Assembly (NCBI GenBank): GCA_964016885.1
Contig: OZ024742.1
Coordinates: 152,396,001-152,460,000 of the forward strand
DNA: 64,000 nucleotides
Source: Eledone cirrhosa
Lineage: Eukaryota
Direction of reading: 5' to 3'
Shown: piece after piece, positions 1 through 64,000 of the stretch
Position numbering within the stretch: position 1 is the stretch's first letter
Layout of the letters: every line of letters starts with the position of its first letter
Notes under the pieces: generated by a model
Database searches by the model: none
What the model saw: only the letters and a program-made list of their open reading frames with translations
What the model was told of the DNA's origin: nothing
Program-made: the position numbers and the translations under genes

Positions 1-24
1 ATATATATATATATATATATATAT

Positions 25-142
25 GAGTGTAAACAGCCACCTAATACCAGGTTCACTGGTTTCGTGAAAACATTACAAGCTGAGGATCCGCTAAGGTGAA
101 ACAATTGTTCTCGGTATGGTGAACTAACTGTTGTGTTACCAC

Positions 143-225
<83 letters not shown>

Positions 226-342
226 AGTGTAAACAGCCACCTAATACCAGGTTCACTGGTTTCGTGAAAACATTACAAGCTGAGGATCCGCTAAGGTGAA
301 ACAATTGTTCTCGGTATGGTGAACTAACTGTTATGTTACCAC

Positions 343-345
<3 letters not shown>
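25..345 (+). ncRNA. Tandem pair of ~120-bp minimal type-I hammerhead-like units separated by (TA)n (period 200 bp)
   Basis: Near-identical units at 25-145 and 225-345. Core CTGAGGA-t-cc-gctaa-gg-t-GAAAC-AATT-GTT at 80-109 and 280-309. Helix III is the palindrome AACAATTGTT; imperfect enclosing stem (gttcact/ggtgaac). Confidence 0.7.
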
Positions 346-383
<38 letters not shown>

Positions 384-387
<4 letters not shown>

Positions 388-960
388 GAGAGACGTAAAA
401 TAAGAAAATTATAAAAATTAACTTACTTACTAAAATTTCACTCCAACTAATTAGTTTCTGAAAGGGAATAAACGTAGTTACCGAAGAAGTGTACGGATAA
501 GCCTTTCGTCATCAGGGAAGTCTATTCTCAGCTAAGTTTCCAGGCAATACGTGGACACAGGGAACTTATACAAAAATAATTCAGTGGATGGAAAAAAGCA
601 AAGCGTGGACTAAGTTCCAAGCCATTGAAAAAATCACTGCCTACTGCGTCGGTGGCAAATTCAAAATAATCAATCACGTGACATCGAGGTCAATCAGTGA
701 AGAGTGGTTTGTTAAGAAGATAGCAGCCGGACTGTTACTATATAGTAGCAGTTTTGGCCAATTTTTGCTCGACACAATAATTTGGAGATAATTATAAAGA
801 ATTAGTACATCTACTGACATATATATACAGATGCATACCTATGCCAGCAAATATATAGGTTTTGTCTTAGTAACTTTGGGGTTCAATGCATGGAGATGCA
901 GAACAATAATATGAGAGACATAAAATAAGAAAATTATAAAAATTAACTTACTTACTAAAA
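384..960 (-). mobile_element. Family Y: non-coding ~525-bp HHR monomer (retrozyme-like), about 1.1 units
   Basis: taaaataagaaaattataaaa recurs at 396 and 921. Homologous to 17432-19050, 23700-24185 and 49924-50656. No RT ORF. Confidence 0.8.
440..522 (-). ncRNA. Hammerhead ribozyme (family Y)
   Basis: Reverse complement reads ttcc-CTGATGA-c-gaaagg...cctttc-a-GAAAC-TAATTA-GTT-ggag. Confidence 0.8.
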
Positions 961-961
961 T

Positions 962-1249
962 ATAGTGAAAGATTGAAGAGTAACATGGTCGGTGGTTGTG
1001 CAACAAGGCGCTTTATTTCGGGTATTAACAATTGTTTCATTTATCAGGTGAGTCTAAAGGCCGTTAATCGCTCGAAGTTGCGTCACTCGATCTCCAATAC
1101 ATTAGTTACCTCTGATCAAATCCTCAGAATCCTGAAATAAAGCCCCTTGTTGTACAGCCGACCATGTTACACTTCAATCTTTCACTATTATTCATCCAAG
1201 TATAACCTGCATAGGAATACTCGCGAACACGCTGCCTAACTATGGAAAC

Positions 1250-1250
<1 letters not shown>
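962..1250 (-). ncRNA. Family Z copy A: HHR enclosed in a ~60-bp inverted repeat, plus tail
   Basis: Arms at 962-1026 and 1128-1188. Minus-strand core CTGAGGA-tttgatcag...ctgataaat-GAAACAATTGTT (1027-1127). Homologous to 46887-47127. Confidence 0.75.

Positions 1251-1347
<97 letters not shown>
1250..1347. repeat. (TCTA)n microsatellite
   Basis: Direct reading. Confidence 0.98.
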
Positions 1348-1907
1348 ATATATGCAAAAGTTCTATTTACATTTTTGGGATACAACAAGCAAATATTTTT
1401 ATAACTGATATAAAGCACTCGACAAGTATTTGGAGTAGATATACGATATTAACAAATGGAAACTATATTTATAAAACCATATTTATTTCATTATACATAT
1501 TTCAAGGATACCAAGTTAAATTATGGTATGCCTTCATCAGACAAAATACAATATATACCAGTTTTATAAATAAACATTGACGTACCCTTTCAAAATGCGA
1601 CCGTTACTTTTGGAAGACATCAGGATAGTGGTTTGTTTATTTTAGTAAATCGTAGTGTTAAGGATAAATAAAAAGACGGAGAGAGAGAGAGAAACGTGGA
1701 GAAAAGAAAGGGAGAGATAAATAAAAAAAAAGAAGAAAGAAAAAAGAAAAAAGAAAACAGAGGAAAACAACAGAGAGATATCAAACCACCAGACAGAGAG
1801 AAAAAAAAACTCAAGAGAGAGAAATATAGAGATAGAGAGAGGGGCTAGAACGAAAGCCTTCCATCACTTTCCACATAATGGAAGATATATATATATAAAT
1901 CAAGATA

Positions 1908-2000
1908 GAACCAGCTTGAAACTAGTTATAGCATTACTCAAAAGAGTGCTCAATACTAGCTGTTGATATAGCAAGAGCTCAACGGTAGGGTTCAGACTCT
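1908..2000 (+). mobile_element. Decayed family X HHR-like copy
   Basis: ctagctgttgatatagcaagagctcaacggtagggttc resembles ctagctgttgaaacggccagagctc...agccgtcggggtcc at 8787-8837. gaacc/ggttc could form helix I. Confidence 0.4.
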
Positions 2001-2389
2001 TCATAATATAAAATATAAATAACATATACTAATTAATCATCGTATCCAAAACCAATATCACCGACAAAACGCCATATTTCGACTAAAGTATTCGTACTAG
2101 TATTTATTTTATACTAAATATCATTTCATATAGAAAACAGTTATAAAAAGTTGCTTGTGATAGGAAATACAATAACAAATAATCGAGAGAATACATACAA
2201 AACTAAAGAATAAACCCTTAACAAAGTAAAGTCAACAATCTAGTGTAACGAAAAAAACATTTACAAAGAGGTAAAAGTTAATGACGACATATTAACACTA
2301 ATGTAATTAAAGTGAGAAAACAGTATGAAGGCAAAAGTATAATTCATGTACACACACAGACGCACATACACACAGGCATACACACACGC

Positions 2390-2391
2390 AT

Positions 2392-2465
<74 letters not shown>
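2390..2465. repeat. (CA)n microsatellite
   Basis: Direct reading. Confidence 0.98.
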
Positions 2466-3047
2466 ACAAAATAAAAAACATATATATATATATATATTTA
2501 TATACATATATTTTGTTTTTATGTATGTATAGCGTCAATAAAATATGATAAGATATATAAGACGTTTAAAACAATGGTATAGAGGCATTGGCTGCTCTTA
2601 TTGAGAAGTGACGCCATTAGAGAACAAAAACCTATTTGAAGTGATGCTTCTTAACAATAGAGCAAATGGATATGTCCAATTATTTCCTAAGGTAATAGAA
2701 TTAAAATCTCTCAACAAATCATCGATTCATGCTTAAAACACAATATATAGTTAGCCAGTATTTCTTTCTTTGTATTTCTTCTGTCATCTTTCTGTCTATC
2801 ATTATGATTTCCTTAATTTTAGTTTTGGCTGTTAATACATATTGTCTCTAAAGAACATGTTTTATTGTATTTAAGATGCCATAAAACAACAGGGATAAAA
2901 AGTTGATGCACTCAGATCCTTATAAATTTTTGTATCAACTGTCGGTTGTATAACATACATTTGATGAATATATATATATATATATACATATATATAATGA
3001 TATACATATATATACATATATATATACATATATATATACACATACAC

Positions 3048-3185
<138 letters not shown>

Positions 3186-3186
3186 T

Positions 3187-3255
<69 letters not shown>

Positions 3256-3421
3256 ATATACATATATACATATATATATATGTATATATACATATTGTTG
3301 GTTTTCGCTTCTGTATCTTTTATATCAGTTACTTTATTCGGTCCTCAATGTTTACCATTGACTGACCAACGGTAAAAATTACAGATATAATATAGACACA
3401 AATACGTATATATAGTCGAAG

Positions 3422-3460
3422 AAAGTTCTTTCGTTGCACTTCTGCAACATCGTCAGTGGT
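3422..3460 (-). ncRNA. Minimal HHR-like motif
   Basis: Reverse complement reads CTGACGA-t-gttgca-gaag-tgcaac-GAAA-gaac-TT. Same GAAAGAACTTT end as 20179-20221, but helix I is poorly paired. Confidence 0.55.
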
Positions 3461-3507
3461 GCTATTATGTTCCTCCTGTTGTATTGTATATCTACGCCAT
3501 CTTTTGG

Positions 3508-3557
<50 letters not shown>

Positions 3558-3587
3558 TATATATAATTAAATAAATATTTAATTTTG

Positions 3588-3650
3588 TATTTTATCTGAT
3601 GAGAACGTGCCACACTTTTTGGTACCCTTGATATATATATAATATAATAA
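3588..3650 (+). ncRNA. Degenerate HHR relic
   Basis: tattttat-CTGATGA-gaacgtgcca...tggtaccctt-GATA-tatata-TA-atataata. GAAA is mutated to GATA. Confidence 0.35.
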
Positions 3651-3692
3651 ATATGGTTTTATAAATATAGTTTCCATTTATTAATATCACTG

Positions 3693-3727
<35 letters not shown>

Positions 3728-3788
3728 AACGCAAAAAATGAATCGAGATTTCATTTCTCACTCTTAGTACGGCTGTTACTTAAATATA

Positions 3789-3870
<82 letters not shown>

Positions 3871-3884
3871 ATATATATGTATAC

Positions 3885-3921
<37 letters not shown>

Positions 3922-3946
3922 GTATATATATATGTATATATATATG

Positions 3947-4013
<67 letters not shown>

Positions 4014-4042
4014 GTATATATATATATATGTATATATATATG

Positions 4043-5144
<1,102 letters not shown>

Positions 5145-5183
5145 ATATATATATATATAATGTATAATAAACAATACAATATA

Positions 5184-5259
5184 ATTACCTCATGACCAGA
5201 GGTTTCCCGAATAAGACGAATACGAAAAACGTCCTCATTCGTTCGTCGGACAAGGCAAT
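5184..5259 (-). ncRNA. Hammerhead ribozyme in the 3' pLTR of PLE #1
   Basis: Reverse complement reads ttgccttgt-CCGACGA-acgaatgaggacg...cgtcttattcgg-GAAAC-ctctg-GTC-atgaggtaa. 9-bp helix I with wobbles and a GUC cleavage site. Confidence 0.85.
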
Positions 5260-6510
5260 TTAAGACATAGTGAAATAATGGAAAAGTCTCCTCAAGAAAT
5301 GCAAGAGTTTAACGGGCAAAAATATATAAATAAAAGTAATGCAAGAGATATATAAAAAGATAAGGAAATATAATTAGGGTATGTCTATATGTATGTATAT
5401 ACACTCACAAATGTACATATGTGTGTATGTACAAATGCATGTCTATGGTGAAAATGTGTGCGTAAGTACATATATGAGGGCAAGTATATTGGTGTATATG
5501 TGACTACAAATACGTATATAATATGAGTTGAAAAAGAAATTGTATGATAACATAGTTAACACGCATCCAGATACAGGTATTAAATACACATACGAGTATG
5601 AAAGCACGCGTATAAACACACATACACGCGCGCGGACACTTATATGCGGAAGATAAAGAGGGAAGGGAATGTAATAGTAAAAAGAAGTGTCATTCTCGAT
5701 ATATGTATAAAAATGTAACAATATATGAGAATGAAAACATTTTTTAAATCAAAGAGAAAGTAATCAATTAACACTAGAGAAAAGAAAACAAACATAGGTA
5801 CGCACGTACACTCACATATATATATATAAAAATATTTATACACACAAATACGTACAGACAAAAGCGCATGCATGCGTACATACATACACATGAGGCACGT
5901 ATATATATATATATCGCCACATGTATATCTAATCAGACGTACGTACGCGGTTATATATATATATACATATATACATACACACCCATACATACATATACAT
6001 ATACACACATATACATACACATACACATACATTCACGCGAATGCACACACACGTATAAATAAGTATGCAAAAACCATACATATAAAAAAACATAGATATA
6101 AAAAGACACATACACACACATATATATACGTACGCACGTACACATGCGGAGGCGTTCATATACATATACAGAACGTATACACACATAAGCACACTCACAC
6201 ACAGAGATACAGATTATAAACCAGCCGTATGAATAAATGAGTACAAATATAATATCGGCTGCGAAACAACAGACTATATCTGGAGTGGAAAACGCAAGTG
6301 ACATGTTTTTTGAGGTAGTGAAATAAAATGGGGAAGTAAAATGTGAAATGTGAAGATATTGGGTAACTGAATCGAAAAGTAGGGGGGGGGGGTTACTGGT
6401 GGATGTGAAGTAAAAATGAAAATAAAATTAAAAATAAAGTTAAAAATGAAAGTAAATCAGAAAGAGAAGTCTGTAAAGAGGATAATTTAAGGAAAGTGAA
6501 GAATAAGAGT

Positions 6511-8085
6511 TTATGGAGGATAAGTATCTGAAAGTGAGTTAAGTTTATATGAGCTGGAAAGCAAGTGTGATTTCATGTGTGGGCAACTGGTGAACATTTC
6601 TGTTTTTATATTTAGGCAGGTTTTTGGTGATTTAAGGTTCTGTAAAATCCAATATTTTTCACTTATGCAGAGTGTGCATCTTCTTGTTCCTCTTGCATAT
6701 TCTTTAGATTGGTTCAAAATTGACCAATCCAATTTATATTGGATAACTTGGTCTTTCAAATCCCATATTCTGCTAGCCAGAGCTGTTGTGAATCTTTTGT
6801 CTGGATGTCGGAAAGATGCAACATGTGAGTAATAACGCGTTTTGAATTTGTCTTGTGTCATACCCACATATCGTTCGCTGGTGGCTAGTTGGTTGTTGCT
6901 GATGGTTGTCACTTTAGCCGTACATACAATGGCTTTGGTGTGCATTTACCTTGTAATGGGCATTCACTTTTGTCTCTACAGGAGCAATTTTGATGTTCTC
7001 TGGGTGATTTCTTATTGATGATATAAGATTTAATAGGGGGACCGCAGGAGTAGCAATTTTGACACAGTTACTATTGAAGATCTTATAGTATCTATGTGTT
7101 CTAGGGAAATGTTTATCTAAGAGCTCCAGGAATTTTTTGCCTACATTAGTTTTAACAGCTATAGAGTAGGGGGTGTGAACCAGATTATTTTTCTTTTCTA
7201 TTATTATGTTTAAAAGAGTTAGTATTCTTGGGTATGTACTTAATCGGTTCTCTAAATCCGCTATTTTGAAGGGCTTTATTATAGTAGGGGGATGCCTTAT
7301 TGAAAATAGCTTCTGAGGAAGAGAGGGTGGAGATCCTACGGCTAATATTAGGGATACAGTTTTTAAAAAACTATAGGAGGATGGCAAGAGCCTCTATGTA
7401 TATATTTTAAATTTTCATTAGGTTTATGGTATGGTTTATAAGAAGCAGTAGGCAGATCTAGGTTTATATCTAGAAAATTAACATTGGAAAGGTTAGTGTC
7501 AATAGTAATTTTAAGATTAAAACTAGCGAAGGTTTTTATTAAGTCTTTCCTTAATCTATCTAAGTTATGGCCTATGGTGGTATGGGAAAGTATTAGACCA
7601 TCCTCGCGATAAAGCCCAAAAATATGGTTTATGAATTTTTCTTTAAGTGTGTGTAGGAGGAATAGCCCGACTAAATCACAAACATCAGCACTGTCAAAAG
7701 AACCCATTAAGACATCGATTGGGTTCTCTGGGTTAGATATTTTTACCCAAGTGTCATTATCAGTAAAGAGTAGAGCGTTTCTAGCATGCAAGATGGCATT
7801 CTCTTCAATATCAGAAATATTGGTAAACTTTCTAGCGAAATTTAAGGCTTTCGCTAAAAGAGTCTGAGTGATAGACGGGTAGAAATCTACAATGTCAAAT
7901 TGGGTGAATCTAGAACTATTTTTATCTTTAATATTATTAAACCAATGTACTGCGGAAGAGCTATTTATCTATTGGAGTAATTCAGACTTACTTCTAATCT
8001 GTGTGTTTATATTATTTAACATTTTTTTGCTGGCAAGACCGATATCAGTCTTAGCAGGGTTGATTAATCTACAACTAGGACGATT
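6511..8085 (-). pseudogene. Frameshifted PLE RT + GIY-YIG endonuclease
   Basis: Motifs FDIVDFYPSI, MGSFDSADVCDLVG, LYREDGL, VNFLDINLDL, CSCRDKSECPLQGKC, YVGMTQDKFKTRYYSH and CTLCISEK. Confidence 0.92.
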
Positions 8086-8483
8086 AACATATATACGTGA
8101 TATAAGTGACCGCGTGTGTGTGTGTGTTTATACGCGTGCTTTCATACTCGTATGTGTATTTAATACCTGTATCTGGATGCGTGTTAACTATATTATCATA
8201 CAATTTCTTTTTCAACTCATATTATATACGTATTTGTGGTCACATATACACAAATATACTTGCCCTCATATATGTACTTACGCACACATTTTCACCATAC
8301 ACATGCATTTGTACATACACACATATGTACATTTGTGAGTGTATATACATACATATAGACATACCCTAACTATATTTCCTTATCTTTTTATATATCTCTT
8401 GCATTACTTTTACTTATATATATTTTGCCCGTTAAACTCTTGCATTTCTTGAGGAGACTTTTCAAATATTTCACTATGTTTTA

Positions 8484-8561
8484 AATTGCCTTGTCCGACG
8501 AACAAATGAGGACGTTTTTCGTATTCGTCTTATTAGGGAAACCTCTGGTAATTAGGTAATT
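8484..8561 (+). ncRNA. Hammerhead ribozyme in the inverted 5' pLTR of PLE #1
   Basis: Same motif as 5184-5259 but with a GUA site and a few mismatches. Confidence 0.8.
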
Positions 8562-8662
8562 AAATTGTATTGTTTATTATACATTAAATTTTGCTCTGGT
8601 ACTTACATAGAGCACTCTTCACTCCTATGACTTTTTCAATTTTCAGCGGAAACTTCAACACT

Positions 8663-8699
<37 letters not shown>

Positions 8700-8714
8700 C
8701 GGGTGGAGCATATA

Positions 8715-8763
<49 letters not shown>

Positions 8764-8768
8764 TCCAC

Positions 8769-8909
8769 CCGTTTCAACAGCTAGATCTAGCTGTTGAAAC
8801 GGCCAGAGCTCGGCCGAAGCTCAGCCGTCGGGGTCCTGAACGTTTTCGTATCACTACCCTATCGTGTACTCTGGTGAGCAATATTCTAACTGGTTTTTAC
8901 TACCTCCAT

Positions 8910-8912
<3 letters not shown>
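8769..8912 (+). mobile_element. Family X fold-back HHR-half element
   Basis: Palindrome ccgtttcaacagctagatctagctgttgaaacgg, then ...ctcagccGTCggggtcc and a tail homologous to 19220-19318. Confidence 0.7.
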
Positions 8913-8947
<35 letters not shown>

Positions 8948-9247
8948 TCATAAAATATATGCTTACAAACATCATTATCAACATCCCCATACTAACCCAT
9001 TATATTCCAACTGAGAGCTAAGGCTTCTGAAAACCACAGGAATTTGTTCTTATACTGTATCTTTTACTTCACTGTAACGCGATGTTTTCATGCATGTCTT
9101 CTTAATGTTCTTTGTCAAGCAAACTCTTTGCATCCTCTCCTTCTGACTTTAAGAAACTTTATCTATTAGCAAAGATAGCGAATTTGCAGAGCTGTTAGAA
9201 CACCGGATAGAATGTTTTGTGATATTCCCTCAGGCTCATATCACTCT

Positions 9248-9320
9248 ACGTTAAAATCCCTCCAAGGTCAAATTTGCCTTTCATCCTGACCAGTACTGTG
9301 AGCTATTCTTTGGTCTTAGA
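9248..9320 (+). mobile_element. SINE fragment (Nin/Deu-type central domain)
   Basis: aaggtcaaatttgcctttcatcc matches the copies at 29875 and 49675. Confidence 0.55.
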
Positions 9321-9561
9321 GAGAGGGAGATATATATATATAGATAGATAGATAGAGAGAGAGAGAGAGAGTGTGTGTGTGTGGCTGTGAGATATTAGAT
9401 TGAAAAAGAGACATAGAGAGAGGGAGAGGAGACAGAGAAGGAGAATGGAAGAGAGAGGGACAGAGGCAGGTGGTGTTGTTGCGTATATATATATATATAT
9501 TATATATATATGTGTGTGTTTGTGTCTATGACCAGTGTATATAGATCACAGACACCCACAC

Positions 9562-9594
<33 letters not shown>

Positions 9595-11429
9595 TACATA
9601 TATATATATACAAACACACATTTATTTATATACATACACAAACGTATATATATGGGCCTTCCAGTTTCATTTCACATTATTTACATTTTAATTATCCAAA
9701 AATTATTTTTAAGTGAACATGATTTAAAAAAAATATTTTGAAGTGAACGTGATCCAACGGGTCACAGGTGGTCTAGTAATTTATAAAAGTCTTCATTTAG
9801 AAACGGTTCTATCTCGTCTTGGTTGTTCAGTACTAATAGCGAAACTCCATTAGTTCTACTCCTAGTGCAAACGCTTATCCAACGAGCTAATTGCTACTGA
9901 AGTCCACGCAGTTAGTAAAACAAAGAATTTAAAGAGTGGAATATTTTGATTAAATTTGCTGCCTGTTGTTATGAATTGCTTAAGACAGGTATAAGTTGTA
10001 GAATATAATTTCCTCTGTAAGATTGGTGTTGGACAATTGAAAGTGTAATATGATTTGAAAACTATTACGTGAAATTTCCAACGAAACAATCAAATAAGAC
10101 CATATTTGCTTCATGTCTGTGTATCAGTAGGAAAGGAAATGTTTAAATTAACATGAGTACAGATCTTTCTTTAATCCGTTTCATTGTTTTCAAAATTAGA
10201 AATTGTGACATTTCCTAAATTTCAGAATGCTTTGCTGGAAGGAAAATTGAAATTGTTATTGGAGTAATTCCGGATGTTTGAAGAATACAAACAGTGAATA
10301 TGAATCAGTTTACATGCGTTTACTTTATACATTATGAAACTAATGACTCGTATTGTTTTGGTTTTTGTTATGTAAATAGAAATACAAATCAATTGGTTTC
10401 AAAAGTTTAGTTGGTGATTTTATAACATTATATCGCGTTCACACAGTCTCAAGCTGAGAAATATTATTCGAATTAAACAGTAATTCACTCCATGCCATAA
10501 ACAGTGTAATACATCTAGAAATATTGTCATAAGATCGTGAATTTATAAACATATATACAGTGGAGTGAAAATTGAAAATATATTGAATTGCCTTATTAAA
10601 ATATATTTATATACGTGTTCTAATCACTGCCTCGGTGTACCAAGAAGCAGTTGCTGTGTTGAAAGAACGATCTAACGTCCACACCCGATTTAAGTTATAT
10701 CAAGTGGTATTTCTGCCCTAAAATTACTTTTTTATTAGCCTACATTAAGTAAAATAATGTTGTTGATGTCATTTTAAATACTTAAAGACTTAAATTTATC
10801 ACGCCAGATTGCCATTGACGTACCAATTGAAACGAAGTTGAGACAGGTGTAATGGATTAAATCTTGTCTTCTGTAAAATTTACTGTCCGAAATTGTGATG
10901 TTACTCCTTAAATACCGATTAAGTTCAGACTTCATAGATTTTCTCTAGTATTATTTCAATACCATGACTAATACCTCCATAAACTTATATGTCTGAATTG
11001 TTGATGTTTTCAACATTATTTTGTTGGGTATAAGAGAACGTTTGGAAGCGTACGTTTGGGATATTTGGTAGATTCTATAATTCAGACAATTGTTCAAATT
11101 ACTCCAGATGAATAGCATGCTTATGGGGCCTCATGAAGAATTTAAGAACGAATCTAATTATTGTAATCGATGGAGGTATCAACACTTGAAATGTATCATA
11201 TAATTTATGCTTTGCAGTTTAACATGTATGTATGTATGTAAACTAGCTGGGGTTGCCGGTTTAGTCGCCGACGAACCGACCAGGCGACAGGTTGTTCTGA
11301 CAAAGGGCAGAAGAACTCATAAGAGTCAACGGCCATCCAAAAATGAGTAAAGATGTATATACATGTATATATATGTATATATATATGTATATATGTATGC
11401 ATGTATGCATGTGTATGTATATGCGCGGG

Positions 11430-11700
11430 GACATAGAAATAATCCGGCTAGATACCGGATCGCGCAGTTAAACCACTGGGAGTGAAGGACTCCTAGACTT
11501 TGTCAGGGCATTGTTCTAGGAGAAGGCAACTTAGGAAACTGGGATAGCTCCGACATAAAACCTGCAGCTCGGTAGTTACCAATGATGTTGATATTTTTTT
11601 CTATTCTGGTTATAGCTACTGTCGCTCAGAGAATGGGATTGGCTCAGTGCACAGTCTCTCCTCACTTAAAAAAATCTTCACGCACAGGCAATGCACGATA
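11430..11700 (+). mobile_element. Probable RTE-clade LINE 5' region fragment
   Basis: gggca...ctaggagaaggcaact resembles the RTE 5'UTR motif (recalled, not searched). Confidence 0.4.
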
Positions 11701-11944
11701 GCATTAATTAATAATTATTAATAATGTTATATCGTGCAATGGCAATACTCGATAACGATGGGACAGCCATTATGTATGTATGTTCTGGTTTTAGGATTTT
11801 ATAAATGTTTGCCAATAGAGAGAGAGTCGGTTTCTAAAATAGACACAAGACACTTTCATTGGAATTTAGACAACGCCAACTATATATGTATGCATGTCTG
11901 CACGCGTGCGTGTGTGTTTCGGTATGGATGTTATTGTATGTCCC

Positions 11945-12680
11945 ATTATATCTCAGATTTTAAGGCCTTCTTTTGCTGCATCCACCCCCTCCTGGACCCT
12001 CCATTTTCTGCTTGTCTTAAGCTTGGGCTAGATCAACTTCACAATCTTGTCTTCCGAGTTCTCAAGCATAGTAAAGAGCCTTGTTTTCCGACATTGTACG
12101 CCACAACGATGAGTTTGTGGGGGTAGCATCAGCGTAGCCTGATGGCAGTAGAGTGAAAATCAATGAGACCTTATGTATTTGTTGATCCATAGCCGTTTTA
12201 GAGTTGATATCGTATAACATTAGAGGCCAGAGAAGCTTTGGGATCAACCCGAATTGCAAGTACCACAGCTTATATTTGCCAGAGAGGCCCCATTGATCTA
12301 TGGCCCGCTGACCTTTTTAAACCATGTGCTTGGATTTGCCCCACCTTTTCATATCTTTCAGAGTGTCGTCAGAATATCTTCCCAGACTTCTGACTGGTTC
12401 CTCGGCCACTATTGGTATCTTTTCGTTGGCTAACGTGAATACCACCGATCCCGCTACTTTCCCCTTCTGTCGACAGAGGCTCCTAGATTTCTTTGGTTGA
12501 ACCTCATTCTGGAAGGTTCAACTACTTTATACAACTGCCCCAGTAGTGTTTCACCTTCCATTGTGGCACAGACTGTAGTGTCGTCCATGACAACCTTTAG
12601 AGGAGGTTTTCAAAATCCCTCTCCAAGCACTGTTGGATATGATCAGCCCATTGTCTCCTTTGGGATGGCTTCTACAAGTA
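11945..12680 (-). pseudogene. Decayed Hero-like (REL-clade) non-LTR retrotransposon RT fragment
   Basis: Minus-strand peptides PPLKVVMDDTTV, GKYKLWYLQFGLIPKLLWPLMLYDI and KTSRKWRVQEGVDAA. Confidence 0.75.
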
Positions 12681-13576
12681 ATAGATTAAAAACAGATATA
12701 AATATATAGAATAAATATATACACCATAAATCGTTTAAATTGGCGCACTACCACTTTCTTCTTGCACCATCATATAGGAATAGTCATTATATTAATTTTA
12801 TCAGCGATTCCTAGTTTGTAAACTGAATTATAATTTGAAAATAACATGACAATAACTTCATTTATTTTAATATGTGTTTCATTCCTCAATGGATAGTAGA
12901 CAATATTTAATGGAAAAAAGAATTCTTTCATATATTATTCAAAGGCGTAATTTAATTCATATAGACATGATTTCAGCTTTAGAATATTGTTGTTCTGCTA
13001 TAGGAGAGCATTTGTTTAATTTAAATAACACTCCTGGCAAATAATTGATATACACACAGACATCGCTGCGGGTATTGGATACCGAGTTGGCTTTGCAGTT
13101 TCATGGTTTCATGCTGCATCAGACTGCGTAGAAACTTGAAAAGAAATCTCAACATTATGAGTGAAATGCTTTGACGGAAACTGTAGAGAAGACAGCTATA
13201 ATAATGCATACATTTTCAAGATATTTCGTTTATGTTTCACATTTCTGTGACAATAAAAGGAAAAATATAAATTGGAGAAATGAGAACGGTGAAAAATATT
13301 GCTGAAGCTTAGCTTCATTGGTAATATACAGCTGCATTATTATAATGTATAAATTGATTCGAACATTTTTTGTTGATATTAAACATTAATCCCACTCATT
13401 CTTTTGACATCAGAGATTTCATTAAATACTTAAGATATATAATGCCAGCAAACCATTTCCTTTTATCACAACAATTTCAGGATTCAATTCCTTTTGATAA
13501 TCGTACAACTATGTTGAGTCTAAAGCCTTGTTCATATAACTGTCCTTTCTTCACTTGAGCAGTTACTCTTTTATTG

Positions 13577-13658
<82 letters not shown>

Positions 13659-13840
13659 CATAAATATATGTATATACATACATACATATAAACGTATATA
13701 TATATAATTATATATATATATGTATGTATATATATATATATATATACATACATATACATACACATACATACATATATATATATACATAGATATATATACA
13801 TACATATACGTACATATACATATACATACATATCATACAT

Positions 13841-13903
<63 letters not shown>

Positions 13904-13936
13904 CATACATACATACATATACATATACATATACAT

Positions 13937-14003
<67 letters not shown>

Positions 14004-14189
14004 TAGGTTAAATTCAAAACATTTTTTAGCTGTGGAATTCTTTTTTCAGCTATTCATCCATCTGATATCTTTGAAATGGATGTTTTTAGAATTAGCGTTC
14101 TGCTAGAGTGTTCTTATGTAAGGGAAATAACTTAATGTATACACGTGTGTGGGGGATTGTCAGATATTTATTGTTGTTCAGATTTTAAG

Positions 14190-14524
14190 GGCAAAACCAA
14201 CCGACAGGAGACCCAGGGGTAGACCCCGAGTAAGCAAAATGATTGGATGACATCCAAGGACTCGGCCTTTCAGCTTGGGGATTTAAGCGGATCAGATGGA
14301 GATGGTTGCACCTGGCAGGAGTCATCGGAAGGTTTACTAGGGCCTTCAACCCTTGTGACACTCACAGGAATAACTGAGCGAAGAAGAAGAAGAAGAAGAA
14401 GAAGAAGAAGAAGAAGAAGAAGAAGAAGAAGAAGAAGAAGAAGAAGAAGAAGAAGAAGAAGAAGAAGAAGAAGAAGAAGAAGAAGAAGAAGAAGAAGAAG
14501 AAGAAGAAGAAGAAGAAGAAGAAG
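14190..14524 (+). mobile_element. RTE/Expander-like LINE 3' end with a ~145-bp (GAA)n tail
   Basis: Peptide AKPTDRRPRGRPR..LDDIQ followed directly by (GAA)n at 14380-14523. Confidence 0.65.
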
Positions 14525-15066
14525 ATACTATTTGTAAAAGAACAAAAATACCTGAACTGTTAAATAAATTCAATTGGATGGAGGAAGATTACAAATGTTA
14601 ATTAAACTTTTCTGACCAGGAATCAATAAGAGTGATAAAAATGTATTCAAAATCTAAAGAAGTTGTCCAAATTTTAAAATTCAATTACTCAAATATCTAT
14701 TACAAAAAATACTCTTTCCCATAACTGGAATGTAAAACAAAATGGTGAATTGCATATTAGTAACTATTTTCATAAACCTACTTAAATTTCAAGATTTAGT
14801 CTTCATTTTCAAAATAGAGATCAACATTATTATGACAGAAAATCAATAATTGTCTGCTATTGAACTTTTGGATCTATATTATTGAAGTAAAACGGTTCAG
14901 CTTGCAAAAGAAAACTATAGACGGAACAAAGTTATTGTTCAGAAATAGACAGAAAAGAAAGAAATATTGTATAAATTGTTATGTGGTTTTGTTGAATGTT
15001 CGTGCTTTTAGTTTTTAATCTTCAAGCCTCTCTTTTCTCTGTTTCTACCCACTCCCTTTCTCTCTC

Positions 15067-15152
<86 letters not shown>

Positions 15153-15204
15153 TTATATATATAAATATATATATATACACATACATTATAGATACATATA
15201 TATC

Positions 15205-15248
<44 letters not shown>

Positions 15249-15756
15249 TGAGAAGAAAGAAGAATACTGCGTGGTTGCACATGGGTTACATATGATAAAA
15301 ATAGTCCTTCGTCAGTGATTTTCCAACCATCATTCGTATTTCATCGCATTAAGACTCAGATACCTCAGGTTGGTGCGAGCAATAACTAAAAAAAGTTATT
15401 GGGACCAGTAATTCGCGTAAAGCGAGGGGGACAAGTAAACAATATAGAAGGATAAAAGCAAACCGTAGATATGAAAATAAACAAGCAACATGCTTGTCCG
15501 GTCAGTACAAGCTGGGTGGATTTCATGAGCGAGAGAGGTACAGACCGTCCGATGTGTGTGAGATGTAAGCAAGAAGAGACCCACAACAAGCCAAACGGAA
15601 GGAAGTGAGAAGGGGAGAAACAGAGAGAGAATGAGTGGAAGTGTGAGGAAGAGGTCAGTTGAGAGAAAGTGAAACTGACAGAGGGGGCGAAAGAGGGTGA
15701 GAGAAACAGAGAGAGCGGGGAAGCAGTAAGATATATATATATATATATATATATAG

Positions 15757-15884
15757 AAATCACATGAATCAAAGTTCTTTTCAAACCATTTATTAGCTTA
15801 CAATTGTTTCGTCCAAACCGAGGTTTGGACGAAACAATTGTAAGCTAATAAATGGTTTGAACAGAACTTTGATTCATGTGATTT
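15757..15884. repeat. 63-bp-arm palindrome centred on an HHR helix II
   Basis: gtccaaacc-ga-ggtttggac-GAAACAATTGTA reads outward on both strands; one mismatch between arms. Confidence 0.9.
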
Positions 15885-16048
15885 ATATATAACTGCTCTG
15901 TAAAACAACTGATGTTATTACATTGAGCTATTTATCTTACTGGTAATAAGGTAGTAATAAATTACTGTCTTTCACTGTTTAGGGTTTAAAATATATATAT
16001 AACTATAAAAAGTTTTAGTATATACATAACCATAAATAGTATCCTTCA

Positions 16049-16145
<97 letters not shown>

Positions 16146-16302
16146 TATATATATATATATACATTTGGATATAATGCTCTGAAATAGCGATATATATGTG
16201 AAGACAAACATAGAATATTCGAAAATATTCTGTATGTTTATAATAAACATTTCGAAGACCCAATCGCTATAGAATAGAATACGTCACGTATTACAATTTG
16301 AG

Positions 16303-16391
16303 ATTCTCGATAAAAGCAAGGGAAGTAACCTACGCGTTTCATTCTTATTAGAAATCTTCAGGATTACATATCCAGTGCTTTTATCGAGAAT
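16303..16391 (-). ncRNA. Canonical minimal hammerhead within a 16-bp inverted repeat
   Basis: Reverse complement reads gtaatc-CTGAAGA-t-ttct-aata-agaa-t-GAAAC-GC-GTA-ggttac (16325-16367). Flanks are attctcgataaaagca / tgcttttatcgagaat. Confidence 0.88.
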
Positions 16392-16480
16392 GACACAGCT
16401 AGAGACTTATAGAATACTTAGCTGTGTACAGGAACTGGTTTGAAGGAGCGGTAGCCGGTCCGGCGGAAATTAGAATTTGG

Positions 16481-16628
<148 letters not shown>

Positions 16629-17344
16629 CAAAAGTACAGCAGATTCGAAGTTCGAATAGCAGCTAAGCCAACGAATTCCTTCAGCAGTGCAGCCAATCAC
16701 TCGACAACGTATAGAACTCAGAGTAATAACATACATTTTAATGGGCTTTGGAAATTGAAAATAGCGACCGCTAATTCAGCTGCGTGATCTGTAGCAACGA
16801 AAGAACTGACTAGTGAGAAAAAATATACACACACACACATACATAACCACACATATATGTATACATATATATACACCACAAGCGGATTTTGTTGATTTCG
16901 GATTTACAGAAACCTCACTTAGATAGTCAATAATTTCGAAGTGTCGGTCCAGGTATGTTATATATACAGATTATATAAAAAACATGCCTTATGTGTTTTC
17001 TTCATTTCACCCGCTTCGATGGAACAGATTGGTTATAAACAAAGTATTGGAGATCGATTGGCGCAAAATCAGGCGTATAGCGAACTCTAGACCTGCCAGA
17101 GCAAAGAAACAATTGTCAGCAATGTGATTAAAGCACTTATTGTATAGCGAACCATGTCAATCTTCTTTCTTGAATAATTATTACTCCAAGTGTAAACTAC
17201 ATAAAAATCACCGCGAATTCGCAGCATCACTATGGAAACGTCTTGTTGAGTCAAACTAAGTCACACGTTAATACTATCCACTACAAGAGCTACTCCAACT
17301 GGACTACATCTAAGCGAACTGCCATAACAATAACCTGTTATCTC

Positions 17345-17399
<55 letters not shown>

Positions 17400-17431
17400 T
17401 ATAGATATATATATACATATATATATATATA

Positions 17432-19046
17432 TGAAAAACGTAAAATAAGAAAATTATAAAAATTAACTTACTTACTAAAATTTCACTCCAACTAATTAGT
17501 TTCTGAAAGGGAATAAACATGGTTTCCGAATGGAACCCATGGAGAAAGCCTTTCGTCATCAGGAAATCTATTCTCAGCTAATTTTCCAGGCGATGCGTGG
17601 ACACGGGGAACGTATACAAAAATAATTCAGTGGATGGAAAAAAGCAAGCGGGGACTAAATTCAAGACATTGAAAAATCACTGCCTACTGCGTCGGTGGCA
17701 AATTGAAAAGAATCAATCACGTGACATCGAGGTTAATCAGTGAGTAGTGGGGTGTTACAAAAGACAGTAGTCGAACTATTACTATGAACTATAGTAGCAG
17801 TTTTGGAACATCTTTGCTCAACAAAATAATTTGGAGATAATTATAAAGAATATAGTATATCTACCAACATATATATACAGATGCATACCTATGCTAGCAA
17901 ATATATAGGTTTTGTCTTAGTAACTTTGTGGTTCAATGCAAGGGGATGCAGAACAATTTTATGGATGACGTAAAATAAGAAAATTATAAAAATCAACTTA
18001 CTTACTAAAATTTCACTCCAACTAATTAGTTTCTGAAAGGGAATAAACATGGTTTTCCGAATGGAACACATAGAGAAAGCCTTTCATCATCAGGAAGTCT
18101 ATTCTCAGCTAATTTCCCAGGCGTGGCGTGGACACAGGGAACATATACAAAAATAATTCAGTGGATGGAAAAAAGCAAGCGTGGACTAAATTCCAAGACA
18201 TTGAAAAAAGCACTGCCTACTTGGTCGGTGGCAAATTCAAAAGAATCAATCACGAGACATCGAGGTTAATCAGTGAGGAGTAGGGTGTTAAGAAGACAGT
18301 AGCCGAATTATTACTATGAACTATACTAGCAGTCTGGGGAAATTTGGAAAATGTTTGTATCAGTTCCCTGTTTAGTAAGTAAGTTCTTATTTTATGTCTT
18401 TCATATAATTGTTCTGCATCCCCTTGCATTGAACCACAAAGTTACTATGACAAAACCTATATATTTGCTAACATAGGTATGCATCTGTATATATATGTTG
18501 GTAGATATACTAATTCTTAATAATTATCTCCAAATTATTTTGTTAAGCAAAAATTGGCCAAAACTGCTACTATAGTTCATAGTAATAGTTCGGCTACTGT
18601 CTTTTTAACAGCCCACTCCTCACTGATTAACCTCGATGTCACGTGATTGATTCTTTTGAATTTGCCACCGACCAAGTAGGCAGTGCTTCTTTCAATGTCT
18701 TCGAATTTAGTCCACGCTTGCTTTTTTCCATCCACTGAATTATTTTTGTATAAGGTCCCTGTGTCCACGCATCGCCTGGGAAATTAGCTGAGAATAGACT
18801 TCCTGATGACGAAAGGCTTTCTCCATGGGTTCCATTCGGAAACCATGTTTATTCCCTTTCAGAAACTAATTAGTTGGAGTGAAATTTTAGTAAGTAAGTT
18901 ATTTTTTATAATTTTCTTATTTTACGTCTTTCATATAATTGTTCTGCATCCCCTTGCATTGAACCACAAAGTTTACTAACACAAAACCTATATATTTGCT
19001 AGCATAGGTATGCATCTGTATATATATTTTGGTAGAGATACTAATT

Positions 19047-19050
<4 letters not shown>
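17432..19050. mobile_element. Family Y array: ~1.7 units on minus (17432-18345) plus ~1.3 inverted units on plus (18372-19050)
   Basis: Period of 530 bp (17441 vs 17971). HHRs at 17485-17567 (-), 18015-18098 (-) and 18798-18880 (+). Confidence 0.88.
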
Positions 19051-19109
<59 letters not shown>

Positions 19110-19118
19110 TATATATAT

Positions 19119-19315
19119 ATAGGAACGAGTAGGACCCCGACGGCTGAGCTCAAGCCGTTTGGACGGCTAATTCTGGACGTCCAGAATTAACCGTCGAAAC
19201 GGCTCGAGCTCAGCCGTCTGGGTCCTACTCGTTCCTATTACCCACTCTAATACCCTAAGTATTGACTACTTTCGTGCGTTATGGTCAACCTGGTTCCTTA
19301 CCACATTTCCTTCGT

Positions 19316-19318
<3 letters not shown>
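19119..19318 (+). mobile_element. Family X fold-back element (~58-bp arms plus tail)
   Basis: Hairpin centred on ctggacgtccag. Right arm reads ccgtc-GAAAC-ggct..agcc-GTC-tgggtcc. Flanked by (TA)n. Confidence 0.8.
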
Positions 19319-19377
<59 letters not shown>

Positions 19378-19455
19378 CATATATATATATGTGTGTATAT
19401 ATATATATATATATTTATATGTATATATATGTATATATATATATATGTATATACA

Positions 19456-19495
<40 letters not shown>

Positions 19496-19498
19496 TAT

Positions 19499-19530
<32 letters not shown>

Positions 19531-19563
19531 GTATATATATGTATATATATATATATATGTATA

Positions 19564-19680
<117 letters not shown>

Positions 19681-19904
19681 TACACATATACAAACGTTTA
19701 TGCACATATCTGTATATATATAACATACCTGGACCCTGACTTTGAAATTAGTGAATATCTAAGTGAGGTTTCTGTAAATCCGAAATCAACAAAATCCGCT
19801 TGTGGTGTATACAAGTTAGGTTTCTGGAAGATCGAAAAGAGGACTTACTTTCTTAACAGGCTTTCGTTCTAAACATGTTACTCCAAACATGTTACTCCAA
19901 AGGG

Positions 19905-19961
<57 letters not shown>

Positions 19962-19962
<1 letters not shown>

Positions 19963-22900
19963 CATTTCTGAATTTGTTTAGCAAGATTCTTTATCTGAAA
20001 TCGTGTGTTGAAACCGATATTGTTATACTTTGGGAGGGTCAAGTTGCCAATAAGAAACACTCGCACAAGTTGCTTTCACTTGAATTTATTATAATAAATT
20101 TATAAATTTAGGAATTTATAAATTTATAAATTTCGGGTTGGTTGTTTGGTTCCACAACCAGATAGTTGTTTATATATTGTCAAAGTTCTTTCGTCACACA
20201 TTCTGTGACCTCTTCAGTGACTGGGGATTCTTATCTTTGTTTTTGTGCCTCTCCTTTGTTCTGTCCTACGCCATTTTGTTTCTGTGTGTGTGTTGCGTGC
20301 TCAGTCTGCGCATGCGCAACATCCGGGTGTCTGTGAGTGTTTATATTCGTTTATTTATTTGTTTATTTACATGTTACCGGTTGGTTGTTTGTTCTATGTG
20401 TGTGTGTGTGTTTTCATTTTGTCCTTCATTGTAAGTTGTGATGTTGCTGTTCCACTCATATTTTCTATTTAATTTTGGTTGTAATTCTTTTACGTTTATT
20501 GCCTCTGTGATTTGTCTAAACATTGCGTCTTTTCTGTGTGTAGATTCTATTTTTATTTCTATGTTCTCTAATTTACCCTTATGTTCTATTTTAGCATGTT
20601 GGTAGAGTACAGATGATTCTTTAATATCTTGAAGCTCTCGCCAGTGTTCATTTATCCGTTCCCCTACACTACGAGCTGTCTCCCCTATGTACACTATATT
20701 TTTGTCTCTACATTGTCCTTCAGTAGATCTTATGCTATACACTACATTTCTAGTTTTACAGTTAATATGGGGGCTTAATTTAGAGGTTATACATTTCTTA
20801 TCTATACAGGGGGTTCTTTGAAAAGGGTATGTCTTGCTAATAAGTGTTTTACGGAGGTACCTGGTCTTTCTACTATCTTAATATTGAGTTTATGTTTATA
20901 TAGGGCCCTTCAAAATTTGTAAGCTAATTCACCTCTAGGGGTTGTATCGATGAACATTACACTCTGGTATTTATTACTATTATACCATGAGTTTATTCTA
21001 TTAGCCTTATTCCTAGTTCTTTCTATTCTATTCCAAAATTTGCTCCTATACAAGGGGCAGGTCCCATTTGTGTCATTATTTACCATTTTTCCCCATTTGG
21101 TTCTGGCTCCTCTATACACTCTGATTTTATCTCTCTGATTGTAACCAGAGAACTGCATACGGTGGATGAAGTGTTCTATGTGTCTCTCTAGTTCTTCGGG
21201 TTTGCACATGCGGGATACGTTTCTTATCAGCCGTACCAAATCCGCAATTAGTATGTTGATTTTGGTATGGTCCAAAACAGCCGAGTTTCGGTGGATCAGA
21301 TGTTTGGAAGTCATGGGTTTGGCATAATGGGAATGGAGGATTTGTTTGTTGTTATTAATGGTATCTAACCAGAGCTCTGTGTCTAGTACAGGTAATCGAT
21401 GGTTTGGGTGTTTTCTTGGGTAGTCTATAGTAACTCTAATACGCTGGTGGATTGAGTTAGCTATTTGCTGGATGCTTTCCATTGTGTTTTTCTCTAGTTC
21501 CTGACTGTTCTCTAGTGGGGGTGTCTTAACTACGATGTTTATATCATCAACGTAGCGGGAGTACATTATCAGGGTTAAGGGGTCTTCTAATTGTTCTTTA
21601 AGTTTAAGTTTAAGTCAACTGTCCCACCATACTATGAATAAGTTAGCTATGTCACCTGCAATGCTAACACAAATGGCTGCTCCTTCCTCTTGGGCATATG
21701 TTTTTCCATTAAATTTGAACATATGTTCCTTAAGGGTTAGTTTTATGCTGGCTCCTACCGCATGTGCAATCATTTTCTTCAGTTCATCGTTGTTTTCGGG
21801 TGTCCATGTGGCTCTGGTCCACCCGTTCCATCTATCTGTGTCGGGTTTCTTGGCCATTGAGGTAATGGTAGGTGGTCTGCCTCTTGCTGGTCTTGTAGGG
21901 CACAGGTTGCTAAGGTCATATGTCTCTAGGTAATTATTACTATAGATAAGTTTAAGTAAGAATCCCAGCTCACTGGTATCAATCCCACGGAACTCAACAT
22001 TGCTCTCACTGATCATTTCTACGCATTTCTCCACAGCAAAATCCACGTCAATACATGGATACAGGGACACAACATCCATACTACCTATTATGCAGTTTGT
22101 TAGGTCCCTAGATCGGTTATTCCGGCCGATTCTGCTGAGGAGGTCCTCCGTGCTGTCCCATACATCTGGGGACATTTCAATGATGGGGCGTATGATCAGG
22201 GAGAAGAAGTAGGACAGCCTCTAGTTACTAGCAATGTTAGCTCCACAGACTGGCCGTGTTGGTGGTCCCGTGTCAGGGTCACTGCCCGTTTTATGGTCTT
22301 TTCGAGGCCCATACAACGCCGGCACGTCATTGTTCCAGGCTTGGAAGTTGTTGGCAGTACTTTTATTGGGCTGCATTATATTCGTCCACATCACCATATG
22401 GGCATTGAGGGCTTTTTCTCTATCCTCATGCTGCTGTGGTGTTACCTCTCCTGTGTTAGTGATGTGGGGTTGCATTGCCTGGATGTAGTTTGGTAGGCTG
22501 TCAACCGACATTCTGCCAGACTTGTCTGTTGGAAAGCATGCTATCTCTCCATCACGCGAGCGCTGCATGAGCTTACGCAAGCCATTTGCAGATTTTTCTC
22601 CCAGTGGTTGGGCTTCCATTCTATTATGCTTCTTGCTATACTGTTCTATAACATTTCTAAGTTCGGATCTAGCTATACTAAATTGTGCGTCTGTTTGTTC
22701 ATCGACCTGCGACGGCAATTTCGTACGTTTGTTAATTGGTAAAGTCGTGGCGTGGACTCGTCGCAGGTCGAAGGACTTATCGGAGGGATTATAAAAAGTA
22801 GAGTTCCAGGCTGCTGCTTTATGTGTACTAGTGCTATTGTTATTGTTAGTTGTGTTGTTTCTATTTATATTTCCACCAACATCCTCATGGTTGTTTCTAT

Positions 22901-23650
22901 GTCTCACATAATTACTCATGTCTCTTTCCACTGGCTCATTGTTATTATCTACTCTATTGTGTATGTATGTGTGTTCGTCTTGGTTATTTTCTTTGTCCAT
23001 AGTCTCCCTTCTCCTTTTAATCCTATTACTTTCCCTTATTTCTGTGATTTCTGTGCTACTGTCATTACTTGTTTTCTGTGTCTGTGTGTTTGTTAAGATT
23101 GTGGTGGTGGTGAGAGGCATTGAATGTGTGTGTGTTGTTGTTGTTGTTGATGTGTGCTGTTGTTGATGTGTGCTGTTGTTGATGTGTGTTGTTGTTATTG
23201 TCTCCGTGATGTTATTATTGTTGTGTGTGTTGTTATTGTTGTTTGTGTCTGCGTGTCTGTTGTTGTTGTTTCTGAGTATTATATTATTGTTGGTGTGTGT
23301 GTTGTTGTTATTGTTGTTTGTGTCTGTGTGTCTGTTGTTGTTGGGATGTGTTGTATATGTGTGTGCGTATGTTGTTACTTTTGTTTTTGTTTTTGTTTTT
23401 GAGGCTCCAACGTAATTTTGTAAATGAATTTTTCTATTTCTGACAGACAACTAATCATATTTACCTTCTTGAATGTCGCAAATTTCGGTGGTAGAAGTAA
23501 TACAGATAATTCAACAGGGTCTATTGCCGTGTTGCCGTATATATTTGTGTTGTTGTTGTTGTTGAACTCATCTGTTAATGAGGTGTCGGCCATATTTATA
23601 CCGTCAATTTAGTCGGGATATCTATTGGTATTCTCTACAGTATCCTGATT
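19962..23650 (-). mobile_element. PLE #2, near full length, frameshifted
   Basis: Motifs PTDKSG, PPTRPVCGA, SMDVVSLYP, YSRYVDD, LPVLDTEL and VYIGETARSVGERINEH. Asn/Thr microsatellite expansion in the N-terminal part. Confidence 0.92.
20179..20221 (-). ncRNA. Minimal HHR in the 3' end of PLE #2
   Basis: Reverse complement reads gtca-CTGAAGA-g-gtcaca-gaatg-tgtgac-GAAA-gaac-TT-tgac. Confidence 0.75.
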
Positions 23651-23699
23651 TAGTTTTATCTGCTTAAGCCACTTTAGTTTTTTGTTAAAGTGTTTATCA

Positions 23700-24185
23700 C
23701 ATTCTTGAGCAATGTACCTATATATTTGCTAGCATCGATATGCATTTGTATGTATATATATGTTACTAGATATAAATTCTTTATTATTATCTTCAAAATA
23801 TTTGTCGAGCAATACTGGCCATGACTGCTGCTACGGTAGCAGGCTAGCCGCTGTCTTATTAACAACCCACTTTCCACCGATTGACCTCGATTTCACGTGT
23901 TCGATACTTTTTGAATTTGCCACAGACACAGAGGCAGTGATTTTCTCAATGGCTAGGAAGTAAGTCCATGCTTTGCTATTTCCTATTCACTGATTTATTT
24001 TTAATAAGCTTCCAGTTTCCTCGCTTTGCCTGGAACTTATATGAGAATTGACTTTCCTGATGACGGGATGTTTCTCTACACCTTCTTCGGAAGATGTATC
24101 TACTCCATTCCAGAAACTAATTAGTTGGAAGTGATATTTTAGTAAGTAAGTTAATTTTATAATTTTCTTATCTTACGTCTCTTAC
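23700..24185 (+). mobile_element. Divergent family Y monomer with HHR at 24051-24132
   Basis: actttc-CTGATGA-c-gggatg...cattcc-a-GAAACTAATTAGTT-ggaagt. Compensatory changes relative to the other copies. Confidence 0.85.
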
Positions 24186-24218
24186 ATATATATATATATA
24201 TATATACACACATACATT

Positions 24219-24281
<63 letters not shown>

Positions 24282-24990
24282 AATATGAATATATATATGT
24301 ATATATATATATGTATATATATATATATGTATACATATATTTATATACACACATACATTATACATACATATATATATATATGAATATATATATATGTATA
24401 TATATAAGTATATATATATATGTATATATATATATATGTGTATATATATATATACACACACGCATACACACACACATCTATATTTATACACGCACACATG
24501 TTTTTACAACCTACCACCTTTCACACCCTTTGTTTTCCAGCTTCTACAGCTCACTATCTTTCACACACACACGCACTCACACATATACACACACAGTTAC
24601 ACACACATGTATACCCATACACTTACACACACACATCTATATTTATACACGCACACATGTTTTACAACCTACCACCTTTCACACCCTTTGATTTCCAGCT
24701 TCTACAGCCCACTATCTTTCACACACACACACACACATATACACACTTACATTTATACACACACAGTTACACACACATATATATTTATACACACATATTT
24801 TACGGCTTTCACACGCTAGCGCACCCTCTTGATTTAACCCATTTGGTCAGTAGCTTTTGCCACAGCTTATCACGCGCACGCGCATTCTTTCCCTCGTTTA
24901 AATTTTAAATAATTCTCTCCCCATAACGGCATTCCTGTCTTAACGACATCACAACTTTCTCCGCTTGGCCTGTTCCCCCCCTTTTGGAAC

Positions 24991-25028
24991 TTCCCCCGTT
25001 GATGGGCGTGAGCCCGAAATATTGGGAT
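24991..25028 (+). ncRNA. Variant HHR in PLE #3 5' pLTR (same motif at 28420-28457)
   Basis: tccc-CCGTTGA-t-gggc-gtga-gccc-GAAA-TA-TT-ggga. GNRA-capped helix II, non-canonical 5' core. Confidence 0.6.
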
Positions 25029-25192
25029 TAAATCTCCACTACGGTAACCCTTCTACCTTTGTTTTGTTTTCACCTTTGTCTCTCTCAATTTTCACTTTCA
25101 CCTGTTTCTCCTATCTATCATTCACTTCCTACCTCGAGATTTCCCTCTGCATTGTTGTGGCTTTCTTAACTACGTATTTTACACATTTCACA

Positions 25193-27839
25193 ATGCTTCA
25201 AGCAAACTTTAACACCCTCTTATCATTACACCTGAGCCAGGACTTGTTTGCACCCATAAGGGACCTATTCAGACTATCGGAGAATCGTGCCAAACTCGGT
25301 TGCCAAATTACCTTCTTAAAACGCTGCCTAAAGAACAACATCATTCCAACCACCATCAGGAATATACATCTACCCGAATGTTTACGATCACCATCCTTCG
25401 AAAACACCATCCGCCACATTCAACGCACGTTTATCAAGAAAATACTACGACACAACCACCACCAACTGCGACTCCATATACAAACGCTTTCCGAGCACAT
25501 AGATCGTATAGCTCCAACCCTCACCCCTGACCACCAGGTGCAGGAAATACGCAAAGCTATAGATCAGTGTTACCACACCAGAGTCAAATATGATAAACAG
25601 CGCCTTATACGGAAATACGAATGGACTGTAAACAAATACTACAATGACAACATCCGCTCCCACAGACTGACCGATTACAACCACACCAGGGGCAACAGCT
25701 ATACAACACCCTCCGCTACACCCCCCAACATCGATCTACCTACCAACGATGCTTCACACCTCGTTACCGACCTAACCGGTACCCTCACCAACGACGAACT
25801 CGAACTTCTGCGCCTCGGACCCAAGTTCATCATTACACAGCGTCTCGATGATAGACTGAAACTCGACATCGAAACCAACTTCTGTCGGACAGCATATCAA
25901 CTGAAATGGCTAACCGCCATCCAAAACAACACCGAGATCGATTACAACCCCACAATCCACCCCACACTCCCCACGTATCACCTCGACAACCCACTCCACC
26001 CCCCACCCACCAACCACGAACTTGATACTAAACTACTCAGGTTGAAACATTCTATCTCTAACATCCTTTCCCAACACACACACACACAATAAACGCAACC
26101 TCACCAATGCACAATTTAATACTCTCACCAACCTAAGATCCAGGAACCTTGTGTACCTTCCCTCTGACAAGGGGAAAGAATTCTGTGTCATCTCGAGAGA
26201 GACCTACAACAACTTAGCTCTCCAACATCTTAATGACCACAGCCTCTACTCGAAAGTCACAGGGACCTCCTCGACTCTAATCGAGGAAGGCATTAACACC
26301 ATATGGACTAACATCTGTGTCCAACGAAAACTGCCAAAGAAGGTAAAAAAACCAAAAAAAATCCAACATAATGACTCGAAACAGCAAACTACCCACCTTC
26401 TACCACCTGGTTAAAACACATAAACAAGGACCCGATTTGAAAATCAGGCCCATTGTCTCTAGCGTGGAGGGCCCACTCTACAAAATATCGTGGCTGCTCT
26501 CCACACTACTGAAACCCATTCCACACACACTACCAGCCCACGTCTGCAGCTCAAAGGAGGTCTTGGAGCGACTACACCATCTGGAGCCCAACACCAGAAA
26601 GGACAACGGTTATGCCTTCAGTCTTGATGTGGTCGCCCTTTATACCTCCGTACCAGCATCCCCAGCTGTCGACCTGTTGACCGAACGAGTCCGAGCATCT
26701 AACTTACACTGCTTCGGACTCACACACACGGACATCCACCAACTCCTCTCCTTCGTTGTGGATAATGCACTCTTCAATTTCCTCGGCCACACGTATAAAC
26801 AAATCTCTGGGCTACCTATGGGCTCTAGTCTGTCCGGCATACTTGCGATCTCGTACATGGACCACCTGGAACGCAAGGCACTCAATACCTGCCAACCCAA
26901 CGCCGTCGCCTTCTACTCCAGATACGTTGATGACATCCTGATACTTCTTCCCGTGAGATGGCGAATGAAATTCACCAAATCTTCAACGATACTGACCATC
27001 ACGTCGATTTCACCATCGAACACCCAGGAGAAGACGGGTCACTCGCCCTCCTCGACTTCCGTATCAACATCTCAGAAGAAGGAGACATAAACACCACCTT
27101 CTACCGCAAAGCAGCGTGCAAGGACTTATTTGTGCATTACAACTCAGCCCTCCCCAACAACGCTAAGAGAGGCTATGTCCTAAATGAACTGACACGGATC
27201 ACTAACAGATGCAGCGACCCGATGGGTGGTCTCACCCATACCACGCAATTCCGTAATCTACTCAGATCTAATGGTTATCCCAAGCGACTGATTATCGGAA
27301 TTAGAGACCCCAGACCCAATAGACACCCACCCACTAGAAACTTAAATAAAAGCAGGTGCTTCTTTAAAATCCCCCACCTGAGTGAATATACCACGAACGC
27401 CATCCGCAGGGCCATACGGACGGAGGGACTTGACATACATTTGGCCCACACAGGACCTTCGCTGCGAAGATGCCTCTCCAACAAACCCGACCAGTCAGAT
27501 GGGACGTGTTCCCTCAGCAACTGCCCGATACGGGGGGCAGATTGCCTACGCACCTATGTCGTATATAAGATTCAATGCGATAAATGTAACAAGTTTTACA
27601 TAGGTAGCACCATCCGACCCCTACATGTTCGTATCAAGGAACATATCAACACCAACGCATCTTCCTTCCGTAAAAACATCCTTAAATGCGGAAACCCACA
27701 GCGTAGACCCTTGGTCACAGTCCTAGCGACTGAACGCAGCATCGGATCCTTAAGGATAAAGGAAGCACTTGTTATTAAGAACCTCAGACCCCCACTTAAC
27801 AACCGGGCTGAGAGAAATGAGCTGACATGGCTAACTTAA
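25193..27839 (+). pseudogene. PLE #3 ORF (RT + GIY-YIG) with about three frameshifts
   Basis: MLQANF start; motifs PSDKG, LVKTHK..IRPIVS, SLDVVALYTSVP, GLPMGSSLS, YSRYVDD, VVYKIQCDKCNKFYIGST and EALVIKNLRPPLN. Confidence 0.95.
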
Positions 27840-28603
27840 CCATAGTGACCATTCACAGCCTACGGCCTGCTATCTTCACACACACGCACGTATATGCATA
27901 CCCATACGCATACACACACACATCTATATTTATACACCCACACATGTTTTTACAACCTACCACCTTTCACACCCTTTGATTTCCAGCTTCTACAGCCCAC
28001 TATCTTTCACACACACACGCACTCACACATATACACACACAGTTACACACACATGTATACCCATACGCTTACACACACACATGTTTTACAACCTACCACC
28101 TTTCACACCCTTTGATTTCCAGCTTCTACAGCCCACTATCTTTCACACACACACACACTCACACATATACACACTTACATTTATACACACACAGTTACAC
28201 ACACATATATATTTACACACACATATTTTACGGCTTTCACACGCTAGCGCACCCTCTTGATTTAACCCATTTGGTCAGTAGCTTTTGCCACATCTTTTCA
28301 CGCGCACGCGCATTCTTTCCCTCGTTTAAATTTTAAATAATTCTCTCCCCATAACGGCATTCCTGTCTTAACGACATCACAACTTTCTCCGCTTGGCCTG
28401 TTCCCCCCCTTTTGGAACTTTCCCCCGTTGATGGGCGTGAGCCCGAAATATTGGGATTAAATCTCCACTACGGTAACCCTTCTACCTTTGTTTTGTTTTC
28501 ATCTTTGTCTCTCTCAATTTTCACTTTCACCTGTTTCTCCTATCTATCATTCACTTCCTACCTCGAGATTTCCCTCTGCATTGTTGTGGCTTTCTTAACT
28601 ACG

Positions 28604-28638
<35 letters not shown>

Positions 28639-28640
<2 letters not shown>

Positions 28641-28775
28641 CTTAACGTATGTTGATGCCCTAAGGACAGACACTGGTGTGTTGGAGACGCAGGACATGGC
28701 AGCGATAATGAGGGACAGATACCGCTGGAGAGAACTCGTCCATGGTTCTCGGGAATTTTAACCCCCCCAGATAGA
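28639..28775 (+). mobile_element. RTE/RTE-X-like LINE 3' terminal fragment
   Basis: Translates [39 protein letters not shown], followed by a short taga tail. Confidence 0.7.
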
Positions 28776-28816
28776 TATATATGTATATATATATATATTG
28801 TATATATATATATATA

Positions 28817-28891
<75 letters not shown>

Positions 28892-28896
28892 GTATA

Positions 28897-29085
28897 TAAC
28901 GAAGGAGTTGTGGTAAGGAACCAGATGGACCATAAGGCACCAGAGTACTCAATACTTAGGGTAGTAGAGTGGGTAACTGGTAAATGTATGACCCCGATGG
29001 CAGAGCTCAAGCCGTTTCGACGGCTATTTCTGAGTCCAGAAATAGCCGTCGAAACGGCTTCAGCTTTGCCTTCGGGGTCATACAT
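28897..29085 (-). mobile_element. Family X fold-back element (~50-bp arms plus tail)
   Basis: Hairpin atgtatgacccc...gccgtttcgacggctatttctg / cagaaatagccgtcgaaacggc...ggggtcatacat. Tail homologous to 19237-19318. Confidence 0.8.
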
Positions 29086-29206
29086 ATATATACATATACA
29101 TTTTCCAAATGTATATGTATATATATATATGTATATATATATACGATAATAAGGGCGCTGCGGAGTTGCAAATGGGTTACATATGAAAAAAGTTTGTCCA
29201 TCATCA

Positions 29207-29255
<49 letters not shown>

Positions 29256-29289
29256 ATATATATACAAATATATATATATATATATATAA

Positions 29290-29396
<107 letters not shown>

Positions 29397-29404
29397 TATA
29401 TATT

Positions 29405-29438
<34 letters not shown>

Positions 29439-29802
29439 TATATATATATGTGTGTGTGTGTGTGTACTTATGATGCCGCTTAGTTGCTTGTACCAAAATA
29501 TCTCTCTCCACTGTTCTAAAGCACATATATAATTCAATACACTTTTCATTATATCTACCTGTTAAATAGATGAATACGTTTTGGAAATTTCCATTGTACA
29601 CCTATTCATGTATTAGTGTATTATTATTTTTTTTGGATGACGAAAGCTCTCTTTAACACTATATTTTTAAACACGTTAAGATTTGAAGAGAGCGGCGGAG
29701 ACTAAGGGTGTTAATTTCAAAAAAAGTTCCCAGATTAAGTATAAAGAACTGAAATTCAGAATTTTTCAACAGGAGTTGCCTATCGTATATCATTTAGTAC
29801 TA

Positions 29803-29977
29803 TTAGTAGAGGGTCGGACGCCATGCTTTGCAGCATAGAATCACTCTCCTTTACGGTCTGAGTTCAATCTCGCCGAGGTTAACTTTGACTTTCATCCTTA
29901 CGGGGTCGATAAAATAAAGTACCAATCACTCACTATGGTAATTGCTGGCCTTGTGCCAAAAATAGAAACAATTATTT
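29803..29977 (+). mobile_element. tRNA-derived SINE with Nin/Deu-type central domain
   Basis: B-box-like gagttcaa followed by gccgaggttaactttgactttcatccttacggggtcgataaaataaagtacc. Confidence 0.85.
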
Positions 29978-30693
29978 TACTGAGGGAAAACTGAAATTAA
30001 CTATACAGCGATGGACATTTAAGGTATGTTTAGTTAAGTATCTTGTGTAATTATATCATGTTCTTTAAAAATTACAGCCATCACCGAGGCTGCTGAGATG
30101 CATCAAAAAGCTCTTGTCACATTCTAATATTCTGATTCTAAATGATATTTGACATCGTTGCTGAATCAGGAACATCTACCTGCAAGACCTTTAAATTCTT
30201 CAGACCTCCATTCATTTCATAAATGTCAAAAGTATTTAGGTCCTGCCTACATTTGCGTTGCTTAATTAACAGAATACGACCAAGTATTTTGATCAGCAAG
30301 CATGTATTTCACATGAAGCGTGCGTTCTTCCCAACGTAAAGGAGAGACACGGAGTAAGCTAATCATATTTTCAGTCATGTAATTCCAATAGTCTGTGCTG
30401 GATATAAACCACCAACCCTTGCACATCCAATGATCCAAGTTTGGCTGGTATTTATCTGCAATGTATTACTACGCTCTGTATTCATATCTATAATGTAGCC
30501 ACAAAACTATCTGCAGTATAATAGTAATAGAACAAGTTATATATTGAAGGTAGGGTTTGAAATCAATTTGTGAATGAACGCTATATGTATAGGAAGTGTT
30601 GTCGAATGTAGAATTATGATTTTCCATTTATTGAAATTTCGTAGCAGCTGTCATCGTTTATTGTGTTATTGTAATGGTATTTCGTCTAACTAA

Positions 30694-30835
30694 GCGGTGA
30701 AGTGGTAGAATTGTTAGGGAGTCAGATAGTATTCTTTGAGGTATTCGTTCCAGCTTTTCGCTTTCACTGAGTTCAAATGTAGCTGAAATCAACTTTATTT
30801 CCCATCCTTTCGATGTCGATAAATAAAGTACTATT
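30694..30835 (+). mobile_element. Diverged SINE of the same superfamily
   Basis: ctgagttcaaat...catcctttcgatgtcgataaataaagtac. Confidence 0.7.
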
Positions 30836-31197
30836 ACAATTCTTCCTTTTGTATTTTTCTCACTCCTCCTCTTTCACCCACTTTCTCTTTCTCTTTTTCT
30901 CTGGAAGAAATCGATTGCGTTCAGACATGGAGAGAGGACGGGCTTCGATAGGTTTAATGCATCTAAGACACGCTGTATGTTGCGGTGGAATTTCTACGAA
31001 TGAATCACTAGCTATGAGTGCAAACATGCATACTTGTAACTATTGGACTATTGAATAATTATTTATCAGTTGAGCAATGACAATTTAATATCTATAAACC
31101 TTATATGGGTTTTGATAGTGACATTCGAAATAACACAATTGATTATTTGATTTTTTCTTAGATTTCTAAAAATACACCTCTCATCTAATCTTTGTCC

Positions 31198-31350
31198 TCA
31201 GTTCAAATTCCAGTTCCCGTTGAATTAATTTGTCGCATTCCTCATCTGAGATCGATGAATTAAATACGAATAAAATAACGATTATCGACTATATCGTCTA
31301 TATCAGCAGTGATGCAAAACTTGACCTTGTATCTAGTTAAAGGAAACCAA
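31198..31350 (+). mobile_element. Highly diverged SINE
   Basis: agttcaaattcc...gatcgatgaattaaatac...gaccttgtatc. Confidence 0.45.
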
Positions 31351-32072
31351 TATGATGTATTTTATATTAACAATGGAAGACTAGGTGTTGTTTATAATAT
31401 ATTGACATTTCCCATTCTGCTCGTTGTGAGATATTTATTTTACGACATATTGTCCTTCACAAACCTAATATAAACCAATTCAGTGTGTCACAGAAAAATA
31501 TGCATTATATCTAACTTGACGTCTAGTAATGAAAAGAAACTGAAATAAATACAGAGAAAGATATATTAATTCAGAATTATAAGTCAAGTGTCTCCCGTCA
31601 TATACAAATAGAGGTTATTTATCAAATTGCACCAGCTGAATGTTTGAATATTCCTAAACCTAAGAAATGTCAGTCAATTGGTAAGTATCTTCTTCCTGCA
31701 AATTTTCGTTTTCATTCATTGATTAACGGGCTTTTCTAATTTTTTTTTCTATGTGTGTATGTATTTGTAGATTAGTGTGATGGGTGTTCTTCTTCGTTGC
31801 TGAACATTGCACTGGAGTTTATCACCAGACGTCAATAACAAATGGCATTCTACATTCGAAGTTCTTATTAGAAAAGGGGGAAAAATCGCTGAGGCATGAA
31901 GGAAGAATATTTATCATCGAGGCTTTTACTTATTACATCCATTTCACACTCGAATGATCCCCACGTTGTGATCTTTCATATTCTAACTTTATCTGTATCA
32001 TTTCATTTCTTTTTTTTTTGTTATTTATTAGTTGGTCTTTGTTACCTTATTTAATTTATATGGTTGAAAATA

Positions 32073-32138
<66 letters not shown>

Positions 32139-34665
32139 GAGGAACTGAAACAATAACCATAGAGGAACTGAAGCAACGCATTGTAGCAAAGAGTGCAAAA
32201 ATCAGGCGATACGAGAACAGAGTCAGTCAGTATACACAGAACCGCATGTTCGACAACAACCAGAAGATGCTGTTTGGACAGCTTGAGGGGAAAGAAAGAG
32301 GCAACGACTTGATCCCTGATGCGGAACAAACTAAAACATTCTGGAGAGGAATATGGGAGCAGGATGTTAAACATAATGACCAGGCAGTGTGGATTGAGAC
32401 AGTACAAAAGGAGATTAGTGAACAGGCACACCAAAAAACTGATTAGAGTATCACAGTTGAAACTCTTAAGGGGCAGGCCAAAAAACTAACCAACTGGAAA
32501 TCACCAGGCCCAGATGGTGTGCAGGGGTATTGGATTAAAATATAACATCCCTCCACCCGAAACTGACAACCATGTTCAATGTCTGCTTGATGTCAGGTGA
32601 GGTACCAGAGTGGTTGACAAAAGGTACCACAGTTCTGGTAATGAAAGACCGAATCAAGAGTAATGATGTTACCAACTATAGACCTATCACATGTCTGTCC
32701 GTAATGTGGAAACTGCTGAGAAGCATTATGTCTGAGGAAATCTACCATCACCTCCACACAAACAACTTGTTACCGGACGAACAGAAAGGATGCCGAAAGA
32801 AGTCACGTGGTACAAAGAACCAGTTACTTATTGATAAGATGGTAATGAGGAATTGCAAAGAGGAGACACACTGGTCTTGCCATGGGATGGATAGACTACA
32901 AAAAGGCATTCGACATGTTACCTCATTCTTGGATAACCAAAAGCCTGGAGATCTTCAAGGTGGCAGATAACATCAGACATTTGTTGGGCAAAAGTATGAA
33001 GTCCTGGGAAACAGAGTTAACATCAACTGGAGAATCCTTGGGAAGCGTGAAGATCAAGAGAGGTATCTTCCGGGGAGATAGTCTGTCCTCTCTGTTGTTT
33101 GTCCTTGCCCTGATGCCCCTGACCAGTGTACTGCGAAAAGTGAGAGCAGGATATAGGTTGGGAAAGGGAGGGCTTACCATCAATCACCTCCTCTTCACGG
33201 ACGATCTTAAGCTATTCGGGAAGAGTGAGAAGGAGTTGGATGTGCTTGTTGACACTGTCCGTATTTTCACCAATGATATATGTATGCAATTTGGTATTAG
33301 TAAGTGTGGAGTCATTGAGATGAAGAGGGGTAAGTTGAGCAGAAGTAACGGAATCCAGGTACCAACGGGTGAGATGATAAAGGAAATTGACTCTGAAGAA
33401 GGATACAAGTATTTGGGCGTTCTGGAGGCTGATGACATCAAGAACAAAACAATGAAGGAATTGATAAGAACTGAATACATTCGGAGAGTAAGGAGCGTAT
33501 TAAAGTCACATCTGAACAGTAGGAATGCCATAAGTGCAGTAAATTCCCGAGCTGTGTCTATTATGAGTTACAGTGCGGGAATTCTGAGATGGAATGTTGC
33601 TGAACAGATAGAAATGGATAGGATGACTAGTAAGCTATTGACTATCTACAACATGTTCCACAAGAGGAGTGATGTCGATAGACTCTACTTAAGGAGATCT
33701 GATGGTGGAAGAGGTTTTATCAGCATAGAGGACTGTGTTCAGATGGAGAAAAACAACCTACACAAATACGTGACTGATAGTAAGGAGCCAATGCTCAGAA
33801 CTGTGCTGAAGGAGAGGACAATAGGCCAGGGGATGTCCAAGGAGGAAATAACATCAAGGAGAAAGAGCAGCTTTCAGGAAAAATCCCTTCATATTACCTT
33901 CTTTGAGAAAACTGAATTTAGAGTTCCACAGACATGGAACTGGTTGAAAAGAGGAGACCTTAAAAAGGCTACAGAAGGAATGTTAATGGCTGCGCAGGAG
34001 CAGGCCATCAAAACGAAGTTGTTGAAACACCATATCTACAAGGAGGAGGCTAGCCCACTGTGCAGGATCTGTGGAGAGAGAGAGGAGATTGTGGCTCACA
34101 TTGTATCCGAGTGTAAACACCTAGCCCAGACTCACTATAAGGGCTGGAGACATGATGTGATGGGCAGGGTGATCCACTGGCACCTATGCAAAGTAAACAA
34201 TTTACCACATTCTGAGAAGTGGTATGAGCATAAGCCAGAGTCGGTGATAGAAAACGATGAGGTGAAGGTGCTGTGGGATTTTAGGATACAGACGGACAAG
34301 AAACTGGAATACAATAGACCTGACCTGGTGGTTTTGGACAAGGGAAAAAGATCAAGAGAAGAGAGGGAGAAAATTAACCGTTACCAGGACTTAAAGTGGG
34401 AGGTAAAAAGGATTTGGAACTGCCATGAGGTCAAAGTTGCGCCTATTGTCATAGGCGCATTAGGTACTATCACAAAGAGTTTCAAGGGATGGTTAAAAAA
34501 AATTGCTCCTGCCCCGCTTTTTAGAACACTTTAAAATGCATGCTTGCTGGGAACAGCAAGAACCCTCCGATACGTCCTGAATATCTGAGGCTGCAGGTAG
34601 TGGCTTGATATTCATTTCAACAAACTTTCCAGTTAAATAACACCAATGACTGAGACTCAAAGAAC
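32139..34665 (+). mobile_element. R4/Dong-like non-LTR retrotransposon, family A, 5'-truncated, in (TAA)n
   Basis: KSPGPDG, NYRPITCL, WIDYKKAFD, HLLFTDDLKLF, CRICGEREE..HIVSEC zinc knuckle, RHD and REL RPDLVV. TAA repeats on both sides. Confidence 0.93.
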
Positions 34666-34696
<31 letters not shown>

Positions 34697-34698
<2 letters not shown>

Positions 34699-35450
34699 TT
34701 ACCAAGCCAATATAATAAAAAATGGATGCAACCCAATATGCCGTGTATGTAAAAAACAACCAGAGAGCATTGATCATATAATTTCAATGTGCAGTCCTAT
34801 AGCTCCAACCGAATATCTAAACAGGCATGACAGAGCTGCACAATACTTACATTGGATAATGTGTAAGCATTTTGACCTGCCCCATGAAAAAAATTGGTGG
34901 GAGTATCAACCACCTCCCATACTTGAAAAATATCACATCTCAATCTTGTGGAACTTTAGCATGCAAACAGACCGAAATATAGATGCAAATAGACCTGATA
35001 TAATACTGAAGGACTTTAAAAAGAGGGTATGCCTGCTAATTAATGTGTCCGTTCCAATAGACAAGAATGTATCTATAAAAACATTTGAAAAATTGAGCAA
35101 GTATAAGGACCTGGAGATAGAAATTGGAAAAATGTGGAAATTGAGAACTAAAACAATACCAGTGGTTGTAGGCGCTCTAAGAATGATACCTAAGGGGTCT
35201 AATTATTACTTATCGCAAATCCCAGGAAACCCGCGTATAGGAGAAATACAAAACATTATACTAAAGGGAACTGCCCATATACTAAGGAAGATTCTGTCAA
35301 TATAAGTACATCACAAGTCTAAACACCTAAAGATGCATGTGTGTGTATGTATGTTCTTTCTTGATCATGGCGGACCTTGTTGTCTCTTGAGGTCACTGGT
35401 TGTCACTTGGTGATAACTCGTATGAACATAAAGCAAGATAAATGCAACTG
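34697..35450 (+). mobile_element. R4/Dong-like family B, 3' fragment
   Basis: CRVCKKQPESIDHIISMC, RHD, RPDII and EKLSKYKDL; same family as 56015-59795. Confidence 0.92.
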
Positions 35451-35474
35451 TAATAATAATAATAATAATAATAA

Positions 35475-35732
35475 TGTTTTCTTTATTAACCACGAGGGTT
35501 TACATACAGTAGACATTAAGGACAGTACAGGACAATACAGGACGGTACAAATGGGCATTTCTGCGTGTAAAAAAAAACAGAGGATGTAATAAAATTACAA
35601 AGAAAAATTCCCCAATAGGGGGGGGGGAGACTTCCGAGGGACATTTGTGGAGAAAGCCCATTAAAAGACCACAGTGACCCTGACCACCAGGGCAAGTGCC
35701 CTCTCCTAGTTTTCCACCTTTAATTTACAGAC

Positions 35733-35737
<5 letters not shown>
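35475..35737 (-). mobile_element. Tx1/L1-like 3'UTR fragment
   Basis: Homologous to 42534-42795; AATAAA on the minus strand before (TTA)n. Confidence 0.8.
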
Positions 35738-35763
<26 letters not shown>

Positions 35764-38700
35764 TTAATTTATTGGCCACACGGACCGACAGATAGAGGAC
35801 AATACAAGAAGCAGGGACAGTGGGACTTTACATATACAACGTGTGAATAATATAAGTAACAATAACAAAATAATAAAAATACAGCAATGAAAATTTCCCA
35901 ATAGGGAGGATGACCACCCAACGTTCACACAGGTACCCTCCCATGCTGAACGACCCGACGCTTCGAGAGCACCCGGGAGGGGCATCCTTCTCCTCCTCAA
36001 ATTCACCCATTGACAGGCGCATGATCAGAGTAGGCCCACTAACACGGGCCATTCTAGTCACAGTCATCCACCTTTCAGCAAATGGACTTCTCTCTCCACC
36101 CTCACCTTCCTTTCCAAGTGAAACTTGAAAAAATTGATGAGGGATTGGCCGAAGAGAAAAGTGTCTGTCTTCAGTTCTTTCAACCTGGTCCACCATACGA
36201 CCTCTTACGCTACTGCCACCAGACAGAGGAACATTTCCTGCCCTTCCTGGCCAAAGAAAGGCGGCGGGTCTATCTTCACTATGGACTCGGCCGATAGCCG
36301 GATCCGTTCTACACGCGACAACAGCTGTTCGACATAACTCCACAAGTCACTAATGCACGAACACGCGACGAATGCGTGCAGAACGGTTTCATCTCTGCGC
36401 GCATGTTGGGCAGATCCGTCTGACAGCACTTCCGTGCCTATAGAGTTTATCTCGAACCGAGAGTGCCCCCCGGTAATACTGCCAAGCGAGGGATTTTTGA
36501 AAATTATCCATCTTCCCCGGCTCGAAAGTGCTCCGGAACAGACTGGTTAGTTCGACTTCGTCGACGCCCAGAGCTTCTCCGAATGTTACGTCGCACTTAC
36601 CCACCAATAATCCTCTATAGAAATCGAGAATGGAAGTTCCACTGACCGCATTGCTCGCCTGGTAGTGGGTAGTGAGTGCCTGGCAACATTCTAGATGCCA
36701 GTCACCCAGTCTCGGTCTCTTCTTGACCCTGGACTACAGCTCACACAAAGAAACGAGCTCCGGAAAGGCCCGTCCGACAAACAGCGATCACACCTGTTCA
36801 CCGTTTACGCAGAATATCTGGAGATGCCGCAGCCTCAGCGCATGTCTGTGTATCATTAGCCATGGCATTCCCAGCTCTCCACATATAGGGAGCTGGCAGC
36901 AGATGGACATCCTCACCAACGGAACCTGTCCCCTCCACAAGAATTTGAAGAGGAGCCATTCCAAGTTGGAGAGGCGCGAACGGGGTCAAGGGACGACGGT
37001 CAGGCGGTAGTAGATCACGGAGGCGATGTACACGTTCGCCACCTCCACCCGACCGTTCAGTGATAGCTTCCTCGCTGCCCATTTCTGGGTGAGACTGGCT
37101 ACACTGCCAGTCACCTCGTCCCAATTCTTATCCACCTGGAGGTCAGGCCCGAACTAAACCCCGATCAACTTTACCGGTCCGTCCGTCCAGCGCACAACGA
37201 CGCTGTTGGACGGCATCGACTTGCTTCTCCAGGTGCCGAGTTGCAAGCCCACCGACTTTTCCGGGTTAAGTTTTGGTTCCGTCAACCTTTCATATTCCTC
37301 CAATAAGTTGCCAACCACCTCGATTTTCATCCGCATAAGCCGACACAGCCTTTCCGTGTCCTGGTTCGAACGGGATGCCCTGCAGCAGCTCCAGCTTCCG
37401 CAGTAAAGGCTCGAGAGTCAATACGCACAGAAGGGAGGAGAAAGGGCACCCTGACGGACCGATCGGGGGGTCTGAAACTGTTCCGAGAGGTGGCCATTAA
37501 CTTTGACCACTAAGCAGATGCCACTGTGCAATGTAGCGATCCAGCTTCTAAAGATGGGATCGAAGCCAGCTGCCTCCAGGACAGCCTCCAGGTACATATG
37601 TACGACCCTATTGAATGCTTTAGATTGATCTAAATTGATCAGAGCCCCACCAAAGCCAGGTTTACACCCAATGGTCTCTATAATGTATCGCATTAGGTGG
37701 AGGATGTCGTGTATGGACCTGGTCGGAATTGCGGAAAGTTGCGCCTCCCCAACCAAATCCTTGACCACAAGCGCCAAACTCTTCGCTAAAACCTTGGCCA
37801 AAATCTTAAACTCTGTATTGAGCAGAGTTATGGGCCTGAAATTGTCTAATGTGTCCCTCCTTTTCACGTCTTTCCTTATAAGCGCCACTACGCCCTGGCT
37901 CACAGAACTGGGAATACTCCAGTTATGCTGCCAGTTGCAGTAGAGCGCTTCGAGGAGATCGGAGAACAAGTCTGGCATATTCACGTAAAGCTCGTAGGGC
38001 AGAGCATCCAAACCGGGTGAATTCCGCCTCATTCAGCCAACAATGGCATTCTGAATCTCGGCTGAAGTAATCGGCCTTTCGCAGCGCCCAGCGTCGGCCG
38101 TCGAGAATTGCGGCACGCCATCGAGGTAGGAACTGAAGTCCGCCACCGTCTCTGACTCGCCACCATCCCCGAACAACCGAACAAAATGTTGGCGAAAGGC
38201 CTCACTCATCCGCTTGGAATCGCTCAGCTCGTGCCCGTCTCGGTCCGTCAAAGTGCGAATTGTGGTTTTATTACCACGCTGAGCCTCTGCCACGCGGGCC
38301 CATCGATCACCTTTAGGTCCCTTGTTTCTCATTGTTCTAATTGTTGTCGTTGGTGGTGGTGTTGTTGTTTTTGCTGACGTTGTTCTTGTTGGTTTGTTGC
38401 TGTTATCACTGTTGCAGCTGGTTATATCTTTGGTGCCGCCGTTTTTGTTGTTATCGGTGCAGTTGTATTGTTGCTGTTGGTGTTATCGCTATTTGTTTTC
38501 ATGTTGGTAGTGTTAATATTGTTGTTGCATTTGTTGTCATTTTTTCTGTTGTTTGTATTTTCGTTGTTGCTGTTACTGTTATGGTTGATGTGGTCTTTTT
38601 TTTTCAAAATTAGTATCCTCAGTGTTGTTGGCATTGCTGTCCTTGTTCCCGTTATCTGTCGTTGTGTTTATTGTATCAATTTCTGTAAATTTCGCCGTAA

Positions 38701-38972
38701 CGCTCCTCTCAACTTTTACGTCGTTGTCGCACGACAGTAGACATATCGCTGGGAGGCATGGCTCAGCCATGTTTTTTTTTTTCGATAATTGTTAAAAATG
38801 TAAAAAGTTCAAATATCTGGGCCAAAAGGCCCAAATATTATACTTTCCCTCTCACAGGGCAAAGTCCAAGGGCTTATATCCCTTACACATCAACAAAATT
38901 AATCAGTAAATAAGTTTTGACAGGTAAATAAAGATACTTACTAGGGCGAACAAAAAGACGTCCGTTCAGACC
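35764..38972 (-). mobile_element. Tx1/L1-clade retrotransposon with internal deletion (ORF1 start joined to RT and C-terminus)
   Basis: SPGLDALPYELY, NFRPITLLNTEFKILAKVLA, LDQSKAFNRV, RQGALSP and C-terminal CPTC..ETVLHAFVAC. Asn/Thr-rich ORF1 start at 38335-38770. Confidence 0.88.
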
Positions 38973-39017
38973 AATAATAATAATAATAATAATAATAATA
39001 TTAATAATAATAATAAT

Positions 39018-39106
39018 GATTTCTTTATTAACCACAAGGGTTTACATAAAGTAGACATTAAGGACAGTGCTGGACAATGCAGGACGGTGCAAATGGGCAT
39101 TTCTGC

Positions 39107-39139
<33 letters not shown>

Positions 39140-39150
39140 CAGAGGATGTA
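39018..39150 (-). mobile_element. Tx1/L1-like 3' terminal fragment
   Basis: Matches 35475-35590. Confidence 0.8.
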
Positions 39151-39173
39151 TTAATAATAATAATAATAATAAT

Positions 39174-41653
39174 TGTTCGACAACAACCCAGAACCGCATG
39201 TTCGACAACAACCAGAAGATGCTATTTGGACAGCTTGAGGGGAAAGAAAGAGGCAACAACTTGATCCATGGGGCGGAACAAACTAAAACATTCTGGAGAG
39301 GAATATGGGAGCAGGATGTTAGACATAATGACCAGGCAGTGTGGATTGAGACAGTACAGAAGGAGATCGGTGAACAGGCACACCAACAAACTGATTTGAG
39401 TATCACAGTTGAAACTCTTAAGGGGCAGGCCAAAAAACTAACCAACTGGAAATCACCAGGCCCAGATGGTGTGCAGGGGTATTGGATTAAAAATATAACA
39501 TCCCTCCACCCGAAACTGACAGCCATGTTCAATGACTGCTTGATGTCAGGTGAGGTACCAGAGTGGTTGACAAAAGGTACCACAGTTCTGATAATGAAAG
39601 ACCGAATCAAGGGTAATGATGTTACCAACTATAGACCTATCACATCTGTCCGTAATGTGGAAACTGTTGACGAGCATTGTGTCTGAGGAAATCTACCATC
39701 ACCACCACACAAACAACTTGTTACCGAACGAACAGAAAGGATGCCGAAAGAAGTCACGTGGTACAAAGGACCAGTTACTTATTGATAAGATAGTAATGGG
39801 GAATTGCAAGAGGAGACACACTGATCTTGCCATGGGATGGATAGACTACTGAAAGGCATTTGACATGGTGCCTCATTCTTGGATCACCAAAAGCCTGGAG
39901 ATCTTCAAGGTGGCAGATAACATCAGACGGTTGTTGGGCAAAAGTATGAGGTCCTGGGAAACAGAGTTGACATCAACTGGAGAATCCTTGGGAAGCGTGA
40001 AGATCAAGAGAGGTATCTTCCAGGGAGATAGCCTGTCCCCTCTGTTGTTTGTCCTTGCCCTGATGCCCCTGACAAGTGTACTGCGAAAAGTGAGAGCAGG
40101 ATACAGGTTGGGAAAGGGAGAGCTTACCATCAATCACCTCCTCTTCATGGACGATCTTAAGCTATTCGGGAAGAGTGAGAAGGAGTTGGATGTGCTTGTT
40201 GACACTGTCCGTATTTTCACCAATGATATATGTATGCAATTTGGTATTAGTAAGTGTGGAGTCATTGAGATGAAGAGGGGTAAGTTGAGCAGAAGTAACG
40301 GGATCCAGGTACCAACGGGTGAGATGATAAAGGAAATTGACTCTGAAGAAGGATACAAGTATTTGGGCGTTCTGGAGGCTGATGACATCAAGAACAAAAC
40401 AATGAAGGAATTGATAAGAACTGAATACATTCGGAGAGTAAGGAGCGTATTAAAGTCACATCTGAACAGCAGAAATGCCATAAGCGCAGTAAATTCCCGA
40501 GCTGTGTCTATTATTAGGTGCAGTGCGGGAATTCTGAGATGGAATGTTGCTGAACAAAAAGAAATGGATAGGATGACTAGTAAGCTATTGACTATCTACA
40601 ACATGTTCCACAAGAGGAGTGATGTCGATAGACTCTACTTAAGGAGATCTGAGGGTGGAAGAGGTCTTATCAGCATAGAGGACTGTGTTCAGATGTACAA
40701 AAACAACCTACACAAATACGTGACTGATAGTAAGGAGCCAATGCTCAGAACTGTAATGAAGGATGGACAATAGGCCAGGGGATGTCCAAGGAGGAAATAA
40801 CATCAAGGAGAAAGAGCAGCCTTCAGGAAAAATCCCTTCATAGTACCTTCTTTGAGAAAACTGAACTTAGAGATCCACAGACATGGAGCTGGTTGAGAAG
40901 AGGAGACCTAAAAAAGCTACAGAAGGAATGTTAATGTCTGCGCAGGAGAAGGCCCTCAAAACGAAGTGGTTGAAACACCATATTTACAAGGAGGAGGCTA
41001 GCCCACTGTGCAGGATCTGTGGAGAGAGGAGACTGTGGCTTACATTGTATCCGAGTGTAAACACCTAGCCCAGACCCACTATAAGGGCTGGAGACATGAT
41101 GTGATGGGTAGGGTGATCCACTGGCACCTGTGCAAAGTAAACAATTTACCACATTCTGAGAAATGGTATGAACATAAGCCAGAGGCGGTGATAGAGAACG
41201 ATCAGGTGAAGGTGCTGTGGGATTATAGGATACAGACGGACAAGAAACTGGAAAACAATAGACCTGACCTGGTGGTTGTGGACAAAGAAAAAAGATCGTG
41301 CCTGATTGTGGATGTGGCCTGCCCATTCGACACGAGAGTGCAAGAGAAGGAGAGGGAGAAAATTAACCGATACCATGACTTAAAGTGGGAGGTAAAAAGG
41401 ATTTGGAACTGCCATGAAGTCAAAGTGATCCCGATTGTCATAGGCGCACTGGGGACTATCTCCAAAAGTTTCCAGGGATGGTTAAAGAAAATCGGCCCTT
41501 TCACGCTTTTTGGAACGCTTCAAAAGGCATTCTTGCTGGGAACAGCAAGAACCCTCCGATACGTCCTGAATATCTGAGGCTGCAGGTGGTGGCTTGATAT
41601 TCATTCCAACGGACTTTCCAGTTAACTATCATCAATGACTGAGACTCAAGGAG
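39174..41653 (+). mobile_element. R4/Dong-like family A copy 2, 5'-truncated, with stops and frameshifts
   Basis: GIFQGDSLSP, HLLFMDDLK, RPDLVV and IVDVACPFD; same 3'UTR as 34590-34665. Confidence 0.93.
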
Positions 41654-41680
41654 TAATAACAATAATAGTAATAATAATAA

Positions 41681-41827
41681 TTCTTTATACTTTTGGCACA
41701 AGGCCAGCAATTGCCCAGTGTATTACTGGTACTTTATGTTATCGACCCCATAAGGATGAAAGGCAAAGTTAACCTCGGCTGGATTTGAACTCAGAATGGC
41801 AAGGGCCGTAACTCTATGCGTCAAAGC

Positions 41828-41829
<2 letters not shown>
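41681..41829 (-). mobile_element. SINE (Nin/Deu-type) inserted in (TAA)n
   Basis: Closely matches the reverse complement of 49621-49775. Confidence 0.88.
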
Positions 41830-41865
<36 letters not shown>

Positions 41866-41871
41866 AATAAT

Positions 41872-42488
41872 TAGATGAACAAAAATTGGTGGGGCAGGCT
41901 CGGGTAATAATAACTAATGGGTGGATAAGCGAGTGGAACTGCAGGAACTGAGCAGAGAGATTAGGTTGGAAATGGAGAGTGGAGTATGCCAGGCAAACGA
42001 GCCAGTGGGAAATGAAGGTGAAGAGGTTGAGAGAACGGAGGAACCATCCGAAGCAGACAATGATGTTCTGAATGCTGAAATAAATAATACCTGGAACAGA
42101 GTTACGGCCACTGAGGAGATGAATGCTGTCGGGCTAGGACAAGATTTGGTTGATATCCTAAAATTAGTGGTAGATGAAATGAACAATGATAGTGGGAAAC
42201 CTATGAACCTAAGATTTGTAGACAGGAAAAAGTTAAAACAAACAACAGCTAAGGTAAACAAAGTCATCCCATACCTTGAGACGAGGATCCTTTACCAGTG
42301 CAACAATATCCTCAAAGCAACAGCAAATGCGGTGAGGAAATTAATTGGCATAAAAGCGAGAGGAAACAACAAACAAGAAAGATCAGAATCTTGGTGAAAG
42401 AAACGACTGAATGGTCAAATCAGGGAAATGAAAAATGACATTGGAAAGCTTGAAATCTACCATCACCTGAGACTGAGACTCAAAGAAC
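41872..42488 (+). mobile_element. Internally deleted family A derivative (5' ORF part + 15 nt of RT region + 3' terminus)
   Basis: 41872-42453 matches the reverse complement of 63163-63740, then aatctaccatcacct, then gactgagactcaaagaac and (AAT)n. Confidence 0.85.
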
Positions 42489-42533
<45 letters not shown>

Positions 42534-42534
<1 letters not shown>

Positions 42535-45500
42535 TGTTCTTTATTAACCACGAGGGTTGACATAAAGTATAACATTAAGGACAGCACAGGACAATACAGG
42601 ACGGTACAAATGGGCATTTATGCGTGGAAAAACAAAAACACAGGATATAACAAAAAAGAAACAAGGAAAAAATTCCCCAATAGGGGGAGACTTCCGAGGG
42701 TCACTCGTGGAGAAAGCCCACACAAAATCCATGATTACCTTGACCGGTAGAGCAAGGGTCCTCTTCCAGTTTTCCTCCTATAATGTTGCAGACACATGAT
42801 CAGGTTAGGCCCATTCAAACGGGCCATTCTTGCCTCTCTCACCCATTTCAACAAACTGGCTAAAGGCAGCACTTCCCTCTCCACCCTGATTTTCCTGCTC
42901 AGGTGAAACCGAAAAAGTTAATGAGGGCGTCACCGAAGAGCAAATTACTCGTCTTCAACCCTTTCAGACGCATCCACCATACGACCTCTTTCGCCATTGC
43001 CGCCAAGCAGATAAAAACTGCCTGCCCTTCCCGGCTAAAGGAACCCGGTGGGGCAATCATCACGATGAACTCAGCTGATAGCTGGATCGGTCCTACATGC
43101 GACAGCAGGTGTTCGACATAAACCCACAAGTGTGCAATGCTCGGACACTAGACGACTGCGAACAGGACGGTTTCGTCGCCTTGCGCGCATGTATGACAGG
43201 CCCGGCTGACGGCACTTCCCTGCCTGTATTGTTTATCCCAAACCGGCAAATCCCGTCTAAAGCACTGCCAGGCTAGGCCAGGGATTTCTGGAAGTTGTCC
43301 ATGGGCCCCGGCTCGAAAGTTCTCCCGAAGAGATCGGCTAGCTGATTTTCGTTGACGCCCAAAGTATCTCCAAGCACATCATCGCTCTTTCTCTCCACTA
43401 ATCCTTTATAGAACGCCAAGGTGGAGTTTCCAACGATCGCATCGCCCGATTGGTCGAGGCCTGTGAGCGCCTGAATACATTTCAACCTCCAAGCGTTCCC
43501 TCTCGGTCTTCCCTTGATCCAGGCCTACAGCTCCGTCAAAGCTACAAGCTGGAGAAAAAACGCGTCTAATAAACGGCGACCACATCTGATCACTGTCCAG
43601 GAAGAGGTGGAGATGCCGAGGCCTAAGCGCATGTTTTCTCATCATCAGCCACGGCGTGACCAACCCTCCACGTAGCGGGTGTTGACACACATGTACCACC
43701 TGACCATCGGAGCGCCTCCCTTCTACAAAAAAACGAAAGTGCAAATGCTCAAACGCAGTCACGCGTGGCTAAGGACAAGGCATGACGTACCTAGGAATGT
43801 CTCCAGTCCACTGAAGAAATCAGGCCATCCTGCCCCTGTTGGGGCATAAACAGAAACTAGCCTAAAAGCATAGCCTTCGCTGATGGTCACGTCAAGAAAC
43901 ACCGACTTACTTTCTGGGTCCAGGAGGGGGTCCGTATCACGAGATCCAGGGCTCTCCAAAACAACACAGTGACTCCGCCTCCTGACCCCGGCCGGTTTGG
44001 AGATGCGTACACATCGTAACCGTCGAAGATGTGTGCGAAGGCATGTGCATCGGAAATTCTGTTCATTGACCTGAAGTCGTTGAGCAGGTGACCCAGGCTA
44101 CGTGCATTTATGCTGCCTATTCTGAGTAAGTTCATGTTGAAAAAGAGTGGCAAAAGATGAGAAAGACCACTTTCCTCAGTTCTTGTGGAGGAATAATGAT
44201 ATTTTCTTACTTCTGACTGTTTGTGGCCCCCTCCAGAGGGATGTCTTTATATATCCTCCTGGATAGTGTTTGCTGGAAATCTCCGATGTCCTTGAGGAAT
44301 TTTAATTTTAGGGATGTGTATATTTTCTGCGAGATAGGTGTGATTTGTATGTGTGTGGGTTGTGTGAATGTTTGAGGTGTTGTGTAGTTTCTCTTTGTGA
44401 TGCTGGTGTTGTGTCGGATCTACTGTAATAACTTTTTATTCTTCAAGTTGAATGCCGTGTAGTGTGTTTCGGTTTGGTTGCTTTGTTTTGGGTTTGTTTC
44501 TGTTTCTCTTGTTGGTATTCATGTTGGTGTTGGTGATGTTGGTTTTGGGGTCGATGATGGTGATGGTTTTGATGCTTGTGGTGATGGGGCTGGTGATGAT
44601 GGTGTCAGTGGTGGTCGTGGTGTGGTAGTTGTCTTAACTTTCTTGCTTTTTTTATTTGTTTGTTTCACCTTCTATATTTTTGGAGGCCGAAGGAAGAGGG
44701 TTCTTTCTTTTCTGGTTTCTTTTTCTTACAGATACAGTCCCCCCTCCTCCTCGTCACAATTGTCTCCAGCTATGAGAGATCAGTGAGTGGAATGTCCTCC
44801 ACAGGCGTTGTTGTTGGTTGTGGAATGGTGGATTGTGGTGGCGCTAGTATTTACTTCTGGCAAGGTGGGCAGTGGTGGTCTTGCTGTCGCTGCTGCTGCC
44901 GTCCTGCTGCTGTTTCTTCTGGTTGAGCCAGTGGGGTAGGCAGGAGAGGTTGCCTTAATCTGTTAGCTTTCCCCTGTGGACAGAGGACTTTAGGCGGGTT
45001 CCATCGCCACAAACGACGCACCTTGACCTTCTACCTTTCAACGATTACGGCTGCCGTCATCGACGTCTATCACTTCTGGAATCTCTTGGATATTTTTCTA
45101 GTCCGCCTGGATCAGGAGCTCTATTCCATCTCCAGACCAGTTCTCCTGTTTTATTCTTATCACCTAGATAATCTTTGTGTCGTGCTCGATGTCGGCGAGG
45201 ACGGAAGCCATCACTCAGAGACTTTCCACGCCCGACGGAACCTGGGTTACATTCACTCCCACGAGCCTTTATTGACAGGTATGATACCGTAAATAACCGC
45301 CGATGTTGCATGGTATTTGATGGAGGATTGAGGCTGATGCTGTAACCATTTTTTTTTTCGCCATTCGCCTGGCCTCATTCAATTGGTCCTGGCTTACCTC
45401 AATCGTTTCCTTCTTGTTCACCGCTTTCGCAAAAGACACAATTGGTTTTGCGCTGTTGTTGTTGTTGTTATTATTGTTATTTTTGCTGTTGGTGTTGTTG

Positions 45501-45985
45501 TTATTATTGTTATTTTTGTTATTATTATTTTTTGTTTCATTTCTTATTTGTGGTGTTGTGGTGCGCTTGGAAGCATTCTGCGTGGTAAACATTGGTAGAG
45601 CTGGAAAGTCCACTTTGTATTCACGAAATAAATTTTGGCCACCGCTACTGCTGCTACTGCCGTTCTTGCCGATGCTGCTGCTGCTGTTATTGCTTTCAGA
45701 ATTTTGGCTGTTCCACTCTATGGACACCCCGCCATTCCGTTTAGCGCACGCAATATTCATGTGCACCATCTTAATTGTCGTAGACGATTGAGGGGCGTGT
45801 TTCAAAAACAAACACAGATTTGGTCTTTAAGGGCTTCAAGTGGAGCTAAATGAAACTAGCTCATAAGGATACTGGTTTACTTACCTTCAAAACGATATCA
45901 AAATTTGAATGCAAAAAGTTGAATAACAGTGAAAATAGAACAAACTTACAGGAGCAAAGTGAATCACGTCTTGAAAGACTGAACT
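42534..45985 (-). mobile_element. Tx1/L1-clade retrotransposon: ORF1 + APE + C-terminus, RT deleted
   Basis: ORF2 start LRIGSINARSL, FRLVSVYAP, fused to CQHPLRGGL and MDNFQKSLAW. ORF1 remnants at 44940-45810. Confidence 0.88.
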
Positions 45986-46282
45986 ATAACAATAATAATA
46001 ATCTAATAATATATAATGCTCTTGTGTTTTTGTACGTCACGCACAGGGAAGTAACTCATCTATGTTTCAGTATTACAATATAAATACATACATATCCATA
46101 AACATATACAGTAAACAAAATAATGGTTACATACACACACATCTATGTGATGAGTGTGGAATGAATGGGGCTGTGAGAAACTATTGTAAACAGAGAACAG
46201 CGTTCGCTACACCTGTGTTACTCATAAATATAAAGGTATGCATATGCACACACACACACACACACATACACACACACACACA

Positions 46283-46325
<43 letters not shown>

Positions 46326-46835
46326 ACACAGACAAATACGCACATACACACACGCATACCCACGCACATATATGTGTGTGCATGTAATAATTATTTTCTC
46401 TGAGTCTGGTTATGTGTTTGTTTGTGTAGATGTGTGTGTGTGTGCGTGATAATGATTTTTAACTAGCGTCCTTAGATTGGCTATACCCTAGTGAGTGTAT
46501 GTGTGAGTGTTTGTGTGTGTGTTAGTGTTTGTGTGTATGTGTTGTTCAAGGAGCCAATTCCCTAGAAATATCGAAATAAATTAGAATTATCAAGAATATA
46601 AAACCACCGCAATTGAAATGTATATACAAATACACATCTACTCTTTAGCCGTTAATTTTGAGAGCGCGGGGCCAGCTAGTAATAATAATAATTTGTTTAT
46701 GTGCCACAATGAGCGCATTCATACAGACAATGAGAATAAATGTAGACATAGTAGTTACAAACGGGTGAAGGGGGACAAAAGCTAAGTTATATTAAAAGAG
46801 TGAGTATGCATGCATAATACATCACACACAGACAA

Positions 46836-46886
<51 letters not shown>

Positions 46887-47127
46887 AAAAAGTGGAGAAT
46901 AACATGGTCAACAGTACAAAAAAGGGAACTGTTTCCGATGATCTAGTATAGTTAACATCGTATTTAAAATTGAGTGGCACTGTTTTTAGTGTTCAGCAAT
47001 TTTTAGACAACTCTATCAGTGAAACAATTGTTAGACTGCAAATTAAACCCCCTTTTTTGTACAATTAACCACATTATTTTCCACTTTTTCAATTTTATTA
47101 CTCCAAGATAAATTTACATAGGAATAC
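46887..47127 (+). ncRNA. Family Z copy B: HHR inside an inverted repeat, plus tail
   Basis: gttt-CCGATGA (46935)...GAAACAATTGTT (47021)-agac. Arms aaaagtggagaataacatggtc / accacattattttccactttt; tail cataggaatac. Confidence 0.7.
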
Positions 47128-47167
47128 AAGTGAAATCATAAACTCGTCATCCAAAGGGGAAGCAACA

Positions 47168-49530
47168 ATGCGGGAACCACCAGCAACCCAACAAATCTAC
47201 AACAACTCACGACGCCCCCGACCCTCCACAGGAGGAGACACAGAAAATCACGTGGTACAACTACTCTACTCAGCGGCCGTAAAGAACAGCTTGGGCCGAT
47301 CATTCTTTGGAGCACTTGATAAATGCTTCCCGAGGGACCATAGATACCACAAGATCTTCAACAGACACACTCTGATGCTCTCGTATTCCACCCCGAGAAA
47401 TCTGGCCCAATACATAGATAGCATCAACAGGAGTAGGCTTAAAAACCAGACACAACCAGAAGATGGCAATACAAGCACTCAGCAGAACCATGTGAAAGGA
47501 GGGAAGGAGGGATCCAGTTCCCACTCAAGAAACCCAAACAGACCCGGGGACCGCCCCACCGCGCCTGGCGGAAGACCACCATATAACACCTAACGGGAAC
47601 CCCAATCTAGACACGCAGATTCGGGGTTTCTGCAGTTGCAGAGGTAGACCACCCTCTGCAACTGCAGAAACCCCGAATCATACCCCCTTGGTAATGAATG
47701 CCTTAAGAAGAACCTAGTATATGGTGGTAGGGTTAAAACCCCCAACTCCGAACACCTCTACCATAGGAGCCACATCAACGAGCTTTAATTACCGCTGGTA
47801 TAACCATCGCCATTCCTTCAATAAGGAGGCCAACAGGAATACTACGGCTCTCTCCGACCTGATCTGGAAGCTTAACCTGGACAGGACCCCGTACTCTCTG
47901 GCCTGGTACATAATCAGGAATGTACCAACCGATAAAGGGGGATCTTGCATATGCAAACTATGTCTGAACGAGACCCTCGAGATACTAAGAGGTGGAAGCG
48001 GCCTGATAAACCTCAGAACCGACTTCTTCGGCACATGCAGACACCTCAGGGCCGGGACCTTCCTCAAGATATATGGACAGTAGCAACACAATAAGAGGTG
48101 AACTCCCCTCAAGCTATAGTGACTTCTCCAGAACATGTAGACACGTCTCGGCCAAACCTCCCTCAAGCTATATGGGCAGTAACAACACCATAGGTTGGGA
48201 ACTCCCCTCAAGCCACAGGGACCAACCCAGGCTGAGCTGACACCATGATAGCGTAGAGATTGATTCTGACACAGCCTTTATAATTTTGCTAACATTGTTA
48301 TAACATACACACATGTTAATTTACCTGATTTTTTATTTTTCAATTTTGATTTTTCATTATTCGTTTGTTATTTGTTTTCTGTTTTCTTCACTTTATCACC
48401 TTATATTTATATTTAAGTTGAGATTGGTTATAACACACACACATTTTATTTGATTATCCTATTTCGTTTTATTCTTTTACCACCTTGTTCCTCCTACCAA
48501 ACTATCCAACATATTTGTGACCTTGAGATTGGTTATAGCACACACACATTTTATCTTATTTTATTCGAATCTTCATTTTATTTTTCACTTTTCATTTTCA
48601 TTTTTCATTTTTCATTACTTTTTCATTACCTTTTCATTAATTTTTCATTTATTCTCTATCTATTATTTATTCTCTGCTTACTTCATTTTATTGCCTTCTA
48701 TTTCTTCATATACATGATAGAACCCCCACCACTACCCCGACCACCCCCACCCCCACGGGAGATGGTGGCAGGAGGGATGAAGAAACACACACACACACAG
48801 ACACTTCTAAATTGTCAGTAGCAGCAAGATATAAGCTGACCACAACACCAACACCACTACCAAAATAAGGGTAGATGTCTGATGTACTTAACAGTAGCAA
48901 ACACAAACACTACAGGGAGCCTCACCCAGAAAGAATTTCTATAGACTTTGGACTGAGGAATACTCTCAAAACTGACCAATGGGAAGTTTGACCTAACAAA
49001 TCTTTATTACATTGAGATGGGTATAACACACACACATTTTATTCGATTATTTTATTTTATTTTATTCCTTTACCATCTTATTCCTTCTACAACTTTATCA
49101 CTTTTTTTAGCTGACTCCAACAATAACACCAGTACCAACATAAGAATAGAGGTCAGATGTACCTAACAATAACAAGAACAACAACTACAGATGGGCTTGC
49201 CTCAGAACGAATTTCTATAGACTTTTGACTGAGGAATGTTCTAACAACTGACCAATGAGAGGAGAAGAGGCCCTTTGACACTGAAATTCGTTTGTTTGAA
49301 TTCATATGATTCCAGTTCCTCAGAGAAATAGCAACCCAACCAGGAATTGGGCATATCAGAGTATTGACAAAGTTATACACCTCAACAACATATGTACTTG
49401 TATATACCACACTAATTCGGACTGCCTGAAGAGGTCACAGCCAAAGATGGCTGTCACCGAAATATATATAACAGTAACAAACGAAGCCAAATTTTAAACA
49501 TTTGACTTATTTATTTCATTTTATTTTATA
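47168..49530 (+). mobile_element. PLE #4 (Naiad-type) 3' part: thumb, zinc linker, GIY-YIG and repeat-rich 3'UTR
   Basis: DKCFPRDHRYHKIFNRHTLMLSYS, CNCRNPES.PLGNECLKKNLVY, IGATSTSFNYRWYNHRHSF, CKLCLNE and CRH. Confidence 0.88.
49421..49475 (+). ncRNA. Hammerhead ribozyme at the 3' end of PLE #4
   Basis: actgc-CTGAAGA-ggtcacagcca-aaga-tggctgtcacc-GAAA-TATATA-TA-acagt. Confidence 0.85.
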
Positions 49531-49567
49531 TATATATATATATATATATACCAATCAATAAACGTAA

Positions 49568-49777
49568 AGGAGGCTTAATCAATCGTCCTTGTTGGCAGTT
49601 TCGGTAGAGGGGCGGACGCCATGCTTTGACGCATAAAGTTACGGCCCTTGCCATTCTGAGTTCAAATCCTGCTGAGGTTAACTTTGCCTTTCATCCTTAC
49701 GGGGTCGATAAAATAAAGTACCAGTAATGCACTTGGTAATTGCTGGCCTTGTGCCAAAAAGTAGAAACAATTATTAT
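49568..49777 (+). mobile_element. tRNA-derived SINE (Nin/Deu-type)
   Basis: A-box-like tggcagtttcgg, B-box gagttcaaatcc, central domain and an attatt tail. Confidence 0.88.
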
Positions 49778-49868
49778 ACTAAACTTTGTACAGCTCGACC
49801 CCTCGCTACTGACCTGAACCTACAAATCGAACCTAAACAAACTATAGTAACTTGACGTTACACTCCCT

Positions 49869-49921
<53 letters not shown>

Positions 49922-49923
49922 TA

Positions 49924-50650
49924 ATTAGTATATCTACCAACATATATATACAGATGTATACCTATGCAAGCATATATATAGGTTTTGTCTTAGTAACTGT
50001 GTGGTTCAATGCAAGGGGATGCAGAACAATTATATGAAAAACGTAAAATAAGAAAATTCTAGTAATTAGCTTACTTACTTAAATTTCACTCCAACTAATT
50101 AGTTTCTGAAAGGGAGTATACATGGAGATCATGCAGAAACCTTTTCGTCATCAGGGAGTCATTCTCAGCTAAGATACCTGGCGATGCGTGGACACAGGGA
50201 ATTTATAAAAAAATATTCAGTGAACTAAATTCCAAGATACTGAAAAAATCACTGCCTTCTTGTTCGGTGGCGAATTCAAAAGAATCAATGACGTGACATC
50301 GAGGGAAATCAGTGAGGAGTGAGGAGTGGGGTGTTAAAAAGACAGTAGCCAAGCTGTTACTATGAACTATAGTAGTAATTTTGGCAAATTTTTGCTCAAC
50401 AAAATAATTTGGAGATAATTATAAGAAGGCAGTGATTTTTTCAGTATCTTTGAATTTAGTCCCCGCTGGATCTTTTCCACCCACTGAATATTTTTGTATA
50501 AGTTCCCTGTGTCCACGCATCGCCAGGTATCTTAGCTGATGACGAAAAGGTTTTTCCATGATCTCCATGTATATTCCCTTTCAGAAACTAATTAGTTGGA
50601 GTGAAATTTAAGTAAGTAAGCTAATTACTATAATTTTCTTATTTTACATT

Positions 50651-50656
<6 letters not shown>
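49924..50656. mobile_element. Family Y: minus copy 49924-50425 plus inverted plus copy 50426-50656
   Basis: HHRs at 50088-50159 (-, helix I actcc/ggagt) and 50536-50602 (+, 5' strand of helix I deleted). Confidence 0.88.
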
Positions 50657-50739
<83 letters not shown>

Positions 50740-50756
50740 TATGTATACGTAGGCAG

Positions 50757-50810
50757 GAAGGTATGTTGCTGACGATAGCTAATAAACTTGAAACTAGTAC
50801 AGCGTTCCTT
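50757..50810 (+). ncRNA. Minimal hammerhead ribozyme
   Basis: aggtatgttg-CTGACGA-tag-ctaataaa-ctt-GAAAC-TA-GTA-cagcgttcct. Helix III palindrome ACTAGT; weak helix II. Confidence 0.75.
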
Positions 50811-51099
50811 TGTCAGGGTTGAACAAATGAGCAACGATGGTTGCTAGACACTGTACGACATAATTCGGGATGTTTGTTTACAAACACAGCGAGCATTATA
50901 ATAAATATTCGGTGAATCCATACGTACATATATATATGGGTGCATGTATGTATATATACATACTACTGTACGTCTGTATACATATATGTATATATGATAA
51001 TATTTAACACAGTGAGTGCTGCGGACACTTTTGAAATAAGCAAAAGCTTTTCCTGTTTGGATCCTTCATCTATGGCGTTGACTCCAGAGCGTTTGAGTT

Positions 51100-52110
51100 T
51101 CTTGATTATTGCAAATGTTTACCTATTGATTTGAATGATATTAGTGATATTCTTGATACTAATGGTCATAAATTCAGCGTTGATGACCATGCCTTCCGAT
51201 GTCTTGTCAATATATGGCTCGATTTTTGTCAGGCTATCGATGTCAACTGGTAGAGGTAGATTGGCTATTGTTCTCCACTCACGATGTTTCGTATATTATC
51301 GCTGCGGTGTTGCATTGTTGACCCAGCGGGCATGATTCGTGTTTTTCAAGCGCATCCATAAACTTTGGGACACTGTTTTTTATACAGGTGGCGTGACTTG
51401 GCACAAGAGTATCCAATTTTGACCGTATAGAAGTTAAATATCTGGTAGTATTTGTGTCATAGGGGAAAGTGTGTATCTATTAGGGCTAAACACTTCTTTC
51501 TGAAATTAGTTTTGGCATTTAATGAGAAAGGAGGAATGAACCAGAATTTACTGTATTTCTACTTTTGTTTCCAATTAGTATTTGGGGGAATGGTCTGGAG
51601 TTTATGAAATATTCTCGGAGAAGCTGCTATTGCGTAAGGCTGAATTAGGGGGTTGCCCTCTCAAAAATGGCTTGGCTAGAAGCGAGAATAGAGATCCGCT
51701 GGCTGATATTCTTAAATAAATATTTGAAGACTGTACGGGGTTTCGCTAGTCTTATGGAAGGGTTTATGGATGAGCGTACTTAGATCTAGGTTGCAGTATA
51801 AGATGTTTACACTAATAAGGTTGGTAGATATGGTGATTTTTAGTCTTAGTTCTCTAAAAGTAATGATTAATGCTTTCCTAAGAACCTCAAGGTTGTGGCT
51901 ATTTTTATGGCTCGTAATCTCGTGCATAAGTTATGCAGGATAAAGAGCCCCACCAAAACACGAATATCTATGCTATCAAAGCAGCCGTTTGTCACAGATT
52001 TGTTGATCCAGGCCTTCCCCTTGTTGAAGAGGAGTGTTGTACAGTAGTGAGATATCACTAATCTATCCAAATCATGTATATCGCTAAATCTACCGGCGAA
52101 GTCCATGGCG
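51100..52110 (-). pseudogene. PLE #5 (Naiad-type), heavily decayed
   Basis: GCFDSIDIRVLVGLFILH, LKITISTNLISVNIL and WFIPPFSLNAKTNF..LIDTHFP, all homologous to PLE #1. Confidence 0.8.
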
Positions 52111-52129
52111 CTATCGAATATATATAAAC

Positions 52130-52330
52130 ATATACATTGTGAATTACCAGTTATACTAGTAAGACCATATTCTGATAATTACTCGATACGTGGGAAAGTA
52201 GAGTGTATGTATAATGAAAACTTAGTACCTGACGGCTGAGTTCTCGCCGTTGAAACAGCGAGAGAATAACTGAATTATGTGTTCGGCTTTTTCTTTTCTA
52301 CCTATTTCCATATACTGTTTCATCATGATC
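52130..52330 (-). ncRNA. Non-palindromic family X copy retaining both HHR core halves (decayed)
   Basis: Reverse complement reads ATGATGA-aacag...ctgtt-TCAAC-ggc-gagaactca-gcc-GTC-agg, then a family X-like tail (cactcta..gtatcgagta..tatggtc). Confidence 0.6.
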
Positions 52331-52909
52331 GAGATGTGTAGAGTAAGTAGAGAAAAAGGTGTAATTAGGGGGAGGAGGAAAAAGGTCACAGAGTGATCTA
52401 TTGGGGATGGTGGGGGGTGGGGGGCCCTTATCGATAGTCTCCTTGCCACGAAGCATCTGTCGCCATGTCTGTATTGATAGCACCGAAAAACCCGTTAAAA
52501 TGTTTTCAACAATGCGGGAGTAGCCAATAACAATGAAATATCATAACTAATAATTAATGATTAGAGAACTGCTAGACTGTATCAGGGATATTTTTTCTGA
52601 ACACGTTATTAAAATAAGTTGGGTTACTTTGAATAAATCATGAATGAATATTATGGAATTTATCTTCTAAATTTCAGTGTTCTTAATTAAACATAAATAT
52701 TCTTATATATAGTGATTGCTTATTTCAAAATTCCCTTCATTTAAAATGTTCAAATGTTAACACATCCGATTAACGTCCGTTAACGCTTCGCCGTACTCTA
52801 TATCACATCGCTTATGTATCATTATATATAAACGTTCATATATTCGCATCGTTATATTATAACGTTTATATTTCCGTCGTTATTCTCATTTTCTCCTTTT
52901 TGTTTTCAG

Positions 52910-54070
<1,161 letters not shown>

Positions 54071-54970
54071 TAATCCACATGTTCATATCCTCAACCGAGG
54101 AAATTCATGCACTCGATGAGCGAAGCGTCAGAGTGGAATCTTTCGGTATAAAGGAAATGTCCAGGGTGAAATCTGAAAAGTAGCAATGTTCCCTACAGCT
54201 TGTAGTATACAGCAGTGAAACCGATTGCGATCATCGTACCAACGTGTCTAACCGATAAGAAGCTATTAGTAAGTACTGTAAACAATTACGTAGGATGACG
54301 CTTAATAGTGTAGTTCGACCCACTATATAAGTATAAGAAAGATAAAGATAAATCAAATTATATTAAAGTATGGTCAGAGACGTACAATGTAATAAAATAC
54401 GTGAAACACCATGGTACAAAATATAAAAGTATACGACATAAAATATAGAACAGTGGATACCTTGTGATCATACCTGAAGTAAATAAGAAGCTACATATAA
54501 TAAATGTAATAAAATAGATGCAATAATATGCAATAAAATAGCCTGAGATTCCGCACCAGGGTAGTTAAGCATATATACAAATGTGCCTATATATATAAAG
54601 AAAGAAATAAAGAAAATGAATCTGAAAAGTATACAGAAGTGAGATAGGAATAGAGTTCATAGAGTTTGTAGAGAGTCTTTCAATGGTTTGCCAGTTTCTG
54701 TGCAGCAGGTGTAGGGTTCTTTTTTCAAAAGGAGTTCAACCAAATGGATTGCGGTGGGTGAAATTCTGGAAATTATTGTCCGTGGTCAGGGGATGATTTC
54801 GCTATCCATGTTATGCCAGTCCAGAAGGATAAGTTCCATCTTCTGATAAGCTTTGGTTGTCATATAGAAATTGATATTTAAGCCCAATCCGTTGCATTGT
54901 GTCGTGTGATTCGGGCAAAGCAGATGAAGCCACGTCTCATTTAATCGATATATTTAATACTCCCGCTTTC

Positions 54971-55021
<51 letters not shown>

Positions 55022-55088
55022 TATAAGTCGTCTACTTTGATGTTTCCGTTTACTGTTTACGCCCACGCACGCGCACACACACACACAA

Positions 55089-55122
<34 letters not shown>

Positions 55123-55183
55123 CTGCCCCAGAATTGTTAGAACACCCGTTAAAATAACATTACTCTAACTCTTAACATTAATG

Positions 55184-55335
55184 CGTTCAAATCCCGGCGG
55201 GGGCAAATTTGCCTTTTGCTCCTTCGGGGTAGGGGCGATAAAATATTGTACTAGTCAAGTATTGTGGGTTATTTTAATCCGCTCTGCCCTGCTCTCTAGT
55301 TTGCTAGCGTTGAGCCTACATTAGAAATCAATATA
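55184..55335 (+). mobile_element. Diverged SINE
   Basis: gttcaaatcccggcgggggcaaatttgccttttgctccttcgggg..gataaaata. Confidence 0.7.
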
Positions 55336-55676
55336 TTTATGTATATATAAATATAATAAGATACTGAATTATTTTACTGCTAGATTAACTATATTTAATC
55401 TAATATTCAGTAATCCATAATTGTTTCGGAAAATGTGATCAATCATTTCTATTTAACATAACATGTTGGATCTGTGCAATCCCATCTTTTCAATCTGTTA
55501 CTTAATTTCTAGAAAGGAATAGATTTCGATTGGGAATATCCTAATTTATAACTTTATCGACGTTAGTTTTATAGAATTAGAAGTATATATATGATTCGGG
55601 TGTGAATATATGGTATGGATGTGATCGAAAGATCGGGAAATATCATACATCATTGAATATTGTGTATGGTATCACG

Positions 55677-55721
<45 letters not shown>

Positions 55722-56014
55722 CAAGTATGTATGTATTTCAATAAAGTGACTGAGAAAGGGAGAAGGTAAAGTGATAAAGAGAGAGTGTGTTTGTCAGCAG
55801 AAGGTGTCACACGCCGGACCAAGAGTTTTAGAGTATTAGGAGGTGACCTTTTATTACTACGTCCGTTGAAAATATAGTGAACACCAACCATATTCTGTTT
55901 TCAAGAGATGCGGCGGGATCGAACTCTCATGAGGGTGTACTTTACCTGATTTTTTAAACTATTAATTATAGTGATCGGCAATTATTATTAATATTATTAT
56001 TATTACTATTATTA

Positions 56015-59000
56015 CAGTTACATTTATCTTGCTTTATGTTCATACGAGTTATCACCAAGTGACAACCAGTGACCTCAAGAGACAACAAGGTCCGCCATGT
56101 TCAAAAAAGAACATACATACTCACACATGCATCTTTAGTGTTTAGACTTGTGATGTACTTATATTGACAGAATCTTCCTTAGTATATGGGCAGTTCCCAT
56201 TAGTACTATCTTTTGTATTTCTCCTATACGCGGGTTTCCTGGGATTTGCAATAAGTAATCATTAGACCCCTTAGGTATCATTCCCAGAGCGCCTACAACC
56301 ACTGGTATTGTTTTAGTTCTCAATTCCCACATTTTTCCAATTTCTATCTCCAGGTCCTTATACTTGCTCAATTTTTTTAATGTTTTTATAGATACATTCT
56401 TGTCTATTGGAACAGACATATCAATTAGCAGGCATACCCTCTTTTTAAAGTCCCTCAATATTATATCAGGTCTATTTGCATCTATTTTTCGGTCTGTTTG
56501 GATGCTAAATTTCCACAAGATTGAGATGTGATCTTTTTCAAGTATGGGAGGTGGTTGATGCTCCCACCAATTCTTTTGATGGGGCAGGTCGAAATGCTTA
56601 CACATTATCCAATGTATGTATTGTGCAGCTCTGTCATGCCTGTTTAGGTATTCGGTTGGAGCTATAGGACTGCACATTGAAATTATATGGTCAATGGTCT
56701 CTGGTTGTTTTTTGCATACACGGCATAATGGGCTGCATCCATTTTTTTATTATGTTGGCTTGGTAATTTGTTGTTGGCAGACACTGATCTTGTGCTGATA
56801 TAATCAGTCCTTCAGTCTCCGATTTCAGTCCAGAGGATGCCAACCACTGATGGGTTAAAGTTTTGTCAACATCAGGATTGTTAACTCGCTCTGGGTATTT
56901 TCCATACAGAGGCTTTTCTTGCCATTTCTTAGCCAGTTTCTGTAGCAGTTCTTTCTTTGCAGTTACTTTTACCTGCTTTGCTTTTTCTGTGTTTTCCATT
57001 TCAGCAGTAAATGGGACTTCTGAAATTTGTAGTCCATTACTGTATCTTTGTGCATCCTTTGTAATGGAATATGATCTTTTGATGCTTTCGTGTTTCAAAA
57101 CGAGTTTGATCATCCAATCATGTGATTCCCTCAGATATGTAGATAATCCAATTGTTGCAGTTTTCAACGCAATGTCTAACTGGATTAACCCACGTCCTCC
57201 TTCTTTCCTAGGGAGATATATTCTATCTATATCTGCCTTAGGGTGATGCATTCTGTGCATGGTTAAGAATTTTCGAATGTTTGTATCGAGTCTACGGATC
57301 TCTGTGCTTGACCATTTGATGACATTGTAACTGTAGGTTACTACTGGTATGGCAAGCGTGTTTATGGCATCGATCCTATTCCTTGCATTCAATTCCGTTC
57401 TTAAGATTGCTCTTACTTTGCGGTAACATTCCTTCCTTATCCTTCCCCTCATTGTCGAGTGCTTGATTCCGTCTCCTTCACAAACACCTAGATATTTGTA
57501 AGTTTTTTCTTGATCAAGTTCTCTTATCACGTTCCCCCGATCAAGATTAATGTCTGAACTCTTCAGCAGCTTTCCTCTGGTGAACGTTGCTTTGGCGCAT
57601 TTATCTAGTCCAAACTCCATTTTAATGTCATCACTGAACTGCTCCACAGTGGATAATAGCCCTTGCAATTGTTCAGAATTTTTTGCAAATAGTTTCAGGT
57701 CATCCATGTAGAACAAGTGATTAATGGTTTTGTCATAGACTTTATATCCATGTTTTGTTTCATTGAGCATTTTACTTAATGGTATAAGTGCGATGCAGAA
57801 TAAAAGCGGTGATAAAGAGTCACCCTGAAAAATTCCACAATTAATATTAACTTCTCCAGCTTCCAGCTTTCAAAAGGAGTGTCGTTTTCCATGTCTTCAT
57901 ACTTAATGACAAAAACTCCTGAAAATATCTAAACATTTTTCAATCCAACTGTGTGGCAAACTATCGAATGCTTTTTTATAATCTATCCAAGCAATCGATA
58001 GATTTTGATATCTATTATGACAATCTTCCAGTATCATTTTGTTGACCAGAAGCTGATCCTTACAGCCATATGAGCCTCGTTTACACCCTTTCTGCTCAAT
58101 GGGAAATAGGTTATTTGTTATCAGGTGGTCATATGTGTATTCAGTTAGGACTGATGTTAAAATTTATACATTGTGTTCAAGCAAGATATTTGGTCTGTAA
58201 TTTTTGGGATTGTTTGTCTCATCATTCTTCGGAAGCAGGAATGTAATGCCGTTAACTAGCAATGATGGTATCTTTTCTGGCTCCTTAACTATTTCATTGT
58301 AAAGTGATGAGACTCTGTGAAGGCATTTATCCAAAAATGTTGTATTTTGTCTTTTCCTGGGGATTTGCATTTGCTGGTTTTTCTAAGAGACAAACGCAAC
58401 TGTTCAACTGTTATATTTTCCCATATTTGTTCCTGAAGGTGAGCTGTATCTTTCATTTGTCTGTCTATCCATGAGGCATGTATGTTATGAACTTTTTCTT
58501 CGGCCCAGATCTTTTCCCAGAATTCCTGCACTTCCTCCTTGGGTGGTATTGATTTAGCAGTTATTGTTGACTTACCAATTTTTCTGTAGAAGTTTCTTTG
58601 GTTGTTCTTGAACATATTATTGTCCTTATAGAATCTAGATCGTTTTTCAAAGCGCCTTATACGAGCAGCTTTGGCCAACACTTTTTGCTTGCTATTTCTA
58701 TCAGCATGTCTATGTCACTTGTTGATTTTATACTGTACTATTTTTTCAATTTTCTAAGTTTAGTTTGTTTAACATGTTCACCTACTTTATAGTTTGTTAA
58801 AATGTCTATGTCAGATCGGAGAAGGTTTATTTGGCGATTGATGTTCTCTTGCCAAGTAGATTTCTTGTGGGAATTCCTTTGTTTTTTCATCTTCACTCCA
58901 CATAAGTGAGTGGTGACTTTAGCCGATGCATAATAGAGATGATTTAAATCAGTAATGTTTAGTTTGTTTGTGATGATAATGTTTTGAGAATTATGTTAGT

Positions 59001-59795
59001 CTTGTGTATTATCTTTTGGTTCTGATTGAAGTTCTGGATCTTAGGGAGGGTGTCTCGTTGCTCCATGTCAGATTCTTTCATTTTCATCCATTCGATCATA
59101 ATTTCATCCTTCAAGTTGGCAAGTTCATTCTCATTCATTTCTTTATCATTTACGATCTCATTATTTTCATTTGGGGTTTCATCTTGAGCATGCACTCCCT
59201 CCACTTTTTCGATCCTTTATTTAATTTGTTCTGTTGCCAGTGATTCCGCCCCAACCCTGGGATTCGAAGTGTTACAATTTACATCGTTTTCACTGACACA
59301 TGTTTCATTTTCCCTTCGCTGACTTTGTGCTAATAGCTTGATCTGATCAATTTCTATATCAGTTAGTAACTTTTTTCTTACAATATTTCTTCGTATATTG
59401 GCTAGTTTGTTACTGTCAATATAGCCTCTGTTTTCGGGCTGTTTCTTTTCCAGTTGATATATGTCTGTTCTGTATTCGATGTATTTGATGGGTAGTACAT
59501 GGCAGTGTAGAAAGCCTCAAGGAATTCTTTATTATCTTCCCTTGACCATTTTTCTCTCTTTTTTTACCCGGGTGACGGCCGATCCGGTATGAGATTTTAT
59601 CATTAGACATTTACTTTATTTTGTCGCGTTTTATCCTTATCCGCCAAGGGGTAATTATTTCGTGTTACCACGTCTAGAACGAGTGTCAACCAAGACTAGA
59701 GGGGTCGTTCTCCCCTAGAGACATGGCTATTCCCCGCGGCCGCCATCCCGGTATTTCTTGGTCACGGGCTTTTCTTTTTGTTGTTTTTTTTAAAT
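56015..59795 (-). mobile_element. R4/Dong-like family B, near full length, frameshifted
   Basis: ATG near 59610; KSPGKDKI, PKNYRP, HLFYMDDLKLF, LKSETEG, RHD and RPDII. Bounded by (TTA)n at the 3' end. Confidence 0.93.
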
Positions 59796-59926
59796 TGTTA
59801 TTATCATGAGTGGTTCCTTAATGTGAGCATTGCGTGGCTTAAGAATGAAATTATTAATAATTGTCTCCACTCCAGGCACAGGCCAGCAATCACCCAGTGC
59901 ATTACTTATTATTATTATTATTATTA

Positions 59927-60510
59927 CAGTTGCATTTATCTTGCTTCATGTTCATACGACTTATCACCAAGTCACAACCAGTGACCTCAAGAGACAACAA
60001 GGTCCGCCATGTTCAAGAAAGAACATACATATTCACACATGCATCTTTAGTGTTTAGACTTGTGATGTACTTATATTGACAGAATCTTCCTTAGTATATG
60101 GGCAGTTCCCATTAATACTATCTTTTGTATTTCTCCTATACGCGGGTTTCCTGGGATTTGCGATATGTAATCATTAGACCCCTTAGGTATCATTCCCAGA
60201 GCGCCTACAACCACTGGTATTGTTTTAGTTCTCAATTTCCACATTTTTCCAATTTCTATCTCCAGGTCCTTATACTTGCTCAAATTTTCAAATGTTTTTA
60301 TAGATACATTCTTGTCTATTGGAACAGACATATCAATTAGCAGGCATACCCTCTTTTTAAAGTCTTTCAATATTATATCAGGTCTGTTTGCATCTATTTT
60401 TCGGTCTGTTTGGATGCTAAAGTTCCACAAGATTGAGATGTGATCTTTTTCAAGTATGGGAGGTGGTTGATGCTCCCACCAATTCTTTTGATGGGGCAGG
60501 TCAAAATGCT
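59927..60510 (-). mobile_element. R4/Dong-like family B, 3' fragment
   Basis: Closely matches 56015-56600. Confidence 0.92.
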
Positions 60511-60534
60511 TATTATTATTATTATTATTATTAC

Positions 60535-60566
<32 letters not shown>

Positions 60567-60567
<1 letters not shown>

Positions 60568-63500
60568 TCCTTGAATCTCAGTCATTGATGTTAGTTAACT
60601 GGAAAGTCCGTTGGAATGAATATCAAGCCACTACCTGCAGCCTCAGATATTCAGGACGTATCGGAGGGTTCTTGCTGTTCCCAGCAAGCATGCCTTTTGA
60701 AGCGTTCCAAAAGCGTGAAGGGGCCGATTTTCTTTAACCATCCCTGGAAACTTTTGGAGATAGTCCCCAGTGCGCCTATGACAATCGGGATCACTTTGAC
60801 TTCAAGGCAGTTCTAAATCCTTTTTACCTCCCACTTTAAGTCCTGGTATCGGTTAATTTTCTCCCTCTCCTTCTCTTGCACTCTCGTGTCGAATGGGCAG
60901 GCCACATCCACAATCAGACACGATCTTTTTTCCTTGTCCACAACCACCAGGTCAGGTCTATTGTGTTCCAGTTTCTTGTCCGTCTGTATCCTAAAATCCC
61001 ACAGCACCTTCACCTGATCGTTCTCCATCACCGCCCCTGGCTTATGCTCATACCATTTCTCAGAATGTGGTAAATTGTTAACTTTGCACAGGTGCCAGTG
61101 GATCACCCTGCCCATCACATCATGTCTCCAGCCCTTATAGTGGGTCTGGGCTACGTGTTTACACTCGGATACAATGTGAGCCACAGTCTCCTCTCTCTCT
61201 CCACAGATCCTGCACAGTGGGCTAGCCTCCTCCTTGTAAATATGGTGTTTCAACCACTTCGTTTTGCGGGCCTGCTCCTGCGCAGCCATTAACATTCCTT
61301 CTGTAGCCTCTTTGAGGTCTCCTCTTCTCAACCAGTTCCATGTCTGTGGATCTCTAAATTCAGTTTTCTCAAAGAAGGTACTCTGAAGGGATTTTCCCTG
61401 AAGGCTGCTCTTTCTCCTCGATGTTATTTCCTCCTCGGACATCCCCTGGCCTATTGTCCCCTCCTTCAGTACAGTTCTGAGCATTGGCTCCATACTATCA
61501 GTCACGTATTTGTGTAGGTTGTTTTTCTCCATCTGAACACAGTCCTCTATGCTGATAAGACCTCTTCCACCCTCAGATCTCCTTAGGTAGAGTCTATCGA
61601 CATCACTCCTCTTGTGGAACATGTTGTAGATAGTCAATAGCTTCCTAGTCTTCCTAGCCATTTCTTTTTGTTCAGCAACATTCCATCTCAGAATTCCCGC
61701 ACTGTACCTAATAATAGGCAGAGCTCGGGAATTTACTGCGCTTATGGCATTTCTGCTGTTCAGATGTGACTTCAATACGCTCCTTACTCTCTGAATGTAT
61801 TCAGTTCTTAACAATTCCTTCATTTTTTTGTTCTTTATGCCATCAGCCTCCAGAACGCCCAAATACTTGTATCCTTCCTCAGAGTCAATTTCCTTTATCA
61901 TCTCACCTGTTGGTATCTGGATTCCGTTACTTCTGCTCAACTTACCCCTCCTCATCACAATGACCCCACACTTACTTATACCAAACTGCATACATATATC
62001 ACTGCTGAAAATACGGACAGTGTCAACAAGCACATCCAACTCCTTCTCACTCTTCCCGAATAGCTTAAGATCGTCCATGAAGAGGAGGTGATTGATGGTA
62101 AGCTCTCCCCTTCCCAACTTGTATCTTGCTCTCAATCTTCGCTGCATAATGGTCAGGGGCATCAGGGCAAGGACAAACAACGCTTCCCAAGGATTCTCCA
62201 GTTGATGTCAACTCTGTTTCCCAGGACCTCATACTCCTGCCCAGCAACTGTCTGATGTTATCTGCCACCTTGAAGATCTCCAGGCTTTTGGTGATCCAAG
62301 AATGAGGCACCATGTCAAATGCCTTTCTGTAGTCTATCCATCCCATGGCAAGATCAGTGTGTCTCCTCCTGCAATTCCCCATTACCATCTTATCAATAAG
62401 TAACTGGTCCTTTGTACCACGTGACTTCTTTCGGCATCCTTTCTGTTCGTCCGGTAACAAGTTGCTTGTGTGGAGGTGATGGTAGATTTCCTCAGACACA
62501 ATGCTCGTCAACAGTTTCCACATTACGGACAGACATGTGATAGGTCTATAGTTGGTAACATCATTACCCTTGATTCGGTCTTTTATTATCAGAACTGTGG
62601 TACCTTTTGTCAACCACTCTGGTACCTCACCTGACATCAAGCAGTCATTGAACATGGCTGTCAGTTTCGGGTGGAGGGATGTTATATTTTTAATCCAATA
62701 ACCCTGCACACCATCTGGGCCTGGTGATTTCTAGTTGGTTAGTACTTTGGCCTGCCCCTTAAGAGTTTCAACTGTGATACTCAAATCAGTTTGTTGGTGT
62801 GCCTGCTCACCGATCTCCCTCTGTACTCTCTCAATCCACCCTGCCTGGTCATTATGTCTAACATCCTGCTCCCATATTCCTCTCCAGAATGTTTTAGTTT
62901 GTTCCGCCTCAGGGATCAAGTCGTTGCCTTTTTCTTTCCCCTCAAACTGTCCAAACAGCATCTTCTGGTTGTTGTCGAACATGCGGTTCTGTTTATACTG
63001 ACTGACTCTGTTCTCGTATCGCCTGATTTTTGCACTCTTTGCTACAATGCGTTGCTTCAGTTCCTCTATGATAATATTTAGCTTTTTCCTCCTAGTTTTG
63101 TACTTTATTTCCAGTCTATTTTTAGTGCCTATGTTTTTTAGTGTCCCATTCAGTAGTGACTCAAGCTTTCCAATGTCATTCTCATTTCCCTGATTTGACC
63201 ACTCAGTCGTTTCTTCCACCAAGGCTCTGCTCTTTCTTGTCTGTTGTTTCCTCTCGCTTTTATACCAAGTAGTTTCCTCACCGTATTTGCTGTTGCTTTG
63301 AGGTTATTGTTGCATTGGTGAAGGCTCCTCGCCTCAAGGTATGGGATGACTTTGTTTACCTTAGCTGTTGTTTCTTTTAACTTTTTCCTGTCTACAAATC
63401 TTAGGTTCATAGGTCACCCACTATCATTGTTCAAATCATCTACCACTAAATTTAGGATGTCAACCGAATCTCGTCCTAGCCCGTCAGCATTCATCTCCTC

Positions 63501-64000
63501 AGTGGCCGTATCTCTGTTCCAGGTATTATTTATCTCAGTATTCAGATCATTGTCTGCTTCGGGTGGTTCCTCCGTTCTCTCGACCTCTTCACCTTTATTT
63601 CCCACTGGCTCGTTTGCCTGGCATACTCCACCCTCCAACTCCAAGCTAATCTCTCTGCTCAGTTCCTCCAGTTCCAGCTCGCTTATCCACCCATTAGTTC
63701 TTATTACCCGAGCCTGCCCGGCCAATTTTTGTTCATCTAATTTAAATAGACCAATCTCGTTCCAGATGTTATGCATCCGTCTCCTATAGCCCCTCTCCTT
63801 GGGGTTACTTTTCAGGTAACATTGCATAACAGTTCTATTCAATTCTTTCGTCCAGTTGGTTCTGGTCCCTTTCCTTCTTCTTCTTCCTCCGACACCAGCA
63901 GTATTTGGTTGACAGCCAGGTTCCTGCTGCTGAGCCAGGGAGCACCTGTTGGGTGAGACTCTGTCACATGACGTTCTAGTCTCCATTTCACCGTTATTCG
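60567..64000 (-). mobile_element. R4/Dong-like family A, near full length (continues past the window edge)
   Basis: N-terminal RTNWTKELN..CYLKS..GYRRRM, then RT, zinc knuckle and REL. Deletion of the IKRGIFQGDSLSP-coding segment near 62180. Confidence 0.93.

Follow-up and report, generated by a model that had tools for sequence, protein, structure and literature searches.

Opposite core polarities in a short hammerhead repeat family, a likely footprint of Penelope-like insertion

Penelope-like elements are described as having an inverted, 5'-truncated copy adjoining their 5' end, and a tail of 30–40 bases that can be present at either end (PMC8557442). The tail is reported to be optional on one of the inverted pLTRs, where head-to-head junctions are the most frequent (PMC3846280). 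For a purified Penelope-like protein, a predicted dimer, both cutting and extension of the two target strands are reported, with two internal start sites spaced by the length of the tail; ribozyme cleavage was dispensable in vitro for this protein (PMC11167929). The hammerheads of these elements have a palindromic helix III that is short and a helix I limited to 2–5 bp (PMC4209133), and the elements of the Hydra clade carry hammerheads and insert in (TA)n (PMC8557442). A search of the openly accessible literature found no published account of the polarity of the hammerhead core relative to the tail.

The window analyzed here, which is the whole stretch of 64,000 nucleotides (64 kb), is repeat-rich animal-type DNA containing (TA)n microsatellites, broken reverse-transcriptase ORFs and several families of short hammerhead repeats. 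One of these repeats is called family Z in this report, with copy 1 at 962–1253 and copy 2 at 46881–47127, and the family Z sequence 3' of the predicted cleavage site is called B. As far as the cited sources describe the insertion units of Penelope-like elements, family Z resembles them in the head-to-head inverted copy, the one-sided extension at either end, the (TA)n or AT-rich flanks and the hammerhead in the repeated end. It differs from them in that its units are only 250–290 bases long with one core between the arms, the extension of copy 1 is 64 bases long, and the family is known without a proven ORF. The inverted insertion pattern of Penelope-like elements is known, and family Z, as it stands, is one more example of it; a small residue consists of the helix II of about 80 bases and the joins at ribozyme helices. 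The features of the three copies, and of the repeat adjoining copy 1, are as follows.

384–961, minus strand: family X hammerhead repeat, comprising one unit and a 5'-cut piece; its head lies directly against the short end of copy 1
962–1026, minus strand: copy 1 left arm, B, with its short end about 65 bases after the predicted cleavage site
1027–1127, minus strand: copy 1 core, predicted type I hammerhead (CUGAGGA ... GAAAC, palindromic 4-base loop III, GUU)
1128–1189, plus strand: copy 1 right arm, a second, inverted B, whose first base is the first after the predicted cleavage site
1190–1253, plus strand: copy 1 tail, in which B continues up to an (ATCT)n microsatellite
17016–17347, plus strand: copy 3, in which a decayed core is followed by B and by 230 bases of 3' extension up to (TA)n
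46881–46934, minus strand: copy 2 left arm, an inverted, 5'-cut B next to (TA)n
46935–47032, plus strand: copy 2 hammerhead core, with U4 changed to C and a helix II region of 79 bases
47033–47127, plus strand: copy 2 B and about 30 bases of tail past the short-end position

An earlier note on this DNA had described copies 1 and 2 as sharing arms and tails in one orientation while their cores lie on opposite strands, and this flipped pair is real. The significance of the core alignments was evaluated with 1000 dinucleotide shuffles. The core of copy 1 on the minus strand (1027–1127) aligns with that of copy 2 on the plus strand (46936–47032) at a score of 53, where the shuffle mean is 19.6 and 0/1000 shuffles reach the score; the same-strand control, with both cores read on the plus strand, scores 20, which corresponds to chance (540/1000). 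When the shared hammerhead motifs were removed, the score was 27 (6/1000), which indicates that the homology of the two cores is real but weak. The core of copy 3 (17018–17117), a copy left unused in the earlier two-copy comparison, bridges them with scores of 56 against copy 1 (0/1000) and 24 against copy 2 (27/1000), and is closer to copy 1 than the copy 2 core is. The tails lie on one common strand in all three copies (0/1000 shuffles for copies 1 and 2, 0/1000 for copies 1 and 3, and 2/1000 for copies 2 and 3), and the 10-base word of the left arm is present on the plus strand at both 981 and 46900. The alignments show that both cores and tails are homologous, on which the earlier note had made its reading depend; the limits that it gave needed correction, since copy 1 ends at 1253 and copy 2 starts near 46881.

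At each of these two loci, a pair of outward-pointing B copies with unequal outer ends encloses one core. The inverted repeats are 962–1022/1131–1188 in copy 1 (86.9% identity) and 46878–46926/47050–47098 in copy 2 (83.7%), with fold z-scores of −7.7 and −5.8, respectively. Profiles made from the three copies detect only 3 cores, 5 arms and 3 tails within the 64-kb window. The right arm of copy 1 is joined directly to C3 of the core. The 5' arm of copy 2 begins 7–16 bases into B, and the inner 6–8 bases of this left arm may be the natural short strand of helix I. Copy 3 has the polarity of copy 2, since its core, B and tail share the plus strand.

The tail extends beyond the short-end position by 30 bases in copy 2 and by 64 bases in copy 1, the extension of copy 3 being longer; it is one-sided in copies 1 and 2, as compared with a published tail of 30–40 bases. 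The outer ends of the short arms of copies 1 and 2 fall on alignment columns 168 and 169, that is, both arms end within 1 column, which may point to one preferred 3' end about 63–65 bases after the cleavage site. The long outer ends differ among the three copies. A (TA)n or (ATCT)n run is present at one end of each copy, and no target-site duplication is readable at the family Z copies.

Two further observations concern these borders and tails. At 961/962, the short end of copy 1 meets a 5'-cut copy of family X at the head of the latter; this X copy has no inverted partner of its own, and the expected onward X sequence has a 6-base word in common with the end of copy 1 in inverted orientation. 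The join could have come either from nested insertion or from a jump between templates of two RNA families. The differences among the tails (1190–1253, 47098–47137 and 17179–17256) fall partly on third codon positions of one frame, as if the tails were formerly coding. The 36-residue tail peptide of copy 3 has 0 matches among 1.84 billion proteins and does not match the N-termini of 27 related Penelope-like proteins, and the idea that the tail is the start of an ORF was left as unsupported because this peptide has no protein match.

The long arms that flank the cores, which would form a 60-bp 'helix I', were written in the direction of B and compared. Within copy 1 the arms agree in 50/54 columns and within copy 2 in 41/54 columns, as compared with 34–36/54 columns between loci. 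Among the informative columns, 10 group the arms by locus, 0 by left or right position and 1 by 5' or 3' role. In copy 3, an inverted 5' arm is not significant in either the alignment (405/2000 shuffles) or the duplex energy (141/1000). Because the arms group by locus and the 5' arm of copy 3 is not significant, the 5' arm of each locus is best explained as an additional B that was made there in inverted orientation. The 60-bp 'helix I' is not a fixed feature of family Z. The mismatches of the hairpins on the ribozyme strand comprise 2 G-U, 10 A-C and 8 others, and these numbers give no sign that the arms are kept up as an RNA helix. An excess of A-C over G-U is seen in 962–1189 and 46881–47097 (10 to 2, p 0.04); it is weak, and it becomes 7 to 1 (p 0.07) when the inner part of copy 2, which is poorly aligned, is left out. 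A-C on the ribozyme strand corresponds to G-U on the antisense strand.

The earlier note had offered two explanations for the flipped cores, the first of which was a recombinational inversion between the helix I arms that would switch self-cleavage on and off. Such recurrent inversion, acting on the self-cleavage of read-through RNA, would accord with the intact core of copy 1 lying between long inverted repeats and with the presence of both polarities in the family. However, fixed and conserved inverted repeats bounding the flipped segment in every copy, by which an invertible switch would be recognized, are not found. The arms are specific to their loci, are 76–93% alike with gaps, and decay like neutral DNA; the cores of copies 2 and 3 are broken; no recombinase site or gene was seen, and the loci sit among other repeats. 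Junctions of the same polarity as copy 1 also arise without such an arm, as described below. This explanation is not supported, and a switch of this kind is hardly credible. A natural invertible hammerhead was not found in the literature, judged by titles and the starts of abstracts, and it is extremely doubtful that the core of hairpin insertions keeps inverting, with both a cutting and a non-cutting orientation of the same locus. A real invertible ribozyme would be striking if true; the evidence points away from it.

By its core letters, copy 1 is a predicted type I hammerhead, in which all the conserved letters are kept (C3–A9, G12–A15.1, U16.1 and H17). U4 is the decayed position in copy 2, and the core of copy 3 is decayed. 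In copy 1, helix III consists of 2 bp with a palindromic loop, the cleavage-site triplet is GUU, and the helix II region of 82 bases closes with 4–5 pairs above a U-U base pair. The helix II region of the family as a whole measures 79–83 bases (within 1027–1127, 46935–47032 and 17016–17117) and contains a conserved inner hairpin, for which 15 pairs are predicted, 3 of them with two-sided changes among only 3 sequences. As described in PMC4209133, the minimal type I hammerheads of Penelope-like elements are similar to family Z in the short palindromic helix III, the core boxes and the short natural helix I; they differ in having a helix II stem of 7–8 bp rather than a region of 79–83 bases with an inner hairpin, and a G-C pair at its base where family Z has U-U or G-U.

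The search with Rfam gave 0 matches at the gathering score over the window and 0 matches at E up to 10 over 900–1260. Long helix II regions are also present in families X (41–53 bases) and N (36 bases), and like that of family Z they go undetected by Rfam. For a 21-base core pattern, the search of metagenome contigs yielded 1 match, which was judged to be chance because the motif alone matches and the flanks are unrelated, and the search of viral contigs yielded 0 matches.

The abundance and joints of family Z were compared in public sequencing runs of the same organism, consisting of three contig sets of one sample (X1–X3) and one reduced-representation read set (X4). The run records were aligned to 800–1256 at 80% likeness, and family Z was abundant, with 2391–4404 records per run over this stretch, which includes part of family X. 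The 3' end of the core is found directly before position 1133 in 12, 14 and 11 contigs, which indicates that the collinear order of core, B and tail is the usual one. Among 12 distinct joints, 5 have this collinear polarity of copy 2 and 4 have the polarity of copy 1; the remaining 3 (1092>1128, 1137>1173 and 1188>1048) are ambiguous and were counted for neither.

In the four joints of copy 1 polarity (1071>1201, 1090>1146, 1119>1223 and 1126>1209), a minus-strand core leads into plus-strand B or tail. Each is a single contig of one sample, and the short sides, 24–29 bases where given, are flagged as unreliable. Two of the breakpoints lie at the 5' end of the core and two within helix II, and three of the joints resume about 50–96 bases into B or the tail, one of them with 24 filler bases. 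Joints that resume so far downstream leave no long arm available, so they cannot have come from inversion between two long arms.

These joints bear on a neutral variant of the inversion, in which copy 1 was inserted in the polarity of copy 2 and a template switch or break repair later inverted its 101-base core once, while the 60-base arms on either side were still identical. The human–chimpanzee microinversions reported in PMC8755829 are all flanked by inverted repeats, the sequence of a single locus cannot separate direct insertion from inversion, and the polarity of copy 2 is the commoner one (2/3 of the family Z copies of the window, and more of the contigs). On the other hand, the microinversions described in that source are 17–33 bases long, the accident requires an extra event, junctions of copy 1 polarity are seen where long arms are lacking, and both polarities are present in family X, the arms of which are unequal in length. 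A later inversion of this kind is improbable.

Among the 24 pieces listed out of 7671, 6 reach the 5' end of the core, and all 6 stop at 1129–1130 with 17–77 unaligned bases beyond; three of them are probably one contig in three sets. The family contigs end 2–3 bases upstream of the core. In X1, the summed depth drops from 24,791 at 1105 and 44,558 at 1170 to 231 and 146 at positions 1131 and 1133, respectively, and a part of this fall may be due to a 1-base gap of copy 1 itself; the depth also dips at 992–1007, the site of an insertion private to copy 1. In X4, the match to the reference breaks off at 1119 in 256 reads, which then run into TA-rich sequence some 10 bases upstream of where the core starts. 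None of the listed pieces, whether contig or read, spans copy 1, and the best runs contain 0.21 of its words, as would be the case if copy 1 were a fold-back artefact of the assembly or library. Such an artefact would not give the 7 mismatches and 2 gaps that separate the arms of copy 1, and the right arm and tail match other copies of family Z, which makes an artefact very unlikely.

The second explanation of the earlier note, in which helix I joins the two halves of a tail-out double insertion, is consistent with the evidence and agrees with the published pattern of Penelope-like insertion. Copies 1 and 2 are each likely the product of a single insertion event, and the opposite core polarity is likely an ordinary footprint of such insertion and not an on/off switch of a ribozyme. 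In the proposed mechanism, an endonuclease would nick both strands of an AT-rich or (TA)n target, and reverse transcription would be primed from each nick, beginning at either of two start sites inside the element RNA. One cDNA would pass through the core while the other stops short of it, and the 3' ends of the cDNAs would then anneal via the natural short helix I, whose strands offer a few complementary bases, followed by fill-in. If the cDNA from the far start site passes through the core, the usual polarity of copy 2 would result; if the cDNA from the near start site does so, that of copy 1 would result. No flip would be needed after the insertion, and the long hairpin would be a by-product.

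That two cDNAs from opposite target strands were joined head to head by the short helix I has somewhat better than an even chance of being right. We infer the joining through helix I from the positions of the junctions only, and a fold-back route would yield the same product. In the latter, one cDNA folds back through helix I, or the antisense RNA primes itself, to give a symmetric hairpin DNA with two tails, either end of which is trimmed by the endonuclease at integration. Self-priming of a palindrome at inverted junctions is proposed in PMC3846280, and PMC8557442 attributes the tail to endonuclease resolution of an intermediate. The joins sit at ribozyme helices, namely helix I in copies 1 and 2 and helix II in families V and H, and the closest relative of each arm is the other arm of its own locus, as the fold-back would also predict. 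Against it stand the need for a symmetric join, from whose symmetric point the three far-resuming contig junctions are distant (one with the filler bases mentioned above), the arms of family X, which are cut at very different places, and the priming from both target strands reported in vitro in PMC11167929. The fold-back is on balance unlikely, while an insertion product without a later flip, made by either the two-cDNA or the fold-back route, is highly probable.

The joint between the two cDNAs leads to a tentative suggestion, namely that the ribozyme's own helices are the place where the cDNAs anneal, which would give the hammerheads of Penelope-like elements a role in integration; we consider this possible, with the chances somewhat against it. 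The positions of the junctions, at C3 and at the base that directly follows the cleavage site, yield a prediction that is testable in vitro. The bearing of these results on how Penelope-like elements make their inverted ends, and on what their ribozyme is for, is modest. They also call for caution where long 'helix I' stems are predicted for hammerheads in genomic DNA, since such stems can be by-products of insertion.

Head-to-head products of the same type are found in other hammerhead families of the window, including two insertions of family X.

17428–19049: family X head-to-head insertion, with a 110-base extension on the shorter arm
49917–50659: family X head-to-head insertion, in which the longer arm carries the extension

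In family X, the short ends abut (TA)n, the arms are of unequal length, and both polarities occur within the window. Head-to-head joins are also present in 3 further families, namely V, H and the repeats around 6511–7968. Family V has three hairpins joined in helix II, two of which carry a homologous one-sided extension. These controls from family X, family V and 6511–7968 indicate that a one-sided extension on either arm is the local rule. At 15750–15891, a near-perfect hairpin has its join in the loop of helix II; it is one of four near-perfect hairpins (with 8769–8802, 19119–19238 and 28981–29088) that consist of two hammerhead 3' halves joined in helix II and are without the first core box.

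Pieces of Penelope-like ORFs lie close to these repeats, one of them directly behind copy 2.

47128–48083, plus strand: Penelope-like ORF piece, 5'-cut and broken, adjoining copy 2
5155–8667, minus strand: Penelope-like ORF remnant at 6511–7968 between inverted hammerhead repeats (5155–5645 and 8100–8589)

The piece at 47128–48083 contains the end of the thumb, a CxC-type linker and a GIY-YIG-like endonuclease with CxxC and CxH motifs. It matches relatives of the 6511–7968 remnant with E values down to 5e-17, and resembles GIY-YIG clusters by features (0.96). A word-indexed protein search with the endonuclease piece gave 0/81 candidates, and Pfam names neither this piece nor 4 full-length relatives. 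A profile search of the window found no second family Z end behind it. Inside its linker motif, a 62-base hairpin (an inverted duplication) is present at 47618–47679.

For the remnant, the part at 7366–7968 has 27 relatives at 42–61% identity. The inverted repeat flanking 6511–7968 extends 79 more bases before (TA)n, and this stretch, present as a single copy only, is read as a tail. The relatives of the ORF pieces have RWK, CxC-X5-C, CxxC and CxH motifs, which are marks of the Hydra clade, and by these motifs the neighboring ORF pieces fit that clade; a Neptune-like label was dropped for Hydra-like after the motif comparison. Family Z would be mobilized by a Penelope-like enzyme, probably of the Hydra clade, where the link of family Z to the ORFs is the adjacency at copy 2 only, and the hammerhead repeat of the ORF remnant at 6511–7968 is different from family Z. 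Elsewhere in the window, broken Penelope-like ORFs with C-terminal GIY-YIG domains are present at 20374–23450 and 24944–27839 (Pfam 20377–20877 and 26934–27836), and another reverse-transcriptase element is represented by several 2.5-kb copies, at 32158–34694, 39186–41681 and 60537–63070.

Non-LTR retrozymes, as portrayed in PMC7229834 and bioRxiv 10.64898/2026.07.22.740005, are likewise short, non-coding type I hammerhead repeats that are related to Penelope-like pseudo-LTRs. Family Z differs from them in being present as 3 dispersed cores, with no tandem array in the window. A compact pair of other hammerhead repeats, which are 99% identical and have (TA)n between them, lies at 24–145 and 225–345 and resembles a retrozyme-like tandem.

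Follow-up and report, generated by a model that had tools for sequence, protein, structure and literature searches.

Why do so many insertions in this stretch of DNA consist of two segments that diverge from a common centre and point their tails outward? The window analysed here is the whole stretch of 64,000 nucleotides from Eledone cirrhosa; it is rich in (TA)n, and most of these tracts flank remnants of Penelope-like elements (PLEs) or short hammerhead-bearing repeats. An earlier note on this DNA had proposed, as a general rule, that many (TA)n insertions have an RNA 3' end at both boundaries, and that both cut strands can prime, perhaps on two RNAs dimerised through the palindromic helix III of a hammerhead.

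PLE #1 and the head-to-head composites

The body of PLE #1, delimited by motifs and ORFs, occupies 5160–8087 on the minus strand and comprises a 5'-truncated Neptune-like PLE with its 3' UTR and pLTR. Reading from about 8087, the minus strand holds an RT (from the NPAK motif onward), a Zn-finger-like Cys-rich motif (CSC..C..C) and, downstream of it, GIY-YIG-type motifs; the order of RT and C-terminal GIY-YIG, the latter identified by motifs, is present. The ORF is spread over three frames and is interrupted by several frameshifts and, within the RT piece, by a single in-frame stop. Pfam gave no match for the three broken pieces, and about 510 amino acids of the protein align at 36% with the 741-aa ORF of a related locus (L004). 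The element is presumably Neptune-like, a label that we base on the Zn-finger motif and on N-terminal motifs. An extra Zn-finger-like motif is common to Neptune and Nematis in the available text of PMC8557442.

An inverted, 5'-truncated pLTR arm lies head-to-head with the body (8100–8584, plus strand). The two arms (5160–5616 and 8584–8127) are 96.7% alike, with 17 substitutions in 484 aligned columns and 3 gaps, and their 3.5% divergence is, as a rough estimate, compatible with the decay of the ORF. The left end, start site 1, abuts (TA)7, and the right end, which would be site 2, abuts (TA)16. A tail of 81 nt (8585–8665, plus strand), identified as element leader by comparison with related loci, is carried by the inverted arm only, such that PLE #1 has both the inverted copy and the one-ended tail of a pLTR. 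A hammerhead half (GAAAC-helix-GTA) is visible in the pLTR, and motif scans of PLE #1 found no intact CUGAnGA core. Beside the left end lies family Z (4151–5144, minus strand), a 605-nt tandem repeat (98%) that is not inverted and has two clear leader hairpins per unit.

The tail-out layout is borne out not only in PLE #1 but in both family Y composites, in three copies of family X and in a palindrome near 15757: in each the segments stand head-to-head, the centre holds no long (TA)n, and 9–30+ nt of (TA)n lie outside both ends. In the first Y composite, E1, site 1 marks the end of the left arm (17433–18345, minus strand; 1.7 units of 530 nt) and site 2 that of the right arm (18346–19049, plus strand); in the second, E3 (49912–50654), the left arm ends at site 2 and the right arm at site 1, and an AAGAA microhomology can be read at the centre. 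Sites 1 and 2 fall at about positions 20 and 136 of the Y unit. The X copies lie at 8762–8913 (very short left arm, tailed right arm), at 19122–19316 (a palindrome with short left and tailed right arms) and at 28899–29083 (a palindrome with a tailed left arm, hairpin at 28941–28976, and a short right arm). The palindrome at 15756–15990, whose right end was placed from the next TA run, is centred on hammerhead stem II and has a right-arm tail with a hairpin near 15895.

Two family W pairs have the same layout, at 962–1249 (right end in (ATCT)n) and at 46883–49526, as does a mixed pair at 19961–24185, in which PLE #2 (minus strand), of a different PLE group, lies head-to-head with a Y copy (23716–24185) with no TA tract at the junction (23715/23716). 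Every inverted composite in the window, 10 of 10, is head-to-head with outward tails. The first W pair is also joined on its left side, at 961/962, head-to-tail to the 5' end of a Y copy (384–961), and the right arm of the second runs at about 47150 head-to-tail into a Neptune-like PLE remnant. Neither join contains a TA tract, and these mixed-family joins may be template jumps or insertions at an older boundary. At the centre of E1 (18346–18383), two short plus-strand Y fragments (matches of 18 and 15 nt) precede the full unit in a manner resembling template skipping.

As a rule for (TA)n insertions in general, the layout does not hold, given that the 10 tail-out composites stand against 12 inserts, mostly (TA)n-bounded, that have no inverted arm (13 such rows were examined, and the Y copy at 384–961 is counted with its W composite). 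One counter-example is a near-complete PLE with direct pLTRs, set in (TA)n at 24455–28606 (plus strand). The non-coding families were oriented by means of their hammerhead GAAA-helix III motif, a few of the non-inverted inserts by a single motif each. Inverted 5' pLTRs are typical of PLEs. Head-to-head is the most frequent arrangement in the available text of PMC3846280. The tail-out layout is real and common, and it is already known for Penelope-like elements.

Relatives of the PLE #1 RT were gathered as 79 metagenome loci from the best 80 of 347, on contigs that are short and mostly break at repeats. An inverted match occurs in 16 of these 79, of which six read as head-to-head (L016, L042, L061, L064, L018 and, by position, L005); the rest are local hairpins, separate elements or ambiguous, and no tail-to-tail join without intervening target DNA is found among the 16. 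Four sequencing runs compared with one Y unit list two opposite-strand joints, with no orientation given. A count of tail-out against head-out inversions cannot separate one template from two, because the primed end always lies against target DNA; by this reasoning a head-out join is not expected from target priming, and two tails that face each other would be separated by target DNA and be taken for independent insertions (W at 17345 and Y at 17433; L046). The pair in L046 consists of two full-length related PLEs (about 66% alike) lying tail-to-tail across (TA)12 at 2933–2956. The only tail-in pair of one sequence is formed by 8698–8716, a 14-nt inverted duplicate of the end of a short X arm (8762–8773) that faces it across (TA)22 and looks like snap-back synthesis on (TA)n.

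Arm ends and leader hairpins

The two arms of a composite never stop at the same element position, and the proposal that both boundaries are RNA 3' ends fails on this point: the right arm of PLE #1 runs 81 nt past its left end, all of it element sequence. Each of the nine same-family composites (PLE #1, two Y, three X, the 15757 element and two W) has a single tailed arm, which extends about 60–125 nt further than its untailed partner (modulo the unit). Such mixed ends would arise by independent 50:50 choice in each arm with a probability of 0.002 for the nine, or 0.008 for the seven best supported. Loci L018 and L042 likewise have a tailed inverted arm head-to-head with the body, with the far ends off the contigs. 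A rule by which the untailed arm always reaches further 5' was considered and fails for E3.

What lies beyond the shorter end in PLE #1 is a leader hairpin (8587–8619, plus strand; a GCTC stem with a 2-nt bulge), which lies 8 nt past the equivalent of the left end. Among the 79 related loci (best 80 of 347), a GCTC...GAGCAC hairpin precedes 44 of 49 recognisable ORF starts as against 1 of 132 control ORF windows, and 29 ORF starts have two hairpins spaced 59–74 nt apart (typically about 65); these loci include related families, and the hairpin counts are not independent. The alignment from the same loci holds 61 of 62 hairpins, L027 being omitted as an apparent duplicate of L021. Four motif pairs of the stem were fixed by the search pattern and covariation was judged on three inner pairs, in which two-sided changes occur in 21, 22 and 20 of the 61 hairpins; the score, which relatedness can inflate, is reached by 0 of 500 shuffles and exceeds all slid controls.

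In these same loci, still from the best 80 of 347, TAT occurs in the 10 nt before 48 of 61 hairpins as against 59 of 336 other leader 10-mers, and both (TA)n ends could therefore pair at the TA-rich start sites. Of 19 mappable 3' ends, 12 fall between −3 and +6 nt from the first or second hairpin and seven lie away from any matched hairpin.

A hairpin model built from the metagenome loci alone finds as its best match in the window the 81 nt of PLE #1 (32 bits, E 5.5e-6), as its second-best the X tail at 28.9 kb (E 0.0017), and scores Y site 2 at E 1.5. With a simpler matrix the 15757 tail has p 0.0013, and the sequences of the Y and W hairpins fall short of significance (p 0.13–0.39), on a scale where a non-Neptune control reaches p 0.026 and values near 0.03 are without weight. 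PLE #1, Y site 1 and the 15757 tail fold into the same bulged hairpin and X into one that resembles it; at Y site 2 the hairpin differs from the minimum-energy structure. The case for a hairpin past the short end is strong in PLE #1, X and the 15757 element and weak in Y and W. Both sites are also used by single copies, and Y site 2 with (TA)n recurs in 16 contigs of run X1. We infer that the template extends beyond each boundary, and that the boundaries are RT start sites able to pair with a (TA)n end. The layout itself being known, what is new here is a covarying pair of leader hairpins that would fix the ends of the insertions.

Source of the arms and the role of hammerheads

Arms copied from two RNAs might be expected to carry variants of two source copies, and the check was run on Y, X, the 15757 element and PLE #1. 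None has two-source arms: variants peculiar to an insertion are common to both arms, and each arm resembles its partner in the insertion more than it resembles other copies. The E3 arms are 4.2% apart as against 11.5–15.9% to E1 and E0 over the same region, and 26 of 242 columns are common to the E3 arms only and absent from E1 and E0. Between the arms of X there are 4 differences in 57 positions and 5 in 53, compared with 22 in 136 between insertions, and the 15757 arms have 1 in 63.

In E1 four alleles unite the inner units A (left) and C (right) and set them apart from B, the outer unit on the left; at each of the four, B agrees with copy E0. The E1 allele at 18210 is found in 4 of 239 and 8 of 288 reads of run X8 (about 2–3%, from RAD-seq with uneven copy sampling). 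Unit A has 14 private differences, of which about 10 are alleles that most reads do not carry and that look like later decay. A start of both arms in one unit needs a match of B with C, and these do not match. The E1 arms come from one heterogeneous tandem source, neither from different copies nor from a single circle.

Judged by sequence, arms of the same source would fit one RNA or two transcripts of one locus alike. There is a second reading to weigh, in which the halves of a protein dimer each hold their own RNA, usually from the same locus, and each prime one cut end, the asymmetry of the ends coming from nicking order or dimer geometry. We regard this as unlikely, if still a serious contender. 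Arms that are not nested (PLE #1, E1 and W) would suit it, as would the mixed pair of PLE #2 and Y with no TA tract between them and the finding, in the available text of bioRxiv 10.1101/2024.12.14.628481, that L1 break ends are extended on different mRNAs. However, none of the same-family composites has arms of different subfamilies, though several Y subfamilies exist, and mixed ends in 9 of 9 would need an extra assumption. The PLE #2 and Y pair is the sole different-source pair in the window, and a later insertion of Y is as likely as a two-RNA event; since PLE #2 belongs to another PLE group, the later insertion is also a simple account.

Pairing of two RNAs through palindromic helix III, with both (TA)n ends starting copies at the RNA 3' termini, now appears very improbable. 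A palindromic helix III is real enough in Y, W, V and the 15757 element: GAAAC followed by a palindrome matches 14 times in the window against a shuffled mean of 0.42 and a maximum of 4 (50 shuffles), and hammerheads of this kind are thought to be dimeric in the available text of PMC4209133. An Rfam search of the window returned 137 matches at E up to 1, none of them to a hammerhead; they are simple-repeat look-alikes. Helix III dimerisation is known to activate hammerhead cleavage (PMC4209133, available text), yet in the arms of Y, X and the 15757 element the sequence continues unbroken across the cleavage site. In addition, a palindromic helix III is missing from PLE #1, which is inverted, and present in V, which is not; the boundaries are internal sites with more element sequence beyond them, no same-family insertion has different-source arms, and hammerhead mutants left insertion in vitro unchanged (PMC11167929, available text). 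Family V itself (1–387) consists of two direct 121-nt minimal hammerhead copies, 99% alike and each between (TA)n tracts, and is probably one insertion with a local duplication.

Family Y has the features of a non-LTR retrozyme, namely non-coding tandem units that each contain a type I hammerhead. Tandem joints of 529–532 nt occur in runs X1, X4, X8 and X9 (recorded as DNA or of unstated kind); the family is very abundant in organism A and is present also in organism B, with tandem joints (runs X1 and X4), and the divergent Y type beside PLE #2 forms its own subfamily in both. The Y motif has no match in viral contigs, and the run search listed no RNA run. Family Y would seem, from its sequence, to be retrozyme-type and PLE-related. 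Animal non-LTR retrozymes are like it in being non-coding tandem units with a type I hammerhead, related to PLEs and of very high copy number, in the available text of PMC7229834 and bioRxiv 10.64898/2026.07.22.740005; they are unlike it in unit length, which is 530 nt in Y. The Y units within one insertion differ at segregating alleles, which fits a linear multimer better than one circle. The searched text of PMC7229834 has no match for 'inverted'.

Priming from both cut strands

The part of the earlier proposal that stands is that both cut strands prime, which the unequal arms of PLE #1 and the TA-rich start sites support; the two RNAs paired by helix III are not supported. We lean, with slightly better than even confidence, towards L1-like twin priming, with a single read-through RNA as template and two successive start sites set by hairpins. 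Both cut DNA ends would start reverse transcription on this RNA, each at a TA-rich site just 5' of a conserved leader hairpin, and the RT-endonuclease, probably dimeric, would bind the hairpins. Along the RNA, hairpins 1 and 2 would alternate, and two successive ones would give one tailed and one untailed arm. Joining of the cDNAs would follow, either at a microhomology, such as AAGAA in E3, or by way of hammerhead stem II, whose self-complementarity would yield the small X and 15757 palindromes, and the joined cDNAs would copy each other. A (TA)n target may help because both cut ends present identical 3' sequence. As in twin priming, the primed ends face target DNA and the cDNAs are head-to-head in all 10 inverted composites. 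Any target-site duplication flanking a whole unit would be masked by the (TA)n.

Several observations count against this reading. Twin priming in PLE #1 would need a gap of about 900 nt or strand displacement of about 480 nt, and a single RNA cannot have given rise to the PLE #2 and Y pair and the two head-to-tail mixed joins, unless these were successive insertions. Pairing with (TA)n is also at odds with the initiation of a PLE protein without target homology (PMC11167929, available text).

It is improbable, in our estimation, that the composites instead arose by single priming, fold-back of the cDNA at stem II and self-copying (self-priming, as proposed in the available text of PMC3846280), with the centre later trimmed by deletion. 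At their centres X and the 15757 element have stem II palindromes that are perfect or nearly so, the arms are of the same source, and the short duplication at 8698–8716 is snap-back-like, all of which would be consistent with such an origin. In PLE #1, though, one arm extends further 5' (into the ORF) and the other further 3' (into the tail) and simple copy-back is therefore excluded; the long arm without a tail and the tailed arm without an ORF would need a large later deletion. The short arms, moreover, stop where solo copies and relatives stop, which points to true start sites. Fold-back may nonetheless make small palindromes.

Twin priming on one RNA can be put in a more specific form, which we advance only tentatively. 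The paired, covarying hairpins may bring the two subunits of an RT-endonuclease dimer together on one RNA, each subunit priming one strand just 5' of its hairpin, such that every inverted insertion would have one tailed and one untailed arm and the cDNAs would prime each other's second strand. If true, this hairpin-pair rule would account at once for the tail and inverted pLTR of PLEs, for the palindromes at the junctions and for synthesis of the second strand.

Much of this has parallels in known systems, the published accounts being cited from their available text. PLEs are described with junction palindromes and a tail on one inverted pLTR, for which self-priming was proposed (PMC3846280), and (TA)n is a target of Naiad (PMC8557442). 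Known endonuclease-positive PLE units resemble the insertions in the window in head-to-head arms, junction palindromes, a tail at one end, tandem units and microsatellite targets (PMC3846280, PMC8557442, PMC2377424), whereas tails are about 60–115 nt in the window and 30–40 in known units, and ends placed just before one of two covarying leader hairpins were not found described in those texts. Purified PLE protein (Poseidon PAc) nicks and extends both strands, and it is similar in having two internal start sites that define the tail and AT-rich targets; hammerhead cleavage is dispensable and a dimer is predicted for it, as we infer one here (PMC11167929). PAc starts in an AC-rich stem-loop inside the ORF and without homology (PMC11167929), whereas the starts in the window precede the ORF and are found on the 5' side of a GCTC/GAGC hairpin, where the TA-rich sequence can pair with (TA)n.

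For L1, twin priming that leaves an internal deletion or duplication has been published (bioRxiv 10.1101/2024.08.27.596794, available text). The insertions in the window differ from it in having no poly(A) and in a second site that looks hairpin-fixed rather than set by chance pairing; unlike L1, their template is a tandem repeat, and both arms consequently hold the same sequence. Neither the leader hairpin nor twin priming applied to PLEs was found in the literature searched, although 2005–2006 PLE reviews and supplements lay outside its scope and either may be in print.

The origin of PLE inverted repeats and tails has been set as a task for an in vitro system (PMC8557442, available text). 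The hairpin pair is a short, mutable cis element predicted to govern start site, tail length and inversion rate. It is also a marker linking non-coding retrozymes to the PLE group that mobilises them, and it helps to set retrozyme boundaries in microsatellite-rich genomes.

Other repeats accompany these insertions. An 89-nt inverted repeat (16870–16958 and 19723–19811, 93% alike), for which no identity was found, brackets W, Y and X insertions, and a short interspersed repeat occurs at 29806, 41674 and 49604. A decayed Neptune-like PLE remnant lies at 51200–52100 on the minus strand, with an X-like motif near 52190–52260. Several RT-encoding non-LTR retroelement copies, 90–95% alike and with (AAT)n ends, are present in both orientations at 32158–35451, 39186–42453 and 56014–63742.

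What the first reader, a model, noticed from the sequence alone, without database searches (positions are those of the whole stretch)
17432..19050. Family Y: a ~530-nt non-coding, tandem, circularly permuted hammerhead retrozyme (7 HHR copies at 4 loci)
Seen: a ~525-530-bp unit with one HHR and no RT ORF occurs at 384-960, 17432-19050, 23700-24185 and 49924-50656. The copies are head-to-tail multimers that start at different points of the unit, and all are adjacent to (TA)n. Known: metazoan non-LTR retrozymes are tandem type-I HHR repeats that yield circular RNAs and are thought to use PLE RT. Inference: this is a retrozyme family copied from a circular or multimeric RNA by the neighbouring PLE enzymes. 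The monomer seems large for this class and has a long helix II.
Basis: partly seen in the sequence, partly recalled or inferred. Interest (0 to 1): 0.85.

Follow-up and report, generated by a model that had tools for sequence, protein, structure and literature searches.

The report
Penelope-mobilised 530-base hammerhead retrozyme family
A 530-base non-coding repeat with a predicted self-cutting RNA motif occurs over 12,000 times in this animal genome, and because its copies end at two fixed points and pair up back to back it was likely copied by the enzyme of a Penelope-type jumping gene, probably from a small RNA circle: a new member of a known kind whose footprint makes that copying step testable.

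Summary
Seven hammerhead cores at four window loci are confirmed. The unit (507-571 nt, no long ORF, 10 subfamilies) has 12,359 exact core matches genome-wide, and helix II covaries. Of 84 two-arm insertions, 67 are A+B and none A+A or B+B. Units and both arms of one insertion share rare variants about 17-fold above chance, so one template fed each insertion. This is the Penelope-like (PLE) two-start-site 'tail' signature. No coding PLE carries this unit as its pLTR in the sampled loci. Coding Hydra-type PLEs here share the ribozyme layout and end geometry (54/199), and one Hydra/unit chimera exists, so they are the likely helpers. A circular template is likely (about 0.6) but unshown: no RNA run was available, and cleavage is untested. 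Known class (non-LTR retrozyme, non-autonomous PLE). The scan noted the same two-arm pattern on other repeat families of this genome.

The parts
17346..17432 (.). (TA)n target tract at the 3' end of the left arm
17430..18345 (-). Left arm, about 1.7 units; 3' end at site A (unit nt 60, ...TTTCATA|TA), 5' end near unit nt 206-219
17490..18019 (-). One complete 530-nt monomer, predicted cut site to predicted cut site
17485..17568 (-). Type I hammerhead (core 17562-17490), predicted cut between 17490 and 17489
18015..18099 (-). Type I hammerhead (core 18093-18020), predicted cut between 18020 and 18019
18354..18371 (+). Head-to-head junction: an 18-nt piece matching unit nt ~401-418 (17 of 18), likely a template jump
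   Evidence: by eye
18371..19053 (+). Right arm, about 1.3 units; 5' end at unit nt 11 (nt 26-40 deleted), 3' end at site B (unit nt 178, ...TTCTTTATA|TA)
18798..18880 (+). Type I hammerhead (core 18803-18875), predicted cut after 18875; palindromic helix III AACUAAUUAGUU
18936..19053 (+). The 118-nt 'tail' between start sites A and B, with two predicted hairpins
19050..19121 (.). (TA)n target tract at the 3' end of the right arm
381..961 (-). Second locus, about 1.1 units, hammerhead core 515-445, 3' end at site A, 5' end at unit nt 9
23716..24187 (+). Third locus, 0.9 unit of a young 520-522-nt subfamily, core 24057-24126, 3' end at site A
49917..50424 (-). Fourth locus, left arm, core 50154-50093, 3' end at site B
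50423..50659 (+). Fourth locus, right arm, core 50536-50597 with the 5' strand of helix I deleted, 3' end at site A

Best explanation
This is an abundant non-coding repeat with a predicted hammerhead in each 507-571-nt unit, whose copies end at two fixed sites in (TA)n and which is likely a non-autonomous Penelope-like element (non-LTR retrozyme) copied in trans by a PLE enzyme, probably of the Hydra clade and probably from a circular monomer RNA. Shown here: unit, copy number, conserved and covarying hammerhead fold, two fixed 3' ends (A about 60, B about 178 nt past the cut site), (TA)n target, variable 5' ends, the A+B rule in head-to-head insertions, and shared rare variants within an insertion. 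Inferred steps: (1) Tandem copies are transcribed; the promoter is unknown. (2) Two hammerheads pair through the palindromic helix III and cut at GUU, releasing a monomer that a host ligase circularises. (3) A PLE protein dimer binds the 118-nt tail and nicks both strands of a (TA)n tract. (4) One RT starts at A and the other at B, each probably seeded by UA pairing with the nicked target. (5) Each runs back through the ligated junction with a roughly constant chance of stopping. (6) The two cDNAs are joined head to head by microhomology. My odds: PLE-mobilised non-autonomous element about 0.93; circular template about 0.6; Hydra-type helper about 0.6.
For: Copy number: 12,359 exact 17-mer matches, reversed-pattern control 0. 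Units: 76 distinct complete monomers of 507-571 nt, 10 clusters at 90% identity, minimum pairwise identity 70%. Fold: 96.7% of cells paired in 28 copies, covariation 0.309 against 0.135 in shuffles and 0.04-0.09 in slid controls; one helix II pair shows A-U, G-C, U-A and C-G. The core is intact in 173 of 201 spanned sites. Ends: 211 of 233 arms from 141 fetched stretches end at A (106) or B (105), and 203 of the 211 run into (TA)n. Of 84 head-to-head pairs, 67 are A+B, 0 A+A, 0 B+B, and 17 have an arm ending elsewhere (about 7e-21 if independent). The rule was first seen in one sample (28 of 36 pairs) and held in a second (36 A+B, none AA or BB). One template: rare variants are shared by units of one arm at 172 of 520 (9.4 expected) and by opposite arms at 128 of 434 (7.7 expected) (ordered pairs). 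Within-locus distance is about equal for same-arm and opposite-arm pairs and mostly 1.3- to 4-fold below between-locus distance. Arms crossing 1, 2, 3, 4 and 5 cut sites number 148, 45, 6, 1 and 1, which fits a constant stop rate of 2.5 per kb. 63 of 76 second passages cross the cut site. Known PLE biochemistry: two internal RT start sites bound the tail, both target strands are cut and extended, and the protein is predicted to be a dimer (PMC11167929). Helper: coding family F, with a Hydra-type CxCX5C linker, has a long-helix-II hammerhead and ends at about 54 and 199 nt; 5 of its 7 two-arm loci are 54+199. Hydra elements insert into (TA)n (PMC8557442). One chimera fuses a Hydra-type endonuclease coding region directly to unit nt 241.
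Against: Cleavage and circularity are not shown. The hammerhead has weak features: a GUU triplet, a C.A mismatch under helix II, and an active fold 2.5 kcal/mol above the minimum-energy fold as a monomer. In the one PLE studied in vitro, cleavage was not needed for insertion and uncut RNA was the main substrate (PMC11167929). Only 1 of 9 Xenopus retrozyme dimers cut in vitro (preprint). Shared variants would also arise from a linear transcript of a young homogeneous array, and at least one array of about 15 units exists that could serve as master. Coding family F shows the same paired ends in its few two-arm loci, so the A+B rule may reflect the enzyme dimer and not a circle. No coding PLE with sequence homology to the unit was found: the family F tail does not align (z -1.1 to 0.6), and the chimera partner E lacks a hammerhead in its 3' UTR. 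The chimera is a single event. The focal locus is a poor example of within-locus identity: its units differ by 4-7%, like copies elsewhere.
Confidence: 0.6

Rival explanations
1. Same element and same PLE enzyme, but the template is a linear, uncut multimeric transcript from a few long master arrays; the hammerhead only trims ends or is a passenger.
For: In vitro, PLE insertion did not need cleavage (PMC11167929). An array of about 15 units exists. Coding family F pairs its ends the same way. 5' ends pile up just after the cut site (8 against 1.5 expected in the first set; 5 against 2.0, p=0.053, in the second), which suggests that some templates are linear and cut.
Against: Most copies hold less than one full unit (median arm 452 nt; 10 of 211 arms reach 1060 nt), so linear copying would shorten the family unless rare masters feed all 10 subfamilies. 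A multimer offers several A and B sites, yet no A+A or B+B pair occurs among 67. The one long array seen has units about 6% apart, so its transcripts would not give near-identical neighbours such as those of L010, L021 and L173 (1 difference in about 530).
Confidence: 0.3
2. The unit is the pseudo-LTR of an autonomous PLE, and the copies are its 5'-truncated debris.
For: The insertion anatomy is that of PLE ends. Many retrozymes resemble pLTRs (24 of 57 Xenopus families; preprint). One arm is fused to an endonuclease ORF.
Against: Arms continue from the hammerhead back into the unit's own start for up to 5 crossings. Only 1 of 65 single arms touches a PLE ORF without an intervening (TA)n or in the right orientation. 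The other 39 best-scored copies of that ORF stop matching exactly at the junction. The whole unit aligns across subfamilies down to 70% identity. The sample is about 190 of several thousand loci, and the protein queries came from four families only.
Confidence: 0.06
3. A minisatellite or DNA-level mobile repeat spread by recombination or a DNA transposase, with an incidental hammerhead-like motif.
For: The long array shows at least one local duplication (two units differ at 6 sites, the others at 21-42).
Against: Fixed 3' ends with ragged 5' ends, head-to-head arms, dispersal over many contigs and compensatory changes in helix II are reverse-transcription and RNA-structure signatures.
Confidence: 0.04

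Closest known systems
Metazoan non-LTR retrozymes (Cervera and de la Pena 2020, PMC7229834, parts 2-4 of 6 read; Li, Clavereau and Pollet 2026, 10.64898/2026.07.22.740005, parts 1-3 of 5 read)
   Same: Non-coding tandem units with one type I hammerhead each, GC 34-37%, thousands of copies, short palindromic helix III, coexistence with PLEs, proposed PLE-driven copying of a circle.
   Different: The monomer is longer than the 170-400 nt shown as circles, though inside the 51-972 bp range of the preprint. Most copies are sub-dimer, two-armed insertions in (TA)n. Fixed ends and the A+B pairing are not described in the parts read. Expression is not shown here.
Endonuclease-bearing Penelope-like elements and their 'tail' (Frangieh et al. 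2024, PMC11167929, main text read; Craig et al. 2021, PMC8557442, passages and the Hydra section; Arkhipova et al. 2013, PMC3846280, passages)
   Same: Two RT start sites downstream of a hammerhead, a tail on one end only, an inverted 5'-truncated arm, partial tandems, and a (TA)n target as in the Hydra, Neptune and Naiad clades.
   Different: No ORF. The tail is 118 nt against the 30-40 nt described. The start sites carry UA microhomology to the target, whereas the anole element starts at non-homologous sites. No coding relative was found.
PLE-type hammerhead variants (Cervera and de la Pena 2014, PMC4209133, passages)
   Same: [quoted passage not shown]
   Different: Helix II region of 41-53 nt with an internal loop, a second extra A between C11.1 and G12, and a GUU triplet; 'GUU' does not occur in that paper's main text.
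Non-autonomous Chlamys elements such as MRC1 (PMC8557442, passage)
   Same: Non-coding PLE dependants with pLTRs and multicopy head-to-tail insertions.
   Different: Those resemble their autonomous partners at the 3' end and most Chlamys lack a canonical hammerhead; here there is a hammerhead and no sequence match to a partner.

Membership tests
Metazoan non-LTR retrozyme | Type I hammerhead in each repeat unit | tested here: met
   Core intact in 173 of 201 spanned sites; covariation
Metazoan non-LTR retrozyme | [quoted passage not shown] | tested here: met
   53 arms cross two or more cut sites; array of about 15 units; window 17490-18093
Metazoan non-LTR retrozyme | No protein-coding capacity, GC under 50% | tested here: met
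   Longest stop-free frame 55-115 aa, GC 34-37% in 8 representatives
Metazoan non-LTR retrozyme | Monomer size | tested here: inconclusive
   507-571 nt: above 170-400 nt (PMC7229834), inside 51-972 bp (preprint)
Metazoan non-LTR retrozyme | No primer-binding site or polypurine tract | not tested
   No LTR-internal-LTR layout in any mapped locus, but PBS and PPT were not searched
Metazoan non-LTR retrozyme | Self-cleavage of the transcript | not testable with these tools
   Bench test needed; the pile-up of 5' ends after the cut site is only a hint
Metazoan non-LTR retrozyme | Monomeric circular RNA in tissue | not testable with these tools
   Needs RNA data for this organism
Element mobilised by PLE machinery | Two fixed RT start sites bounding a tail | tested here: met
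   211 of 233 arms end at A or B
Element mobilised by PLE machinery | Inverted 5'-truncated arm, tail on one end only | tested here: met
   67 A+B, 0 A+A, 0 B+B among 84 pairs
Element mobilised by PLE machinery | Microsatellite target | tested here: met
   203 of 211 A or B ends run into (TA)n
Element mobilised by PLE machinery | Sequence homology to the ends of a coding partner | tested here: inconclusive
   None with families A, B, E or F; many PLE families were not examined
pLTR of an autonomous PLE | RT-endonuclease ORF directly upstream of the hammerhead region in recurring copies | tested here: not met
   1 of 65 single arms, junction unique among 40 scored hits
PLE-type hammerhead variant | Extra base between 9 and 10.1, G10.1-C11.1, palindromic helix III | tested here: met
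   G-C in 28 of 28, helix III invariant in the aligned copies, which were selected on that motif
Hydra-clade PLE (for helper candidates A, E, F) | RWK, DKT and CxCX5C motifs, C-terminal endonuclease | tested here: inconclusive
   RWK, DKT and CxCX5C in family A; CxCX5C in E and F. No tree was built, and my regular expression also hit 24 of 30 family B loci

The most novel reading that the evidence does not exclude
A Hydra-clade PLE dimer primes twice on one circular retrozyme RNA, one subunit at each start site and each from one strand of a cut (TA)n tract, and both roll through the ligated junction. The genome then holds thousands of records of two-primer rolling-circle retrotransposition by a parasite that shares fold and geometry, but no sequence, with its helper.
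Probability: 0.4. Interest if true: 0.65.

Novelty: new member of a known kind. Interest (0 to 1): 0.45.

Why it matters
That PLE enzymes copy retrozyme circles has been proposed since 2014-2020 on co-occurrence and pLTR similarity (PMC4209133, PMC7229834, the 2026 preprint); the parts I read give no direct test. This family ties that proposal to the two-start-site biochemistry shown for one PLE in 2024 and gives numbers to test: start sites at 60 and 178, strict A+B pairing, one template per insertion, a constant stop rate. It names candidate enzymes (Hydra-type families) and a 530-nt substrate for an in vitro assay that would separate circular from linear templates and explain PLE head-to-head insertions. 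As a sequence family it is ordinary.

Tried and rejected
Rfam scan: no hammerhead hit, only microsatellite-driven miRNA noise. Expression: no RNA holder listed. The three runs listed are contigs of one sample of unrecorded kind; laying them showed the repeat and its junction to (TA)n at 18937 but says nothing on expression and may not be independent. Link to the Neptune-like neighbour: rejected. Families A and E as pLTR donors: no hammerhead before the first (TA)n in their 3' regions, apart from the chimera, and the only strong matches to the unit there came from a separate copy of the unit in L329 (the printed hit list was cut). Family F tail homology: none. An apparent pile-up of 5' ends at unit nt 441-467 was weak (18 against 9.7 for nt 441-460, p=0.01 uncorrected) and includes three copies that share one flank, so it was dropped. 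The apparent compensatory changes in helix I are a one-base indel aligned without gaps and were not counted. Circular folds are more stable than shuffles (z -4.3 to -6.6, 12 shuffles each, 5 monomers), but the antisense strand folds almost as well, so this is weak. 198 of 431 BLAST rows, removed by a length-and-position filter as low-complexity matches to (TA)n (8 inspected by eye), were dropped before the arm counts. The protein homolog search for family A gave unnamed relatives only. One search used mis-numbered columns and was superseded. The 3' ends of a second hammerhead-bearing Hydra-type family (L248) were not examined.

Full report
Observation. Seven hammerhead cores lie at the four places named: CUGAUGA, then 41-53 nt, then GAAACUAAUUAGUU, then GGAG or GGAAG. 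The pattern occurs 7 times in the window against a mean of 0.025 in 200 shuffles. Rfam finds no hammerhead among 137 hits at E<=1. Cut site to cut site is 530 nt (17490-18019, minus strand). The stretch 17430-19053 is two arms pointing away from each other, each ending in (TA)n: about 1.7 units on minus and 1.3 on plus. They are joined through an 18-nt piece from elsewhere in the unit (by eye). The other loci are 1.1 units, 0.9 unit and a second two-arm insertion. One of the seven cores has lost helix I.

Family. The window lies in a 3.0-Gb animal assembly. I did not determine the organism; earlier AI notes call it a cephalopod, which I did not test. A 17-base core pattern has 12,359 exact matches and its reversed control none. 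The first 100 matches fall at about 60 places, which extrapolates to roughly 7,000-8,000 loci. Sixty evenly spaced 10-kb stretches held 2 clear copies and 1 weak one. The 76 distinct complete monomers I hold are 507-571 nt long and form 10 clusters at 90% identity, with a minimum pairwise identity of 70%. Eight representatives have no long ORF. Two subfamilies are young, with best hits at 95-99% identity.

Ribozyme. In 28 aligned copies, 96.7% of cells in the hammerhead helices pair. The covariation score is 0.309 against 0.135 in shuffles and at most 0.09 when partners are slid. The base of helix II occurs as five fully Watson-Crick 6-bp variants, and one pair takes all four Watson-Crick forms. 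The core is intact at 173 of 201 spanned sites, in copies that were partly selected on the core. The extra base after A9, the invariant G10.1-C11.1 and the palindromic helix III match the PLE-type hammerheads of PMC4209133 (passages), which cut poorly as monomers and somewhat as dimers. Here helix III forms no hairpin alone but a -10.8 kcal/mol self-duplex, and the active monomer fold lies 2.5 kcal/mol above the minimum. The GUU triplet and the C.A mismatch suggest a slow enzyme (own knowledge). Cleavage is untested.

Ends. I mapped arms in 141 stretches: 62 covering the first 100 pattern matches on contig C1 and 79 from two subfamily patterns (the long array L320 was kept apart). After dropping 198 low-complexity rows of 431, 233 arms remain. 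Of these, 106 end about 60 nt (A) and 105 about 178 nt (B) past the cut site, and 203 of the 211 run into (TA)n. Both sites sit on a TATA of the unit itself. Among 84 head-to-head pairs, 67 are A+B, none A+A, none B+B, and 17 have an arm ending elsewhere. The rule appeared in the first set (28 of 36 pairs) and held in the second. Most junctions between arms overlap by 0-9 nt. Frangieh et al. (PMC11167929, main text) showed that a PLE RT starts at two internal sites that bound the genomic tail, and that the protein cuts and extends both target strands. Craig et al. (PMC8557442, passages) describe the inverted arm, the one-sided tail and (TA)n targeting. A and B are therefore best read as the two RT start sites, with a 118-nt tail that holds two predicted hairpins, the second with changes on both sides.

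Template. Units of one insertion are closer to each other than to other loci, about equally within and between arms. Rare variants are shared within an arm at 172 of 520 (9.4 expected) and between arms at 128 of 434 (7.7 expected). So both arms and all units usually come from one RNA or one source. Arms crossing one to five cut sites number 148, 45, 6, 1 and 1, as expected from a constant stop rate of 2.5 per kb. Of 76 second passages, 63 cross the cut site and 13 stop within 20 nt after it. That excess was strong in the set where I noticed it (8 against 1.5) and marginal in the second (5 against 2.0, p=0.053). A monomeric circle explains all this simply: one A, one B, no length limit. It is not proven. 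A young homogeneous array transcribed uncut would give shared variants too, an array of about 15 units exists (its units are about 6% apart), and uncut RNA was the main substrate in vitro. At the focal locus the units differ by 4-7%, so it is an older or mixed-template insertion. There is no A>G editing excess.

Helper. The unit is not the pLTR of a coding element in my sample. Of 65 single arms only one abuts a PLE ORF directly. There, a Hydra-type endonuclease coding region is fused to unit nt 241, and the other 39 best-scored copies of that family stop matching at the junction. This looks like an RT template switch, seen once. The window's Neptune-like neighbour also targets (TA)n with two main ends but has a short, unrelated hammerhead. 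Hydra-type families A and E lack a hammerhead in the 3' region read. Four other Hydra-like endonuclease hits are followed by hammerheads built like this one: a long helix II with a mismatch or wobble at its base, then GAAAC-N6-GUH. One of them, family F, ends at about 54 or 199 nt past its cut site, with 5 of 7 two-arm loci 54+199, but shares no alignable tail sequence with the unit. A Hydra-type helper is thus likely but unidentified. Clade names rest on motifs only.

Prior knowledge. Non-LTR retrozymes are an established class: 170-400-nt circles in coral, mussel and axolotl (PMC7229834, parts 2-4 of 6). A 2026 preprint calls them non-autonomous PLE derivatives of 51-972 bp (parts 1-3 of 5; its supplements are closed). 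Circular templates for longer-than-unit copying were proposed in PMC4209133. Eight literature searches listed no paper on this family or on A+B pairing in retrozymes. I saw only listings for most hits, the library lacks most subscription papers, and I did not read the supplementary PLE consensus files of PMC8557442, which may hold related sequences. An Octopus vulgaris repeat annotation has no occurrence of 'ribozyme' in its main text (PMC13282606, passages). Earlier AI notes describe the same two-arm pattern for 310- and 422-nt families of this genome and a similar layout for a 478-nt one. I had recorded the A+B reading before that look-up, and the notes are not independent evidence. No note matched this unit by sequence.

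Verdict. Real, abundant and of a known kind. The value lies in the insertion statistics, which link retrozymes to PLE two-site priming and set up a direct test of the circle.

Noticed in passing
L305:1733-2700 (G000:C1:82324949): Unique chimera: a Hydra-type endonuclease coding region fused directly to nt 241 of the unit, within a head-to-head insertion whose other arm is that PLE's 3' end.
   Followed up: partly
window 6511-7968 (-); L141-L170; L322-L350: Two abundant Hydra-type coding families show no CUGANGA hammerhead in their 3' region before the first (TA)n, although PMC8557442 calls canonical hammerheads universal in Hydra. A rearranged or distant ribozyme was not sought.
   Followed up: partly
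L087:7836-8700, L248:4067-4750, L291, L324: Hydra-like coding elements with hammerheads whose helix II region is about 80-95 nt, with a six-base, mostly palindromic helix III loop. Family F has a 145-nt tail.
   Followed up: partly
window 20374-23450 (-), hammerhead at 20217: Neptune-like PLE family with a short-helix-II hammerhead (28 of 30 loci), two main 3' ends and a (TA)n target; its GIY-YIG query drew 36,188 first-look candidates.
   Followed up: partly
window 1-387, -1127, -1540, -16361, +49426, +50769: At least six further hammerhead-like motifs of other families with palindromic helix III, most next to (TA)n; several recur in random genome stretches.
   Followed up: no
window 19124-19237: A near-perfect palindromic hairpin element directly after the (TA)n tract; relatives flank L006, L224 and L273.
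   Followed up: no
L320 (G000:C1:94666563-94673365): Array of about 15 units, 21-42 differences between units except one pair five units apart with 6, which suggests a later local duplication.
   Followed up: partly
L183, L184, L222 and window 49640-49780: A short interspersed repeat ending in AT-rich sequence precedes three copies that all begin at unit nt 459; they may travel or have been duplicated together.
   Followed up: no
window 24944-27839 (+) and 47069-48083 (+): Broken Penelope/Poseidon-like (RVT_1 and GIY-YIG hits) and Hydra-like PLE copies.
   Followed up: no
G000:C1:349323065-349386139: A segment of about 12.4 kb carrying a two-arm copy of the young 520-nt subfamily is repeated six times in tandem.
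   Followed up: no

Follow-up and report, generated by a model that had tools for sequence, protein, structure and literature searches.

Half-hammerhead hairpins in the Eledone cirrhosa genome as mirror-image stubs of a Hydra-type Penelope-like element, probably run off an RNA start inside its own ribozyme

The window analyzed here, a 64,000-nt stretch of Eledone cirrhosa DNA (assembly GCA_964016885.1, contig OZ024742.1, forward-strand positions 152,396,001 to 152,460,000), contains three hairpins built from half of a type I hammerhead ribozyme, all of which were confirmed by direct reading to lie beside or inside (TA)n. Copy 2 is inserted in a (TA)n target whose left side occupies 19050..19121 (unstranded) and whose right side begins at 19316. 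Its tail-less arm (19122..19178, minus strand) and tail-bearing arm (19179..19316, plus strand) meet at a centre between 19178 and 19179 and match over 60 bp with 4 mismatches, the outermost 3 bp being TA. The ribozyme 3' half, located by mapping from the fold of a parent copy (L121:2789-2910), spans 19184..19235 (plus strand) and comprises the helix II 3' strand (19184-19195), GAAAC (19196-19200), helix III (19200-19216), GUC (19216-19218) and the helix I 3' strand (19219-19235). It is followed by a one-sided tail of about 80 nt (19236..19316, plus strand), which lies between two putative priming sites. Positions with a sign are given relative to the hammerhead cleavage site; on this scale the tail-less arm appears to have been primed at site B (+17, the end of helix I) and the tail-bearing arm at site A (+98), and both run to -40, forming a blunt head-to-head -40/-40 join.

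Copy 3 belongs to the same family (X), with 83% identity to copy 2 over 190 nt. Its tail-bearing arm (28898..29032, minus strand) starts at -37 and its tail-less arm (29033..29085, plus strand) starts exactly at -41, giving a 50-bp arm and a loop of 4 nt at 29033-29036; the G at 29032 is an extra, cap-type base or else the first base of the partner arm. Copy 1 represents a sister family (Y) that has only short blocks in common with the other two. Its tail-bearing arm (8786..8914, plus strand; GAAAC at 8796-8800, GUC at 8827-8829) carries a short insertion in helix III and a diverged tail, and faces an inverted-arm remnant (8769..8785, minus strand) across a centre at 8785/8786, the arms overlapping at a self-complementary GATC. 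This copy has an arm of only 17 bp, as the outer part is missing and an inverted copy of the left flank takes its place, the flank being folded back around the TA run, as read directly from the sequence (8698..8773, unstranded). Short inverted repeats of this kind, with a TA centre, also occur in the flanks of four other loci (L083, L084, L097 and L115), suggesting snap-back repair at cut TA runs.

The original prediction for these hairpins, made from the letters of the window, agrees with direct reading on several points. The tail-side arm has the claimed order of helix II 3' strand, GAAAC, helix III, NUC and helix I 3' strand, the CUGANGA half is absent from all three copies (CTGA.GA scan), and the arm lengths differ much as had been stated (~17, ~58 and ~50 bp). 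The reported covariation at the stem base (aacag/ctgtt versus gacgg/ccgtc) is uninformative on pairing, because the second strand is only a mirror copy of the first. An Rfam search over the window returned no hammerhead at E<=1 and only low-scoring microRNA-type matches on TA repeats; no hammerhead match was to be expected, since each hairpin is half a ribozyme.

Other retroelement remains surround the hairpins. Broken Penelope-like ORFs of at least three families lie at 6511-7968 (minus), 20374-23450 (minus), 24944-27839 (plus) and 47069-48083 (plus), with a Pfam GIY-YIG match at 26934-27836. Another dispersed repeat, characterized by CTGATGA and a conserved downstream block, is present at 515 (minus), 17562 (minus), 18093 (minus), 18803 (plus), 24057 (plus), 50154 (minus) and 50536 (plus), and is probably a further Penelope-like element (PLE) pseudo-LTR (pLTR) with a canonical core. 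Decayed LINE copies with reverse transcriptase (RT) and restriction-like endonuclease motifs, which we take to be R4/Dong-like, are embedded in (AAT)n at 31958-35305, 38928-41577 and 56159-63303.

The hairpins are mirror-image stubs of the pLTR tip of an autonomous Hydra-type PLE. Exact matches to the 28-nt tail end number 17,545 in the genome (G000), compared with none for a reversed control, and the stubs number well over ten thousand copies, far more than the coding copies. In a sample of tail loci, consisting of the first 90 positions on one contig with one exact tail variant, some loci extend upstream, and one of them (L121) holds the whole element in the order pLTR-ORF-pLTR, including the complete ribozyme, so that the proposed origin in a PLE hammerhead region is upheld. 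Its ORF (2879-5236) is open for 786 codons, or 718 aa from the first Met, and encodes an RT and GIY-YIG-type protein. A Pfam scan of this ORF gave no family at E<=0.01; 2,058 full-length homologs were retrieved at E<=1e-20, the top one of which carries PF01541. The element has the layout of a stub, ending at B on one side and in an inverted 830-bp arm terminating at A on the other. In public-run data, the summed contig depth drops several hundred-fold past site A (L121:2849-2860 versus 2989-3000), and coding copies should therefore be a tiny minority of tail-bearing copies, depth being distinct from copy number.

Features described for the Hydra clade in parts of PMC8557442 include DKT, RW(R/K), a CxCX5C linker, and CxxC and CxH around a conserved E and N. 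The L121 protein shows, by eye, DKT, RWR (most homologs have RWK), the CxCX5C linker, CxxC and CxH, together with one cysteine inside the GIY-YIG core and no CCHH. The clade motifs were read in its homologs too, and by these motifs and its (TA)n preference the element matches that clade. It also carries the hallmarks of an EN+ PLE insertion, namely a single ORF between pLTRs encoding RT and, at the C-terminus, a GIY-YIG-type endonuclease, an inverted truncated pLTR, a one-sided tail and a hammerhead. Hydra-clade elements in the available sections of Craig et al. 2021 (PMC8557442) likewise have a single ORF of less than 3 kb, a hammerhead, a (TA)n target and the same motif set, whereas the element studied here differs in its U3-A8 or C3-A8 core and its long loop II. 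The hammerhead that the paper's supplement lists for Hydra-1_Obim has another sequence, and probing the supplement with two stretches of 10-14 nt from the present family gave no match.

A whole type I hammerhead is present in the long copies (fold of L121), with a folding-energy z of -0.43, so that the fold alone is not significant. Among 26 distinct long arms, the core is U3-A8 in 15, a C3-A8 mismatch in 8 and otherwise changed in 3; a U3-A8 variant has been described for Cercyon PLEs in the accessible text of PMC4209133. Helix II of the parent is real, showing a compensatory change between families X and Y, and its genuine 5' strand occurs only in long parent copies. Ribozyme cleavage was considered as the cause of the truncation described below and rejected, given that few arms end at 0/+1.

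The outer ends of the stubs are fixed. Arms start at A, the end of the 80-nt tail, or at B, each at a TA-like dinucleotide, and the outer end of the copy 2 tail-less arm is the same as in most of 62 paired copies. In 87 of the 90 sampled loci the tail ends by running into a TA run, and in the remaining 3 it reads on into the ORF, the tail being continuous with the ORF region in such read-through copies. A hairpin is predicted just downstream of A; folding a short stretch after B produced another hairpin, lying further along. Pairing of the two ends is near-obligate: an adjacent inverted tail-less B arm was found at 62 of the 90 tail loci and an A arm at 1. A second set anchored at the centre comprised 150 loci, reduced to 109 once read-through arms and duplicates were dropped, and contained 88 A+B, 2 B+B and no A+A loci, with 4 unclear and 15 without a partner; A+B thus makes up 88 of 90 fully classified pairs. 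Random pairing would leave the arms with at least two diagnostic differences in 70% of pairs; the observed figure is 3 of 52, and by these sites both arms of a pair come from one subfamily. A script test found inverted flanks on both sides of the stub at none of the 90 loci. One-sided tails are a known trait of PLE insertions in the portions of PMC8557442 and PMC3846280 available, and in vitro work described in part of PMC11167929 places the PLE tail between two RT start sites, with both target strands cut and extended.

The centres vary within narrow limits. Among arms reaching -33, 51 of the 58 that start at A and 51 of the 53 that start at B stop by -46, where about 3 would be expected from the downstream truncation rate, the -33 to -46 interval having been picked after the data were seen and 17 of the 90 loci corrected by hand; the uncorrected breakpoint run gives the same picture (44/50 and 41/42). 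Stops fall in loop II (-36 to -46) in 43 A and 42 B arms and in the helix II strand (-24 to -35) in 12 A and 14 B arms. The stop is hard, between -41 and -46: no sampled arm ends within -47 to -72, and the summed contig depth of the public run rises about 15-fold across it. Family Y, with a different loop II, behaves in the same way, 28 of 30 arms stopping from -35 to -43 around the A of TTAGTT, a count in which some loci are seen from both sides. Breakpoint pairs are distinct in 51 cases among the 62 paired copies, and the stubs are accordingly best regarded as independent integration events, as had been proposed. An ordinary MITE, or another self-amplifying non-autonomous element with a fixed structure, would account for many short copies with inverted repeats in a TA context, but the number of distinct centres, the asymmetric ends with a tail on one side, and the direct continuity with a retroelement ORF leave this explanation a negligible probability. 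Non-LTR retrozymes were likewise rejected as a candidate, as the ribozyme 5' half is present in 0 of 60 stubs, the arrangement is head to head, and tandem whole ribozymes are lacking.

The idea that the arms were joined through a self-complementary helix II, two cDNAs pairing by their complementary helix II strands so that the ribozyme helix would act at the DNA level in integration, draws on the reality of that helix in the parent and on breakpoints that do cluster beside it, far from random; this part of the expected enrichment at helix II was found, but most stops lie outside the helix, in loop II. For joining in this manner, one of the cDNAs must extend past loop II and enter the 5' strand. 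Neither that strand nor the 5' side of loop II occurs in any of 60 short paired copies, and hence helix II joining is not supported. The junctions point the same way: of 52 scored automatically, 20 have insertions, 13 overlap by 1-2 nt, 11 overlap by at least 3 nt and 8 are blunt, so that 41 of 52 are blunt, minimally overlapping or filled by an insertion, and annealing of helix II strands is very unlikely. Repeated short templated insertions at the palindrome centre were seen at six loci (L002, L103, L118, L147, L259 and L264), and presumably resemble the products of polymerase theta-type end-joining. Runs of 12-25 T just upstream of the stop, possibly reflecting RT stuttering at a template end, were noted at five (L089, L157, L167, L184 and L241).

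Two oppositely primed cDNAs, the first of the two routes envisaged in the original prediction, fit best with A+B pairing and two fixed outer ends. The other route, a snap-back in which a single A-primed cDNA folds near loop II and copies itself back to B, corresponds to the self-priming idea of PMC3846280, which, in the section seen, ascribed such palindromes to self-priming on an antisense template. It would account for the subfamily match of the two arms and for the microhomology of at least 3 nt at local palindromes in 11 of 52 junctions, copy 1 included. It fails, however, for the 15 of 62 copies whose tail-less B arm outreaches the A arm by 5 nt or more on the upstream side, for L121, whose B-ended arm is kilobases long against an A arm of 830 bp, and for junctions bearing an extra C on both arms (below), which require two run-off ends; it also leaves the fixed end at B unexplained. 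Antisense self-priming as set out in that source does not fit the stub junctions, and snap-back formation is considered improbable.

The innermost bases provide a further indication of what the stop represents. The A in TTAGTC or TCAGTC (TYAGTY) occupies position -41, and the motif matches the initiator TCAKTY at 5-6 of 6 positions; at the spacing set by -41, downstream promoter matches are partial (DPE 5/6, MTE 7/12), the consensus sequences being taken from a portion of PMC4581360. The base following -41 in cDNA sense was counted genome-wide as A in 12,686, C in 3,253, G in 3,139 and T in 650 cases; A and G there are parent bases, while C is found in 0 of 26 long arms. Counted one base earlier, C is the least common among the non-parent bases (1,079, versus 2,147 for G and 1,750 for A). 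Of 90 sampled C loci, 41 have a partner arm from which the C could have come, and a script found no partner source in the other 49; a stricter recount, with one duplicate and ten doubtful cases removed by eye, leaves about 38 of 89. Junctions with C on both arms and 0-6 bases between (twin-C) gave 134 and 135 strand matches, compared with 2 and 2 for twin-T, and all 10 that were checked are A+B. Family Y shows C in 322 and T in 83 cases at the same -41 A; G (457) exceeds C there and comes from the partner arm in most of 12 loci read. Addition of C by an RT is also possible where the RNA end is uncapped. This position-specific extra C points, as a sequence signature, to an RNA 5' end. By way of precedent, an extra G marks capped full-length L1 insertions in the relevant part of PMC11702581, and an internal Penelope promoter containing Inr and DPE is described in an excerpt of PMC2377424. 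A second start may perhaps lie at -45, where the reading is confounded by a G at -46 in 5 of 26 long arms; the cap test at that position (240 matches) was dropped for the same reason. An early test of whether two arms share a start (0/13 versus 7/10) is similarly confounded by G at -46, and in a larger sample the same-start test gave no support, 3 of 28 partners passing -41.

The stubs are thus likely to be head-to-head truncated pLTR tips made from two cDNAs that ran off a probably capped start in loop II. The main rival of this run-off reading is a structure-induced stop, in which the RNA extends upstream, RT is halted in loop II by the helix II hairpin or by a contact between loop II and helix I, and the cDNAs are end-joined. 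Consistent with such a stop, the apex loop predicted for the extended L121 helix II (family X; -49 to -46) adjoins the outermost stops, and relative to the ribozyme the stops of families X and Y coincide. A C-specific extra base at a single position is not something this model predicts, however. Only one family Y parent folds as a hammerhead, with its apex about 11 nt upstream of where arms stop, and arms passing -46 never end in -47 to -72. A structural stop is consequently judged unlikely, while still the most serious of the alternatives. A 3' splice site (TTTAG, -44 to -40) or a trans-splice acceptor could also be supposed to produce the stop, given a pyrimidine-rich stretch ending in AG at that point and the 5' introns of PLEs mentioned in the accessible part of PMC2377424. 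No junction read has a constant exon or leader before the stop, and arms retain the would-be intronic bases -41 to -45; no splice-type joint was seen in the public-run contigs, which are of unrecorded type and cannot show starts. Splicing is therefore a scarcely credible source of the boundary.

In the run-off model, Pol II would start at the initiator-like TYAGTY, with the A at -41 as the first base as judged from the scars left in DNA, and the 5' copy in the RNA would hold only the ribozyme 3' half. Sites A and B would then lie near the 5' end of the element's own RNA. Its enzyme would cut (TA)n and prime one cut end at A and the other at B, a single enzyme complex presumably making both cDNAs; both would run off the capped start inside hammerhead loop II, and the extra C may be a copy of the cap. 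Host end-joining repair would subsequently trim the ends, join them and close the centre. Long copies could arise from priming at A or B of the downstream pLTR in tandem or read-through RNA. In this scheme, the ribozyme 5' half is absent from stubs because it lies upstream of the RNA start. We lean, if only slightly, toward the fuller proposition that the PLE starts transcription inside its own hammerhead and that mass-produced, paired 'strong-stop' cDNAs on two (TA)n ends give rise to the stubs. If so, the ribozyme 3' half would double as the first 60 mRNA bases and perhaps as a downstream core promoter, self-cleavage would be disarmed at the RNA 5' end by a start inside the hammerhead, and both RT start sites would be within 140 nt of the cap. 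The stubs would form a genomic record of the start site, and PLE inverted repeats would have their origin in the head-to-head joining of two cDNAs copied from sense RNA and not in self-priming.

The class of element and the layout of its insertions are already known in print, and the system is of a familiar kind; the open-access literature searched yielded no description of capped run-off pairs or of such stubs. EN+ PLE insertions, as presented in parts of PMC3846280 and PMC8557442, are likewise head to head, with a tail on one arm, a junction palindrome (18 and 38 bp in Adineta), an initiator-like pLTR sequence and a microsatellite target. In contrast to those published insertions, both arms here are shortened to 60-140 nt, coding copies are greatly outnumbered by stubs, the tail measures about 80 nt and not 30-40, and the centre falls at one position with an extra base. 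Anolis Poseidon PAc, from a different clade, was studied in vitro and, in the text available from PMC11167929, resembles the present case in having a tail delimited by two internal RT start sites, which lie downstream of the hammerhead and near the 5' part of the RNA, in the cutting and extension of both target strands, and in the use of uncleaved RNA as template. Animal non-LTR retrozymes (bioRxiv 10.64898/2026.07.22.740005, in part) are similarly short, non-coding, type I hammerhead-related and derived from PLE pLTRs; they consist of tandem units with whole ribozymes and replicate through circular RNA, whereas the stubs are half ribozymes and one-off insertions. LINE-1 twin priming also involves two cDNAs from opposite target ends, an internal junction and an extra G at full-length 5' ends, as reported in sections of PMC11702581.

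The present stubs differ from L1 products in that neither start site varies and the two cDNAs overlap, sharing one end point. During L1 twin priming, the two cDNAs cover non-overlapping parts of one RNA, and the position at which the second primer anneals varies. The way in which PLE inverted-repeat insertions form was named as an open question in a passage of PMC8557442, and the stubs, as a large natural sample, speak for two sense-RNA cDNAs that were primed separately and joined at the RNA 5' end. As they predict an exact start site inside the ribozyme, this mechanistic question becomes directly testable. If correct, the run-off reading would account for the dispensability of hammerhead cleavage for insertion in vitro, described in part of PMC11167929, and would explain how genomes fill with half-ribozyme palindromes that are mistaken for MITEs or microRNA hairpins. 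Stubs often land in a TA run adjoining an older stub, forming clusters such as those at L004, L007, L008, L012, L019, L088 and L104, and L008 holds a recombinant between two subfamilies.
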